Assembly: GCA_016187485.1 (NCBI GenBank)
Contig: JACPJO010000004.1
Location: 1-54,305, forward strand
Length of the DNA: 54,305 nucleotides
DNA from: Candidatus Uhrbacteria bacterium
GTDB taxonomy: Bacteria > Patescibacteriota > Patescibacteriia > UBA9934 > UBA10169
Reading direction: 5' to 3'
Shown here: positions 1 through 54,305 of the stretch, piece after piece
How the letters are laid out: every line of letters starts with the position of its first letter
Numbering within the stretch: position 1 is the stretch's first letter
Notes under the pieces: generated by a model
What the model was told of the DNA's origin: nothing
The model's input: the letters and a program-made list of their open reading frames with translations, nothing else
Databases searched by the model: none
Position numbers and translations under genes: made by a program

Positions 1-3000
1 CCGCAATGATGAAGTTGGAGTCCGAGGTGTCGGTGGCCAGGGTGGCTCCACCGGCGTCACGGCCGACGATCTTCACACGGGCCTGAGAGGTTGCCGTGTT
101 GGGCACGCTCCAGGTGTGGGAGCCGTCGTTGGCGGTGCCAGAGACAATCGTCGAATATGTTTTCCCTCCATCAGCCGAGTACGACAGGACAATATTGTTG
201 ATGTTGCCCGCAGAGGTCCACGTGATAGCCACAGAGGATCCGCCATTAACCGTATTCCCCCCGTTGGGAGCAGTAAGCGTCATGGAGTCAGAGATCACCG
301 TCACCGTACTCGCTCCTCCGCCTCCGCCGCTCGAACCACCGGCAGCAAGCCGCAATCCGCTCGCAGCCGAGGACATTGCTGACTCTTGTCCGCCCGTATC
401 AGCCGCCGTTACTTTATAGAAGTAGGTCGTCCCCACGGAAGCCGTGTCATCCGTGAAGCTTGTTCCTGTCACGTCCGATGTATTCACTTGTGTAGAGAAG
501 CTCCCGCCCGAACTGGTGTCGCGGTACACCTCATACCCAACCAAATCCGTAATAGGTGAACTGTCTACGTTGGTCGTCACCGCGGTCCACGACACAACGA
601 TTGGGGCAGCATTCGTGGTCGCACTCACGCCCGTTGGAGCAGCCGGCGCAACACCATCGGCAGGCGCCGTGATGCTGAAGACGGTGGCGTGATCAACCGC
701 AATCGTGAAGCGCACCGAAGTAACGTTACTCAAGTTCTCCGCAGGACTCGCTACCACATCACCCTCCGCGTCAAGGAACGTGATCGTCGTTGCTTCGCCG
801 ATCCACGCCCCCGTGCTGTCGCGGTACGACATACCGAGTTCGTTCACTTCCGTAAGCGTATCCACTCCTTCTGCCGATAATTCCGCCACCGTAAGCACAA
901 TCTCAATCGTAACCGGCAGAGCGAAATCCGTGACATTCGTCCCTCCACCATCGGTAAAGCTGATGTCGAATCCATTACCGATGACATCCGTGCTCCCCGT
1001 GTCCGTTACTGCGTTCGTTTCCTCGACCGCAAGAGATCCGGCACTGTCTGATGTGCTCAAGGCTCCCTCTCCTGCCGTCACAGACACGCCAAGCGTATCG
1101 TCATCGAAGACGCCGCCCGAGGAAGGTGTGATCGTTTGCGTGCGTGGATTGGCCAAAGAAACAGTCGAGACAAGGGCGATTGTGTTATTCGAAGACGTCG
1201 GTGAACCACTACTAACTGTGATGGATGAGAGTGTTACGGCCGCGTACCCCGGAGCAATACCTGTAAGCGTCCATGTGCCATCGGAAACGGAAAGCGCGTA
1301 GGTTCCATCCGGGTTGACAGGCACCCCCATCTCTCCGCCACCTGTACGCACGGCCGAGACGAATCCCGATGTGGCCGCCGAACCTCCCACCGTTACAGAG
1401 CCGCTGATGGAACGATTGGTAATGGAACCTGTGAGGTTTTGTGTGGCGCTTGCCGACACGATGAGCGTGATCGGCTCGACAAACATGCCATATTTATAAG
1501 CGGTCATCTGGTACGTTCCATCTGGTAACTGGATGCTGAACGCTCCCAACGAGTCCGTGCTGTCTCCCACATGGGTGCTCGCGTTCGACACTTCCACCCA
1601 CGCATCCGCAACAGCGCCGCTCGTGGTCGAGAGAGTTCCCGTGATTGTTCGCAAGGTTGGCAGCACCAACTTGATCGTTTCACTTCCGTCCACCGTGAGG
1701 ATGCTTGAAGCAATCGTCGTGCTTCCACTGTCGCTTTGGATACTGCTCGAACCGAAGCGGAACATCTGCGTCATGGCCTCAACACGATATGAACCGCTCG
1801 GCACCGAAAGGGTCGTCGAACTGCCGGACGCAAGATAGGTATTCGCTCGAGTTCCTGTCGTTGTGTTCACAAGCTCGATGAAGAGATCATTCACGGAAGT
1901 CAGCGTGCCTGCAGCATTTTTGACATTCACCGTAATGGTGTTTGGCGTATCCATGACAACGTCTATACCCGTCTGGTTTGCCGATGTGGTATTCACCCCA
2001 GTGACAAGAGGAAGGTTGCCGTAACTCGGCGAGCGAGCTTCCACGACATATCCCGACCCCGCGGGGACGTTGATCGTATAGACGCCGCTTGAGTTAACAG
2101 GCGTTTGGTTGAAGTTCGTCCCGTTTTGGACAGTAACAAACGCATTCGTGATCGGCGTGCCGCCACTGCAACTCGATCCACCTCCCGCTTTGATACAGAC
2201 GGTGCCCGTAACCGTTCGGAACGTCACGGAGCCTGCAGAGAAGTTGATACCACTCTGATCGCTTCCACTTACGATAACCGTCTGGGCAGGAAGCTCACCG
2301 TATCCGGGGATAAACGCGCGCACGCTGTATGTGCCATTGCCGACATAGAGTGTGTAGTTTCCATTCGCGTCCGTCATGGAGCCGGCGTTCGTCGAACCAC
2401 CGCAGTTCGCCGTGCAGAATGTATACACCGACGCTCCTTGTACCGCGTTCGTGCCATCCGTTACCTGTCCGGTAATGACCGTCGTTGGCAAGCTGATTTC
2501 AATCACGACCTGTAATGTCGCCACCGTTGAGCCGCCAACGTAGATATTGCCGGACGCATCAACCACAACCGAAGTTTCCGGCGGAGGCGGCGCGCCAAAG
2601 AGGAACGCTCCCACGCGGTAAGACCCCGGGGTAATGGCGAGCGTTGCTGTTCCGTTGATGCCTGCCGGTGCAAACGTGCTGAATCCACCCGTTACGGAGT
2701 TGGCATAGATCATCGCGTCTGCGACGGGAAGGTCGCTCGTGTTTTGAACCAAGACCGGAAGCGTGTTTGTGGCGGCCGTGAGCGTAAAGAGCACCGTGCC
2801 GTCATTTGCCGTCCCGCTTGTTTCCGTTACCGTCGCACCGGAGACTGTTACTTCTAGAGGCGACGAGACGACGTAATCCGGAGAAGTGGGTTGGACAAAC
2901 GTCCCCGTCCCCATTTCCATATGCGGACCCACACCGATAAACCACGTTCCGTTTCCAAGACGCAACGTCACATCATCACTCCCATCCGTTGAAGCGATCT

Positions 3001-6000
3001 CCTGCACGGTGAATCCAGAAGAACCGCCCGCAAACACATCAACATTCTTTCCTGTAGCTCCAGAAACGTTCACCGTAACTGCTGTAAGACTCGCTGCAGA
3101 GGTGAGCGTGACGCTCGCCGTTTCCGCTCCATCTACCCAAATCGGCATCGGATTGGGTATACCGACAAATTGCGTACTATCAAGCGTCACAAACGCATCG
3201 GTAGATAGCATATAGTTGCCATCGTTGAGACCACTGAAGGTCGCTGTCGCTGTGCCGCCAGAGAACGTCGTGCTTGTTGCCGAAACCTGTCCCGACATCG
3301 GTGAACCGAGGTATGCCGTTAAGGTCCCTGCATTTGCCGATCCAGCAGTGAACGTGACAACAAGACTATTGTCTCCGGCCGCATTGATATAAAACGGCAT
3401 GGATGTCAGTGATTCTTGCAGAGTCGAACCGGCCATTGTTGTGATCGCAACCGTGTACCCCGAAGTGTCCGGCCCGCGCGGCGAACTGGGATTCACAATT
3501 CCTGAAAGGTCGATGTGCAAGAAATCATTTTCTTCTCCAACCATGCACGGATCGGTGCTGCCGGCTGCGCAACGTGTAGCAATGGTGGGCTGGATGGTTA
3601 CAGTACGAGCTGAAACGTTCGCCACAACGGAGCTGATACCGACCGTACCGGGGCCTGGGCCGTTGATATCGCTATTTGCCGGACTCCCTGTCATGGCGAC
3701 AACGTTCGTCACATCAAACCCTTGCGGGAACGTGAGAATGAGTTTGCCGCTGTTTGCCGAGGAACGAATTTGTTGCGTAATCGGTACGTCTACACTGACA
3801 TTCGAGGTCGCGCTCACCACGGGACTCCCGAGCATGATCGCCGGTTGCGGAACAAACGCGAATGAGGTGAACCCTGTCGGGTTATCCCATGTGTTGCCAG
3901 AGAATGTCGCGCCGGGACCCGATTGAACACCACTTGATTCATCCATCACCACGCCGGAACCGGAGTTGACGCTTGGATTGATCGTGTTGCCGGCCATGTC
4001 GGAGACGCCGCTCAAGGTAACGGTAAATGTATTGCCTTCCGTAAGCGAGACGCCATTCAACGTCGCCGTCATGTCGACCGAATCATAGGTAATGGTATTG
4101 CCTCCAAGAGACGAAAGCGGGACAGATGTTGAGATGGGGCTCTGGAGTGTCCAATTGGCGACGTTCGTTACTTGCGAAGAATTGACGGGTTCAGTGAATG
4201 TTACGTTGACGCTGCTCTCCGTGGCCGTAGCAAACGAAACTTGCGGCGCGGTCGAGTCAGCACCGCCGGTCGTAAACGACCACTCGTAGCGGTTGTTTGC
4301 CGTTCCATCGTTGTCCTGCAAAGAGACGCCAGAGACATTTTGAATCGGACTTGCGGAACCGGCCGCAAGAAGGCGAACGGTATACGTTGTGTTCGGCGAA
4401 AGAACGTTGTTTGCTGTCAACTGAATCTCACGGAAGTCGGAGTTGTAAATAACCGATGCGGGCACTTGATCGCTCCCGACGAGGAGAAGCGCGGAAGTCG
4501 TCGTAACTGTTGAAGCAAGTAGGGCATCGTCGGTTGTCGCAAGAATGACGACATTGCCGACCGGCACGCCCGTCGCCGATGTCGCCGGCTCACGACCGAT
4601 CACAAGCGGACCCGTCGCATCCACCCCCGAGGCGATGGTGAAATTGATGATGAAGGGCGAGGCAAGCGCAACGGCGTCGGAAGATGTAACACCCGTTCCT
4701 ACCGTCAAGCGATACGCGCTCCCGGGGGTGAAAACAACACCAGAGACGTCTATATCCACCGAATCGTTCGAGAGCATGATCGTGCGGGCGGAGAAGTTTC
4801 CATTGACGAGCGTCACCGCCGCATTTGCCGTAACGTTAAAGAGCGTGATATTTGCCGCTGTGAAACTCGCGGTGGCCATACTTCGCGAGAAGTTCACGCT
4901 GAACTGCGAGGCGTTTGATGGAACGGATGTTGAACCACCGTTCGGATATCCCCCAACAACCGTTGGCGGCGCCGCGGAAGCGGATGTCATGCTCGCGTTC
5001 GGCGTAAAAGAAAGCGTGAAGTTTGATGCAAGAGGATTGCCGGCGATGTCCGTCGCACCGGTCGTAACCGTAAGTGTGTGCGCAACAGCCAAGAGCGGCA
5101 AAGTTGTAATGGTACAGATCGTGTCCGCCCCTGTCGTCGCAGAAGGATTGTAAGTAACCGTCGCACAAAGATTGGTGCCCGGAGCGCTATCGCGCGTAAC
5201 CCTCACCGTTGTCGTCGTGATCGTGGAAGCGCTCATGGCTTCGCTGAAATCAACACCAACCATCGCAAGATCCACCGGCACGGCGTTTGCTGCAACAGAT
5301 GCAGCATTGGGGAAACTATCAATGACCGTCGCCGGTGTTGTGTCTCCGCTCTGCTGGTTATTGCCAAATGATCCGGCGAATTCCGGACTCGAGCTCGTAT
5401 TCTGCGGGTTGGGCGAGCTCATGAGCACGAAGTCGCTTGCGTTGTTGTTCGTGTCGTAGGAGTTTCCCGACGAGACATGCTCGCCGGAAGTCGCCATCGA
5501 AGTAGGTGTGGCAAAAGCCGATGCTTTGCGCTCGAGACTTGAACCGAGGACGAGATCGGGCGTCACAGCAGCCGCCTCATTCACCGTCGAAGAACCCCAG
5601 CCAAGCTTGTCAACCACATCGGTATTCGCCTGCGCCGAAAGGCTGATATAAACGGCGCCGTTGGAGACAAGTTGCGCGAGAGAGCCGTTATACGTCGCGT
5701 TTGCCGCCACCGACCCGGAGTACATGGTAGAAGCGATCAAGAAATATCCATTCGGTTGAATGGAGCTCGTAAGAATCGTCAAGGCAACGTTCGTATCCGT
5801 CGTCGTCGCGCCATTCCAGAGGTGGAGCCGCAGAACCGGCGAAGATGTCGTACCGACGGAAAACGCCGTCATCGATGGGTTGTAGAGTTCAACGAATTCA
5901 TCTTGCGCGTTCGTGGAGGAACCGAGTTTCACTTCACTAATCTTGATGCTCGGCATGAGCGTAACGGTGGTGGGTGTGGCAGCGTTTCCCACAACATCCA

Positions 6001-6685
6001 TCACGCTCGAAGTTACAGCAACCGTGTTGCCGGAACCCGTAGCAATCGTAGCACCCGAGGCAACAAGTTCGACGCCATTTCCAAAGTAGTTCACGCTCGT
6101 GATCGTCGAGTTATCGGCGGGAGCAGATGTCGTGAGTGTGAAATTTCCCGCAATCGCCGTTGCTTGAGAAAGACGCTCATTAAAATCCACAATCACCTGC
6201 GTCGTACTATTCACGTTAACGCCAATAACTTGCGGTCCGACGGTATCTTCCGGTGTTCCATACACAGCAACAGGCGTTGTGCCGCATGCTTCTGCAGATG
6301 CCGGTGGAAACGGTTGGTTGAATACGGCGCCCGTCGCGCACGCGATGCTGAAATCCGCGTTCGTGCTATTCAGGTTTCCAACAAGCGTGAGAACAACATT
6401 GGGGGAGTTGAGTGTATGCGACACGCTCGCGATGGCAATCGAATTTGCTCCGGATACGTTAAAATCCGACGCTTCGAGAGCCCCATTCGAACCATTGTTC
6501 ACCGGTTGGCTAAATTGAAGGCTCAACACCGCCTGCCCATTTTTCCAAGACTGGACCGAGAACGTAGGTGCAACAGCTCCTGCCGTTTCCGGCTGGCTTA
6601 TGATGGCAAGAAACGCAAAACCAACCGCGGCAATGAGTATGAACACCCAACCGCGTTTGGCAGCTCCGACAAGCTGCTTGGACAT
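1..6685 (-). CDS. Giant cell-surface protein. The 5' end is complete and the 3' end runs off the left edge (>2228 aa). It has a signal-anchor, a lamin-tail-like domain, many Ig-like/CarboxypepD_reg-like beta-sandwich repeats and an FN3-like module.
   Basis: Not in the ORF track because there is no stop in the window. The reverse complement from CAT 6683-6685 reads MSKQLVGAAKRGWVFILIAAVGFAFLAI. Spot translations in the same frame stay open: ~5956 MPSIKISEVKLGSSTNAQDEFVELYN (LTD signature), ~3418 QESLTSMPFYINAAGDNSLV, ~2300-2500 TDANGNYTLYVGNGTYSVRAFIPGYG, ~370-660 FN3-like (GYEVYRDT...TTYFYKVTAAD), and 2-300 SYSADGGKTYSTIVSGTANDGSHTWSVP. The track lists no ORF >=60 aa in this minus frame, which fits one continuous open frame. 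Confidence 0.85.
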   Translation of the reverse strand, partial: MSKQLVGAAKRGWVFILIAAVGFAFLAIISQPETAGAVAPTFSVQSWKNGQAVLSLQFSQPVNNGSNGALEASDFNVSGANSIAIASVSHTLNSPNVVLTLVGNLNSTNADFSIACATGAVFNQPFPPASAEACGTTPVAVYGTPEDTVGPQVIGVNVNSTTQVIVDFNERLSQATAIAGNFTLTTSAPADNSTITSVNYFGNGVELVASGATIATGSGNTVAVTSSVMDVVGNAATPTTVTLMPSIKISEVKLGSSTNAQDEFVELYNPSMTAFSVGTTSSPVLRLHLWNGATTTDTNVALTILTSSIQPNGYFLIASTMYSGSVAANATYNGSLAQLVSNGAVYISLSAQANTDVVDKLGWGSSTVNEAAAVTPDLVLGSSLERKASAFATPTSMATSGEHVSSGNSYDTNNNASDFVLMSSPNPQNTSSSPEFAGSFGNNQQSGDTTPATVIDSFPNAASVAANAVPVDLAMVGVDFSEAMSASTITTTTVRVTRDSAPGTNLCATVTYNPSATTGADTICTITTLPLLAVAHTLTVTTGATDIAGNPLASNFTLSFTPNASMTSASAAPPTVVGGYPNGGSTSVPSNASQFSVNFSRSMATASFTAANITLFNVTANAAVTLVNGNFSARTIMLSNDSVDIDVSGVVFTPGSAYRLTVGTGVTSSDAVALASPFIINFTIASGVDATGPLVIGREPATSATGVPVGNVVILATTDDALLASTVTTTSALLLVGSDQVPASVIYNSDFREIQLTANNVLSPNTTYTVRLLAAGSASPIQNVSGVSLQDNDGTANNRYEWSFTTGGADSTAPQVSFATATESSVNVTFTEPVNSSQVTNVANWTLQSPISTSVPLSSLGGNTITYDSVDMTATLNGVSLTEGNTFTVTLSGVSDMAGNTINPSVNSGSGVVMDESSGVQSGPGATFSGNTWDNPTGFTSFAFVPQPAIMLGSPVVSATSNVSVDVPITQQIRSSANSGKLILTFPQGFDVTNVVAMTGSPANSDINGPGPGTVGISSVVANVSARTVTIQPTIATRCAAGSTDPCMVGEENDFLHIDLSGIVNPSSPRGPDTSGYTVAITTMAGSTLQESLTSMPFYINAAGDNSLVVTFTAGSANAGTLTAYLGSPMSGQVSATSTTFSGGTATATFSGLNDGNYMLSTDAFVTLDSTQFVGIPNPMPIWVDGAETASVTLTSAASLTAVTVNVSGATGKNVDVFAGGSSGFTVQEIASTDGSDDVTLRLGNGTWFIGVGPHMEMGTGTFVQPTSPDYVVSSPLEVTVSGATVTETSGTANDGTVLFTLTAATNTLPVLVQNTSDLPVADAMIYANSVTGGFSTFAPAGINGTATLAITPGSYRVGAFLFGAPPPPETSVVVDASGNIYVGGSTVATLQVVIEISLPTTVITGQVTDGTNAVQGASVYTFCTANCGGSTNAGSMTDANGNYTLYVGNGTYSVRAFIPGYGELPAQTVIVSGSDQSGINFSAGSVTFRTVTGTVCIKAGGGSSCSGGTPITNAFVTVQNGTNFNQTPVNSSGVYTINVPAGSGYVVEARSPSYGNLPLVTGVNTTSANQTGIDVVMDTPNTITVNVKNAAGTLTSVNDLFIELVNTTTGTRANTYLASGSSTTLSVPSGSYRVEAMTQMFRFGSSSIQSDSGSTTIASSILTVDGSETIKLVLPTLRTITGTLSTTSGAVADAWVEVSNASTHVGDSTDSLGAFSIQLPDGTYQMTAYKYGMFVEPITLIVSASATQNLTGSITNRSISGSVTVGGSAATSGFVSAVRTGGGEMGVPVNPDGTYALSVSDGTWTLTGIAPGYAAVTLSSITVSSGSPTSSNNTIALVSTVSLANPRTQTITPSSGGVFDDDTLGVSVTAGEGALSTSDSAGSLAVEETNAVTDTGSTDVIGNGFDISFTDGGGTNVTDFALPVTIEIVLTVAELSAEGVDTLTEVNELGMSYRDSTGAWIGEATTITFLDAEGDVVASPAENLSNVTSVRFTIAVDHATVFSITAPADGVAPAAPTGVSATTNAAPIVVSWTAVTTNVDSSPITDLVGYEVYRDTSSGGSFSTQVNTSDVTGTSFTDDTASVGTTYFYKVTAADTGGQESAMSSAASGLRLAAGGSSGGGGGASTVTVISDSMTLTAPNGGNTVNGGSSVAITWTSAGNINNIVLSYSADGGKTYSTIVSGTANDGSHTWSVPNTATSQARVKIVGRDAGGATLATDTSDSNFIIA

Positions 6686-6825
6686 AAGCAAAACGTAAAA
6701 AAGTAACTTTTTGTTAAAAGATGACTTCATTCTACCCTTTCGTGAACAATTTATCCCAAAGTTATCCACATCTTCCCATTGCGTTCGCTCTTTGTTCGGT
6801 ACATACTGCGAATGCAGGGAGAACT

Positions 6826-7383
6826 ATGGCGCTCACAAAAAAACAATTTGAAGTACAAAAGTTCGTGCACGAATTCGAGCGGGAACATGGGTACGCGCCG
6901 TCGTATCGAGAAATCGCTGCTGGCCTCGGCCTTTCCTCTCCTGCGACCGTGTTTCAGCATATGAAAGCTATTGCGGAAAAAGTACCAGTATCTGCTATCG
7001 CTCTATTGCCGCTTGCGGGAGTTATTACCGCCGGCGAACCCATCGAGGCACTAGAAGAACGCGAGACCATGGCTGTTCCCTCTTCATTCGTGCTCGACGA
7101 GGCTAATTCCTACATCCTGCGCGTGAAGGGGCGTTCCATGATTGAAGATGGGATCTTCGATGGCGATTATGTCGTCATTGAGAGAAACCCGTCACCAAAA
7201 AATGGCGAGGTAGTCGTGGCGCTTCTCGACAATGCTTACGCCACGCTCAAACGTTTCTATCGCGAACAAGACCGCATTCGCTTGCAACCGGCCAACTCCA
7301 CCATGGACCCCATCATTATCCGCGGGGACATCAACATTCAGGGCGTCGTCCGCGCCGTCATCCGTAAATTCCAAACTGCCTAG
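6826..7383 (+). CDS. lexA: LexA repressor (SOS regulator, S24 peptidase)
   Basis: Within ORF 6721..7383. The internal start MALTKKQFEVQ at 6826 is preceded by GGGAGAA. It has an HTH N-terminus (GYAPSYREIAAGLGLSSPATVFQHM) and a C-terminal S24 domain (ILRVKGRSMIEDGIFDGDYVVI...LKRF). Confidence 0.9.
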   Translation: MALTKKQFEVQKFVHEFEREHGYAPSYREIAAGLGLSSPATVFQHMKAIAEKVPVSAIALLPLAGVITAGEPIEALEERETMAVPSSFVLDEANSYILRVKGRSMIEDGIFDGDYVVIERNPSPKNGEVVVALLDNAYATLKRFYREQDRIRLQPANSTMDPIIIRGDINIQGVVRAVIRKFQTA

Positions 7384-7516
7384 AAATTTGGGCGTGTCGC
7401 AAGGCTGGGGCCCTCGTCACCCCACAGCGAGTCATCCCTCACACACTCATCTTCGACCTAGAGCTCGCTGATCCCCAGGGCTCTGGACCGAAGTAAGGGA
7501 TCACTTTGGTTCAGAT

Positions 7517-7560
7517 CCGGGGCAGGGTCCTCCTCCTTCCCTGCCCCGGAATGTTCTTTT
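7517..7560 (+). terminator. Rho-independent-like hairpin downstream of lexA
   Basis: CCGGGGCAGGG (7517-7527) pairs perfectly with CCCTGCCCCGG (7539-7549) around an 11-nt loop, followed by AATGTTCTTTT. Confidence 0.55.
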
Positions 7561-7567
7561 CGTATGT

Positions 7568-8722
7568 ATGTTCATCCTTCATATAGACATGAACAACTAC
7601 TTCGCTAGCGTGGAGCAGCAACTCGATCCGACTTTGCGAGGAAAGGCCATTGGAATCACAGGCAAGCAGATCGAGCGCAGTGTCATCGCGACAGCTTCCC
7701 GCGAAGCAAAGGCACGTGGCGTGAAGACCGCCATGCCCGTATGGCAGGCTCGCCGCCTTTGTCCCGAGTTACTGTTGGTTCCTGGCAGACATCACATCTA
7801 TGAAGCTATCTCTCGCAAGATTTTCTCTCTCCTTCGCCGTTACACCCACATGGTCGAGCCAGCAAGTATCGATGAAGCGTTCGTCGATCTTACCGCGGTG
7901 GCGGCGGACTCTTTGGATGCCGTGGCCATCGCCCAGCACATCAAGCAGGACATCGTGCAGAGTCTTGGGGAATATCTTACGTGCTCAATTGGTATTGCGC
8001 CGAACAAACTCGTGGCAAAAATGGCGTCAGACTGTCAAAAACCCGACGGGCTTACGCTCGTCCCACCCTCGCGAGTGGAGACATTCATGCTCGAGAGAAA
8101 ACTTTCCGATGTTTGCGGTATCGGTCCTAAGACGGTACAAAAGTTGGCCGGGATGAACATCCACTCTATCGAGGCGCTTCAAGGTATGCCTCTACACATC
8201 CTCACGGCAGCATTTCACTCCTATGGCACGTGGCTCTATCACGCCGCGCGCGGGGAGGATGACAATCCGGTTGCCTATGAGTCAGAGGCGCCGAAATCTT
8301 TTGGTCACGCCCACACGCTTCCCCACAACACACGCGACCCCGACACCATGCGCTGCATTCTTTTTGGGTTGGCAGAGAAGGTCGCGCGGCGGATGCGCCG
8401 TGAAGGATTTAGTGCCGAGACGGTGAGTGTGACCATTCGCTATGGTGATTTTCAAACCGTATCGGTAGAAGAGCGATGTCGCACCCCTATGCACGACGGG
8501 CTTGTGCTTGGCAAAGTTGGGTGGAGACTTTGCAAACAGGCGCGCGATAAAACGAAGCCGGTGCGTTTGCTTGGCCTATCGGCCGGCGGCCTTGTCGCAG
8601 GAAGAATGATGCCCTTGTTTCTCAAAGACCAAAAAACCGAGCGCGTCGTGGATGCTCTGGATGCCCTTTCGCATAAACGCGGCCGATCTCTCTGGTCCCG
8701 CGCCGGGTTTATGAATAACTAG
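7568..8722 (+). CDS. dinB: DNA polymerase IV (Y-family translesion polymerase)
   Basis: The N-terminus ILHIDMNNYFASVEQ and the overall UmuC/DinB-like layout support the call, as does its position directly downstream of lexA. Confidence 0.9.
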   Translation: MFILHIDMNNYFASVEQQLDPTLRGKAIGITGKQIERSVIATASREAKARGVKTAMPVWQARRLCPELLLVPGRHHIYEAISRKIFSLLRRYTHMVEPASIDEAFVDLTAVAADSLDAVAIAQHIKQDIVQSLGEYLTCSIGIAPNKLVAKMASDCQKPDGLTLVPPSRVETFMLERKLSDVCGIGPKTVQKLAGMNIHSIEALQGMPLHILTAAFHSYGTWLYHAARGEDDNPVAYESEAPKSFGHAHTLPHNTRDPDTMRCILFGLAEKVARRMRREGFSAETVSVTIRYGDFQTVSVEERCRTPMHDGLVLGKVGWRLCKQARDKTKPVRLLGLSAGGLVAGRMMPLFLKDQKTERVVDALDALSHKRGRSLWSRAGFMNN

Positions 8723-9285
8723 AAGCTCCCTTTCAGGACTTGATTCGCGCTGGGGTTTTCGTCGTAATCTTTTGGTTCCAATGTCACAAGCACCTGGAGA
8801 AAATCATCATATGTCTCGCCGGGCTCTCCGACCCACAGCATGCCCCAACTGCCGTCTGCATTATGGACAAGCGTGCCTGTCGAGATGAAATCGAACGGAT
8901 AGGGTCGAATGAGCCACGCCTGGTATTGAAATCGCGTTGTATCCATGTCGGGAAGACCGCGCGCCAGCACCGTGTGCTTAAAGAAACCGTTTTCAAAGAC
9001 GCGCTTTGCCGTTGCGCTTGCTCCTGTATCACCCACGGCGGTAAGTTCTGCCGTTTCCGGAATCCCACGCGGCGTTTCCCGGCGAGTCGCCGTGTCCTCC
9101 GGAGATGTTTCCGTAAGTTCGGAAACAATGTCATCTGCGCGGGGAATGCGTTCTTCCTCCTGTGGCGGCGCACGGCGGAAAATAGCTACACCAATCACAA
9201 AGACAAAAAGAATAGCCAGAAGTGTAAGTCCCGTGGTCACCCACACGGGTGTGCGCGCCGATGTGCCTCTATACTCCTGTCTCAT
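8719..9285 (-). CDS. Membrane-anchored protein with an anti-sigma-K RskA-like C-terminal domain
   Basis: One TM segment (WVTTGLTLLAILFVFVIGVAIF). The C-terminus YQAWLIRP...LVTLEPKDYDENPSANQVLKG resembles the RskA extracytoplasmic domain pattern (YxLWLI ... VTLEP). Confidence 0.5.
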   Translation of the reverse strand: MRQEYRGTSARTPVWVTTGLTLLAILFVFVIGVAIFRRAPPQEEERIPRADDIVSELTETSPEDTATRRETPRGIPETAELTAVGDTGASATAKRVFENGFFKHTVLARGLPDMDTTRFQYQAWLIRPYPFDFISTGTLVHNADGSWGMLWVGEPGETYDDFLQVLVTLEPKDYDENPSANQVLKGSF

Positions 9286-10433
9286 ACAGATTTCACGGCA
9301 TCCGCTACCGTGCGCGCCAAATTCGGGTGGAAGACAGACGGGAGAATCTCCGCAGCCGTTGGATGCGCAATAAGGTCTGCTACCGCATGCGCTGCGGCTA
9401 ATTTTGTTTCACTTGTGAAAGATTTTTTGCGCCCCTCAAGCGCTCCCAAAAATATTCCGGGGTACACAAGCGCATTGTTCACTTGATTGGGAAAATCCGA
9501 TCGTCCGGTCGCCACTACAGCAGCTCCACCCGCCAGCGCTTCTACCGGCATAATCTCTGGCGTAGGATTTGCCATAGCAAACACGATCGCTTTCGGCGTC
9601 ATCGTGGCGATGTCCTCCGCACGAAGAAGCCCTGGCTGGGAAACGCCCAAAAAGACATCGCTCCCGCGGAGGGCCTCGGCAAGCGTGCTCCCCCATGACG
9701 TTGCATCCCGATCAAAAGCGCGTGTTGCGAACGCTTCCTTATATGCGTTCATTCCTTCCATGCGTCCTGGCGTAATCACCCCTTTCGTATCAAGCACGCG
9801 CAGATGCAAAGCACCGGCATCCAACAGGAGGTGCGCACTCGCCAGCCCCGCTGCGCCGGCACCATTAATCACTATACGGACATCTTGGATCGCCTTCCCC
9901 ACCACGTGGAGCGCATTTAAAAGCCCCGCCAGCACCACAACAGCGGTTGCGTGTTGGTCATCGTGAAGTACCGGAATATCAAGTTCGCGCGACAAACGCT
10001 CCTCTACTTCGAAACATCGCGGCGCCGCAATATCTTCCAAGTGGATAGCGCCGAATGTCGGCGCGATATGTTTTACCGTCTCCACAATGACGGACGCATC
10101 TTGACTGTCGATAAGAATCGGCCAGGCATCCACGTTGGCAAATTTTTTGTAAATCACCGCCTTCCCCTCCATAACCGGCAACCCCGCTTCAGCGCCAATA
10201 TTCCCAAGTCCAAGCACGGCCGACCCATCTGTCACAATGGCCACGCTCCTGCCACGCATAGTGAGATCCCACACACGCGACGGATCCTTTGCGATGGTCA
10301 GGCATGCTTCTGCAACACCCGGTGTATAGGCGCGGGCCAAGTCCTCAACCGTCTCAAGCGGCACGCGCGAAGCAATTTCAAGCTTTCCGCGATAGAGCTC
10401 ATGCATGGCAAGAGATTCTTCAGAGATAGACAT
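9282..10433 (-). CDS. NAD(P)-dependent malic enzyme (short form)
   Basis: LYRGKLEI...YTPGVAEAC...VAIVTDGSAVLGLGNIGAEAGLPVMEGKAVIYKKFANVDAWPI is the classic malic-enzyme N-terminal region, followed by a Rossmann GAGAAG. Confidence 0.9.
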   Translation of the reverse strand: MSISEESLAMHELYRGKLEIASRVPLETVEDLARAYTPGVAEACLTIAKDPSRVWDLTMRGRSVAIVTDGSAVLGLGNIGAEAGLPVMEGKAVIYKKFANVDAWPILIDSQDASVIVETVKHIAPTFGAIHLEDIAAPRCFEVEERLSRELDIPVLHDDQHATAVVVLAGLLNALHVVGKAIQDVRIVINGAGAAGLASAHLLLDAGALHLRVLDTKGVITPGRMEGMNAYKEAFATRAFDRDATSWGSTLAEALRGSDVFLGVSQPGLLRAEDIATMTPKAIVFAMANPTPEIMPVEALAGGAAVVATGRSDFPNQVNNALVYPGIFLGALEGRKKSFTSETKLAAAHAVADLIAHPTAAEILPSVFHPNLARTVADAVKSV

Positions 10434-10438
10434 AAAAA

Positions 10439-12478
10439 TTATACATCACGTAAAAAAGAGACCGGGGCTTTTTTCATTGACGCACGCTCCCCCGCCGTAT
10501 CGAGAACGATCGTTGGTTCTTCGTATCCATCTGCGTCCCTGCGTGGCAGAGAGGCCGCAGGGACAGATCGCAAGCGAACTTCCTCAAAAAGTGCGCGCGG
10601 TACTTCGGAAAGAAACATGGACGGCTGGTGGACAAAGTAAGATTCTGTTCCATCCGTCAGGGGATACGTGAGCGTAAGGCGGTGGCGCGCACGTGTGACC
10701 GCCACATAAAACAAACGGCGTTCTTCCTCGATGGCATCTCGATCTTCAAGCGCGCGACGATGCGGAAACGATCCATCCTGCAAGCGCATGAGAAACACGT
10801 GGTCCCACTCAAGACCCTTTGCCTGATGAATGGTGGAGAGGACAAGGCGGTCCTCGACCGGTGCGCCCGTCTGGCGTGCCGCCTCATAGTCGTCGTGGAG
10901 TGTGACTTCTGCCAAAAAATCCACAAGCGTGTCGAACGATTCAGCAAACAAGGCAAACTGTTCAATATCCTCCAGACGCTCGGCGGCATCAGGATATTGT
11001 GCGCGCATGTATTCCTGATAATCCGACCGCGCCACGGCGCGGATCATTTCGGCGGGAAGCGCCTCGCGCGAAAGATCGCGTGCCACACGCAGGTATCCAT
11101 TCCATCCAGCCCCTGCGCGCGGAGGCAGCGACAAAGGTTCCTCAAACACGCGCTCCCAGCTGTCCACATGGCGCACGCGCGCAAAAACACTCGAGGCTGT
11201 CACCGGCCCAATGCCCGCCTGGTGAGAAAGAACGCGCAGCCACGAAGGCTCATCTTGAACGTTTGCCCGTATGCGCAGATACGCAAGAATATCCTTTACA
11301 TGCGCGCGTTCAAAAAATCGTAGACCTCCACGGTACTCATAGGGGATTCCAAGCCGGACAAGTTCCATTTCCAATTGTTGGCTGTGAAAAGCGGAGCGAA
11401 AGAGTACGGCCATCTCTCGCAGAGATGTTCCTCCCTTCGCTTGTTTATCAATCTCTGCAGAAAGATACTTTGCCTCTTGCAGGGGCGAGCCCGTCGCCAC
11501 AAGAGAAGGGCGCGCGGCCGAAGCGCGCATGGCACGGAGCGTTTTTTCATACTGCTCCGTGTTGTGCGTGATGCTCGCATTGGCAAGTGAAAGGATTTCT
11601 GGCGCTGAGCGATAGTTGGCCGTCAGATGAAACGTACGCGTACCAGCAAACCAAGTAGGAAAATCCAAGATGTTGCGCACCGTCGCGCCGCGAAACGCAT
11701 AAATACTCTGCGCATCGTCGCCGACGACCAAAATATTTTTGTGCAGGGAAGCCAAGCGCCGCACAATCGCTCCTTGAATCAAGTTTGTATCTTGAAATTC
11801 ATCTACCAAAACATAGCGAAACTGCTCCGCGAGCTGATGCGCAACCTGCGCATGTGTCTCGAGAAGTTCGTGGAAAAAACACAGGAGGTCATCGAAATCC
11901 ATGAGGTTGCCCATGCGCTTCTTTTCCGTATATCGTTTGGCAATCTCCTCAAGTGTAGGGGTAAGCGGTGCCCAAGAGACGTAGTTCTCCTCCACAACCT
12001 CCCGCAACGTCCGGCTGCTGTTGCGCCCAAAACTCACCATGGAGTGAATCACGGCCGCGGAGGGAAATCGCGTCTCCGCAGCATCAGGTTTTACTTCTTT
12101 AAGACACGTGCGGATGAGCAATTCGGAATCGTCGCCGTCTAAAATCGTAAACGAAGGAGAAAACCCAAGCTCGGGCGCAAAGCGACGAAGCATCTTGTGC
12201 GCGACAGAGTGAAAAGTTCCCGACCACAGACCGCGGGCTCCTTCCCCGCAGAGGCGTTCAATGCGGCCTGTCATCTCTCGCGCAGCTTTGTTTGTGAACG
12301 TGAGAAGAAGAATCTCCTGCGGAAGCACACCCTCTGAAAGAAGGTGGGCCACGCGATACGTGATGGCGCGCGTCTTTCCCGACCCAGCACCTGCAAGAAC
12401 AAGCACGGGCCCGTCCCCGTGTAGCACCACGTCGCGCTGTTCGTCGTTCAGACTGGTTTCAAGATCGAGGGCAGGCAT
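10439..12478 (-). CDS. UvrD/PcrA/Rep-family ATP-dependent DNA helicase
   Basis: Listed as ORF 10439..12850. The real start is probably MPALDLETSLNDEQRDVV at 12478. Motifs seen: Walker A AGAGSGKT, DEFQDTN, VGDDAQSIYAFRGA, TIHQAKGLEWDHVF. The upstream 124 codons are Arg/Cys-rich read-through into the neighbouring GC-rich gene. Confidence 0.85.
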   Translation of the reverse strand: MPALDLETSLNDEQRDVVLHGDGPVLVLAGAGSGKTRAITYRVAHLLSEGVLPQEILLLTFTNKAAREMTGRIERLCGEGARGLWSGTFHSVAHKMLRRFAPELGFSPSFTILDGDDSELLIRTCLKEVKPDAAETRFPSAAVIHSMVSFGRNSSRTLREVVEENYVSWAPLTPTLEEIAKRYTEKKRMGNLMDFDDLLCFFHELLETHAQVAHQLAEQFRYVLVDEFQDTNLIQGAIVRRLASLHKNILVVGDDAQSIYAFRGATVRNILDFPTWFAGTRTFHLTANYRSAPEILSLANASITHNTEQYEKTLRAMRASAARPSLVATGSPLQEAKYLSAEIDKQAKGGTSLREMAVLFRSAFHSQQLEMELVRLGIPYEYRGGLRFFERAHVKDILAYLRIRANVQDEPSWLRVLSHQAGIGPVTASSVFARVRHVDSWERVFEEPLSLPPRAGAGWNGYLRVARDLSREALPAEMIRAVARSDYQEYMRAQYPDAAERLEDIEQFALFAESFDTLVDFLAEVTLHDDYEAARQTGAPVEDRLVLSTIHQAKGLEWDHVFLMRLQDGSFPHRRALEDRDAIEEERRLFYVAVTRARHRLTLTYPLTDGTESYFVHQPSMFLSEVPRALFEEVRLRSVPAASLPRRDADGYEEPTIVLDTAGERASMKKAPVSFLRDV

Positions 12479-12509
12479 AGGTGAGGGGAAGTATAGCAAA
12501 CCGAAGGAG

Positions 12510-12534
12510 TCGAAAACCAGCCGTGCGGCTGGTT
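12510..12534 (-). terminator. Rho-independent terminator of the GC-rich orphan gene
   Basis: On the minus strand: AACCAGCC-GCAC-GGCTGGTT followed by TTTCGA. The stem is 12515-12534. Confidence 0.55.
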
Positions 12535-12551
12535 GAGATAAGGAACGTGTT

Positions 12552-13748
12552 CTAGATATGTTGGGCAGCCAGGCGAAGAGCGGCATGCAGGTCCTTGATC
12601 CGACGGACGCGGCACGCGCGTGCAGCATCTTCCATACACCCGACAAGACCGGGGATGGTGCTGCGCCGACGCAAGGCCTTCCGCTCCCACCACAGACCGC
12701 GCGCCCACTGACGTGCGTCGTGAACTCCGTGGCGCAACTCCGCCCACGGGATGCACGCGTCGGGCAGACGCCGCACCTCGATCGTACCCACCAGCGTGCG
12801 CAGAGACGCCAGCTGCATGAGCCCGAAGTGCTGGATCGAGATGCCAACAACCTGCGCCTGATACCGCGCCACCAGCTCCTTGGGCGGCCGAGGATCCTGG
12901 CTCGACTCGGCCAGACCGATCATCTCCTGCAGATCGCGGGCCATGTGTTGCGTCAGGTGTTCAACCGGGCGCGGGTACACGGCCAGCAGATCCCGAGACG
13001 CCGCATCCATCTGCTCGTAGAGCGACCGCAGGGTTTCGCTGTCACCCCAGTGGCGAGACAGAAGCGTCATCCAGTCGTTCACCTGGCGACGCAGAGCGTC
13101 CAGGAAGCCGAGCAGCGCGTGGCGCTTGGCGAGCAGGACGGCCCGCCGGGGATCGAGCCACTCGTGCACGGCTTCGATCTCTTCCCGGCGCACGCCCAGG
13201 TGCTCGGCCGAAGCCGAGAGCCGCGCCAGGTTGGCACTCCAGTTGCGCCGCTCCGTCCGATCATGAGCAAAGACCGCATCCCCCATGAGCTCGCGCGCAC
13301 GCGCAGCACGCGGACCCTGCACAGCCCGCAGAAGGTCGAGAAGTCCGGCGACGCGCTTGGCGTAGACGGCATCTCGCTCCCGCCGGGCGCTCTCGGCAAG
13401 AAGGGCGTCGCTCCAGAACAGGGCAAGCTCGGAGAGGCCGAACTCGATGGTGGGCATCTCCACGTTGTCCATCTTGGCTTCCACGCGGTTGCACATCTCG
13501 ATGGCCTCGGGCAGACCGCGGCAGCAGACGAACATCTGCCGCCGGTCATCCCAGACCATGACCGCACCACGCCAGATGAACTTCTTGAGCGCCGGGCTGG
13601 GCCGGCCGCGCGCCTCCCTGAACGCCGACGACTCGTAGCGCTCGGTGGACAGGAAGACGCCTGGCATCCAATGGATAGCACGGAGATCGTGGACTCCCGC
13701 CCGCGACTTGATGCTGGAAAGAACCGTCTCATAACTTGGATCCGACAT
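12552..13748 (-). CDS. Hypothetical protein (398 aa), strongly GC-rich orphan
   Basis: A long ORF preceded by GGAGATAGAG. I recognised no motif. The competing + strand ORF 12558..13826 is Arg/Pro/His-rich, typical of an antisense shadow. Confidence 0.7.
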   Translation of the reverse strand: MSDPSYETVLSSIKSRAGVHDLRAIHWMPGVFLSTERYESSAFREARGRPSPALKKFIWRGAVMVWDDRRQMFVCCRGLPEAIEMCNRVEAKMDNVEMPTIEFGLSELALFWSDALLAESARRERDAVYAKRVAGLLDLLRAVQGPRAARARELMGDAVFAHDRTERRNWSANLARLSASAEHLGVRREEIEAVHEWLDPRRAVLLAKRHALLGFLDALRRQVNDWMTLLSRHWGDSETLRSLYEQMDAASRDLLAVYPRPVEHLTQHMARDLQEMIGLAESSQDPRPPKELVARYQAQVVGISIQHFGLMQLASLRTLVGTIEVRRLPDACIPWAELRHGVHDARQWARGLWWERKALRRRSTIPGLVGCMEDAARACRVRRIKDLHAALRLAAQHI

Positions 13749-13808
13749 GACTCTATCTCCAGGGTTGGCGGCAGAAGGATACTGGTTCTGCCTCTAAAGT
13801 TCAAACCA

Positions 13809-13840
13809 GTAAACCAAACACCATAGGCTGTTTGGTTTAC
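13809..13840 (-). terminator. Hairpin overlapping the mltG stop codon
   Basis: GTAAACCAAACA (13809-13820) pairs perfectly with TGTTTGGTTTAC (13829-13840) around an 8-nt loop. Confidence 0.5.
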
Positions 13841-14772
13841 CTCAAATACCTTGCCTTGTTCACGTTGTGCTCCTCAAGCGTTTTTGCGTAATACACCTTT
13901 CCCTCTGCATCGGTGAGAAAAAAGAAATAGGGGTTGGCTGCTGGCTCGAGAGCGGCACGGATCGCATCAAGGCCCGGATTAGAGATTGGGCCAGGTGGGA
14001 GGCCGCGATATTTGTACGTATTGTATGGGGAGTCTATATCGCGATCCGCATAGCTGATTGATGGCGTATCTTTTCCCGTCACGTAGTTAACCGTGGAGTC
14101 CGCTTGAAGCGCCATGCCAATATCGAGCCGCCGCCAGAATAGATCGGCCACCAGACGGCGATCTTCGGGTGAGCGAACTTCTTGTTCAAGGATAGATGCC
14201 ATCGTAAGGATTTCATGCGTCGTGCGGCCGGACGCTTCAAGTGCCGGCGCAAGCTCTTCCAATTTTTCATCCATCTCCCGCCGCAGGCGCTTCACCATGT
14301 CTTCTGGAATGACTCCTTTAAGAAAACGATACGTGTCGGGAAAGAGATATCCCTCGAGATCGCGTGTCGCAACAGCGTCCCAGGCAGCGCGCGTCGTCAC
14401 CCCTTCTGCTTCAAGATAATCTCCCATTTTCGCGAGCGTCCATCCTTCGGGAAATGTAAGGGTAAGTTCTGTGGCTGTAGGGTCCGTCATGCGCCGGAGC
14501 ACGTCGTGCGTGCTCATGCCAGACTTGAGTGAAAACGCCCCGGGCTGTAAACGTCCCTCGACACGAAGAAGCTTTGCGTAGACTTTAAACAGGAATGGAC
14601 TCTCAATGATGTCCTCATCTTTAAGAAGCTCTGCAATGAAACTCACGCCTGATCCTTGCTCCACCATCACCGTTTTTTCCACGGCATCCGCGGCCGGGTC
14701 GCGAAGCCACAACTCGCGGATCACAAGCCAGCCGAAAAAGACAACAAGAAGAAGAGCAATAAGACGTTTCAT
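13837..14772 (-). CDS. mltG: Endolytic murein transglycosylase MltG (YceG-like)
   Basis: An N-terminal TM segment plus YceG-type motifs (LTMASILEQE, STVNYV, YNTYKYRGLPPGPISNPG, YFFFLTD). Confidence 0.85.
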   Translation of the reverse strand: MKRLIALLLVVFFGWLVIRELWLRDPAADAVEKTVMVEQGSGVSFIAELLKDEDIIESPFLFKVYAKLLRVEGRLQPGAFSLKSGMSTHDVLRRMTDPTATELTLTFPEGWTLAKMGDYLEAEGVTTRAAWDAVATRDLEGYLFPDTYRFLKGVIPEDMVKRLRREMDEKLEELAPALEASGRTTHEILTMASILEQEVRSPEDRRLVADLFWRRLDIGMALQADSTVNYVTGKDTPSISYADRDIDSPYNTYKYRGLPPGPISNPGLDAIRAALEPAANPYFFFLTDAEGKVYYAKTLEEHNVNKARYLR

Positions 14773-15806
14773 AGAATATGATGAGCGCCGCGCGCCGAAA
14801 GTTCTGCAATAATTTCTTTGACACGTTGGGCATGCGCATGCGTGGTAACAAGAAGAGCATCGGGCGTGTCCACCACCACAAGGTTGGAAACTCCCAAAAG
14901 TGCCACGAGCTTTTCCCCCGTCACATGCACAAGATTTCCGCGGGCATCAATGGTCAGAACATCGCCATGCAATACATTTTCCGTCCGGTCATCTTCCGCC
15001 AGTCGCGCATAGAGCGTGTCCCACGCGCCAATGTCACTCCAGCCAAAATCACCCTTGATGATGAGCGCCTGGTTCGGATCGAGCTTCTCAACCACGGCAT
15101 AATCAAATGAAATGGCCAGCAAACTCTCGAACGCTCCCGCCCGGAGCGCATGCCCCATCTCAGGAGCATACATGTCGAAAGCTTCGAGAAACTTTCGCGG
15201 TGTCCACGTAAAGTAGTTCGCATGCCATAAATAATCTCCGGCCTCAAGGTATGATTTCGCCACATCGTATGAGGGTTTCTCATGCTGACCACGGAAGGTA
15301 TAGACCTCCACCCCATCTTTCTCCGAGACACGGGGGCCGATGCGTGTGTAGCCGAGGATCGTGCTTGGAAACGTCGCAACGACACCGATGTCGAGAAGCT
15401 TCCCCGTCTCTTCGACAAGACAACCCGCGACACGGAGGCAGTCGAGAAACTTCTCCTCGTCGCGAATATAGTGATCGCTTGGGATAAACACCATCGGCTC
15501 GTCGGGCGCAATGGCAAAAAGCGCCATCGCAGCAAAGCCCATCGCCGGTCCCGTATCTCGTTTCACCGGCTCGACAATGATGCGATCGGCGGGGACATCG
15601 GGAAAGAGCTCTTGGATCATCGAAGCAAACGCGGGTGAGGTGGAGAAAAAAATATCTTCCGATGCCAAAAGCCGGAGAAGCCGCCGATACGTGTCCTTGA
15701 GGAGCGGCTCTTCAGAGAGGAGCGCCGTAAATTGCTTTGGCCGATTCGCACGCGAGAGCGGCCACAGCCGCGTCCCCACTCCGCCGGCCAGAATCACAGC
15801 TTTCAT
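14769..15806 (-). CDS. Mannose-1-phosphate guanylyltransferase-like nucleotidyltransferase
   Basis: MKAVILAGGVGTRLWPLSRANRPKQF is the NTP-transferase signature. No C-terminal cupin domain is apparent. Confidence 0.8.
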   Translation of the reverse strand: MKAVILAGGVGTRLWPLSRANRPKQFTALLSEEPLLKDTYRRLLRLLASEDIFFSTSPAFASMIQELFPDVPADRIIVEPVKRDTGPAMGFAAMALFAIAPDEPMVFIPSDHYIRDEEKFLDCLRVAGCLVEETGKLLDIGVVATFPSTILGYTRIGPRVSEKDGVEVYTFRGQHEKPSYDVAKSYLEAGDYLWHANYFTWTPRKFLEAFDMYAPEMGHALRAGAFESLLAISFDYAVVEKLDPNQALIIKGDFGWSDIGAWDTLYARLAEDDRTENVLHGDVLTIDARGNLVHVTGEKLVALLGVSNLVVVDTPDALLVTTHAHAQRVKEIIAELSARGAHHIL

Positions 15807-16324
15807 ACGAAACGCAGAAAAAACAGAATGGCAAGGAGGGCTGTACCGTACGCCACGAATCCGCCGACAAGAAGTCCCGCAAGAATGTCAGACCAGTAAT
15901 GTAGTCCCGCGTAGACACGCGCAAAAAGAATCCCTATCGAGAGGACAAAGGCGCCCCAAAAAAATAGGCTGCCGCCCATAGCGGAGAATATCAAGATGGT
16001 TGCGCACAACGAGGCGTGGCCAGAGGGAATGGAGGTTGTGGCCACACGCAAACGAAATAACGGGCGCAGATGCTCACGCTGAAACGGACGTTTGCGTTTA
16101 ATACCTGCTTGGATGGCAATGACGACAAGCTGCGAGAGAACGACAGCAACCCCATAGACGGCCGCGCCCTTTACGTCACGCCAAAAAAATCCGAGAGGAA
16201 TGGCAACAAGAACAAATGGGAGATCGCGCGCGACAAAGATCGCGAGTCGGTCTAGCCACCGCCGCCTTCCCGCTTGGTTGTGGATCACGCATGTAAGCCG
16301 GTAATCGAGATCGGATAACATCAT
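15803..16324 (-). CDS. PAP2-family phosphatase (undecaprenyl-diphosphatase-like)
   Basis: A polytopic membrane protein with PAP2 motifs KRKRPF ... PSGHAS ... RVYAGLHYWSD. Confidence 0.75.
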   Translation of the reverse strand: MMLSDLDYRLTCVIHNQAGRRRWLDRLAIFVARDLPFVLVAIPLGFFWRDVKGAAVYGVAVVLSQLVVIAIQAGIKRKRPFQREHLRPLFRLRVATTSIPSGHASLCATILIFSAMGGSLFFWGAFVLSIGILFARVYAGLHYWSDILAGLLVGGFVAYGTALLAILFFLRFV

Positions 16325-17901
16325 AGAAGCGGCTGCCCCGTCATCTCTGGGGGTTGAGAGATACCAAGTACGGATAACATCGTCGGCGCCACATCAGCAA
16401 GCATACCCACCGGCGGAACCAGCGACAAGTCACCATTGGGAATTTCCCCCACAGGAGACGCCTGCCCCTCGAACGCTTTGCTCACCACAATAAAGGGGAC
16501 GGGGTTGGTGGAATGTTCTTTGTCAATCTCGCCAGAGACGACATTACGCACCTCCTCGGCATTCCCATGGTCTGCGGTCACAAAAAGCACCCCACCCTGA
16601 TCGAGCAGAGCATCGGCGATTTTCCCGATGAAGCCATCATCCACTTCAAGAGCCTCAATGGTCGCTTCCAAATTTCCCGTATGCGCCACCATGTCAGGAT
16701 TCGCAAAGTTTGCCACCATCACATCGAATTTCCCCGCACGGATTTCCTTAAGGAGACGGTCTGCGATCTCTTTTGTAGACATCATCGGTGTTTCGTCGTA
16801 CACCGAAACCTTTGGCGAGGGAACAATCACGCGCTCTTCCCCCTTCACGGCCGCTTCCTTCATGCCGTTAAAGAAAAACGTGGCGTGCGCATACTTTTCT
16901 GTTTCGGCGATGTGGAGCTGTTTCAAATCCTGTTCCGCAATCACCTCGGAGAGCGTGTGTTTTATTTCCTGCGAGGGGAACGCCACAACGACGGGAAGGT
17001 TTTTCTCGTACTCGGTCATTGTCACAACAAAAATATTTGGGATGTAGTTCCGTTTGAACAGCTCAAATCCCGGGAGACAAAAAGCTTTAGTGATCTCGCG
17101 CATACGGTCAGCACGGAAATTGAAAAGGACAACGGCATCACCCTCCTTCACTGTCGCAAGGGGCTTATCTCCGTCCACCAACACGGTGGGTTCAAACTCC
17201 TCATCGAAAACTTCTTCCGCGTAGCTTTCTTTAATAGCTCCTAAAGCGTCTTTCGCATACACGCCTTCCCCTTTCACCATAGCGTTGTAGGCTTTCTCGA
17301 CACGATCCCAGCGATTATCTCGATCCATCGCATAGTAGCGGCCGGCAAGCGTTGCTAAGACGCCCACTTTCAATTCCTTCATCTTCGTTTGAAGAGCGGT
17401 AACGAAATCTGCACCGGCGTTATACATAGTATCGCGGCCGTCCAAGATCGCGTGCACCGCCACATGTTTGCACGATTGTTGTTTGCACAGCGCCAACAAC
17501 GCATGGAGATGGTCATCCATGCTGTGCACACGGCCGGGACTCACCATGCCGATGAGATGCAGTGTGCCTCCAGAACTTTTCACAAATGCTGCCGCTTGAA
17601 GAAACGCCTCGTTCTCAAAAAAACTTTTGTCTTCAATCGCTTTGTTGATACGTGGAAGCGTTTGGTAGTACACGCGCCCGGCACCGATCGCCAAGTGTCC
17701 CACCTCGCTGTTGCCCATTTCCCCCCACGAAAGACCGACCGCTTCACCCGACGCGCGAAGCGTCATGGCGGGATAATGCTGAACAAGCCGCTTGAGATTC
17801 GGCATCTTAGCTTGCGAAACGGCGTTTCCTTCCCCCGCGGGCGCAATGCCGAAACCGTCAAGAATCAAAAGGACAGCGGGCTTGGGTCTTCTTCCATTCA
17901 T
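16321..17901 (-). CDS. gpmI: 2,3-bisphosphoglycerate-independent phosphoglycerate mutase
   Basis: LLILDGFGI...MGNSEVGHL...ILDGRDT...ADHGNAE are canonical iPGM motifs, and the length is 526 aa. Confidence 0.92.
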   Translation of the reverse strand: MNGRRPKPAVLLILDGFGIAPAGEGNAVSQAKMPNLKRLVQHYPAMTLRASGEAVGLSWGEMGNSEVGHLAIGAGRVYYQTLPRINKAIEDKSFFENEAFLQAAAFVKSSGGTLHLIGMVSPGRVHSMDDHLHALLALCKQQSCKHVAVHAILDGRDTMYNAGADFVTALQTKMKELKVGVLATLAGRYYAMDRDNRWDRVEKAYNAMVKGEGVYAKDALGAIKESYAEEVFDEEFEPTVLVDGDKPLATVKEGDAVVLFNFRADRMREITKAFCLPGFELFKRNYIPNIFVVTMTEYEKNLPVVVAFPSQEIKHTLSEVIAEQDLKQLHIAETEKYAHATFFFNGMKEAAVKGEERVIVPSPKVSVYDETPMMSTKEIADRLLKEIRAGKFDVMVANFANPDMVAHTGNLEATIEALEVDDGFIGKIADALLDQGGVLFVTADHGNAEEVRNVVSGEIDKEHSTNPVPFIVVSKAFEGQASPVGEIPNGDLSLVPPVGMLADVAPTMLSVLGISQPPEMTGQPLL

Positions 17902-17913
17902 ACGAGCGCCATT

Positions 17914-19659
17914 CTACCCGTTTTTCTCCAGATACGCGAGGTAACAGGGTCGACAAAAGATTCTGCGATCCCGATAGGTTTGATTGGCGCCAACCATCAC
18001 CTCCTTGGTACAGCTCGTACAAACCGCCGTTTCAAACTTCCCTGTATTCGATTCCCGTAAGAGATCATTGATGCGTCCAACAAAGTGGCGGGCGGGCGGA
18101 GCAAGTCGGTTATTCTTGTAAAACTGAATCTCCGGACGGATCATGGCGAATCGTCGACGCATGTCTTCGTCATAGATCGGCGCATTCGCCCATATCGTGT
18201 CGTCGAGCGCCTCTACACAATCAGGAATTTCCGAAAGTCGTTTGAGATTTGTCGCGGAAGAGAGCTCTGGCCCCATGGCTCCTTCGTCTTCCGGCTCGAA
18301 TTTGGAAGCGCCAAGTTTCTCCCAGCCGATTTCCTGCGGAGCGGCGAAATAAATCGGCGCGCCTGAGTCGGGGAAATATCCCGGAGACATAGAGAGAGGA
18401 AAAAACTCGCCGTACTCGCCTTGATCCAGCAATGCTGTTTTGATCTCATCAAGTTTTTTCCAATAGGTCTCCTCCGAATACGGTTTATTCAAAATGTGAA
18501 ACTTCTTGCGATAGAGCCCAACGCACCCGAAACAATGTTCGCACTCGATGCACTGCATAGAGTACTCGAGATTTTGCGACGTCTGGCAGTTGTAGGTATA
18601 GCGCATCTGCGAACAATGAGCCGGATTCGTGCTGTAAAAACATTCCTGTGAGGTGAAGAGACCAGCACAAAAAGCGCTGTCGCGAGCATTCTCCGATCCG
18701 TAGGAAACCCAGAAACAATCTTCGACGCCCTCGAGACAACCGAAGCACGAGTGCAGGCGCGTACACCTCGTGAGGTATTCCCCCGTGCATCCCTCCGCCT
18801 GCTCGTTGAAATTCTCCGGCCACACGGCTTGCATCTCCATCATTCGGCGAAATTGATCCTTGTAGACGTTCTGTTTCGAACGGCACGAGAGATCCACGTC
18901 GCGCATCCGGCGCTCCCACTCCTCCTTCGTAAGCTGTTCATTCCACCAAAGATACTTTCGATTGCGCTTGTTCGTGGCACCGAAGCAGGATTCGCAATTA
19001 CGACAGTCGAAGAGAAACGCCGAGCGCATGCAGTCGAAGCTCGTGCGTACGAATTTGCAGTCATAGAGGCGGAACGAATCGGAGACGTTATAGCATTTGT
19101 TGATCGAACCGCCGTTCCACCCCTCACTCGAGTCCTCCTCGTCGAAAACCCAATGGGAATAGAGGGAGTTTTTCGACCGGCAGAACATCATGAAGTAGCT
19201 GTTGACATCGCCCAGAGAAAACTTCGCAATGCTGTTCTCCGGCTCTTTGACGTTTTTGTCCGCAAGGAGAGGGACAGCAAGTTGAAGGCTCCGAAGCTGA
19301 TCAAAAAACGACTGATCAAGATTCAAATCTCGGCCCTCGGAGGCAAAATCCTTTTGAAACCACTCCTTATCCGGCAGAACCCGAATACCCGTTGCCGGAT
19401 GAATAAAGGTGATCACCGGCTTCCCTGTCTCGATATGTTTGTTCCACCACCACTGACCGGCCAAAAAGAATCCAGAACAAATCCACCATCGCGTGAGCGG
19501 GCTATACTTCGACGGCGGCACATTGAACTTTTTGTACCACCCGATTTCTTCCTCCGTCATGTTCCACTTTTCTCCCGTCAACGCACAAACCCTCTCGCCC
19601 GGTTTTGTGGCATCCAAAATCGCTTTCACTTTCGCGTCGTAACTGGGAGTATGGGACAT
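17914..19659 (-). CDS. Cysteine-rich repeat protein, function unknown
   Basis: A 581-aa ORF with repeated C-x2-C-x2-C-F-G modules (DCRNCESCFGA, HSCFGCLEG, QCIECEHCFGC) and a terminal zinc-ribbon-like CTSC...CRPC. Confidence 0.75.
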   Translation of the reverse strand: MSHTPSYDAKVKAILDATKPGERVCALTGEKWNMTEEEIGWYKKFNVPPSKYSPLTRWWICSGFFLAGQWWWNKHIETGKPVITFIHPATGIRVLPDKEWFQKDFASEGRDLNLDQSFFDQLRSLQLAVPLLADKNVKEPENSIAKFSLGDVNSYFMMFCRSKNSLYSHWVFDEEDSSEGWNGGSINKCYNVSDSFRLYDCKFVRTSFDCMRSAFLFDCRNCESCFGATNKRNRKYLWWNEQLTKEEWERRMRDVDLSCRSKQNVYKDQFRRMMEMQAVWPENFNEQAEGCTGEYLTRCTRLHSCFGCLEGVEDCFWVSYGSENARDSAFCAGLFTSQECFYSTNPAHCSQMRYTYNCQTSQNLEYSMQCIECEHCFGCVGLYRKKFHILNKPYSEETYWKKLDEIKTALLDQGEYGEFFPLSMSPGYFPDSGAPIYFAAPQEIGWEKLGASKFEPEDEGAMGPELSSATNLKRLSEIPDCVEALDDTIWANAPIYDEDMRRRFAMIRPEIQFYKNNRLAPPARHFVGRINDLLRESNTGKFETAVCTSCTKEVMVGANQTYRDRRIFCRPCYLAYLEKNG

Positions 19660-19824
19660 AAAGTAACTATTCGCCTATTCGCGCGAATTAGAGAAGGTCT
19701 ATTCGGAGCTTGATATGACTTCCATGTTGAGAAACAAAAGGAAAACCATTTTGGAATTGACGTGTTTTCATACGCCGAAAGAGTAACATCTCAATCTCCT
19801 CCTCACAAGACACACTGTTGGACA

Positions 19825-19858
19825 AACAATCCCTCCTTTCGTGAAAGGAGGGATTGTT
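19825..19858. terminator. Strong hairpin between the convergent/adjacent minus-strand genes
   Basis: AACAATCCCTCCTTT-cgtg-AAAGGAGGGATTGTT is a 15-bp perfect stem followed by TTTT on the + strand. It lies just downstream of the stop of gene 19987..21570. Confidence 0.5.
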
Positions 19859-19986
19859 TTGTCCCATGAGATGACATGCGGCGGCATGTCAGCTCGTGGG
19901 AGCAGGGGCGGCGGAGAGCAAGTTGCTCGATCCGACCGCCCCTACGAAAAAGAATGTGCGCTCTGGCGTTGCACCAGAGGGAGGCT

Positions 19987-21570
19987 CTACAGGCAGCCGT
20001 AGACGTGGAAGTCGTCCACGTACACAGATGCGCCCAGCGGCAGACCGCCGAAGTGCATCGTGATGCGAGCGGTGCCGGGCACGTTCGCCACGGTGCGGTC
20101 GAGCGTGAACGGCGTCCACGCGGTCGTGGACACGTTGTAGCTCACCGACCCGGGGTTGCCAACCACCGACGTGACCCAGTTGAAGTGGTCGATGACCTGG
20201 AACACACCGCCGGTGAAGGACGTCGTGCTGCGCGCGACGAACTCCACGTGGATCCCGTCTCCGACCGCGAGCCCAATGGCGCTCGGATTGAAGAGGAACT
20301 GGAGCTGTTCGGTGTATCCCGGGTTGCCCGTGCCGTTGCCGTCCAGGCGCACGGCGAAGGACCCGTTATGGACCACGCTCGACTGCCGGACCGGCTGCAC
20401 ATTCTGCTCGTAGCCCCAGCCGTCCCCGACGCTTGGGAACGACTGGAACACCTCGGCAGACTCGAAGCTGCCGTTGGTCGTGATCTCCACCTGGGTCCCC
20501 GAAGGGCACCAGGCCGGAGGCGGCGCGGGGCAGGTCTCGGTGAGGTCGCCGTCGCAGTCGCTGTCCACGTCGTCGCAGGTCTCGACGGCACCGGGGAACA
20601 CGTCGTCGTCGCTGTCATCGCAGTCGTTCTCGCAGATCATGTAGCCATCGCCATCGTCGTCGTCCTCGATCCCGGGGATGATGCCGGTGCAGTTGTCGTC
20701 CACACCGTTGCAGACCTCGGACTCGCCGGGGTTCCGGCTGCTGTCCGAGTCGTCACAGTCATCCTCGCAGCCCATGTACCCGTCGTTGTCGGCATCCACC
20801 TCACCGGACGAGAGCATCGCGCCGTTGCAGTTGTTGTCCTGCCCGTCGCAGATCTCCGCGTTGCCGGGGAAGTTGTCGGGGTCGCCGTCGTCGCAGTCCA
20901 CCGAATCGGGACTGCCATCGCCGTCCGCGTCGGGTACCGGCGGCTCGGGGGTGGGTTCTTCCGTGGTGTCGTCATCGTCGCCGCAGCCCTCGTCCACGAC
21001 CGTGTCGCAGTCGTTGTCCACGCCGTCGCAGTCCTCGGTGGCGCTCGGGTGGATGTCCGCGTCCGCGTCGTTGCAGTCCTCGTTGCTGTCGTAGCCGTCG
21101 CTGTCGACGTCCACGAGTGCAGGACTGGAATCGTCGTCATCCGCCGGAGGCGAGCTGTTGTCGTCATCGTCGCCGGGCAGAGGCACGTCGGTCGCGTCGT
21201 CGTCATCGGACGGACTCGAATCGTCATCGTCGTCGCCCGGGAGCGGCACGGTGGCGTCGTTGTCGTCGTCATCGCTGGACGGACTCGAGTCGTCGTCATC
21301 CGCCGGAGGCGAGCTGTTGTCGTCATCGTCGCCGGGCAGAGGCACGTCGGTCGCGTCGTCGTCGGACGGCTCGGTCGAATCGTTGTCGTCGTCATCGGGA
21401 AGCGGGACGCTGTCGTTGTCGTCGTCATCACTGGCCGGACTCGAGTCGTCGTCTGCCGCATTGTCCTCGTCCTCGGCCGCCGGTTCGTCCGGCAGGTCGT
21501 TGTAGGAGAGAAGGTTGCAGGCGGAGAGGGTGGCCGTGCACAGCAGGGCCAAGATCAATCGCAGGTTCAT
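19987..21570 (-). CDS. GC-rich lipoprotein (gene A) with Asp-rich acidic repeats, four Cys/Asp MopE-type putative metal-binding motifs and a CBM4/9-like C-terminal domain
   Basis: Start MNLRLILALLCTATLSAC (lipobox LSAC) at 21570, with GGAGAC 5 nt upstream. Repeats follow the pattern DGYDSNEDCNDADADIHPSATEDCDGVDNDCD (x4). The C-terminus NGSFE...W...VYVDDFHVY is CBM-like. Nearly all third codon positions are G/C. Confidence 0.75.
   Translation of the reverse strand: MNLRLILALLCTATLSACNLLSYNDLPDEPAAEDEDNAADDDSSPASDDDDNDSVPLPDDDDNDSTEPSDDDATDVPLPGDDDDNSSPPADDDDSSPSSDDDDNDATVPLPGDDDDDSSPSDDDDATDVPLPGDDDDNSSPPADDDDSSPALVDVDSDGYDSNEDCNDADADIHPSATEDCDGVDNDCDTVVDEGCGDDDDTTEEPTPEPPVPDADGDGSPDSVDCDDGDPDNFPGNAEICDGQDNNCNGAMLSSGEVDADNDGYMGCEDDCDDSDSSRNPGESEVCNGVDDNCTGIIPGIEDDDDGDGYMICENDCDDSDDDVFPGAVETCDDVDSDCDGDLTETCPAPPPAWCPSGTQVEITTNGSFESAEVFQSFPSVGDGWGYEQNVQPVRQSSVVHNGSFAVRLDGNGTGNPGYTEQLQFLFNPSAIGLAVGDGIHVEFVARSTTSFTGGVFQVIDHFNWVTSVVGNPGSVSYNVSTTAWTPFTLDRTVANVPGTARITMHFGGLPLGASVYVDDFHVYGCL
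21120..21480. repeat. Tandem repeat with a period of about 159 bp inside gene A (acidic linker)
   Basis: A core of about 75 nt (tcgtcgtcatccgccggaggcgagctgttgtcgtcatcgtcgccgggcagaggcacgtcggtcgcgtcgtcgtc) occurs at ~21132 and ~21291. It encodes ...ATDVPLPGDDDDNSSPPADDDDSSP... twice, 53 aa apart. Confidence 0.8.
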
Positions 21571-21717
21571 CGTGGTCTCCAGGCAAAGGTCGCGAACGCA
21601 TGAAGCGTCGGGACCGGGGGTTTGTCTCACTCGTCACTCCAAACCTGCTAACAACACGGAGTGTTGTCACAAAAAACAGGTCTGGAATGACGAGGTTTTT
21701 CAAAGAACGAACGGCTA

Positions 21718-21746
21718 AATTTACCAGAAAATGGCCATTTTGTCAA
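21718..21746 (-). promoter_or_regulatory. Sigma70-like promoter upstream of gene A
   Basis: On the minus strand: TTGACA (21746-21741), a 17-nt spacer, then TAAATT (23723-21718 orientation: 21723-21718). It sits about 150 nt upstream of the ATG in an AT-rich spacer. Confidence 0.45.
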
Positions 21747-21977
21747 GGAATTAGATACCTCCTCTTTAAATTCTCTCTAAGAGGTCACTAAGTGAGAAAA
21801 AGTGGGGTTGGTAGGATTAAAGATCTAAAATAAGTACAAAAAGTCTTCCAGACAGTATTTTCTCTCTAAGTGATGACTTAGAGAGAACGAGGAACTAAAA
21901 AGCACGAAACCTCCCGAGGGGGAGGTTTGAGGAGAGAGAAGAAGGAACGAAAGGACAGGAAAGAACAATTGCGGCCT

Positions 21978-22014
21978 GGGAGGGGCGAGGAGTCCGAAGA
22001 CCCCCGCCCCTCCC
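21978..22014 (-). terminator. GC-rich hairpin downstream of gene B
   Basis: GGGAGGGGCG (21978-21987) pairs with CGCCCCTCCC (22005-22014). A second hairpin, AAACCTCCC/GGGAGGTTT at 21907-21928, is followed on the minus strand by a T-run. Confidence 0.45.
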
Positions 22015-22026
22015 TTCGCCTGCCCG

Positions 22027-22794
22027 CTACTGGACCGTCGGGCAGTCGTCCTCGGCCAGCGGGATCAGGTCCCGCTCCGACTGCGTGGCGGGCGTGGTGC
22101 TGTCCCAGCAGACCCGGACGGCCATGGCGTAGCCGGGCGGGATGCCCTGGATGGCGCAGCCGGCGTCGAACATGCAGGCGACGTCACGCGTGTCGGCGTC
22201 CTCGCAGGCCAGGTCGGCCCACTGGGAGTCGAACGCCCCACGCAGCGTGTGGCGGTACAGCGTGCAGCCGTCGCCATCGCCATCGGCGTCCGCGTCGAGC
22301 TCGACCTCCCACCAGGACTCGTTGTCCGACAGTTCGGGGTTGATCCCGAGGAACTGCCAGTCGGCGTTGCCGCCCCAGCCGTAGCCGACGCTCGAGATGT
22401 CGTCCGCGTCGTCGGTCCAGTCCACCGTACCGGCGTGGAAGTAGCTCACGTTCGAATCGGGATCCGACAGATAGACGTCGCCGATCTCGTTGCGGCCATC
22501 GCAGTCCCAGTCCTCGGACCGGTCCACGCCGTCGCACGGGTCGCCCTCCGCGGCGTCGTTGTCGTCGTCGTCCGCGGGGGGCTCGGTCACGTCGTCGTCG
22601 TCGGGGAGCGGGGGTTCGGTCGCGTCGTCGTCGTCCGCGGCCGAGTCGTCGTCGCCGGTGTCGCTGTCGTCGTCGCCATTGAGACCCAGGTCGTCGGCCG
22701 ACTTGAGGTCGGCCCAACCCGGGCAGCCGGTGAGGACGCAGGCGAGCAGGAGGTTGCAGAAGAGGGGCCAGTTGTGGAAGTGCGTGGTGCGCAT
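22027..22794 (-). CDS. GC-rich lipoprotein (gene B) with an Asp-rich linker and a Cys-containing C-terminal domain of unknown function
   Basis: Within ORF 22027..23160. Start MRTTHFHNWPLFCNLLLACVLTGC (lipobox LTGC) at 22794, with GGAGAA upstream. Acidic tract: DDDSDTGDDDSAADDDDATEPPLPDDDDVTEPPADDDDND. Confidence 0.7.
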   Translation of the reverse strand: MRTTHFHNWPLFCNLLLACVLTGCPGWADLKSADDLGLNGDDDSDTGDDDSAADDDDATEPPLPDDDDVTEPPADDDDNDAAEGDPCDGVDRSEDWDCDGRNEIGDVYLSDPDSNVSYFHAGTVDWTDDADDISSVGYGWGGNADWQFLGINPELSDNESWWEVELDADADGDGDGCTLYRHTLRGAFDSQWADLACEDADTRDVACMFDAGCAIQGIPPGYAMAVRVCWDSTTPATQSERDLIPLAEDDCPTVQ

Positions 22795-23083
22795 GGGTTC
22801 TCCAGGGTGCGGAAAGGCCTTGTGAAGAGCCTCCGCGGGTTTGATGGGGCCGTCTCCATGCGCAGGAGCGGGGCCCGGGGGATGCCCAATGAAGGGCGGG
22901 GATTCCGTAACTGGGGGGGCGAGGGACAAGAATGACGCAAGAAAAAATTTTAAGCGTCCTTCGTCCCCCCAGAGAGAATGGCGACCGAAGTCGCCGAAGA
23001 AGAAAGGGGGCCGCACGGCACGGGGGTTGGACCCGTACCGCGCGGCATCTGTCTGTTCGAGACCCGCGATTCGCGGGGTGGGC

Positions 23084-24496
23084 CTAGCTGGCCGCGGGGG
23101 CAGCCGGAGCGGCAGGCGCTGCGGCGGGGGCCGGCGGCGTCCAGTCGGCCGGGACCACATCGAGGGCGGGCGCCTTGTACACGCTGTGCCGACGGGTCGC
23201 CCCGAAGGTCAGTCGTGCGAGGATCCGCCCCGAGGGGTCCGACTCGTCCTCCAGGTACATGACGTTGCCGATCGCGGCGCCGATCTCGAATCCCAGGGTC
23301 GGCACGAGTGCCGACTGCAGGACGGGGATGCGGAACCGGAACCGTGCGGCGAGGATGAAGTCGGGGGACTCGTGGAGTCCCTGTCCCTCTTCCCAGCCGC
23401 CCGACGTGTACTGGCCACCGACGCTCCCGCCGATGGAGAAGACGGTGCCGGCCGCGAACTCGGCGAAGAACCGCCCACCGATGCCCCACCCGTACCCGTT
23501 GTCGTTGCCGGTCAGACCGTCCAGGACGCCGCCGAAGCAGTGTCCCTTCTGGGGAGCGCAGAGGCCACCGGAGACGGAGACGTTGGCGTAGACCGCCCAC
23601 GGGAATCGCAGGTAGGCGTCCTCGCCGTTCACCTCGGCCGAAGCGTCGGTGCCGACCATGCCGAGGAAGCCGCCCTCGATCCCGAAGTACGGATCGGGGT
23701 CCTGCCCGACGTTCTCCTCGAGCGCCGTCAGACGCTTCTCGCCGTTGGCGAGCCGGACGTCCTGCTGCTCGTCCTTGTGCTCGCCCTTCTCGAGGCGTTC
23801 CAGGATGTCGTCCAGGTTCGTTGCGAGGGTGGCGAGATCGGCCGTGAGCGTGCCGATGGCGGCCGTGTTGTCCGACGTCGCCGTCTGGATCGCCGACATC
23901 GCGTTCTCGATCCCCTTGATCCGCGGCTCCAACTCCGTCTTGATGGCGGCCGGGAGTCCCTCGACCTTGAGCTTGAGCTCGTCGAGGACCTTCTGGTTCG
24001 CCGTCAGCCGGATGCTGTTCATCTGGCTCTCGTAGCGCTCGGGGCTGACGCAGGCGCCGTGGAAGCTCTTGAACGGGGAGGGCTTGAACCCCTCCTTGCA
24101 CTTGAGCTTGCAGTTGGCCGCGTCGTACTCGGTCGTCGTCGCGTTCTCGTTGGCGATCTTCTGGAGCACCTCGGCGACCTTCGCCTTCGCCGCCGCGTCC
24201 TTGCCCTTGCACGCGCAGTTGGGGTCGGGCACCACGGGAGCCACGTTCGTGCCGGCCGGCGCCGGGGAGGCGGGGGGCGGGACGATCTGCGGGGCGGGCG
24301 TGGCGCCGATGGCGGGAGCCGGCGTCGCGGGGGCGGCGGCCGGGATCTTGGGAGCGGGGACGATCGTGGGGGCCAGAACCGCCGCGGATGCGGCGGGGGC
24401 GGCCTGGGACTGCTGCGCCCAGACCTGGTTGCAGGTGAGGGTGACGCCGAGCACCATGCTCAGCGCCGTCACGAACTGGGTGTTCCGACGGGTCAT
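23084..24496 (-). CDS. GC-rich secreted protein (gene C): signal peptide, Pro/Ala linker, coiled-coil, Gly/aromatic-rich beta-type C-terminal domain
   Basis: Within ORF 23084..24748. Start MTRRNTQFVTALSMVLGVTLTCNQVWAQ at 24496, with AGGAGGA upstream. The heptad-like region is ...LKLKVEGLPAAIKTELEPRIKGIENAMSAIQ.... The C-terminus has alternating-pattern strands (FILAARFRFRIPV, TLGFEIGAAIGNVMYL). Confidence 0.75.
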   Translation of the reverse strand: MTRRNTQFVTALSMVLGVTLTCNQVWAQQSQAAPAASAAVLAPTIVPAPKIPAAAPATPAPAIGATPAPQIVPPPASPAPAGTNVAPVVPDPNCACKGKDAAAKAKVAEVLQKIANENATTTEYDAANCKLKCKEGFKPSPFKSFHGACVSPERYESQMNSIRLTANQKVLDELKLKVEGLPAAIKTELEPRIKGIENAMSAIQTATSDNTAAIGTLTADLATLATNLDDILERLEKGEHKDEQQDVRLANGEKRLTALEENVGQDPDPYFGIEGGFLGMVGTDASAEVNGEDAYLRFPWAVYANVSVSGGLCAPQKGHCFGGVLDGLTGNDNGYGWGIGGRFFAEFAAGTVFSIGGSVGGQYTSGGWEEGQGLHESPDFILAARFRFRIPVLQSALVPTLGFEIGAAIGNVMYLEDESDPSGRILARLTFGATRRHSVYKAPALDVVPADWTPPAPAAAPAAPAAPAAS

Positions 24497-24794
24497 GGAC
24501 CTGTCCTCCTGAAGCCCAACACGGCGCCGAGCCGGTGGGGCGGGTTTACCATCCGGCCTCGCAAGCCGGAGTCCGAAAACTCCGCTTGCGCGGCCTGGTC
24601 TCAAACAAATTGAGAAAGGACCGTGAGAAGCACGATCCGGTCCAGGATTCTCGAAGAAATTGGTTCCTCCGAAAATTCTGAACCGTCTAGTGCTTGGATG
24701 ATTTGGCGACATCTGTCGGTGGAGGAGAATCCAACAGAAGCACACCAAATCGTCTAAGTACTAGACGGCCGAATCCATTGAAAATGAACGTGCA

Positions 24795-24823
24795 AATTTA
24801 GCAAAAAACCACGAATATGTCAA
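24795..24823 (-). promoter_or_regulatory. Sigma70-like promoter upstream of gene C
   Basis: On the minus strand: TTGACA (24823-24818), a 17-nt spacer, then TAAATT (24800-24795). The boxes and spacing match the gene A promoter. Confidence 0.45.
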
Positions 24824-24998
24824 GAGATGGCCTTAAATTGGCCAAAATATTAGCTAAAAACAAAACCCCCTTGAAGGGCATGATGCTCGCCTGTCACAAC
24901 GAGGAGGAGACGTTGCGACCGCGGCACCAGGCCCTTGAAAGGGGTATTGAGAGGCAAAAGTTACCTTACGAGAGGAGGAGATGTCAAATGGTTGCAAA

Positions 24999-25033
24999 GT
25001 TGCAGAGTGACAAAGTTACAGAGTGACAAAGTT
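24999..25033. repeat. Left arm of a 35-nt inverted repeat flanking the four-helix-bundle gene, embedded in a 16-nt tandem array
   Basis: GTTGCAGAGTGACAAAGTTACAGAGTGACAAAGTT. It is part of about 3 tandem units of CAAAGTT(G/A)CAGAGTGA spanning 24995-25045. Confidence 0.8.
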
Positions 25034-25047
25034 GCAAGGTAGTGAAA

Positions 25048-25407
25048 TCACTTAAGGGAACGGATAAGACCACTTAAAAGGAAAGCTACCTCTTGGCGAT
25101 TTGATTCTACTGATTGGTATACAGTTTGAGGAAGGTATCCAAGATCTAAAGATAAACGCAGAAGATACTCACACTCACTAAGGGACCCCCTGGCTATGTA
25201 TAGATACCGAACAAAGTCCTTCGTCGTATTTTTGGCCTGTCCTTCCACGATGTTCGTGGGGACGGAGACACAGGCACGTCTTAGCTGTCCAGTAATTCCA
25301 TAACATTCTTCAGGAGGAAAGGATTGAGATACTTTATAAACATCCAAAACAAAACAATGGGCTTTCTGCCACACAACAAGATCTCGGAAAGTTCTTACTG
25401 GTTCCAT
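25048..25407 (-). CDS. Four-helix-bundle protein (23S rRNA intervening-sequence protein family)
   Basis: MEPVRTFRDLVVWQKAHCFVLDVYKVSQSFP...GITGQLRRACVSVPTNIVEGQAK...YLYIARGSLSECEYLL is the typical family signature. ATG at 25407 is preferred over the listed GTG at 25425. Confidence 0.85.
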   Translation of the reverse strand: MEPVRTFRDLVVWQKAHCFVLDVYKVSQSFPPEECYGITGQLRRACVSVPTNIVEGQAKNTTKDFVRYLYIARGSLSECEYLLRLSLDLGYLPQTVYQSVESNRQEVAFLLSGLIRSLK

Positions 25408-25414
25408 AAACCAA

Positions 25415-25449
25415 AACTTTGCCACTGTGCCACTTTACAACTCTGCAAC
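25415..25449. repeat. Right arm of the 35-nt inverted repeat
   Basis: AACTTTGCCACTGTGCCACTTTACAACTCTGCAAC. Its reverse complement matches the left arm at 29 of 35 positions by my hand alignment. Confidence 0.75.
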
Positions 25450-25453
25450 CTTC

Positions 25454-26095
25454 CTACCACTCCTCGTGAATAAGTTGGTGCCGGCGCTTCAAACGTTCCG
25501 AGTTCATGTACACAAGCCCCACGCCGGTAAGGGCGCCGAGCACAAAGCCAGTAAAGGCGTTCACAGGAATATTTGGCTTCACGGGAAAACGCGAGTTGAG
25601 TGGCTCATCCACCAACCGCACCGACAGACCGCTCGCGCTCACAAATTGGTGCGACCGCGTGGTGAGCACAAACGCCACCGCGCGCGCAATGCGCTCGGCC
25701 TCCCCTACACTCGTGTGATACACATCTACTTCTAAAAGTCCCGTACCACGCACCACGGTGGGCTGCACCGTCTTCCGCCACACCTTCCGCCGCTTCAATC
25801 CGTCTTTTGGAAAATAGCTTGCACGAATATCAAACCCCGCACTCATCACCTCGTCATAAAATGCCGACGTGTGAATGAGTGTGGCCATGTCGTCGGCAAG
25901 GCGTTCACTTGAACGACTCGCCGTGTAGGCGTCCACAACTCCAACATTTTGCGTAATGAGTACGCGCACCGATGAACGATATTTAAGCGGCTCAAAAAAG
26001 GACAGAATGCTCGCTAGAATCAACCCAAGAATGGCAGACAAAAAAATGGTGCGCCAACCAAAACGGACAAATACCGATGCGGGGGGGGTCGTCAT
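25454..26095 (-). CDS. Wzz/chain-length-determinant-like membrane protein
   Basis: TM segments at both the N- and C-terminus flank a soluble domain. The layout matches the small Wzz/YveK-type polysaccharide co-polymerase N-terminal domain. Confidence 0.6.
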   Translation of the reverse strand: MTTPPASVFVRFGWRTIFLSAILGLILASILSFFEPLKYRSSVRVLITQNVGVVDAYTASRSSERLADDMATLIHTSAFYDEVMSAGFDIRASYFPKDGLKRRKVWRKTVQPTVVRGTGLLEVDVYHTSVGEAERIARAVAFVLTTRSHQFVSASGLSVRLVDEPLNSRFPVKPNIPVNAFTGFVLGALTGVGLVYMNSERLKRRHQLIHEEW

Positions 26096-26116
26096 ACCAC
26101 CACGAAGTGTATCATA

Positions 26117-26872
26117 TTAACTCCACCGCGCGGTAGAAAGAATAAGGAGAAGGAGAAGTCCCACAAAGACGAGATAGCGTACCAACACACGCCGCTCCAG
26201 CCGATCAATCAGCTCTGCGCGTAGAAGACCCAAAAGCCCGTAATGGAGAAGCGCCAGCGCCGCCGCACTCACCAAGTGACTTAACGGGAAGAAAGAGAAA
26301 ACGACAAAGAACTCGGTAAGCAGAAGGGAACCAAAAATCGAGATACGACGCACCGACTCTTCTTCCATCTTGCTCGCCCAAAGCGTCTCAAAAATGAAAA
26401 GTGTCTCGCCGAGAAAAAAGAGTGGGACCAAAATCCACAGGGGAAATTGCGCCAGCACAAGGAAACCTAAACTCACCATCGCAGAGAGAAACGCACTCAA
26501 TGTAGAGAAGACAAACGTGAGACGCTCAAGCGTGTAGACACGATACCGGTGGCTCTCAAACACATACAGTCGCACATGTTCCGCATACACAAGCCAGAGA
26601 ATTCCGAGCAAAGCGGCAAGGGCGTAGCGGTGTGCGTCATACTCCAAAAAGAGGAAAAACCCGTCGCTTGCAAGCGCCAGACCGGCGGGAGCAAGAAGAA
26701 ATCGGGGAGCGTGCGGGGTATTGAGGGACTGGCGCAGCAGAAACCAAAAGGTTCCAATCCCAAGCACAAGGCTTGCCGCAAGATACACAAGCGCGCGCGC
26801 CGGATCCCACGTGGCCATCAATGGCCCCGCGGCAGAAAGGACAGCAGAGAGGACAATCCACAAACGCGTCAT
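26117..26872 (-). CDS. Polytopic membrane protein, unknown function
   Basis: A 251-aa ORF with more than 6 hydrophobic segments. It overlaps neighbouring genes by 4 nt, which suggests an operon. Confidence 0.7.
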   Translation of the reverse strand: MTRLWIVLSAVLSAAGPLMATWDPARALVYLAASLVLGIGTFWFLLRQSLNTPHAPRFLLAPAGLALASDGFFLFLEYDAHRYALAALLGILWLVYAEHVRLYVFESHRYRVYTLERLTFVFSTLSAFLSAMVSLGFLVLAQFPLWILVPLFFLGETLFIFETLWASKMEEESVRRISIFGSLLLTEFFVVFSFFPLSHLVSAAALALLHYGLLGLLRAELIDRLERRVLVRYLVFVGLLLLLILSTARWS

Positions 26873-27546
26873 AGTTTTTGGACATCAAGCATAAGCGCGC
26901 CCTTCAACAGGAGACCTTCGGGCGTCACACGTACGTCTGTAAGATCGGCGTACGACTGCACTTCCCCTTTCACTTTTGCGAGAGCCATCTTAACGGCGCG
27001 GTCGAGAAACAAGCGCGCAAGCACGCGCGGCACGGGCGCCCCGCCAACACGTAAAGACTCCGTGGAGAGCTTCACCCACCCCTCCTCTACCGATGGGCGC
27101 ACTCGCCACGTAAGCGCGGTATCTTTCAATGGGAGAAATATCTCTATGCTCTCCCCCGCCACGGCAACTTGGCTCTTGGAAAAATCGACCAACCTTGAAG
27201 ACGACGTATCCCCTTGCCGGATAAGGCGCGTAAGGACAGACTCGGGAAGCGTGAGTTCGATCGTACGATCGGTGAGATTGGAAGAAACTCTGTTTGACAC
27301 GGCACGAGAAAACCACGCGTCAAACGGGATAGTGGACGGTTCCACGGCATGATCGGGGACGGGAGTTTTAAACGCCCATTGGGAAACCGTCGGCACTTCC
27401 ACAAGGCCGCTTGCCGCAGCAAGATACACAATATAACCGGCAATAGCCGCAACAATCAAAAAGGACCAAAGCACGCACGAGCCGCACCCGAAACCGTGTC
27501 GGGGACGAGACGGGGAAAGCGTTGGGTGTCTTTGAGACCCGATCAC
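26869..27546 (-). CDS. Membrane-anchored hypothetical protein
   Basis: A 225-aa ORF with a single N-terminal TM segment (VLWSFLIVAAIAGYIVYLAAA). It is translationally coupled to its neighbours. Confidence 0.65.
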   Translation of the reverse strand: MIGSQRHPTLSPSRPRHGFGCGSCVLWSFLIVAAIAGYIVYLAAASGLVEVPTVSQWAFKTPVPDHAVEPSTIPFDAWFSRAVSNRVSSNLTDRTIELTLPESVLTRLIRQGDTSSSRLVDFSKSQVAVAGESIEIFLPLKDTALTWRVRPSVEEGWVKLSTESLRVGGAPVPRVLARLFLDRAVKMALAKVKGEVQSYADLTDVRVTPEGLLLKGALMLDVQKL

Positions 27547-27977
27547 AAAGAAAGGGAGGCGCGGAGATTAGCGAGACGTTGAATTGCTTCTTCGATACGC
27601 GCATCATTGGCGCCGGCATACGCGCGGCGTAGGCTATCGAGCGCAATCACCATTTGCAGATGCGCATCTTTGGATTCGACAGGTACGCGCAACGCCAGAA
27701 ACTCTGCACCGGCAGCGGAAACCACATCTTCACGCGCACCGAGCGTTGCGGCAAGAGCCAGGCGCTCGTCCATCGTGAACAAAACTCGCAGAGCAGAATC
27801 TTTGTAAGAAGACGGCGAGGCGCTATCACGGGGCGCTTCTGCGAAGAACGGCGCGCGCGCTGTGGGTACATAGAGCCACAACACGACCGCGGCAAGCGCG
27901 ACAGTGATTGCCACGACGGCAAGGGGAAAGAGGCTTCGGTGGTGATGCGCATGGAACATACTACGCCGTCTCAGCAT
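27543..27977 (-). CDS. Membrane-anchored hypothetical protein
   Basis: A 144-aa ORF with an N-terminal TM segment (LFPLAVVAITVALAAVVLWLYV). Confidence 0.6.
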   Translation of the reverse strand: MLRRRSMFHAHHHRSLFPLAVVAITVALAAVVLWLYVPTARAPFFAEAPRDSASPSSYKDSALRVLFTMDERLALAATLGAREDVVSAAGAEFLALRVPVESKDAHLQMVIALDSLRRAYAGANDARIEEAIQRLANLRASLSL

Positions 27978-28968
27978 CGTAGAAGAGATCTTCCATCACC
28001 ACGGATACCATCGTCGCCACCGGAATCGCAAAGATAGCGCCCACAAGTCCGCCAAGTTTCAATCCAATCAAGAGGGCAACAATGCTCACCACGGGATTCA
28101 GGCCCGTGACTTTCTGCATAACGCGCGGCACAAGAATATTGTTTTCCGCCTGCTGGATGAGAACATAGAGCAAAAGAACAAGCCCGCCCTTTGTCGGAGA
28201 TTCTGTGAACGCCAGCACAATGGCGGGGATGGAAGAGAGGATGGGACCGAGATAGGGAATGATCTCCAGAACTCCGGCAAGCAGCGCGAGCACGAGAGCG
28301 TAGCGGACATCAATAATAGAGAGGCCGATATAGGTAAGCACGCCGATGATAAGGCCCAAAATGATTTGTCCGCGCAGCCACTGCCCGATTTTTTCACGCA
28401 TGCGCTCAATCAACTGCGTAAGATAAGGCTGATACTCGTGCGGGGCCACCGTGCGGAACACGCGCGCGAGCGCTTGTTCTTCCACCACCATATAAAACGT
28501 AAGTACCAGAACGATGATCGCCGCGGCCACCCCCCCCACAAACCCACTTACCGTTTGAGAAAAGCTTTGCAGCGTAGCGAAAATCTGGCTTGGCGTATTC
28601 CCTGTTCCAATCGTGAAGCGGCGGAATTCATCGAGGACTTTGGAGAGCTCCTGTGTGTACCCAAACGATTGGACGAGTTGCGTGGCTTGTTCGATAAGCG
28701 GCGGAATGAACAGAAGAAATGCGAGTCCTATCACCACGACTAAACACAGATAAATAACGATGACAGAAAGACCGCGAGGAATGTGGTGCTCGGCAAGCCA
28801 ATCGGCAAATGGATCAATAAGCGCAGCGAGCAACAGCGCCACAAACAACATAGCGACGATGTCGCGCAAAAACCACACAAGCGCGAAACCGAGCAGGACC
28901 AGAATCACTTTGACGATCGTCCACGTGCCCACGCCAACCACATGAGCTCCTCCATTTTTGAGAGACAT
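27961..28968 (-). CDS. AI-2E family transporter (PerM/UPF0118)
   Basis: A polytopic protein whose C-terminal region, QQAENNILVPRVMQKVTGLNPVVSIVALLIG...GAIFAIPV, is typical of the AI-2E family. Confidence 0.85.
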   Translation of the reverse strand: MSLKNGGAHVVGVGTWTIVKVILVLLGFALVWFLRDIVAMLFVALLLAALIDPFADWLAEHHIPRGLSVIVIYLCLVVVIGLAFLLFIPPLIEQATQLVQSFGYTQELSKVLDEFRRFTIGTGNTPSQIFATLQSFSQTVSGFVGGVAAAIIVLVLTFYMVVEEQALARVFRTVAPHEYQPYLTQLIERMREKIGQWLRGQIILGLIIGVLTYIGLSIIDVRYALVLALLAGVLEIIPYLGPILSSIPAIVLAFTESPTKGGLVLLLYVLIQQAENNILVPRVMQKVTGLNPVVSIVALLIGLKLGGLVGAIFAIPVATMVSVVMEDLFYDAETA

Positions 28969-28995
28969 AGTAGAAACAGTGTAGCAAATGCTCCG

Positions 28996-29280
28996 TCAAC
29001 TGTCATTTGAAATATGGCGATACCCGATACGTACCAGTGTTTCAGAAAGCTGTCGTTTTAGTTGAGCTCTTCCGTTTCCACCTTTAAGATACTTCTCTCG
29101 TCTCTTCGCTTCAAACATTGTTGGATAAGCTTCATAATAGATAAGCTGAAGAGGAAGTCGTTGCTGGGTAGCTGGAACGAGACCTTGCAAATGCTTTTTC
29201 ATCCTCGCTTCGAGATCCTCCGTATAACCAACATACAACCTGTGGTCTTTGAAACTAAAGAGGACGTAAACAAAAAACAT
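28996..29280 (-). CDS. GIY-YIG nuclease superfamily protein (small, UPF0213-like)
   Basis: MFFVYVLFSFKDHRLYVGYTEDLEARMKKH...IYYEAY...A.RREKYLKGG matches GIY...YVG...R...E. The start at 29280 is preferred over 29310. Confidence 0.8.
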   Translation of the reverse strand: MFFVYVLFSFKDHRLYVGYTEDLEARMKKHLQGLVPATQQRLPLQLIYYEAYPTMFEAKRREKYLKGGNGRAQLKRQLSETLVRIGYRHISNDS

Positions 29281-29351
29281 ACAGGGGAAGTATAACAAAA
29301 GACCAGCCATAAGGCTGATCTTTTTTGCCGAGCTGATCTCTAAGAGCGATG

Positions 29352-29452
29352 GGCCAGCTAAGCTGGCCTGCCCTCGCTGAGCTATTCATCCTGTTGGTCT
29401 TTTAGCCAAGCTAAGCTTGGCTCTGACCGGAACCAACCGAGCTCAGCTCGGT
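29352..29452. repeat. Three related AGCT-core palindromes just 3' of the tmRNA
   Basis: GGCCAGCT-a-AGCTGGCC (29352-29368), AGCCAAGCT-a-AGCTTGGCT (29404-29422) and ACCGAGCT-c-AGCTCGGT (29436-29452). Confidence 0.7.
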
Positions 29453-29842
29453 GGTGGAGCTGGAGGGATTTGAACCCTCATCCGAAGAACTTGTTTCCTT
29501 ACACGTTTTTCAAGCGAAGTCTCGTGGATATACTGCAGGCGGGCAAGCACGAGACCACCAACCCTCTTGCAGACTCACGGCCAGTCAGAACGGAATGCGT
29601 GAGTGAACACCCCGCCCTCAAGTCCTCAAGATATAACACCCGTGAGGCCGCCCGAGGACAGACAGCTGCGGATGCAGAGCTCGCGCTTAGGCGAGCGCTG
29701 GAACGAATGCGGGCATAGAAAATGCCGCGCGGATTCGGTTGAAGATATTGGCAAGTAATCTTCTTGTGCCGGTGTTAACGAAGTCGGCACCCTTCGGCTT
29801 GCGTGTGAAGGGCATGGCTCCCGTCGAAACCAAATCAGCCCC
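29452..29842 (-). ncRNA. ssrA: tmRNA (SsrA)
   Basis: On the minus strand the 5' end is GGGGCTGATTTGGTTTCGACGGG and the 3' end is GGGTTCAAATCCCTCCAGCTCCACCA (tRNA-Ala-like acceptor/T-arm). The internal tag frame is GCC AAT ... GCG CTC GCC TAA (29752-29687), giving ANIFNRIRAAFSMPAFVPALA*, with the stop in a hairpin loop. It is adjacent to smpB. Confidence 0.9.
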
Positions 29843-29846
29843 ATGT

Positions 29847-30320
29847 CTACTCATCTCGCGTATACATACGCGTGCGGAGCTCGCGATCGAGCTCTTTCTT
29901 TTTTATCGCGGCGCGCTTTTCATAATTCTTTTTGCCGCGTGCCAGCGCAATCTCTACCTTTACCAACCGGCCCTTCATATAAACACGCAAAGGGACGACC
30001 GTCAACCCCGCCTCTTGGCGTTTTCCAAACCATCGCTTCAATTCCCGCGTATGTAAAAGCAGCTGCCGCTCGCGCGTGGAATCATAGGCGATATTTCCCG
30101 CCGGTTTGTAGCGCCCAATATGCGCTCCGCGAAGCGTTGCCCGCGTGGGGTCCACCGTGACATAACTTCCCTGCAGTTGGACGTCCCCCTCGCGCACGGC
30201 TTTCACCTCCGCACCCGTAAGCGCAATCCCCGCTTCAAGCGTCTCTAAAATTTCATAGTCAAAACGCGCGCGCCGAGCGGCAGCAATCGTGCCTTTTTTC
30301 TTTGGTTTTTTTGCTGTCAT
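29847..30320 (-). CDS. smpB: SsrA-binding protein SmpB
   Basis: ARFDYEILETLEAGIALTGAEVKAVREG...LLLHTRELKR...VVPLRVYMKGRLVKVEIALARGKK is canonical SmpB. Confidence 0.93.
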   Translation of the reverse strand: MTAKKPKKKGTIAAARRARFDYEILETLEAGIALTGAEVKAVREGDVQLQGSYVTVDPTRATLRGAHIGRYKPAGNIAYDSTRERQLLLHTRELKRWFGKRQEAGLTVVPLRVYMKGRLVKVEIALARGKKNYEKRAAIKKKELDRELRTRMYTRDE

Positions 30321-30323
30321 AGG

Positions 30324-30352
30324 TTGACAAGCTCCTCTTCCAGTCGTAAGCT
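30324..30352 (+). promoter_or_regulatory. Possible promoter of infC-rpmI-rplT
   Basis: TTGACA (30324-30329), a 17-nt spacer, then TAAGCT (30347-30352). The -10 box is weak. Confidence 0.3.
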
Positions 30353-30404
30353 ATCGCCATTATTCTATATTTCCGGAGCTTTGCAAAACGGCTCCTCTGA
30401 AGAA

Positions 30405-30956
30405 ATGCGCATCCATCGCCACCGCCAGCAAAAACCCAAGCTCAACGTTCCCGAATTTAAGGTGAACGAATTCATTGATAGCGAGACGCTTCGCGTGATT
30501 GATGAGCACGATGAAATGCTGGGCGTCATACCAACAGCAAAGGCACTTGAGCTTGCGCAAAGCCGCGAACTAGATTTGGTGGAGGTGTCCCCCAAAGCCG
30601 TGCCGCCCGTGGCAAAACTTTTGAACTACGGACAGTTCCGCTACCAAAAAGAGAAGGAGGCAAAGAAGCAGAAGGCGCAGTCTAAAGAAGTGGAGGTGAA
30701 AGGCATCCGTTTGTCGCTGCGCATTGCTGACGGCGACTTCAACGTACGGCTTGCCAGCGCCAAGAAGTTCATGGAGGAAGGTAACAAGATTCGCATTGAA
30801 ATGATTCTGCGCGGCCGCGAGAAAGGGCACGGCGATTTGGCTAGCGAAATCATTGAACGATTTATTACGGCCCTACGCGCGTACTTTCCCCTGCGTATCG
30901 AGCAGACGGTGAAACGGATGGGGGGTCGGGTAACGGCCATTGTGGCTCGCGAGTAA
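30405..30956 (+). CDS. infC: Translation initiation factor IF-3
   Basis: ETLRVIDEHDEMLGVIPTAKALELAQSRELDLVEVSPKAVPPVAKLLNYGQFRYQ...KGIRLSLRIADGDF. The start is uncertain; ATG at 30405 was chosen, and IF-3 genes often use atypical starts. Confidence 0.85.
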   Translation: MRIHRHRQQKPKLNVPEFKVNEFIDSETLRVIDEHDEMLGVIPTAKALELAQSRELDLVEVSPKAVPPVAKLLNYGQFRYQKEKEAKKQKAQSKEVEVKGIRLSLRIADGDFNVRLASAKKFMEEGNKIRIEMILRGREKGHGDLASEIIERFITALRAYFPLRIEQTVKRMGGRVTAIVARE

Positions 30957-31001
30957 CCTTTGACAGAAAATCCCCCTTCCATTAGAATCCCCCCGTATTT
31001 T

Positions 31002-31205
31002 ATGAAACAGAAAACGCACAAAGCAACGTCCAAACGGGTCCACGTGACAAAGGGCGGGAAAGCCCTGAAGCGCACAGCGGGCCAGGACCATTTCAATAGC
31101 CGCGAGCGCGGCAACACGACGCGCAACAAGCGCAGCGACAAGGCCGTGCCGGCAGCGTACAAGTCCACCGTGAAAGTCCTTATTCCTTACGCGCACGTAA
31201 AATAA
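31002..31205 (+). CDS. rpmI: 50S ribosomal protein L35
   Basis: MKQKTHKATSKRVHVTKGGKALKRTAGQDHF. The internal start at 31002 within ORF 30960..31205 is preferred. Confidence 0.85.
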   Translation: MKQKTHKATSKRVHVTKGGKALKRTAGQDHFNSRERGNTTRNKRSDKAVPAAYKSTVKVLIPYAHVK

Positions 31206-31206
31206 T

Positions 31207-31554
31207 ATGCCACGAGTAAAACGGGGCATGATTCATGCCAAGAAACGCCGCAACCTTTTAAAGGCCGCAAAGGGCTACAAGTGGGGGCGCAAAGCAAAAG
31301 TGAGGTTAGCACGCGTCGCCGTGCTGAAGGCCGGCGTGAACGCTTATCGCGATCGCCGCCTGAAGAAACGCGACAACCGCCAGCTCCAGCAGATCCGCAT
31401 CAACGCCGCGGTGCGCGCCCTGGACCTCTCGTATTCCCGATTCATCCATGCACTCAAAGAAGCAGGCGTCGCTCTCGACCGCAAAGTGCTTGCCGAAATT
31501 GCCATGAAATATCCAGAGGTGTTCAAAGGAATTGTGGCGGCCGTAAAAAAGTAA
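31207..31554 (+). CDS. rplT: 50S ribosomal protein L20
   Basis: MPRVKRGMIHAKKRRNLLKAAKGYKWGR...YRDRRLKKRDNRQLQQIRINAA. Confidence 0.93.
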   Translation: MPRVKRGMIHAKKRRNLLKAAKGYKWGRKAKVRLARVAVLKAGVNAYRDRRLKKRDNRQLQQIRINAAVRALDLSYSRFIHALKEAGVALDRKVLAEIAMKYPEVFKGIVAAVKK

Positions 31555-31600
31555 TGCCAACACTCGCCGCAAGGCGGGTGTTTTGCTATAGTACAGTGGT

Positions 31601-31921
31601 ATGAAAAAACAACTTCTTTTCTCTCTTGCCGCAGCTCTTGTGTTGGTCGGGGCGGGATGCGCGAAGGCACCCGAACGCCAAGATACGACTGCCGAGGAAC
31701 AACCATCGAAATCTCAAAACGACGCGGCATACGCGCGTTTGCAGGTGGCCAACAAGGAGCTTACCGACCTGATGATTGAGGCCAGCCAACAAGGCGTAGA
31801 TGTAAGCGCGTACCGCAAAGTGCAGGGCGAAGCGACCTATAAATCTCTCTCCAATCCTGTAGCCGCCGCGGAACTCATGGAGAAAGCCGTGATAGATCTT
31901 CGTGCAGAAATGAGCAAGTAA
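31601..31921 (+). CDS. Small putative lipoprotein
   Basis: MKKQLLFSLAAALVLVGAGC is a signal peptide with Cys20. Confidence 0.6.
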   Translation: MKKQLLFSLAAALVLVGAGCAKAPERQDTTAEEQPSKSQNDAAYARLQVANKELTDLMIEASQQGVDVSAYRKVQGEATYKSLSNPVAAAELMEKAVIDLRAEMSK

Positions 31922-31922
31922 T

Positions 31923-33179
31923 ATGATGCGTGGGATTGAGCGTTATCACGAGGCTGTCGCGTTTCTTGAGTCGCTTTCCAAAATTCAAAAGGAGGATTAC
32001 ATGTCCCCCATCGCTAACCGCGCGAAGTGTATTGCGCGGTTGCGTTTTTTGCTGCGTGAGATCGGCAATCCTGAACAAACAATCCCGCATTTCGTCCACG
32101 TGGGCGGCACGTCGGGCAAAGGCACAACGACCATGATGATCGCCAACGGCCTGTCTGCAGACGGATACAAAGTCGGTGCCTATACGTCCCCGCACGTGAC
32201 CACCGTAATCGAGCGCCTGTGGGTGAGCGGGAAGCTCATGAAGGCAGAAGAGTTTACCGAGCTTGTCCATTGGATAAAGCCTGCGCTTCTCGCGTGCCTT
32301 GAAAAGTCCCGCTTCGGCATCCCTTCCCTTTTGGAGACGGAATTCGCCATTGCGCTTGAATATTTCCGACGGCAAAAATGCACATGGGCCGTCGTGGAGG
32401 TTGGCTGTGGAGGCGAGTTCGATGCGACAAACGTGATTCCACCGCCGCGCGTGGCTGTTCTCACAAATGTGGGGCTCGACCACACGGAGATTTTAGGGAA
32501 GACCACGACAGCGATTGCTAAAACGAAGGCGGGAATTTTCAAACGGGGGTCGGCGGTCTTCACGAGCGAGCATGATAAAAAGATAGGTGCTCTTTTGATG
32601 CGTGAGGCAACACGGCTGGGTGTGGCATCGTTTACGCGCGTGACAGGATCTAATGGCGAGGTGGCAGAAGAGGTGCTGCGCTATCTTGGTGTTTCTACAA
32701 GTGCAATTCGCCGTGCACACAGAGAAACACGACTCCCTGGACGCCGCGAGGTGGTGACGACGAAACCGTTTGTGATGTTGGACGGAGCACACAATCCCGA
32801 CAAGATGCGCTATAGCGTAACCGAATGGCAAAAGGCAGGACACGGAAAAGCGACAGTTGTGTTTGGGATAGCGGCTGACAAAGACGCACAAGAAATTCTG
32901 CGGGCGCTTTCCCCCATCACTCGGCGATTTTACTTTACGCCGTTCGCCACCACCTCGCGGCATTGCGCTAATCCCAAGCACTTGGCGCAGATGGCAAAAA
33001 AGATTTCTCCAAAAATTCCATCGAGAATATTTTTAGACTCCAAAGAGGCATTTGACGCCGCCAGAAAAATAAACGACCCGGTGCTTGTGACCGGATCGTT
33101 CTTTTTGGTTTCTGATCTACGCGAGCGGTGGGTAACCGAGGAAGAAATTTTGCGTGCACGTTCCTCCTTCCTTCGCTAA
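31923..33179 (+). CDS. Folylpolyglutamate synthase/dihydrofolate synthase-like Mur-ligase family protein
   Basis: P-loop VHVGGTSGKGTT, followed by ...EVGCGGEFDATNV...LTNVGLDHTEILG...LDGAHNPDK. Confidence 0.8.
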   Translation: MMRGIERYHEAVAFLESLSKIQKEDYMSPIANRAKCIARLRFLLREIGNPEQTIPHFVHVGGTSGKGTTTMMIANGLSADGYKVGAYTSPHVTTVIERLWVSGKLMKAEEFTELVHWIKPALLACLEKSRFGIPSLLETEFAIALEYFRRQKCTWAVVEVGCGGEFDATNVIPPPRVAVLTNVGLDHTEILGKTTTAIAKTKAGIFKRGSAVFTSEHDKKIGALLMREATRLGVASFTRVTGSNGEVAEEVLRYLGVSTSAIRRAHRETRLPGRREVVTTKPFVMLDGAHNPDKMRYSVTEWQKAGHGKATVVFGIAADKDAQEILRALSPITRRFYFTPFATTSRHCANPKHLAQMAKKISPKIPSRIFLDSKEAFDAARKINDPVLVTGSFFLVSDLRERWVTEEEILRARSSFLR

Positions 33180-33587
33180 TTATTGACGAAAGAACCATTC
33201 TTGCTTCATAAGCCGCCACGCCCCAGCCCCATGCGTCCAAACGACAAACATGGCGCCGAGAAGAACAAGGGGGAGTTCCGCCGCCAGAAAGGGCTTACCG
33301 AGGTGAGCCACAAGAAGCGCCACGATCATGTTTATACCAAGCAAGAACGCACCCGAGCGGGCATGGACGCCAAGCACGAGCGCAATGCCGCCGACAAACT
33401 CCACAAGTGCCACGACCCACGCGGCAACGGCGACTACGGGAATATTGAGGCTCTCAAAAAAGGCTTGCGTGGCCTGCATGTCGTCGAGCTTGAGCCAGCC
33501 GTGATAAATAAAAACTGCACCAGCCGCAAGGCGCAAGAGGAAAAGGGCAAGGTCCCTTCCCTGTGCGCTGTAGCAATACTGCTTCAT
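33180..33587 (-). CDS. DoxX-family membrane protein
   Basis: LALFLLRLAAGAVFIYHGWLKL...VALVEFVGGIALVLG. Confidence 0.8.
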   Translation of the reverse strand: MKQYCYSAQGRDLALFLLRLAAGAVFIYHGWLKLDDMQATQAFFESLNIPVVAVAAWVVALVEFVGGIALVLGVHARSGAFLLGINMIVALLVAHLGKPFLAAELPLVLLGAMFVVWTHGAGAWRLMKQEWFFRQ

Positions 33588-33676
33588 AGAAAATGATAAA
33601 GAATAAAAAGATGGGGGTATTGTAACGGGGACATGTCGTCAAATTCAAGGATAGAGTGGGGGTAAGATTTAGACGT

Positions 33677-33711
33677 ATGAAAAACACTCACGCAAAGTGA
33701 GTGTTTTTCAT
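33677..33711. terminator. 15-bp perfect hairpin downstream of the giant STAND gene
   Basis: ATGAAAAACACTCAC-gcaaa-GTGAGTGTTTTTCAT. Confidence 0.6.
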
Positions 33712-33781
33712 GGCGGGACGTGATGGAACGGGTGGGAATGCATTTTATGGCCGTAACGGTATAAACGGCTCCCAAACACGC

Positions 33782-36700
33782 CTAAGGCATGCTTGGCGGA
33801 AGAATAATGGGACTTACGTTTAGCAAACGATACTGTTCAACCTTCTGTACGTCTCCGTAGCCGTGTTCTTGATGACGATAGGTGGATTGAACCAGGTAGC
33901 CCATCCTCAGCCCGTTCTGGCTCAAGAAGCCTTCCAGGAACGTCCGATCAATTTGCAGCCATTGGCCGTAGGGTAATGGCATGTCCATATTATTTCTCTC
34001 CTTCAAGCCCTCTATCCAATCGCTGTGGGTAATTATTGTCTCTTCTCCGTTCCTGTACTCGTAGATTAGCCCCCGTATTTCTCCTGTAGAATCCTGCCTA
34101 ATTTCCGGTACGGGAAGGAATTGTAGTTGATAATCTCTAAAATATTGCCAAAGGTTTATGGTCAAATCACGGGTGCGAGCAACTAGAGGGTAAACGATCA
34201 AATCTTTTATTTTTGTTGGATTTAAATGGAGTGGATACAGGCATGCCGCTGGATTATCCAAAAAACTAAAAGGAGACGGAGTGTGCGTTGGTATTAGGGT
34301 GAGAGCGGGGTTGTTTACAATTAATTTCGCCACTTCTTCAGCGGTTGGAAGCTCAGAACCAACCACCTCATACGCAAAGCCTATCACGGAAATTGAATGA
34401 TGGGGATCGGTCTTAGCTGTAGGTGGTGGCATGATGGCGCCCTCAAAAGCTAAGAAGGGTTTGTCTTGGTTGATTGCCAGAATTGATTCAACTGGGGTCT
34501 GTAGATCAGCCTCCACCAGTCCCACTTCTGTCAAGCGCCCTTCAGCTAATCTTGGCCACCAGGCCGGAAGCCTTCCCATGATTTTTTGCCAAATACCTAA
34601 ATCTACTGGCAAAGTTGCATAGGCATATTCAAGGTAGAAATCTTCTGGAATCTTTCCGTCTACGTAGAAGCTGTGAAGCACTCTCAGGAAAGCTGACCTG
34701 TAAGCTTCACTGACGCGTGTAGACATCCCAACCAGCGATGCGCCTCGCTCTCTTCCTTGGAAATGTCCTGCCCCTGCATTTAAAGAAATTCCATTTTCAT
34801 GGATGAGCACTGAAGAGGTATGTGCCCATTGCTTAATAAAACCGACACCAATCTTCCCTTCAATATCTTTAGCTCGTTCGTAATAGATTGGAGCTAAAAA
34901 TGATTTAATATATTTCTGGAAAAAATCATCTATGACAAAAGCGGTAGGTGCCGTAGAGACCATCCCAAAAGGCGGCAGGACAATAGCCTCAATATCTTCA
35001 TCTAAAAGAGCGGCTAACTCCTGAAGTAATTCTTGAATTACAGCTGAGTTTACCTTCAAATTCGAAACAATATCCGCGAGTTTTATGTAAGAGATGTTTT
35101 CTTTTGCGGTCAATGAAGATGCTCGGATTAAACACAGGAGATAGATAGCCACAACACTCTCAAGAGGTGCTCGTTGAAGTTTATCAAGGAACTTTTTGTA
35201 TAATCCTTCTCGTTCCGAAGAAGAAATAAGCAGCTGAGCAATTGCTGTCGCGGCTCGTTCTCGAACCAGTGGACTTGGCCATGTTAATCGTTGAACTACC
35301 AGGTCGAACTCGTCCACTTCATCAGCAGCGTACCTGACCTCTTCCCAGATAGGCGGGGGTAATTTAGTTTCCGCCATTAGGGAGTCGGCAAAGATGATAC
35401 TTGCCTCGGTGATGATTTCTGCGTTCACAAGGTCACCGAATAACACAAAGAAGTCGACAGCACGTGCGATGGGCACAAAGTATTCCAAACCGTCCCTCCA
35501 TTTGCTCCCAACAGCGATGCTATTTTCGAAAAACTCTAAATGACGTGTCGGGTATTTATCTCGTAGAAACGCCCAGCGTGCTTCTGCCTTCTTTTTGTCA
35601 GTCCAATAGGATTGCCAGCCGTTATCGTTTGCCTGTGCACGACAAAGCAAATCAAATGCTCGTCCATTATTGAATTCGTAGGCCAGAGGATAGAGTACGT
35701 CGAGTAGCTCTCCACCAAGATGATTTAACTCAGCTTCGGGTACTACAGCAACAAAGCTCCTGTAGACCTGCTCTTTATTTCCATTGCCGAGCCAATATAT
35801 AAGCCATCCATGCAAATATACTTCTCGTTCCCACGGGCTATCAAACCTCCTTTCATTTACACTTTGTACCAAAACATCCGGAGGAACACTGCTGAAATCT
35901 TCAGCAGAGGCCGGACGAGTATAGGGAGTCGGAGCATCTTTTTCTGGGTAAGTTATTTCCCCAAAGTAATCCGTAATCGTACTCAAGGCCTTAGCGGCAC
36001 CTTCTTGTTTCTGTGCAACGATACCGAGCGACTTGTATGAATCCTCATCAAGAGCTGTTGTTGCTAGCGCGGTAGATACATCGGAATCATACGGCGATGA
36101 TTGAACAATGACTTCGAAGAGATCTTCCGCGTGGAATAAGTACTCTGAGTCTGCATTTACATAGTAGTCCTTATATAGAGTCGGTCGATCAAATTTATCA
36201 AAGACTTGAGCAAGATTCAGTGAAAGATGATTGGTTCCATCTCCATCGGTATATTCAGTTACGTTTTCTACAATTGGTGCGATCGATGCCAGCCAATGAC
36301 GCATTTTTACTGCTTCAACACCTGCTGTTCCACAAGCCAAAATGGCATCTAGCACTCCATCTAGGTACATGTCCTTGTGATAGCCGTATCCGAGAAGATT
36401 TTTTGCAGAATCTAAAAGTAACTCTTTTGCACGTTCAGTGTCTCCCTGAATCCTGCAAAGTGTAGCGAGATCAGCGAAAGAAGCAGTTCTTTCTGAAAAG
36501 TATCCCACTGATTCCTTGAGATTTGTAACTTGAGTCTCATTAAAATGAGCATGTGCCGCACTCGAAAAAACCGGCTTACACTGCTTGATAGAAAATTCTA
36601 ATAGATTAGCCGCATTAAAAAACGGAGTACTTAAAATCGATATGACATCCTCCGGTGTGAATTGATGTAATGATTCGACGGCGATTTTTAACATCACTAA

Positions 36701-39691
36701 ATCTGAAAGACTCAAGGAAAGCGATGCGGTGAACGCCACTTGCAAACCAAGTAAGTCACGATCCGCTTCCCAGGTCAGCTTCCTGAGCGATTGCAAAGGT
36801 GTAAAAAAGATACGGTAGTCAACTTTTGACTCACTTTTTATTTTTTGTGCAATTGCGAGGCAGGCAGTCAAAAGAGCTCCGGCTGCTTCAGACGCCCATA
36901 TTTCTGGAGCCGCATTTATCCATTCCTTGATTTTTTCCTCTTCACCCTTGAGCCCGTAAACAAGACCTATCAGAAATAGATCGTGGAAAAACTTAGTCCA
37001 CTTTTCTTTATCCAAATTTTGATACTCCGGCACCTTTGTGGGGAGATCTTCGTACGCAGGAAGTACGGGAAGTTTATCGGAGAAAACTCCATTTACCGCT
37101 CTATAAACGTCATGAAACGGAACAGTGTGCTTAGCAAGATTTTCTTTAAATTTCTCCGTCGCGTGAACAATGTCGTATTTAGCGCATTTATCCAAAATAT
37201 CCTCCACAACTTCAGGCGTGATCTCTTGTTGAAGCAGGAGTTTAACCTTCTCAACTTGATCCAGCTTTAAAAGTTGGGATGCGTAGATAGACAGTAGATC
37301 TTGAGACCAGCCTAAGTCAGAAAATTGAGCTATATACTTGACCACTCTTTCTACCTTGTGTGTACGGTCGTACGGAACAACCGTCACTAGTGCCTCGGTG
37401 ATTTTTGGCATCTGGCCGTTTTCTTTGTTTCGATATTCCTGACGGCCATGTCGATCTTGCAGGATTGTTATGATTTCTTCTGGAATATCTGCACTCCCGG
37501 ACTGATCAGCCACTTCCGCCACAACGGTCAGCGGAGTTGCGCCAAGGTCTTTTATTTTAAGTTCGCCCAGCATTTCTGGGTTAAGCCTGATCGCCTCAGC
37601 AAAGATATTTTCGGCACCCTCTTCAGAAGAATCTTCTGAGTTTGAATAGTATTGGCGGAGATGAGAAAGCTGAAGAGCTTTGGCGAAATCTTTCTTTTTA
37701 AAAGCGGCTTCTGTTCCAAGTCGTAGTAGTTCTGTAATCTGATAGCTATTTCGAGGAAATGCAATGGCTTCAACGAGCCACCGTTTGTCTAACTTTAAGA
37801 TAGGCTCAGAGTTGCCGGTTTCGAATTCTATCTTAGCTAGTTCAGCCCAACGTAAAGAGTCATATGGGCACGAGACAAGCCATTCCTTAATCTCTTTTTT
37901 CAGAACAACCTTGCGCTCATCGAAGTCAGGCTGTTGAAGGAGAAATACTTCAAAGCTGTTATGATAAATCGAGATTCGACCTTGCGTATCAGGCTTAGTG
38001 AGATGCTGTATATCCCTAAAAGCCGCAGCTATTTCCGAAGGATTTGTCTTGGAAATACAATCAATCAATTGCACTTTTTTGAATGTGAAATTTACACTCG
38101 CCAAAGTAAAGAGGATCGTCTTCGCCTCATCAGAAAGATGCGACCACAGGGCTTGATAATAGCTCGTAATCTCGCCACCGTACGGCAAAAGATCCTTGAT
38201 AACATATTCGGTTATCAATGTATTGCCGTATCGTGACTTGATTTCATTGAGAACGTAGCGAAGATGAAGCGGATTACCTTGGGTGAGGTTAAAAATTTTT
38301 GCGACCACCGCTGTTAACGCATCTTCTTCCGACGGTATATTGATTCTCGCTAAATTCTTTCTGATAATCCTATCTACAGCATCTGTGCTCAAACCAGGAA
38401 GTTTAATCCATTCCGTAACCGGACACTTCTGCAAAATTATTAGTGGTAGATGCTCAGAAACTTGCTGTTGTGTACCCAAAACAATCCATAAGCCCCTTTG
38501 TGGGAAGCAAACGCTTTGCAAGAATTTTTTCAGCTCGTCTATGTCCGCGTGCCTGACCACATGATCAAGGCCATCGATAATTAAAACAAAGGTTTTATTT
38601 TGTTGCGCAACAAAAGAAGCCGCAGCATTAATAAATTCTCGCGGAGGAATGGATTGTGAGTTTTTATTTGCAAGACCCCCTAAGGCTTCCGGGTACTCCT
38701 TGAACTGCGCCTTAATAGCTTCAATGACCCTCTCGGCATTTAGTCTCTCTTGAGAGTTCGTTTCCTCTGGAGAGAGGTGGTAGTGATGCCTTACAGACAT
38801 GACTTCCTTTTCCTCAAGAGTTGCGCATAACTTTGAAAGATAAACGCTTTTGCCTGTTCCTGGATTTCCGGTAAATACCTTAACCCCTCCTTCAACTTTC
38901 TTTAGATCCTGAAGAATCTCTTGGTGCGCCGTCTCATCAAAGAATTCAAAATCATCCGGTATTAGAAAGTCTTCTTCTAAACCCCTGGGAGCATCAAACT
39001 CACACCAATCACGCAACTGACCAAGACTAATTGGTTGCGTTGGACTTTTTCTGCATTCTTTCCCTATTTGATGAAGTAGATTGACGACGCCGTTCTCTGT
39101 TGCGTTTAGATCCTTATAAAAACGCTCAAAATTCTCCTTCTCGAATTCGTCCGGAACTTTCTGTGCAAAGTTAAAACTAAACAATTTAAAAAAACTGGCG
39201 GCAACATCCTCCTCACCGATAGCTGCAATAATCTTCGCGAACAGATCGCTATCCGATGCTTTTATTGCATCAATGTCGATCTTTTTGTTATCGCCCAAAA
39301 AGCTGACGATATTGGCCTCAGCTCCGCTGTCCGTGACCAAGCCCGCATACTTTACTTTTTCCTTGAGCTCCTCCCGCTCGATAGAATCAGCCCATTTCTT
39401 CAGTAGGGATGGTTTTCCTTCTTTCCCCACGAGCAGATCATCCCAAGACCATAGATTTTGCGGATCCTGTCGGTGTTTGACCTGGTAAAAGTGATAAAGG
39501 TCACCCTTGTCACGCAATATTATGTCGTCCAAATAAAAACCTCCCGTGCCGGATTCTTCGGGCGCAGTTTCAAATTGGATTGATCTGAAAGAATCAGGGT
39601 CGACTAGCCAGTCACCGCATAGCTTCAACCCCCAAAGATCCTGGTAATCGAACCCACTTCTAATTGAACTCGTGGTATTTCTCCGGGTCAT
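33782..39691 (-). CDS. 1969-aa Cap4/DUF4297-like nuclease + STAND P-loop NTPase + large C-terminal region (Avs/NLR-like candidate defence protein)
   Basis: The N-terminus has GFDYQDLWG, IQFE, LDDIIL and YQVKH, a PD-(D/E)xK-type D...QxK pattern. Walker A is FTGNPGTGKS (aa 273-282) and Walker B is VLIIDGLDH (aa 369-377). GNPLHLRYVL follows, then more than 1300 aa without obvious repeats, including a HEAT-like LVRERAATAIAQLL. Confidence 0.85.
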   Translation of the reverse strand: MTRRNTTSSIRSGFDYQDLWGLKLCGDWLVDPDSFRSIQFETAPEESGTGGFYLDDIILRDKGDLYHFYQVKHRQDPQNLWSWDDLLVGKEGKPSLLKKWADSIEREELKEKVKYAGLVTDSGAEANIVSFLGDNKKIDIDAIKASDSDLFAKIIAAIGEEDVAASFFKLFSFNFAQKVPDEFEKENFERFYKDLNATENGVVNLLHQIGKECRKSPTQPISLGQLRDWCEFDAPRGLEEDFLIPDDFEFFDETAHQEILQDLKKVEGGVKVFTGNPGTGKSVYLSKLCATLEEKEVMSVRHHYHLSPEETNSQERLNAERVIEAIKAQFKEYPEALGGLANKNSQSIPPREFINAAASFVAQQNKTFVLIIDGLDHVVRHADIDELKKFLQSVCFPQRGLWIVLGTQQQVSEHLPLIILQKCPVTEWIKLPGLSTDAVDRIIRKNLARINIPSEEDALTAVVAKIFNLTQGNPLHLRYVLNEIKSRYGNTLITEYVIKDLLPYGGEITSYYQALWSHLSDEAKTILFTLASVNFTFKKVQLIDCISKTNPSEIAAAFRDIQHLTKPDTQGRISIYHNSFEVFLLQQPDFDERKVVLKKEIKEWLVSCPYDSLRWAELAKIEFETGNSEPILKLDKRWLVEAIAFPRNSYQITELLRLGTEAAFKKKDFAKALQLSHLRQYYSNSEDSSEEGAENIFAEAIRLNPEMLGELKIKDLGATPLTVVAEVADQSGSADIPEEIITILQDRHGRQEYRNKENGQMPKITEALVTVVPYDRTHKVERVVKYIAQFSDLGWSQDLLSIYASQLLKLDQVEKVKLLLQQEITPEVVEDILDKCAKYDIVHATEKFKENLAKHTVPFHDVYRAVNGVFSDKLPVLPAYEDLPTKVPEYQNLDKEKWTKFFHDLFLIGLVYGLKGEEEKIKEWINAAPEIWASEAAGALLTACLAIAQKIKSESKVDYRIFFTPLQSLRKLTWEADRDLLGLQVAFTASLSLSLSDLVMLKIAVESLHQFTPEDVISILSTPFFNAANLLEFSIKQCKPVFSSAAHAHFNETQVTNLKESVGYFSERTASFADLATLCRIQGDTERAKELLLDSAKNLLGYGYHKDMYLDGVLDAILACGTAGVEAVKMRHWLASIAPIVENVTEYTDGDGTNHLSLNLAQVFDKFDRPTLYKDYYVNADSEYLFHAEDLFEVIVQSSPYDSDVSTALATTALDEDSYKSLGIVAQKQEGAAKALSTITDYFGEITYPEKDAPTPYTRPASAEDFSSVPPDVLVQSVNERRFDSPWEREVYLHGWLIYWLGNGNKEQVYRSFVAVVPEAELNHLGGELLDVLYPLAYEFNNGRAFDLLCRAQANDNGWQSYWTDKKKAEARWAFLRDKYPTRHLEFFENSIAVGSKWRDGLEYFVPIARAVDFFVLFGDLVNAEIITEASIIFADSLMAETKLPPPIWEEVRYAADEVDEFDLVVQRLTWPSPLVRERAATAIAQLLISSSEREGLYKKFLDKLQRAPLESVVAIYLLCLIRASSLTAKENISYIKLADIVSNLKVNSAVIQELLQELAALLDEDIEAIVLPPFGMVSTAPTAFVIDDFFQKYIKSFLAPIYYERAKDIEGKIGVGFIKQWAHTSSVLIHENGISLNAGAGHFQGRERGASLVGMSTRVSEAYRSAFLRVLHSFYVDGKIPEDFYLEYAYATLPVDLGIWQKIMGRLPAWWPRLAEGRLTEVGLVEADLQTPVESILAINQDKPFLAFEGAIMPPPTAKTDPHHSISVIGFAYEVVGSELPTAEEVAKLIVNNPALTLIPTHTPSPFSFLDNPAACLYPLHLNPTKIKDLIVYPLVARTRDLTINLWQYFRDYQLQFLPVPEIRQDSTGEIRGLIYEYRNGEETIITHSDWIEGLKERNNMDMPLPYGQWLQIDRTFLEGFLSQNGLRMGYLVQSTYRHQEHGYGDVQKVEQYRLLNVSPIILPPSMP

Positions 39692-39757
39692 TTCATGCTT
39701 TTATTGCAGATGTAGATTATCTCGTTTTACTGTCTTTGTCTCCTTGACCGCGGTTAA

Positions 39758-40297
39758 TTAGAAAGATAGCTCCACTTGCTTTCCGTCCAAACCTTGCAGG
39801 TGATAGACGAACTCCTCGTAGTCCGTGTTCGAATTCAAGCTATATAGGGCTACACAATCCGCATCATAAGCGTCATTCAGCTTTTTTGAGTACGGGTCTT
39901 TCTGCGCCTCGGCAAAGAGCGCTGCTGACTGTTCTGTTTTGAACACGGCAACTTTGGCAAATGTGCTCTTTCCAAACTCTGCGTGTAACTGTTTTCCTAG
40001 GGTCGCCATGAACTCATCATTTAGGTACTGTTCCTCCACGACGATAGATTTCCAAATGTAACCGTTTTCCGAATTATCCCAGACGACCTCGTAAGGGACT
40101 TTTACCTGTGCCACTTCGCGCTGTTCTCCTGACCCATCCATCATTCCAACGATAGGGAGCTCTGCAAGAAGCTTCTGCGCCTCCACTATGCGGAGCAGGT
40201 AGATAATCAAGTCAATCTTCGAGAGAAGTGGCAAAGAGACTTTAACGACGTAGATAGGCGGATTAATGCCTTGCTGGAATTGTATATCTCGGGGCAT
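39758..40297 (-). CDS. Small hypothetical protein upstream of, and probably co-transcribed with, the STAND gene
   Basis: A 540-nt ORF in AT-rich DNA, 66 nt upstream of the giant gene. The start is uncertain: the first ~55 codons are antisense to the recombinase remnant, and an alternative start MMDGSGEQ lies at 40144. Confidence 0.55.
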   Translation of the reverse strand: MPRDIQFQQGINPPIYVVKVSLPLLSKIDLIIYLLRIVEAQKLLAELPIVGMMDGSGEQREVAQVKVPYEVVWDNSENGYIWKSIVVEEQYLNDEFMATLGKQLHAEFGKSTFAKVAVFKTEQSAALFAEAQKDPYSKKLNDAYDADCVALYSLNSNTDYEEFVYHLQGLDGKQVELSF

Positions 40298-40663
40298 CTC
40301 GAAAAGGACGACTACGTGAAAAAGAAAAATGAACTATTGTCCGAAAAATCGGCCTTGGCGGAAAAGCTGAATGATAGCGGACAATCAACAAATAATTGGC
40401 TCCAGCAAACAGAAGACTTCTTTGGGTTGGCTCATGCCGCGTACGAAACATTCAAGAGTCCAAAGACGACCTTGGTACGCAAGAAGCAAATCTTACAGGA
40501 CATCGGTTGGAACCTTGAACTCTCCGATGGAAAACTGCGCTGGGAGTATAAAAAGCCGTTCGACTTCCTCGTAGAGCGACAACCAGCATTTATTTCGGTT
40601 GGAACTCGAAAATATAGCTTAGGTAAAAAGAAAAACACCTCTCTCGAAAGAGAAGTGGTTTTC
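40133..40663 (+). pseudogene. 5'-truncated large serine recombinase (C-terminal coiled-coil region only)
   Basis: The frame is open from 40133 (after TGA 40130-40132) and reads ...DVDRRINALLELYISGHLEKDDYVKKKNELLSEKSALAEKL...KKQILQDIGWNLELSDGKL, typical of the C-terminal part of large serine recombinases. No catalytic N-terminal domain is encoded upstream, where all + frames are closed. The frame reads on into the tRNA. Confidence 0.6.
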
Positions 40664-40740
40664 TGGCGGGTCGGACGGGACTCGAACCCGCGATCTTCGC
40701 CGTGACAGGGCGACGTGTTAACCAGCTACACTACCGACCC
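40664..40740 (-). tRNA. tRNA-Asp (anticodon GTC), CCA encoded
   Basis: Minus strand: GGGTCGG TA GTGT AGCTGGTTA ACAC G TCGCC CTGTCAC GGCGA AGATC GCGGG TTCGAGT CCCGT CCGACCC G CCA. This folds as a 77-nt cloverleaf with GTC in the anticodon loop. Confidence 0.92.
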
Positions 40741-40806
40741 ACGGTAGAAAGCGCCGGCATAATAGCATGGGTCTTTTCGACCGGCAAGGAAAGCGGGGTC
40801 CGACCA

Positions 40807-41232
40807 CTATTCATTTACTTCTCGATAGGAGGTGCCAGATTTTATGGCTTCAAGAACAGCACGCACGGGCTCAAACAAAGGTTCCGGAAGGTTATCAAGC
40901 GGATACCAACCCACGTGCTCAATGCGATCCTCCTCCATAATGCGCGGCTCACCCGAAATGTGGTCGGCAACAAACGACACGTCCACATAATGCTTGCCGT
41001 ACTTCATCATGTTCGTACACACAACAAAACGGACGTTCCCCACCTCTATCCCAAGCTCCTCGCGCGCTTCCCGCTTCACGGCCTCAACGGGACTCTCCCC
41101 AAACTCCAAGTGACCCCCCAAAGATCCGTAGCACCCGGACGCATGCGACCCTTTACGTTTAGCTAACAGGGTTTTGCCATCCTTGATGATGACCGCCCCC
41201 ACGCCGACTTTCACAACAGGTTGTGACTCCAT
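40807..41232 (-). CDS. NUDIX hydrolase
   Basis: Nudix box GGHLEFGESPVEAVKREAREELGI. Confidence 0.85.
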   Translation of the reverse strand: MESQPVVKVGVGAVIIKDGKTLLAKRKGSHASGCYGSLGGHLEFGESPVEAVKREAREELGIEVGNVRFVVCTNMMKYGKHYVDVSFVADHISGEPRIMEEDRIEHVGWYPLDNLPEPLFEPVRAVLEAIKSGTSYREVNE

Positions 41233-41344
41233 AATGCGGGCACTTTATCATAGTCCGAGTTGGTTATGAAACACCAGGTGGCTTTTGCTTTTGTCCCTAT
41301 TATCTGATTCAATACTCCGGCCACCAGGGCAAAGGAGACCCGTC

Positions 41345-41593
41345 ATGGCCCACGCACATTCGAAGGGGTACCGCAGGCACGTCCGCCGCGTGAAGGCGGC
41401 CAAGCGCCGCGAGGACAGCTTCCACCCCGTCCGCATAGAGACACCTCTCCCTCCCCCACACCCGCGCGAGTGGATCTGTGAGGAACAGCGGTGGAACTCA
41501 CGCCTGCTCCGCATTGTGTCCTGCGGTGCACTGAACTCTGTGGGCAGTTGGTACTGCAGCAGGTGCGGGCACTCGAAGCCCGTCGCTGCCTAG
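41345..41593 (+). CDS. Small basic GC-rich protein with a zinc-ribbon-like C-terminus
   Basis: AAGGAG lies 7 nt before ATG 41345. The protein reads MAHAHSKGYRRHVRRVKAAKRRE...C-x14-C-x10-CSRCG and is followed by a terminator. It competes with antisense ORF 41343..41624. Confidence 0.4.
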   Translation: MAHAHSKGYRRHVRRVKAAKRREDSFHPVRIETPLPPPHPREWICEEQRWNSRLLRIVSCGALNSVGSWYCSRCGHSKPVAA

Positions 41594-41629
41594 CGACCTC
41601 GTCGGCGCAAGCGATTCTCTCCATCCTCT

Positions 41630-41655
41630 CCCGCCCACGGCGGGATTTCGATTTT
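41630..41655 (+). terminator. Rho-independent terminator
   Basis: CCCGCC-cac-GGCGGG followed by ATTTCGATTTT. Confidence 0.5.
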
Positions 41656-41674
41656 CAAGCTACAATACTCGAGC

Positions 41675-42862
41675 ATGTCTATCGACCGGGGCCTCCTGCC
41701 CTACTACATTTTCCGCGCACTCGACCGGCGTTTCGTTCTACCCGTCTGGGTCGTGTTTATGATCGACCGCGGGTTGTCGCTTAATCAGATCGGCATGGTC
41801 GCCGCAGCCTGTACGGTCATCACGTTTATCCTTGAAGTGCCGAGCGGCGCCGTGGCCGACCACATGGGCCACCGCCGCGCCCTTGCGCTTGGAATGCTGG
41901 GCGAGGGAATTGCCATGTTTGTCTTCTTGGGCGGCACATTCTGGTGGATCTTGGCTGGCGCCCTTCTTTATTGGGGTTCTGGCACGCTCATTTCTGGCAC
42001 CAAGCAAGCCATCATTCACGAATACCTCCTTGCCCGCGGACGCGACCACGAATACCAGCGCGTTATGAGCACTGCACGCATGTGGGCAAGCGGGCTCAGC
42101 CTTTTTGGAGTAGGCATCGCTGGTTTCGTCTACGAGTATTCCCCTGTCCTCACCTTTTCTGCTGGAGCCGTCCTGTTCTTCATAGGTACCATCGCCATCG
42201 CGCGCTTCGACCCAAACCACGTGCATGTCTCGGTCGCAAAGGAGGAGGGGTTCGCCGCCTTGATGCACCATTTTCAGAGCGCGTGGAAAACCATTCGTCG
42301 CGAGCCGACGCTGTTCTGGCTTTTGAGCATTGATGCCTTGTTTGTTGGTATGGAGTACGGGTCTGGAGAATTCCAGCCCGTGGTGTTCACCCGTCTAGGA
42401 ATTACTGTGGGCATCATCGGCATCTATGCAGCTATCAAGCGCTTGCTGTCCTTTATCCTCGCCCCCATCTTGGCGAAGATCGGCCCACAGCTTTCCCTTC
42501 GTTCAGTTTTGTTGAGTAATTACGTTCTCACCGTCGCGTACTTTTTTGGTGTTGCTTTTGTGACACATCGTATCTTGATTCTGTTCGTCGTCTTGCTTGC
42601 AACATCCGTCTATGTCATTTCCGATATTGTGGTCTCTGATGCCGTAAACAAACGCATCCCAAGCGGTTCGCGCGCCACAACCCTGTCGTTGCGAAACCTC
42701 GAAGAACACGTTTTCAAAACTCTCTGCGTCCTTTCGCTCGGATGGCTCGGAAGTTTTCTTACGCTTGCTCAAGCACATCTCATACTGGGGCTCATCGCTC
42801 TCATCGGCGGCGGAGCTGTCCTATTCTACTGGAACTCCCTTGAAGTGCAGCGTTCCTTATAA
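41675..42862 (+). CDS. MFS transporter
   Basis: A 395-aa protein with about 12 hydrophobic segments and an MFS-like loop, GAVADHMGHRRAL. Confidence 0.85.
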   Translation: MSIDRGLLPYYIFRALDRRFVLPVWVVFMIDRGLSLNQIGMVAAACTVITFILEVPSGAVADHMGHRRALALGMLGEGIAMFVFLGGTFWWILAGALLYWGSGTLISGTKQAIIHEYLLARGRDHEYQRVMSTARMWASGLSLFGVGIAGFVYEYSPVLTFSAGAVLFFIGTIAIARFDPNHVHVSVAKEEGFAALMHHFQSAWKTIRREPTLFWLLSIDALFVGMEYGSGEFQPVVFTRLGITVGIIGIYAAIKRLLSFILAPILAKIGPQLSLRSVLLSNYVLTVAYFFGVAFVTHRILILFVVLLATSVYVISDIVVSDAVNKRIPSGSRATTLSLRNLEEHVFKTLCVLSLGWLGSFLTLAQAHLILGLIALIGGGAVLFYWNSLEVQRSL

Positions 42863-42868
42863 AAGGGA

Positions 42869-42889
42869 AAAGAGCCCGTGGGGCTCTTT
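42869..42889. terminator. Bidirectional hairpin between convergent genes
   Basis: AAAGAGCCC-gtg-GGGCTCTTT. Confidence 0.55.
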
Positions 42890-42917
42890 GAAGAAGAATG
42901 GACGTGGACGCGCGCCG

Positions 42918-43460
42918 TCAGCGCTGGCGGGACGGGCAGTCGTCGGGGAGCTTCGCGCTCCGGGCAGGCGACTGCGCCGCCACGAGACGGTCCTCGTTGT
43001 TCTGGAAGTCGCCGTAGGCGCCAAGAGCGAGGTAGTAGATCTGCTTGGACGCTCTGTCGATCGCCTCGTAGACCCCGTCGAACGAAAACGTCTCGAAATC
43101 GTGGTTCAGCTCGTCGGGGATGATTCCGAGGCGGAGCTCCGCCGGTGCAGTCTGCACCGACGCCAGGAGCTCGGCCTTGAACCCCTCGAAGTTGGCCTTC
43201 CGCGTCCCGACGTCAGCGTTGGCGAGCAGGCGTGCGGCATTGCTCATCGCATCCCACTCCTGCGCGCGAAACGTCAAGGTCTTCATGGCATCGAAGAGGA
43301 CGCAGCGGTAGGCGACCTCGACCTGGATCTCGACCGTCACCTTCTCCTCGTTGGTGAGGGTGATGTTCTCCCCGTCGGTCTTGGTGGGAGCGCTCCCCAT
43401 CATCAGGATGGCGGCGAGAGAGACGATCGTGTTGAGGAACTTGCGGAAGGAGCTGGACAT
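42918..43460 (-). CDS. GC-rich secreted hypothetical protein
   Basis: Within ORF 42918..43553. Start MSSSFRKFLNTIVSLAAILMMGSAPT at 43460, with GGAGGAAACCC upstream. An AT-rich upstream region carries TATAAT (minus strand, 43505-43500) and TTGACT-17-TATGTT (43553-43525). Confidence 0.65.
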   Translation of the reverse strand: MSSSFRKFLNTIVSLAAILMMGSAPTKTDGENITLTNEEKVTVEIQVEVAYRCVLFDAMKTLTFRAQEWDAMSNAARLLANADVGTRKANFEGFKAELLASVQTAPAELRLGIIPDELNHDFETFSFDGVYEAIDRASKQIYYLALGAYGDFQNNEDRLVAAQSPARSAKLPDDCPSRQR

Positions 43461-43621
43461 GGGTTTCCTCCGTATGTCCGGTTTGTCATCCCGTGAGTCA
43501 TTATACCCACGTTCAGAACAGCCGAACATACCCGTTTTTTTGAAAAAAGTCAATCCCTTGTAGAGTTGTAACGCGGAAATATGGCCGCTTTGGTTCTTTA
43601 CCTACAAAACTCGGTTTCGCA

Positions 43622-52897: not shown

Positions 52898-54166
52898 TTA
52901 TGGCCGGAGTGATTTTAACCATCCTACGAGCGACTTCTTCACATTCTCCACATTGCGCCATTTTGCAAAGAGATTTCCCCACGCGTTCCCCGAAGATGTC
53001 GCCATAATTTGCTCTCCCCACTTCACGAGTCCCACGGCTGTCGCAAAGCCCGGGTCCCGGACACGGTCAATCACCGTGTTTACCCCAATGCACGACCCTA
53101 GCGTGGCCGGGAGGCGAAGCTGGCGCTTGGCTACCTCTATGATGCCGGGGAGTTTCGCCCCGCCACCGGCTAAAATAATTCCTGACGGGAGCATGCCCGA
53201 TCTGCCTACGCGCGCGAGCTCCTCGTCTGTTTTTTTAAATATCTCCTCCACGCGAGCTTCGATAATTTCTACGATATATTTTCGCGATACCTCTTCGTCC
53301 TCGGCGGCTCCGTAGTCAGAAAGACGGACCTCGTCCTTCTTCCCGATGCCGTCTGAGACCGCATTTCCACATGCAAGTTTGATAGCTTCAGCCGTTTCAA
53401 GTGACGTCCGCAGCCCAATAGCAATATCTGACGTAATGTGATCCGAGCCGATGGGAAGAACGGCCGTATGAAGCACATCTCCCTCCTCAAACACCACCAA
53501 ACTCGTTGTAGAAGCCCCAAGATTCATGACACAAACTCCCAAATCCTTCTGGCGGCTTGTGAGGAGCGACTCGGCCGTCGCAAGACCAGAAAATACGAGG
53601 TCATCAATATCAATCCCCGTCCGGTAGACACTCTTGGTCAGATTTTTCATCTGCGATGTGAGCCCCTGGATGATGACGGCATCCACTTCAAGCCGAATAC
53701 CATTCATGCCCACGGGATCTTTCACGCCACGCTGCCCATCTACCGTAAAACTCTTCGGGATAACATGAATGATTTCATAATTCGCCGGTGTAGCCACCGC
53801 GCGCGCCGCGTCAATCGCGCGATCAACGTCTTCCTCCCGAATCTCCCCATCCGCGCGTGCGACTCCCACAACCCCTTTGCTTTCCTGCGCAATAATGTGC
53901 GGGCCGCCAATCCCTACCCACGCGCTCACAAGCGGTTGGCCCGCCATGCGTTCAGCCTTCTCGAGTGCTTTACTTACCGAGGATACCGCATCTTCCAGAC
54001 TCGTAATCGTCCCCTTGCTTACCCCTTCAGACGGCACCTCTACGGCAGAAATAATATGAAGCGCTCCCCCATCTGGGCGCTCCTGGCGCTGACCCACCGC
54101 GACACGCACCGCGCGCGAGCCAATATCGAGTCCAACAATGACATCCTGCGACTTCATAGTGATCAA
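52898..54166 (-). CDS. ftsA: Cell division protein FtsA
   Basis: VGLDIGSRAVRVAVG...an actin-like ATPase, and it sits upstream of ftsZ. Confidence 0.93.
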   Translation of the reverse strand: MITMKSQDVIVGLDIGSRAVRVAVGQRQERPDGGALHIISAVEVPSEGVSKGTITSLEDAVSSVSKALEKAERMAGQPLVSAWVGIGGPHIIAQESKGVVGVARADGEIREEDVDRAIDAARAVATPANYEIIHVIPKSFTVDGQRGVKDPVGMNGIRLEVDAVIIQGLTSQMKNLTKSVYRTGIDIDDLVFSGLATAESLLTSRQKDLGVCVMNLGASTTSLVVFEEGDVLHTAVLPIGSDHITSDIAIGLRTSLETAEAIKLACGNAVSDGIGKKDEVRLSDYGAAEDEEVSRKYIVEIIEARVEEIFKKTDEELARVGRSGMLPSGIILAGGGAKLPGIIEVAKRQLRLPATLGSCIGVNTVIDRVRDPGFATAVGLVKWGEQIMATSSGNAWGNLFAKWRNVENVKKSLVGWLKSLRP

Positions 54167-54178
54167 AAGAAGTATACG

Positions 54179-54305
54179 CTATCCCCCACGCGTGAACAAG
54201 AAAACAGTTCGCAGCCACGGCAAGAAAAAGACAACGCCAATGCCAAGCGCCGTGAGCGATGCGAGAAGTACCGCCGCAGCAAGCATGTCCTTCATATCGC
54301 GCACG
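54179..54305 (-). CDS. Diacylglycerol/undecaprenol kinase (DgkA-like), C-terminal 41 codons only; the gene continues beyond the right edge
   Basis: The minus frame reads VRDMKDMLAAAVLLASLTALGIGVVFFLPWLRTVFLFTRGG*, with the stop at 54179-54181. It resembles the conserved (A/V)KD..A.AVL C-terminal helix of prokaryotic DAGK. It is not in the ORF track because it is truncated. Confidence 0.5.
   Translation of the reverse strand, partial: VRDMKDMLAAAVLLASLTALGIGVVFFLPWLRTVFLFTRGG

What the first reader, a model, noticed from the sequence alone, without database searches (positions are those of the whole stretch)
19825..24823. 4.9-kb GC-rich cluster of three exported proteins with myxobacteria-style Asp/Cys motifs
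Gene A (19987-21570) is a lipoprotein. It has long poly-Asp linkers and four copies of the D-G-x-D...DC(D/N)D...PG..E.C(D/N)G.D(N/D)(D/N)C motif (the MopE-type putative metal-binding motif, which I know as abundant in Myxococcota). It also has a CBM4/9-like C-terminal domain. Gene B (22027-22794) is a second lipoprotein with the same acidic-linker style and a Cys-rich domain I cannot assign. Gene C (23084-24496) is secreted. The A-B spacer is AT-rich, but the B-C spacer (22795-23083) stays GC-rich, so B and C may have arrived as one block and A separately. Acidic, possibly Ca/metal-binding surface lipoproteins with a carbohydrate-binding module could mediate attachment to a partner cell or matrix. 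That would make them functionally interesting in an epibiont.
Basis: partly seen in the sequence, partly recalled or inferred. Interest (0 to 1): 0.7.

Follow-up and report, generated by a model that had tools for sequence, protein, structure and literature searches.

The report
Conserved GC-rich surface-protein cassette in CPR
Three exported, very acidic surface proteins with extreme G/C-ending codon use are a gene cassette inherited within a small group of Patescibacteria, not a recent import from myxobacteria, and two RNA hairpins absent from the RNA family library sit just upstream of it.

Summary
Genes A (19987-21570), B (22027-22794) and C (23084-24496), all on the minus strand, encode two lipoproteins and one secreted protein. 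A has four PF11617 "MopE-type" Cys/Asp motifs, poly-Asp linkers and a C-terminal domain that models as a CBM4-like beta-sandwich. GC3 is 0.88-0.95, against 0.59 ± 0.03 in the rest of the window.

The foreign-origin reading does not hold. The same C-B-A order, next to the same Wzz-like gene, occurs in at least three other Patescibacteria lineages near Uhrbacteria. Every copy has GC3 of 0.87-0.97 in a genome with GC3 of 0.55-0.70. B and C have homologues only at such loci. Synonymous sites are saturated between lineages, so an ongoing force keeps the codon bias. Selection linked to expression is my favoured cause, but it is unproven.

I read the cassette as a fast-evolving cell-surface adhesion or envelope module: lipid anchor, polyanionic tether, Cys/Asp modules (calcium binding inferred) and a distal glycan-binding domain, plus a coiled-coil partner. 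Each of A and C has its own near-consensus promoter.

New here: gene C has a conserved, structured 5' leader whose long hairpin carries a CUCCUCC loop. A candidate small RNA with the same loop lies just upstream. Neither matches Rfam.

The parts
24958..24987 (-). Promoter-like site (TTGACA-18-TAACTT) in front of the candidate small RNA
   Evidence: A regex scan finds an equivalent TTGACA-17/18-TAnnTT site at the same relative position in L001, L002 and L025.
24865..24950 (-). Candidate small RNA of about 90 nt: a hairpin of about 35 bp with invariant loop UCUCCUCCU, then a U-tract
   Evidence: Single-sequence folds give z = -7.0 to -8.6 in four lineages. The alignment fold has 35 pairs, 8 of them with compensatory changes. 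Model R1 found it at 24.6 bits. It has no Rfam match.
24795..24823 (-). Promoter-like site of gene C (TTGACA-17-TAAATT, with TG before the -10)
   Evidence: It matches 10 of 12 consensus positions. The pattern occurs twice in the window against 0.01 expected. It is conserved upstream of the C orthologues in L002 and L025, and a homologous TTGACA-17-TAACTT site in L001 lines up with them in the leader alignment.
24497..24790 (-). Structured 5' leader of gene C (about 290 nt, four hairpins)
   Evidence: It aligns at DNA level across five lineages although the C proteins are only 23-34% identical. The consensus fold has 60 pairs, 18 of them compensatory. 86.5% of cells are paired against 27-47% in the slid controls, with 0 of 500 shuffles as good. 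Fold z = -9.5. It has no Rfam match.
24684..24767 (-). Leader hairpin 1: a long stem presenting the loop GAUUCUCCUCC (resembles the anti-Shine-Dalgarno sequence)
   Evidence: The same hairpin and loop occur after the Wzz-like gene in L001, L002, L025 and in the distant L011, L012 and L014, whose stems differ completely in sequence. In the 19-pair lower stem, 93.5% of cells are paired against 22-45% when slid, 14 of 19 pairs are compensatory, and 0 of 500 shuffles match.
23084..24496 (-). Gene C, 470 aa. Signal peptide (residues 1-27), Ala/Pro-rich linker, small Cys region, coiled coil (about 160-268), Gly-rich beta-type C-terminal domain (about 268-445), Ala/Pro tail
   Evidence: ORF. GC3 is 0.928. 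Only sub-threshold coiled-coil Pfam hits. Remote homologues P0125-P0127 at E 4e-12 to 5e-6, with P0127 at the syntenic position in L025. Alignment A6. The C-terminal domain has no credible Pfam or PDB match.
23010..23046 (-). Terminator-like hairpin after gene C (15-bp stem, 12 G-C pairs)
22027..22794 (-). Gene B, 255 aa. Lipoprotein (conserved lipobox LTGC, Cys24), acidic tether (residues 25-85), Cys-rich beta-type domain (86-255) of an uncharacterised family
   Evidence: ORF. Lipobox. GC3 is 0.945. Only three homologues among 5.8 billion proteins, plus syntenic copies in L002 and L025. No Pfam or PDB match. The AlphaFold model is unreliable (pLDDT 43).
21907..21928 (-). Terminator-like hairpin after gene B
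21718..21746 (-). Promoter-like site of gene A (TTGACA-17-TAAATT, with TG), about 147 nt upstream of the start codon
   Evidence: Similar sites lie upstream of the A orthologues in L021 (regex) and L022 (read in the alignment).
21091..21570 (-). Gene A, N-terminal part: lipoprotein signal (Cys18, LSAC) and poly-Asp linker (residues 19-160) with a 159-nt tandem duplication
   Evidence: Four independent Logan assemblies break at 21662, just upstream of this stretch.
20536..21090 (-). Gene A, residues 161-345: four PF11617 (MopE-type) Cys/Asp motifs
   Evidence: Pfam E 2.9e-26 over 4 stretches. The only PDB sequence match is the N-terminal motif of MopE* (2VOV residues 6-47, E 0.006).
19987..20535 (-). 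Gene A, residues 346-527 plus the stop codon: CBM4-like beta-sandwich domain with conserved Cys at both ends
   Evidence: Family alignment A3. Model pLDDT 79. Foldseek top hits are CBM4-2, CBM4, CBM16 and CBM22 at E 2e-8 to 1e-5.
19830..19849 (-). Terminator-like hairpin after gene A (the low-coordinate edge of the cassette)
25454..26095 (-). Wzz-like 213-aa gene, the conserved syntenic anchor upstream of the cassette
   Evidence: Weak Pfam Wzz and GNVR hits. It is 67-70% identical to the gene next to the cassette in L001, L002 and L025. Relatives are named Ca. Uhrbacteria or Patescibacteria.
42918..43460 (-). Separate 180-aa secreted-protein gene with the same codon regime (GC3 0.90), its own promoter-like site and terminator

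Best explanation
This is a lineage-specific cell-surface gene cassette, inherited vertically in Patescibacteria near Uhrbacteria. It lies directly downstream of a Wzz-like gene. In relatives it lies between that gene and Wzy_C/GT4 polysaccharide genes.

Gene A encodes a lipid-anchored protein. A polyanionic, disordered tether of about 140 residues carries four disulfide-rich, Asp-rich (inferred calcium-binding) MopE-type modules and a distal CBM4-like domain that binds a glycan. The glycan could be on the cell's own envelope polymer or on a partner cell. Gene B encodes a second lipid-anchored acidic protein with a novel Cys-rich beta domain. Gene C encodes a secreted coiled-coil protein with a novel Gly-rich beta domain, which probably oligomerises and works with A and B in the envelope.

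A and C are each transcribed from a near-consensus sigma-70-type promoter and followed by a hairpin terminator. C carries a long structured leader. The near-total avoidance of A/T-ending codons is held at equilibrium in every lineage by a force acting on the coding sequence. I think selection tied to high expression or mRNA stability is the most likely force.

Shown:
- gene structures, motifs and the CBM-like fold
- synteny across lineages and the restricted distribution of B and C
- saturated synonymous sites with a persistent GC3 contrast
- the conserved RNA structures

Inferred:
- calcium binding and glycan binding
- an adhesion or envelope role, and any A-B-C complex
- high expression, and selection as the cause of the codon bias
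For: Synteny and distribution. Wzz-C-B-A recurs in L001, L002/L003 and L025/L026, sometimes with a fourth MopE-repeat lipoprotein D. The Wzz-like proteins are 67-70% identical, A 40-46%, B 30-62% and C 23-34%. B has three homologues and C four remote ones in billions of proteins, and those that could be placed lie at such loci.

Composition. The cassette has GC3 of 0.87-0.97 in every lineage, against 0.55-0.70 in flanking genes. Most spacers have GC of 0.47-0.57 and the others 0.61-0.64.

Saturation. At conserved amino acids, the fraction of identical codons equals the random expectation for A, B, C and Wzz. The GC3 contrast is therefore not a relic of ancestry.

Codon pattern. TTT 0 of 38, AAA 0 of 22, CAA 0 of 31. 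C3 rises from 0.28 to 0.59 while G3 stays the same. C keeps host-like Lys and Asn content.

Broader pattern. A second exported monocistronic gene in the window shows the same regime. In L014-L017 (genome GC 0.28-0.61) the exported-protein genes after the Wzz-like gene also have higher GC3 than their neighbours. This is not so in L012.

Expression signals. Promoter-like sites, terminators and long leaders are present.

Domains..
Against: - No expression data, and no ribosomal-protein or EF-Tu genes of this genome, were available to show that highly expressed genes share the codon regime.
- Exclusive use of AAG, CAG and GAG looks more like a compositional bias than classical tRNA-driven codon optimisation.
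- Other large surface proteins of the same genome have ordinary GC3 of 0.59-0.60.
- In the window the cassette is not followed by Wzy_C/GT4 as in relatives, but by an unrelated 581-aa protein and iPGM.
- Glycan binding, calcium binding, lipidation and any A-B-C interaction are untested.
- B could not be modelled.
- The L025 A-type protein has a different C-terminal domain, so the CBM is not universal.
Confidence: 0.55

Rival explanations
1. A recently acquired genomic island from a high-GC donor such as Myxococcota, possibly in two steps (B and C together, A separately).
For: GC3 lies 9-12 sd above the host genes. Codon use resembles that of a genome of about 68-70% GC. PF11617 motif proteins dominate the 3,529 hits to A, and the named ones are Myxococcota or MYXO-CTERM proteins.
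Against: The cluster sits at the same site, in the same order and with the same composition in at least four lineages whose synonymous sites are saturated. B and C have no homologue outside these loci. There is no integrase, tRNA or flanking repeat at the borders and no phage-family match. Three of the four spacers in the window have host-like GC.
Confidence: 0.07
2. A variable surface-antigen cassette, analogous to O-antigen or capsule loci that keep atypical GC. It is repeatedly replaced by homologous recombination through the conserved flanks. The donors would be high-GC relatives (some Uhrbacteria have about 65% GC), or the cassette is driven GC-rich by GC-biased gene conversion at a recombination hot spot.
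For: The backbone HtrA-Wzz ... Wzy_C-GT4 is conserved, while the 3-7 kb between these genes differs in content across relatives. Cassette proteins evolve much faster than the flanks. A 65%-GC Uhrbacteria relative (L011) has native GC3 of about 0.82-0.90, and its genes after Wzz also encode Cys/Asp-rich lipoproteins. The all-G/C-ending codon pattern looks compositional.
Against: Most spacers inside the cassette are not GC-enriched, which regional gene conversion or wholesale import would predict. The promoter and leader are conserved with the host lineage. An unlinked gene at 42918-43460 shows the same regime. No closer high-GC donor copy of A, B or C was found. Low-GC relatives also show the cassette raised relative to the genome.
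Confidence: 0.22
3. A copper or other metal acquisition system like MopE/CorA of methanotrophs, or an Asp-rich mineral-nucleating ('shell matrix') system.
For: The Pfam family is named after MopE. The only PDB sequence match is MopE*. GenBank names the orthologue P0024 'Shell matrix protein'. A has 140 acidic residues.
Against: The match covers only the N-terminal motif of MopE* (residues 6-47). The MopE* copper site is two His plus a kynurenine (abstract of PMC3423442, seen), and CorA (PMC3912023) shares the same beta fold; only MopE* residues 6-47 match A, and nothing in A matches the remainder of the chain. The 'shell matrix' name most probably reflects compositional similarity only.
Confidence: 0.06
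4. An assembly chimera that joins a high-GC organism's contig to a CPR contig.
For: There is a sharp composition change. Four independent Logan assemblies break at 21662, just upstream of gene A.
Against: Six independent assemblies reproduce window 21662-27496 or parts of it at 99.9-100% identity, spanning host genes, C and B. The B-to-A adjacency is reproduced in L001, L002 and L025, which come from unrelated studies. The break coincides with A's tandem poly-Asp repeats.
Confidence: 0.02

Closest known systems
PF11617 'putative metal-binding motif' proteins (Cu-binding_MopE motif), abundant as MYXO-CTERM surface proteins in Myxococcota
   Same: A carries four copies of the D-x-D-G ... D-C-[DN]-D ... 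P-G-x-x-E-x-C-[DN]-G-x-D-[DN]-[DN]-C motif, well above the Pfam threshold. It is exported and very acidic.
   Different: A is N-terminally lipid-anchored, with no MYXO-CTERM signal. It has a long poly-Asp tether and a CBM4-like tip. It lives in a small CPR genome, in a conserved cassette with two families found nowhere else.
CBM4, CBM9, CBM16 and CBM22 carbohydrate-binding modules (for example CBM4-2 of Rhodothermus marinus Xyn10A)
   Same: Beta-jelly-roll fold (Foldseek E 2e-8, TM about 0.6). An N-x-x-F-E start and a conserved Asp near the C-terminus, typical of these modules. A weak sequence match in the right register.
   Different: It stays below the Pfam threshold, at about 20% identity. 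It is not attached to any glycoside hydrolase. It is bracketed by conserved cysteines. Its ligand is unknown.
Variable surface-polysaccharide and surface-antigen loci flanked by conserved genes, such as O-antigen or capsule clusters with persistently atypical GC (from my own knowledge)
   Same: A fast-evolving surface cassette between conserved envelope genes (Wzz ... Wzy_C/GT4). Its base composition is atypical in every lineage.
   Different: The deviation is upward, confined to third codon positions, and extreme (GC3 up to 0.97). The cargo is exported proteins, not sugar-pathway enzymes.
S-layer and major outer-surface protein genes, such as slpA or ompA, with strong promoters and long stabilising 5' leaders (from my own knowledge)
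   Same: Monocistronic layout, a near-consensus promoter, a long hairpin-rich 5' UTR, a strong terminator and strong codon bias.
   Different: There is no sequence or domain relation to known S-layer proteins. Expression level is unknown.
C-rich-loop regulatory RNAs that pair with Shine-Dalgarno sequences, such as the RsaE/RoxS type (from my own knowledge)
   Same: A pyrimidine-rich loop (CUCCUCC) presented on a stable hairpin, complementary to GGAGGA ribosome-binding sites.
   Different: No Rfam match. The stem is far longer (about 25-35 bp). One copy is a cis leader element and the other a possible separate transcript. The targets are untested.

Membership tests
Pfam PF11617 (Cu-binding_MopE, putative metal-binding motif) | HMM match above the gathering score | tested here: met
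   91.8 bits against a cut-off of 27, 4 stretches, E 2.9e-26.
MopE/CorA copper-binding surface proteins | Homology to the beta-rich domain that holds the copper site (two His plus kynurenine) | tested here: not met
   Only MopE* residues 6-47, the motif itself, match A. The copper site is as described in the abstract of PMC3423442.
CBM_4_9 (PF02018) and the CBM4 fold | Pfam HMM match above threshold | tested here: not met
   E 0.12 in 1 of 5 family members.
CBM_4_9 (PF02018) and the CBM4 fold | Beta-jelly-roll fold that superposes on solved CBM4 modules | tested here: met
   Model pLDDT 79, pTM 0.78. Foldseek matches 4bj0, 3jxs and 2y64 (CBM4-2) at E 2e-8 to 1.6e-7 with TM 0.57-0.63, followed by CBM4, CBM16 and CBM22 modules. 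The PDB profile search returned only CBM4-2 chains.
CBM_4_9 (PF02018) and the CBM4 fold | Binds a carbohydrate | not testable with these tools
   Needs glycan arrays or ITC on the recombinant domain.
Bacterial lipoproteins (Lgt/LspA substrates) | N-terminal basic region, hydrophobic region and lipobox L-x-[GAS]-C | tested here: met
   PS51257 pattern at A Cys18. B matches at Cys19 by the script and also at the conserved Cys24 by hand. Every A, B and D orthologue has L/I-x-G/A/S-C.
Bacterial lipoproteins (Lgt/LspA substrates) | The genome encodes Lgt and LspA, and the protein is acylated | not tested
   Neither gene was seen among the window ORFs scanned. The rest of the genome was not available.
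Horizontally acquired genomic island | Atypical base composition | tested here: met
   GC3 z = 9.5-11.6.
Horizontally acquired genomic island | Absent from the same site in relatives, and flanked by mobility genes, a tRNA or repeats | tested here: not met
   Present at the same site in L001, L002/L003 and L025/L026. There is no integrase, tRNA or border repeat.
Horizontally acquired genomic island | Closest homologues lie in a distant taxon | tested here: not met
   The closest full-length homologues of A, and all homologues of B and C, lie in syntenic Patescibacteria loci. Only the repeat stretch of A matches non-CPR proteins best.
Outer-membrane beta-barrel proteins (considered for the C-terminal domain of C) | A match to an OMP family, and a terminal aromatic residue at the C-terminus | tested here: not met
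   No Pfam hit and one chance PDB hit, a uridylate kinase at E 0.044. The domain is followed by an Ala/Pro tail that ends in Ser.
Any Rfam family (for the leader of C and the candidate small RNA) | A covariance-model match | tested here: not met
   Nothing at gathering scores. At E<=1 only two chance microRNA hits appeared, both elsewhere in the region.

The most novel reading that the evidence does not exclude
A small clade of Patescibacteria keeps a dedicated expression regime for an abundant envelope or adhesion complex. Its parts would be:
- coding sequences held at 90-97% G/C-ending codons by selection across saturated divergence
- a conserved promoter
- a pair of undescribed RNA elements with a CUCCUCC loop that resembles the anti-Shine-Dalgarno sequence: a candidate trans-acting small RNA and a cis leader hairpin, which together gate translation of the cassette.
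Probability: 0.3. Interest if true: 0.75.

Novelty: new variant of a known kind. Interest (0 to 1): 0.55.

Why it matters
Patescibacteria depend on contact with other cells, yet almost nothing is known about the molecules on their surface.

This cassette offers concrete candidates: a lipid-anchored stalk with a glycan-binding tip, plus two protein families found only in this clade. All three can be expressed and tested.

It is also a cautionary case for calling gene transfer from base composition. A GC3 excess of 10 sd turns out to be an equilibrium state shared by orthologues, not a mark of recent import. What maintains it is an open, testable question: selection on codons or mRNA, or biased conversion.

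The two CUCCUCC-loop RNA structures would be rare examples of conserved regulatory RNAs in this radiation.

Tried and rejected
- **Metagenome scan with peptide patterns from B.** 600 pattern matches, none confirmed.
- **Metagenome scan with a leader DNA pattern.** It returned only the GW2011_GWA2_53_21 organism again.
- **AlphaFold model of B from a 3-sequence alignment.** pLDDT 43, so it was not used for a fold search.
- **Pfam, NCBIfam, PDB and PHROGs searches for B and for the C-terminal domain of C.** Nothing credible.
- **Outer-membrane beta-barrel idea for the Gly-rich domain of C.** No support, and it would be odd for a presumably single-membrane cell. Dropped.
- **Diversity-generating retroelement idea.** It was prompted by the adjacent 23S_rRNA_IVP/bAvd-like gene. 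No reverse transcriptase turned up among the window ORFs scanned. Dropped.
- **Phage or mobile-element origin.** No PHROG hits apart from coiled-coil noise.
- **Extending beyond the window to find ribosomal-protein genes for a codon-usage control.** The extra 8.5 kb held only YbeY, DAGK, TSP3 proteins and a giant protein.
- **Literature searches.** Five searches found no description of this cassette, its codon bias or the RNA elements.
- **Taxonomy look-up of GW2011_GWA2_53_21.** It failed.

Full report
**1. What is there.**
GC is 0.66-0.69 there, against about 0.50-0.57 around it. The excess sits in third codon positions. GC3 is 0.883, 0.945 and 0.928, against 0.594 ± 0.030 for 20 other genes in the window, so z = 9.5-11.6. 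A/T-ending codons are almost absent: TTT 0 of 38, AAA 0 of 22, CAA 0 of 31, ATT 1 of 38. The gain is entirely in C3 (0.28 to 0.59), while G3 does not change. Spacer GC is 0.49 (below A), 0.48 (A-B), 0.64 (B-C) and 0.50 (above C).

**2. The proteins.**
- **A.** It has a PS51257-type lipobox (LSAC, Cys18). Its linker is 21.8% Asp and contains a 159-nt tandem duplication. It carries four PF11617 motifs (91.8 bits against a cut-off of 27). The only PDB sequence match is the N-terminal motif of MopE*, residues 6-47. The MopE* copper site is two His plus a kynurenine (PMC3423442 abstract), and none of the MopE* chain beyond residues 6-47 matches A. The name therefore does not imply copper binding.
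- **C-terminal domain of A.** Residues 346-527 form a family with P0001, P0024, P0118 and P0099. Sequence methods give only sub-threshold signals, but they all point the same way: Pfam CBM_4_9 at E 0.12, and CBM4-2 as the only PDB hits. An AlphaFold model (pLDDT 79, pTM 0.78) matches CBM4-2, CBM4, CBM16 and CBM22 modules, with best E 2e-8 and TM about 0.6.
- **B.** It has a conserved lipobox (LTGC), an acidic tether and a Cys-rich domain. It has no Pfam, NCBIfam or PDB relative. Its model was unusable.
- **C.** It has a Sec-type signal, an Ala/Pro linker, a stretch that gives only coiled-coil-type weak hits, and a Gly-rich C-terminal domain of about 180 residues with no credible match.

**3. 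Where else it occurs.**
- **Homologues.** A's best full-length hits, and all hits for B, come from metagenomic contigs or the Parcubacteria MAG GW2011_GWA2_53_21. C had no hit in the word-indexed search. An exhaustive HMMER search found three clear family members, P0125-P0127, at E 4e-12 to 5e-6.
- **Context.** Genomic context shows one conserved arrangement: Wzz-like gene, then C, B and A. L002/L003 and L025/L026 add a fourth MopE-repeat lipoprotein followed by Wzy_C and GT4. Upstream synteny (AI-2E transporter, DUF5656, Wzz) matches the window.
- **Divergence.** The Wzz-like proteins are 67-70% identical, A 40-46%, B 30-62% and C 23-34%.
- **Taxonomy.** Relatives of the Wzz-like gene in reference genomes are named Candidatus Uhrbacteria or Patescibacteria.
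- **More distant relatives.** There the HtrA-Wzz ... Wzy_C-GT4 backbone persists, but the genes in between encode other exported proteins.

**4. Composition is shared and is at equilibrium.**
In every lineage the cassette genes have GC3 of 0.87-0.97, flanking genes 0.55-0.70, and most spacers GC 0.47-0.57 (the rest 0.61-0.64). At amino acids conserved between the window and each orthologue, the fraction of identical codons equals what random draws from each gene's own codon usage would give. For A this is 0.57-0.69 observed against 0.59-0.66 expected. For Wzz it is 0.39-0.45 against 0.36-0.39. Synonymous sites have therefore turned over completely since these lineages split, and the GC3 contrast must be actively maintained in each one. 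Three further points bear on the cause:
- An unlinked monocistronic gene for a 180-aa secreted protein (42918-43460) has GC3 of 0.90.
- In L014-L017 (genome GC 0.28-0.61) the genes after the Wzz-like gene also have higher GC3 than their neighbours, though L012 shows no such excess.
- Other large surface proteins of this genome have ordinary GC3.

I favour selection on the coding sequence, for translation or mRNA stability in highly expressed genes. Repeated cassette replacement from high-GC relatives, or biased gene conversion, is not excluded. No control set of highly expressed genes from this genome was within reach.

**5. It is not a chimera, phage or mobile element.**
Six independent Logan assemblies reproduce window 21662-27496 or parts of it at 99.9-100% identity. 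Four of them stop at 21662, just before A's repeat-rich 5' part. The B-to-A adjacency is reproduced in three other lineages. There is no integrase, tRNA or border repeat, and no PHROG match.

**6. Expression signals.**
The pattern TTGACA-17-TAAATT, with TG before the -10, occurs twice in the window against 0.01 expected. One copy lies 147 nt upstream of A and the other 298 nt upstream of C. Equivalent sites precede the C orthologues in L001, L002 and L025 and the A orthologues in L021 and L022. Hairpin terminators follow C, B and A. No consensus promoter was found for B.

**7. An unexpected RNA layer.**
- **Leader of C.** It aligns at DNA level across lineages, unlike the coding region. It folds into four hairpins with 60 pairs, 18 of them compensatory. 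86.5% of cells are paired against 27-47% in the slid controls. Single-sequence z-scores are -9.5 and -4.7.
- **Hairpin 1.** Its first hairpin (24684-24767) presents a CUCCUCC loop. The same loop sits on stems of entirely different sequence after the Wzz-like gene in the distant relatives L011, L012 and L014. Over seven sequences, the 19-pair lower stem is 93.5% paired against 22-45% when slid. Compensatory changes occur at 14 pairs, and 0 of 500 shuffles do as well. The structure was derived from these same sequences, which inflates such numbers to some degree.
- **Second element.** A covariance model of this hairpin also detected an element upstream of C's promoter, at 24865-24950. It is a hairpin of about 35 bp with the invariant loop UCUCCUCCU and a U-tract. 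A TTGACA-17/18-TAnnTT site of its own precedes it in the window, L001, L002 and L025. This is a candidate small RNA of about 90 nt, although it could instead be an elaborate terminator of the upstream transcript.
- **Status.** Neither element matches Rfam. The loop is complementary to GGAGGA ribosome-binding sites, such as the one in front of C. Pairing with Shine-Dalgarno sequences is a hypothesis only.

**8. Verdict.**
The protein-level reading is largely right. The cassette is a clade-specific surface module whose function is still unproven. It carries a real compositional puzzle and two conserved RNA structures absent from Rfam.

Noticed in passing
window 24865-24987 (-): Candidate small RNA between the IVP gene and C's promoter. 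It has a promoter-like TTGACA-18-TAACTT site, a hairpin of about 35 bp with invariant loop UCUCCUCCU, and a U-tract. It is conserved in L001, L002 and L025 and is not in Rfam.
   Followed up: partly
window 24497-24790 (-); hairpin 1 at 24684-24767: Conserved, highly structured 5' leader of gene C. Its first hairpin carries a CUCCUCC loop. The same hairpin occurs in seven lineages with covarying stems.
   Followed up: partly
window 42918-43460 (-): 180-aa secreted protein of unknown family with GC3 0.90, its own promoter-like site (TTGACT ... TGGGTATAAT) and terminator. It shows the same codon regime as the cassette but is unlinked to it.
   Followed up: partly
window 25048-25425 (-): A 23S_rRNA_IVP / bAvd-like four-helix-bundle gene (GC 0.43, GC3 0.35) is inserted between the Wzz-like gene and the RNA elements. 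It is absent at this site in L001, L002 and L025.
   Followed up: no
window 33782-40740: Low-GC (0.42-0.45) stretch. It encodes a 1969-aa protein with Cap4-type nuclease and NACHT/AAA domains, a likely defence gene, next to tRNA-Asp (40664-40740). This looks like a real acquired island.
   Followed up: no
window 2-5998 (-): A giant ORF of more than 1999 aa runs off the start of the window. Its GC looks ordinary. It is probably a large surface protein.
   Followed up: no
window 12552-13748 (-): 398-aa Arg-rich, apparently cytoplasmic ORF with raised GC (GC1 0.72, GC3 0.79) and no Pfam match. It is compositionally odd in a different way from the cassette.
   Followed up: no
window 21771-21798 and 21860-21887: Two copies of a 12-4-12 palindrome (TTCTCTCTAAGT-N4-ACTTAGAGAGAA), 89 nt apart, just upstream of A's promoter. 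They could be operator sites or hairpins and are not seen in the other lineages.
   Followed up: no
window 21662: Four independent short-read assemblies end here, just upstream of gene A. The likely cause is A's poly-Asp (GAC) tandem repeats.
   Followed up: yes
L029 1-6809 (DNA beyond the window's high-coordinate end): Two TSP3_bac (Asp-rich repeat) proteins and a 3458-aa giant protein (VWA, TIG, Big_5). All have ordinary GC3 of about 0.59-0.60.
   Followed up: partly
window 17914-19659 (-): 581-aa Cys-rich protein with no signal peptide and no Pfam match lies directly downstream of A. In relatives that position is taken by a MopE-repeat lipoprotein and Wzy_C.
   Followed up: no

What the first reader, a model, noticed from the sequence alone, without database searches (positions are those of the whole stretch)
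33782..40297. AT-rich two-gene cassette with a 1969-aa Cap4-like nuclease / STAND NTPase giant protein, a candidate Avs/NLR-like antiphage system in a CPR-type genome
Seen in sequence: a 5.9-kb minus-strand ORF lies in DNA clearly more AT-rich, with A/T-ending codons, than the flanking housekeeping genes. Its N-terminus shows the G(F/Y)xYQ - E - D - QxK pattern (GFDYQDLWG, IQFE, LDDIIL, YQVKH; nt ~39476-39664). I associate that pattern with DUF4297/Cap4 dsDNA endonuclease (PD-(D/E)xK) effector domains. Aa 275-282, GNPGTGKS (nt 38846-38869), and aa 369-377, VLIIDGLDH (nt 38561-38587), form Walker A and B motifs. A helical GNPLHLRYVL segment follows, as in STAND/NACHT-type NTPases. Established knowledge: an N-terminal nuclease, a STAND ATPase and a long C-terminal sensor make up the architecture of Avs (AVAST) and bacterial NLR-like antiphage proteins. 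Inference: this is a defence module carried on a degraded integrative element. Defence systems of this class are poorly documented in reduced CPR-like genomes, and the C-terminal two thirds look unlike TPR-type Avs sensors. A 128-179 aa ORF sits 66 nt upstream and may be a partner gene.
Basis: partly seen in the sequence, partly recalled or inferred. Interest (0 to 1): 0.8.

Follow-up and report, generated by a model that had tools for sequence, protein, structure and literature searches.

The report
Avs3-like antiphage STAND nuclease on island
A 1969-aa gene in a CPR (Uhrbacteria-like) genome encodes an intact NLR-like immune protein (DNA-cutting domain, ATP-driven switch, large sensor shaped like the phage-terminase sensor Avs3) carried on a decayed mobile island beside a tRNA gene; it is a good but fairly ordinary example of a known kind of defence, and the small neighbouring gene is not its partner.

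Summary
A 1969-aa minus-strand ORF (33782-39691) lies in DNA of GC 0.42-0.45 (GC3 0.41), against 0.52-0.59 (GC3 0.57-0.66) in the flanks. Cap4_nuclease and NACHT both pass Pfam's cut-offs. D55, D56, Q70, K72 and the Walker A/B residues are invariant in 40-79 full-length homologs. AlphaFold2 models of both halves (pLDDT about 90) have one best PDB match, SeAvs3 (8dgc), the Cap4-STAND terminase sensor. So the C-terminal two thirds are Avs3-like: an alpha-solenoid plus a terminal beta-rich domain. The gene sits on a 7-kb island at tRNA-Asp, bracketed by a 15/16-nt direct repeat. The island carries only the C-terminal remnant of a large serine recombinase. A Ca. Uhrbacteria relative (79% identity) has the intact 11.8-kb element. 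The family has 669 clusters at 50% identity and occurs in 234 species, spread patchily over CPR, Bacteroidota, Proteobacteria, archaea and plasmids. Its neighbourhoods vary and often contain defence genes, and no gene recurs beside it. The small upstream ORF is a near-orphan, is truncated here, and elsewhere precedes other cargo, so it is not a partner. No curated model (PADLOC 2.0, NCBIfam 2026) covers the family. Verdict: a new member of a known kind (Avs-type STAND), probably terminase-sensing. Interest is moderate to low.

The parts
33782..39691 (-). Giant gene, 1969 aa: Cap4 nuclease, NACHT/STAND NTPase, alpha-solenoid, C-terminal beta-rich domain. Intact, with all family-invariant residues present.
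38987..39691 (-). aa 1-235: Cap4/DUF4297-type PD-(D/E)xK dsDNA endonuclease effector. E41, D55, D56, Q70 and K72 are the putative active-site residues.
   Evidence: Pfam PF14130 aa11-189, 33.5 bits. PADLOC LmuA and Cap4 'Effector' models. D55, D56, Q70 and K72 are invariant, also in the distant branches.
37892..38944 (-). aa 250-600: STAND NTPase module (NBD, helical domain, winged helix). Walker A is GNPGTGKS (aa275-282) and Walker B is LIIDGLDH (aa370-377).
   Evidence: Pfam NACHT aa272-447, 35.5 bits. PADLOC Avs1b aa263-595, 2e-22. P277, G280, K281, D373 and D376 are invariant. Foldseek hits to Avs3, Avs4, plant NLRs, CED-4 and ORC/Cdc6.
34508..37891 (-). aa 601-1728: all-alpha TPR/HEAT-like solenoid sensor. 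It carries the conserved polar loops GYGYHKD (aa1101-1107) and EYTDGD (aa1146-1151). A module boundary lies near aa 1460.
   Evidence: AF2 model pLDDT 90.5. The only significant PDB hit is SeAvs3. Loop conservation. Split and short variants.
33785..34507 (-). aa 1729-1969: C-terminal beta-strand-rich domain. It is positionally equivalent to the 'C-terminal sensor' described for SeAvs3 and EcAvs2.
   Evidence: DSSP of the model. The published description is in PMC13601566. The equivalence is inferred and was not tested on this domain alone.
39758..40297 (-). Small ORF (179 aa as listed; the homologous part is aa 47-179). It is an N-terminally truncated remnant of a ~186-aa Zn-ribbon + TM + ~120-aa-domain protein of the element backbone, not a partner gene.
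40155..40705 (+). C-terminal remnant of a large serine recombinase (ORF 40271-40705, 144 aa, 83% identical to the C-terminus of the intact 545-aa L017 protein). The ORF reads into the tRNA. The deletion junction is at about 40154.
40664..40740 (-). tRNA-Asp(GTC), the integration target. The island lies downstream of its 3' end.
33705..33720 (+). Distal att-like direct repeat TTTTCATGGCGGGACG, followed by a ~30-nt block conserved with L017. It overlaps the hairpin at 33677-33711.
40659..40673 (+). Proximal att-like direct repeat TTTTCTGGCGGGTCG. It spans the last 10 nt of tRNA-Asp (including CCA) plus 5 nt downstream.
33677..33711 (.). Perfect 15-bp hairpin with a 5-nt loop at the island edge, downstream of the giant gene. 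L017 has a hairpin with a different stem sequence at the same place.

Best explanation
The gene encodes a single-protein, Avs-type (antiviral STAND / bacterial NLR-like) defence protein with the SeAvs3 architecture.

Proposed mechanism, by analogy with SeAvs3 and SeAvs7 (inferred). In the resting state the protein is an ADP-bound, autoinhibited monomer. The C-terminal alpha-solenoid and terminal beta-rich domain bind a conserved phage protein made during infection. The large terminase subunit is the most likely target, because SeAvs3 is the only significant structural match of the sensor. Binding permits nucleotide exchange at the NACHT/STAND module (K281; D373/D376). The protein then oligomerises, probably into a tetramer. 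That brings the N-terminal Cap4 PD-(D/E)xK nuclease domains together (D55, D56, Q70, K72), and they degrade dsDNA indiscriminately. The infection is aborted.

Shown here. The gene works alone, with no conserved partner. It spreads horizontally. In this Uhrbacteria-like CPR genome it arrived on a large-serine-recombinase integrative element inserted at the 3' end of tRNA-Asp. That element has since lost about 4.2 kb: most of the recombinase, five small ORFs and the N-terminus of the small ORF. It is therefore immobilised, while the defence gene stays intact.
For: Domains: Cap4_nuclease and NACHT exceed Pfam's cut-offs. PADLOC's Avs1b model matches the STAND core at 2e-22, and its LmuA/Cap4 effector models match the N-terminus.

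Conservation: D55, D56, Q70, K72, P277, G280, K281, D373, L375 and D376 are invariant in 40- and 79-sequence alignments at 28-84% identity. The motifs persist in branches at 23-30% identity.

Structure: the aa 1-800 model (pLDDT 89.9) best matches SeAvs3 8dgc_A at E=7e-16. The aa 770-1969 model (pLDDT 90.5) has only SeAvs3 as a significant hit (E=3.7e-10, TMq 0.47). Generic solenoids score TMq about 0.1 at E>=2.8e-3.

Published mechanism: SeAvs3 tetramerises on terminase binding and its nuclease then cuts dsDNA. SeAvs3 and EcAvs2 share a beta-rich C-terminal sensor (PMC13601566). For Cap4-STAND SeAvs7 see PMC13581612.

Sensor under purifying selection: 34-40% mean pairwise identity, against 43-47% for the enzymatic domains.

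Distribution: 234 species, patchy across bacterial and archaeal phyla. 44 plasmids, 20 of them conjugative. 669 clusters at 50% identity, nearly all with the same ~1950-aa layout.

Context: no neighbour family occurs in more than 4 of 80 loci. Immediate neighbours include ResIII, HamA, methylases, AbiH, BrxH, integrases and transposases. The Paceibacterota copy lies between type I and type II R-M genes.

Island: tRNA-Asp; the intact element in L017, whose recombinase has Resolvase, Recombinase and Zn_ribbon_recom domains; collinearity with a 4.2-kb gap; a direct repeat found exactly twice in each genome, with 0.01 or fewer expected by chance; low GC and GC3.
Against: There is no experimental evidence for defence, ATPase or nuclease activity in any member of this family.

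The family profile finds no solved Avs structure at the sequence level, SeAvs3 included. No Avs3 model in PADLOC or NCBIfam scores. The Avs3 relationship, and with it the terminase guess, rests on predicted-structure similarity alone.

I did not obtain per-residue Foldseek alignments, so I did not show separately that the terminal beta domain aligns.

Some neighbours are housekeeping genes such as tRNA synthetases. Defence-gene enrichment was not tested statistically against a background.

No promoter above chance was found upstream of the gene. The deletion may have removed upstream expression signals, so activity in this particular genome is not shown.

The strongly conserved polar sensor loops could point to a ligand or a catalytic site rather than a protein interface.
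Confidence: 0.75

Rival explanations
1. The protein has the same Avs-type mechanism, but the sensor recognises something other than the large terminase. Candidates are another conserved phage protein (portal, capsid, tail or replication protein), a host factor perturbed by infection, or a small molecule or nucleotide bound by the universally conserved polar loops GYGx(H/R)KD and TDGDET.
For: The family is undetectably related to Avs3 in sequence. Lee et al. 2026 show that different Avs families with similar TPR-like sensors sense 13 different phage proteins, and that some may sense non-protein molecules. The invariant H1105, D1107, D1149 and D1151 lie in loops of the solenoid.
Against: SeAvs3 is the only significant structural match of the 1200-aa sensor, at TMq 0.47. 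SeAvs3 itself reads terminase active-site residues and bound ATP, and that could equally explain conserved polar sensor residues.
Confidence: 0.3
2. It is a two-gene system in which the small upstream ORF (39758-40297) acts as a regulator, antitoxin or co-sensor of the giant protein.
For: The two genes are on the same strand and 66 nt apart. The pair is kept in the closest relative, L017.
Against: A small-ORF homolog is present in 1 of 80 family loci and in only 4 clusters among 5.8 billion proteins. In L084 and L086 its homologs precede genes unrelated to the giant family, including a Cas4-like nuclease and an SNF2 helicase. The window copy lacks the Zn-ribbon and TM N-terminus that L017 and P0247 have. 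No conserved neighbour of any kind was found.
Confidence: 0.03
3. The protein is a non-immune STAND/NACHT protein. It could be a signalling or regulatory ATPase, or a function of the mobile element itself, such as addiction, exclusion of competing elements, or element maintenance.
For: Many STAND clades are not defence-related: 391 of 589 clades in Lee et al. 2026. The gene travels on plasmids and integrative elements. Some copies have housekeeping neighbours.
Against: Fusion to a Cap4-type nuclease with an intact active site is one of the effector criteria Lee et al. use for defence association. The fold matches a proven antiphage protein over its whole length. Neighbours recurrently include R-M, Hachiman, Abi and BREX-type genes. 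The distribution is patchy and cross-domain.
Confidence: 0.07
4. In this genome the gene is a silent relic. The element decayed, upstream expression signals were lost, and the ORF is intact only because the deletion is recent.
For: A 4.2-kb deletion ends within the small ORF directly upstream. No promoter-like site above chance lies upstream of the gene.
Against: A 5.9-kb ORF with every family-invariant residue intact is unlikely to persist without selection in a reduced genome. The 66-nt spacer and its flanks are retained. CPR promoters are poorly described by the sigma-70 scan.
Confidence: 0.1

Closest known systems
Avs3 (SeAvs3, PDB 8DGC; Gao et al. 2022, as described in PMC13601566 and PMC13581612)
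   Same: The order of parts is the same: N-terminal Cap4-like nuclease, STAND NTPase, very large alpha-solenoid sensor, beta-rich C-terminal domain. The size is similar (1969 aa against about 2000). It is the best PDB structural match for both halves (E=7e-16 and 3.7e-10; TMq 0.44-0.47). It is a single-gene system.
   Different: There is no detectable sequence similarity: phmmer and a 40-sequence family profile find no solved Avs structure, SeAvs3 included, at E<=1. No Avs3 HMM hit appears in PADLOC or NCBIfam. The target is unknown. The hosts include CPR bacteria and archaea.
Avs1b (AVAST type 1; NCBIfam NF041810, PADLOC PDLC02159)
   Same: It is the closest sequence model for the STAND core (aa 263-595; 2e-22 in PADLOC, 8e-16 in NCBIfam). 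Avs1 is reported to be predicted structurally similar to Avs3 and to sense terminase.
   Different: The match covers only about 320 of 1931 model positions. The score is 56 bits against an equivalog cut-off of 1500. The Avs1b effector is a protease, whereas here it is a Cap4 nuclease.
Avs7 (SeAvs7; Lee et al. 2026, PMC13581612)
   Same: It has the Cap4 nuclease, STAND, TPR-like sensor layout. Its published mechanism is ADP-bound autoinhibition, target-induced tetramerisation and Cap4-mediated dsDNA cleavage.
   Different: Avs7 senses the major capsid protein with a bilobed TPR and recruits EF-Tu. No Avs7 structure appeared among the matches in the PDB copy searched, and I could not compare sequences.
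Bacterial NACHT proteins (bNACHT; Kibby et al., bioRxiv 10.1101/2022.07.19.500537)
   Same: The NACHT module passes Pfam's threshold. The tripartite layout is effector, NACHT, C-terminal sensor. Nuclease effectors are known, for example the Mrr-like REase of bNACHT25.
   Different: I could not assign the protein to a specific bNACHT clade. The effector here is Cap4-type rather than Mrr-type.
CBASS Cap4 and Lamassu LmuA (Cap4/DUF4297 nuclease effectors)
   Same: The nuclease domain is homologous and has the same D...QxK active site.
   Different: There is no SAVED domain or CD-NTase operon as in CBASS, and no LmuB SMC partner as in Lamassu. The nuclease here is fused to a STAND NTPase.

Membership tests
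Avs (antiviral STAND) superfamily / bacterial NLR-like | Central STAND NTPase with intact Walker A and B motifs | tested here: met
   Pfam NACHT 35.5 bits against a cut-off of 26.7. G280, K281, D373 and D376 are invariant. Fold matches to Avs3, Avs4, plant NLRs and CED-4.
Avs (antiviral STAND) superfamily / bacterial NLR-like | N-terminal defence-type effector domain | tested here: met
   Cap4_nuclease 33.5 bits against a cut-off of 26.2. D55, D56, Q70 and K72 are invariant.
Avs (antiviral STAND) superfamily / bacterial NLR-like | Large (>=400 aa) C-terminal repeat-type sensor | tested here: met
   The sensor is about 1370 aa. The AF2 model shows an alpha-solenoid plus a beta-rich domain (pLDDT 90.5). 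It matches the SeAvs3 sensor.
Avs (antiviral STAND) superfamily / bacterial NLR-like | Genomic association with defence genes or mobile elements, and a patchy distribution | tested here: inconclusive
   The qualitative evidence is positive: variable neighbours, R-M, Hachiman, Abi and BREX-type genes, integrases, plasmids and a tRNA island. No statistical enrichment against a genomic background was computed, and some neighbours are housekeeping genes.
Avs (antiviral STAND) superfamily / bacterial NLR-like | Protection against phage, and trigger-dependent oligomerisation and cell death | not testable with these tools
   This needs phage challenge or co-expression assays and biochemistry.
Avs3 | Sequence membership (Avs3 HMMs, or detectable homology to SeAvs3) | tested here: not met
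   No Avs3 model hit in PADLOC or NCBIfam at E<=1. Neither phmmer nor the family profile returned any solved Avs structure, SeAvs3 included, from the PDB sequences.
Avs3 | Whole-length structural correspondence to SeAvs3 (Cap4, STAND, TPR sensor, C-terminal sensor) | tested here: met
   8dgc is the top hit for both models: E=7e-16 with TMq 0.44, and E=3.7e-10 with TMq 0.47 over about 1400 columns.
Avs3 | Recognition of the phage large terminase subunit | not testable with these tools
   No complex prediction or assay is available here.
Avs1b (NCBIfam NF041810 equivalog) | Full-length score of at least 1500 bits, and a protease effector | tested here: not met
   The score is 56.4 bits, and only model positions 217-530 are matched. 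The effector is a nuclease.
Lamassu (LmuA with LmuB SMC) | An adjacent LmuB SMC-like ATPase partner | tested here: not met
   The LmuA HMM hit is confined to the Cap4 region. No SMC gene lies in the island, and no neighbour is conserved.
CBASS Cap4 effector | SAVED sensor domain and a CD-NTase operon | tested here: not met
   Only the endonuclease part of the Cap4/SAVED models matches. No CD-NTase gene is present.
Integrative element with a large serine recombinase at a tRNA | Recombinase gene, tRNA target, flanking att-like repeats, compositional contrast | tested here: met
   The element is intact in L017, with Resolvase, Recombinase and Zn_ribbon_recom domains. The window keeps a remnant. 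Also tRNA-Asp, a direct repeat found exactly twice in each genome, and GC 0.44 against 0.55.

The most novel reading that the evidence does not exclude
This may be a distinct, still unnamed Avs family that shares the Avs1/Avs3 fold but has no detectable sequence similarity to them. It is conserved in length and sequence from CPR bacteria to Methanosarcina and Thermoplasmatales. Its sensor carries near-universal polar loops (GYGx[H/R]KD and TDGDET). These loops may read an immutable feature of a phage enzyme, such as the terminase active site or its bound ATP, or they may bind a non-protein ligand. If so, the family would give a direct handle on what infects CPR bacteria and some archaea. It would also show that ultra-small episymbionts use NLR-type abortive immunity, delivered by serine-integrase islands that have a swappable defence-cargo slot next to a Zn-ribbon/TM backbone gene.
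Probability: 0.3. Interest if true: 0.55.

Novelty: new member of a known kind. Interest (0 to 1): 0.35.

Why it matters
CPR/Patescibacteria have small genomes, and little is known about their phages or their immunity. This is an intact 5.9-kb NLR-like defence gene, about 0.5-1% of a typical CPR genome. It has been kept while the mobile element around it decayed, which suggests real selective value. If the sensor detects terminase like Avs3, that implies pressure from conventional tailed phages. The family is moderately large (669 clusters at 50% identity), occurs in both bacteria and archaea, and lacks any curated model. Adding an HMM for it would improve defence annotation. The sister loci also show an island backbone with exchangeable defence cargo. 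In concept, though, nothing here departs from the established Avs paradigm. A 2026 survey of 359,879 prokaryotic STAND representatives may already include this family.

Tried and rejected
- PDB sequence searches with the protein and with a 40-sequence profile gave only noise (Talin, CheA, adenylate kinase).
- Foldseek of the sensor against BFVD viral structures gave nothing at E<=0.001.
- tblastn against 50,697 phage genomes gave no match.
- The supplementary tables of Lee et al. 2026, both the Nature and bioRxiv versions, are not held as text. I therefore could not map the family to their STAND clades, sensor clusters or Avs7-24 names.
- NCBIfam and PADLOC scans of five distant members (Klebsiella, Acinetobacter, Halomonas, Sphingobacterium, a Thermoplasmatales archaeon) gave only domain-level hits.
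- Neighbour clustering over 80 loci found no conserved partner. The largest clusters cover 4 loci: one is a recombinase-sized protein, the other is the split-off C-terminal module of the family itself.
- The repeat finder missed the att repeat because of a 1-nt indel. A gapped pattern search and a local alignment recovered it.
- The sigma-70 promoter and terminator scans were not above chance.
- The partner-gene hypothesis for the small ORF was rejected.
- Lamassu and CBASS membership were rejected because the partner genes and domains are absent.
- A literature search for Avs in Patescibacteria found nothing specific.


Full report
OBSERVATION. The window contains a 5,910-nt minus-strand ORF (33782..39691; 1969 aa; ATG). 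Its N-terminal residues N5, T7, R11, G13 and Y16 are near-invariant in homologs, which fixes the start. GC is 0.42-0.45 across 34-40 kb, against 0.50-0.59 on either side. GC3 of the giant gene is 0.413, against 0.57-0.66 for ten flanking host genes. The A/T-ending-codon claim is therefore right. A 179-aa ORF (128 aa from an internal Met) lies 66 nt upstream on the same strand.

DOMAINS AND CATALYTIC RESIDUES. Pfam gives NACHT (aa 272-447; 35.5 bits, cut-off 26.7) and Cap4_nuclease (aa 11-189; 33.5 bits, cut-off 26.2). PADLOC matches the STAND core to its Avs1b model (aa 263-595, 2e-22) and the N-terminus to LmuA and Cap4-effector models. NCBIfam's Avs1b equivalog scores only 56 bits against a cut-off of 1500, so the protein is not Avs1b.

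More than 120 full-length homologs (1940-1990 aa, 32-79% identity, about 100% coverage) were retrieved. In alignments of 40 and 79 sequences, D55, D56, Q70 and K72 (nuclease), P277, G280 and K281 (Walker A) and D373, L375 and D376 (Walker B) are invariant. The same motifs persist in Bacteroidota and Proteobacteria members at 23-30% identity.

STRUCTURE. AlphaFold2 with the family alignment gave confident models. For aa 1-800, pLDDT is 89.9 and pTM 0.78. For aa 770-1969, pLDDT is 90.5 and pTM 0.83. The C-terminal part is an uninterrupted alpha-helical solenoid up to about aa 1700, followed by a beta-strand-rich domain of about 230 aa.

Foldseek against the PDB puts SeAvs3 bound to terminase (8dgc) first for both halves. 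The N-terminal model scores E=7e-16 with TMq 0.44 over 884 columns, ahead of a STAND-TPR protein, Avs4, plant NLR resistosomes, CED-4 and ORC/Cdc6. For the sensor model, 8dgc_B and 8dgc_A are the only significant hits (E=3.7e-10 and 7.3e-10; TMq 0.47 and 0.42; about 1400 columns). Generic solenoids such as karyopherins, condensin and PP2A-A score E>=2.8e-3 with TMq about 0.1.

So the claim that the C-terminal two thirds look unlike TPR-type Avs sensors is not supported. The sensor has the Avs3 shape. The literature states that Avs1-3 sense the large terminase, that Avs1 is predicted to resemble Avs3 structurally, and that SeAvs3 and EcAvs2 share a beta-rich 'C-terminal sensor' that binds the terminase ATPase (PMC13601566). 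At the sequence level the relationship is invisible. Neither phmmer nor the family profile finds any solved Avs structure, SeAvs3 included. No viral structure resembles the sensor.

FAMILY SIZE, DISTRIBUTION AND CONSERVATION. A scan of one genome per species found relatives in 234 species. These include:
- CPR lineages: Uhrbacteria, Paceibacterota, Shapirobacteria, Falkowbacteria, Kaiserbacteria, Parcubacteria.
- Other bacteria: Nitrospira, Clostridia, Elusimicrobia, many Bacteroidota, and many Gamma-, Beta- and Epsilonproteobacteria.
- Archaea: Methanosarcina, Methanothrix, Thermoplasmatales.

An exhaustive phmmer search with the sensor alone found 669 clusters (50% identity) at E<=1e-3 and 213 at E<=1e-30. 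In nearly all full-length hits the sensor starts at residue ~770-800 of a ~1950-aa protein, so the sensor is tied to this one architecture. Shorter forms exist. Some genes are split near aa 1460 into a ~1470-aa and a ~500-aa protein. The Methanosarcina versions lack the terminal domain.

Distant members lie on 44 plasmids, 20 of them conjugative, and none lies in a phage genome. The sensor is almost as conserved as the enzymatic domains: 34-40% mean pairwise identity against 43-47%. It contains near-universal polar loops, GYGx(H/R)KD at aa 1101-1107 and TDGDET at aa 1148-1153. That indicates purifying selection on recognition of an invariant feature. The loops' function is unknown.

NO PARTNER GENE. 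All-against-all clustering of ORFs within 5 kb of the gene in 80 loci found no neighbour family in more than 4 loci. The 130 immediate neighbours hit 115 different Pfam families, none more than four times.

By tblastn, the small upstream ORF has a homolog only in L017 among the 80 loci. It falls in only four clusters among 5.8 billion proteins. The intact form (L017, and P0247 at 186 aa) has a CxxC...CxxC zinc ribbon and a TM helix, and the window copy lacks both. In two other metagenomic contigs its homolog precedes genes unrelated to the giant family. In L086 these are a Cas4-like PD-(D/E)xK/RNase H protein and an SNF2 helicase resembling BrxH, DrmD and ZorD. In L084 it is an unknown protein of more than 899 aa. 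The small ORF is therefore best read as a backbone gene of an island family with an exchangeable cargo slot (inference).

THE ISLAND. A tRNA-Asp(GTC) lies at 40664-40740 (-), next to the cassette. The ORF at 40271-40705 (+) is 83% identical to the C-terminal 144 aa of a 545-aa protein in L017 (Ca. Uhrbacteria, CAIKHN010000003.1). That protein carries Resolvase, Recombinase and Zn_ribbon_recom domains.

L017 has the same order of parts: tRNA-Asp, intact recombinase, five small ORFs, a 203-aa small ORF, then the giant gene at 79% identity. Window 33795-40153 aligns to L017 15900-9539, and window 40155-40741 aligns to L017 5301-4715. The window therefore lacks 4.2 kb. L017 also has an extra 178-aa ORF downstream of the giant gene.

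The motif TTTTC(N0-1)TGGCGGGNCG occurs exactly twice in each genome, in direct orientation, bracketing the island. The positions are window 33705-33720 and 40659-40673, and L017 4783-4797 and 16552-16566. The chance expectation is 0.01 or fewer, and 0 of 500 shuffles reached the alignment score. The proximal copy spans the 3' end of the tRNA. The island is thus about 6.97 kb here and about 11.8 kb in L017, and here it is immobilised.

The window's FtsZ is 73-81% identical to Ca. Uhrbacteria/Patescibacteria proteins, so the host is CPR. Outside the island the two genomes are not collinear.

NEIGHBOURHOOD TYPE. The Paceibacterota copy (L081) sits between a type I R-M HsdR, YgjP and HNH genes and a BglII endonuclease/methylase pair. 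Across all loci the immediate neighbours include ResIII (4), DEAD (3), HamA (2), DNA methylases, AbiH, BrxH, SngC, DpdJ, phage-integrase domains, transposases and MobC. They also include tRNA synthetases and other housekeeping genes. This is the pattern of a horizontally mobile defence gene, but I did not compute enrichment statistics.

MECHANISM (inferred by analogy). SeAvs3 tetramerises on terminase binding and its nuclease then degrades dsDNA. SeAvs7 is a Cap4-STAND-TPR protein that is ADP-bound and autoinhibited until its target clamps the sensor. ATP binding then drives tetramerisation and Cap4-mediated DNA cleavage. The protein here has every element needed for that cycle, with the catalytic residues intact. 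I therefore propose the same cycle, with the large terminase as the favoured trigger. I put about 0.35-0.4 on terminase specifically and about 0.75 on the Avs-type mechanism in general.

COMPARISON WITH THE KNOWN, AND NOVELTY. The protein works like Avs3 and Avs7. It fails the sequence-membership tests for Avs3 and Avs1b. It lacks the partners that define Lamassu or CBASS. No curated model covers any branch of the family in PADLOC 2.0 or NCBIfam 20.0, and RefSeq calls members 'ATP-binding protein' or 'dsDNA nuclease domain-containing protein'.

Lee et al. 2026 classified 359,879 prokaryotic STAND representatives into 589 clades and 684 sensor clusters, and named Avs7-24. The family may well be in their tables, which I could not read. 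I therefore rate it a new member of a known kind. Its points of interest are the CPR host, the cross-domain conservation of the sensor, and the clean reconstruction of a decayed serine-integrase island. Interest is moderate to low (0.35).

Noticed in passing
window 29452-29842 (-): A tmRNA gene (Rfam RF00023, 120.8 bits, full-length) that the ARAGORN scan did not report.
   Followed up: partly
window 19876-24748: GC rises to 0.66-0.69. Minus-strand ORFs 19987-21630 (547 aa), 22027-23160 (377 aa) and 23084-24748 (554 aa) encode signal-peptide or lipoprotein-like proteins. They are extremely Asp-rich, with repeats (DDDDNDS..PLPDDDD) and CDGxDNDCDG-type cysteine motifs. They may be surface or metal-binding proteins of the episymbiont.
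   Followed up: no
window 26000-29000: Strong positive AT skew (+0.24 to +0.40) on the + strand. It coincides with minus-strand genes for multi-pass membrane proteins (26117-26872, 26869-27546, 27961-28968).
   Followed up: no
L086 162-5553; L084 495-3862; L017 9323-15913: Homologs of the small Zn-ribbon/TM ORF sit directly upstream of different large genes: a Cas4-like nuclease plus an SNF2 (BrxH/DrmD-like) helicase, an unknown protein of more than 899 aa with no Pfam or PADLOC hit, and the Cap4-STAND giant. This suggests a cargo-exchange hotspot in an island family of Uhrbacteria-like genomes.
   Followed up: partly
L017 6546-9067: Five small ORFs lie between the serine recombinase and the small ORF. 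One has DUF5659 and the others have no Pfam hit. All are deleted in the window, and they may be excision or regulation genes of the element.
   Followed up: partly
L054, L060, L067, L072 (Serratia, Halomonas, Phytopseudomonas, Brevundimonas); L014, L018, L022 (Methanosarcina): Some family members are split near aa ~1460 into a ~1470-aa protein and a ~480-620-aa protein. Stand-alone ~500-aa proteins that match only aa ~1460-1969 are frequent in the representative library. The Methanosarcina versions (1529-1599 aa) lack the terminal beta-rich domain.
   Followed up: partly
alignment position E41 of the giant protein (window nt 39569-39571): The Bacteroidota and Brevundimonas branch has Gln in place of the otherwise conserved Glu41 of the nuclease domain, while DD and QxK stay intact. 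The effect on catalysis is unknown.
   Followed up: no
window 33677-33711 and L017 16566-16596: Both genomes have a strong hairpin abutting the distal att-like repeat, but with different stem sequences (AAAAACACTCAC/GTGAGTGTTTTT against AAAAACACGACC/GGTCGTGTTTTT). The structure is conserved rather than the sequence. It may be a terminator or part of the recombination site.
   Followed up: partly
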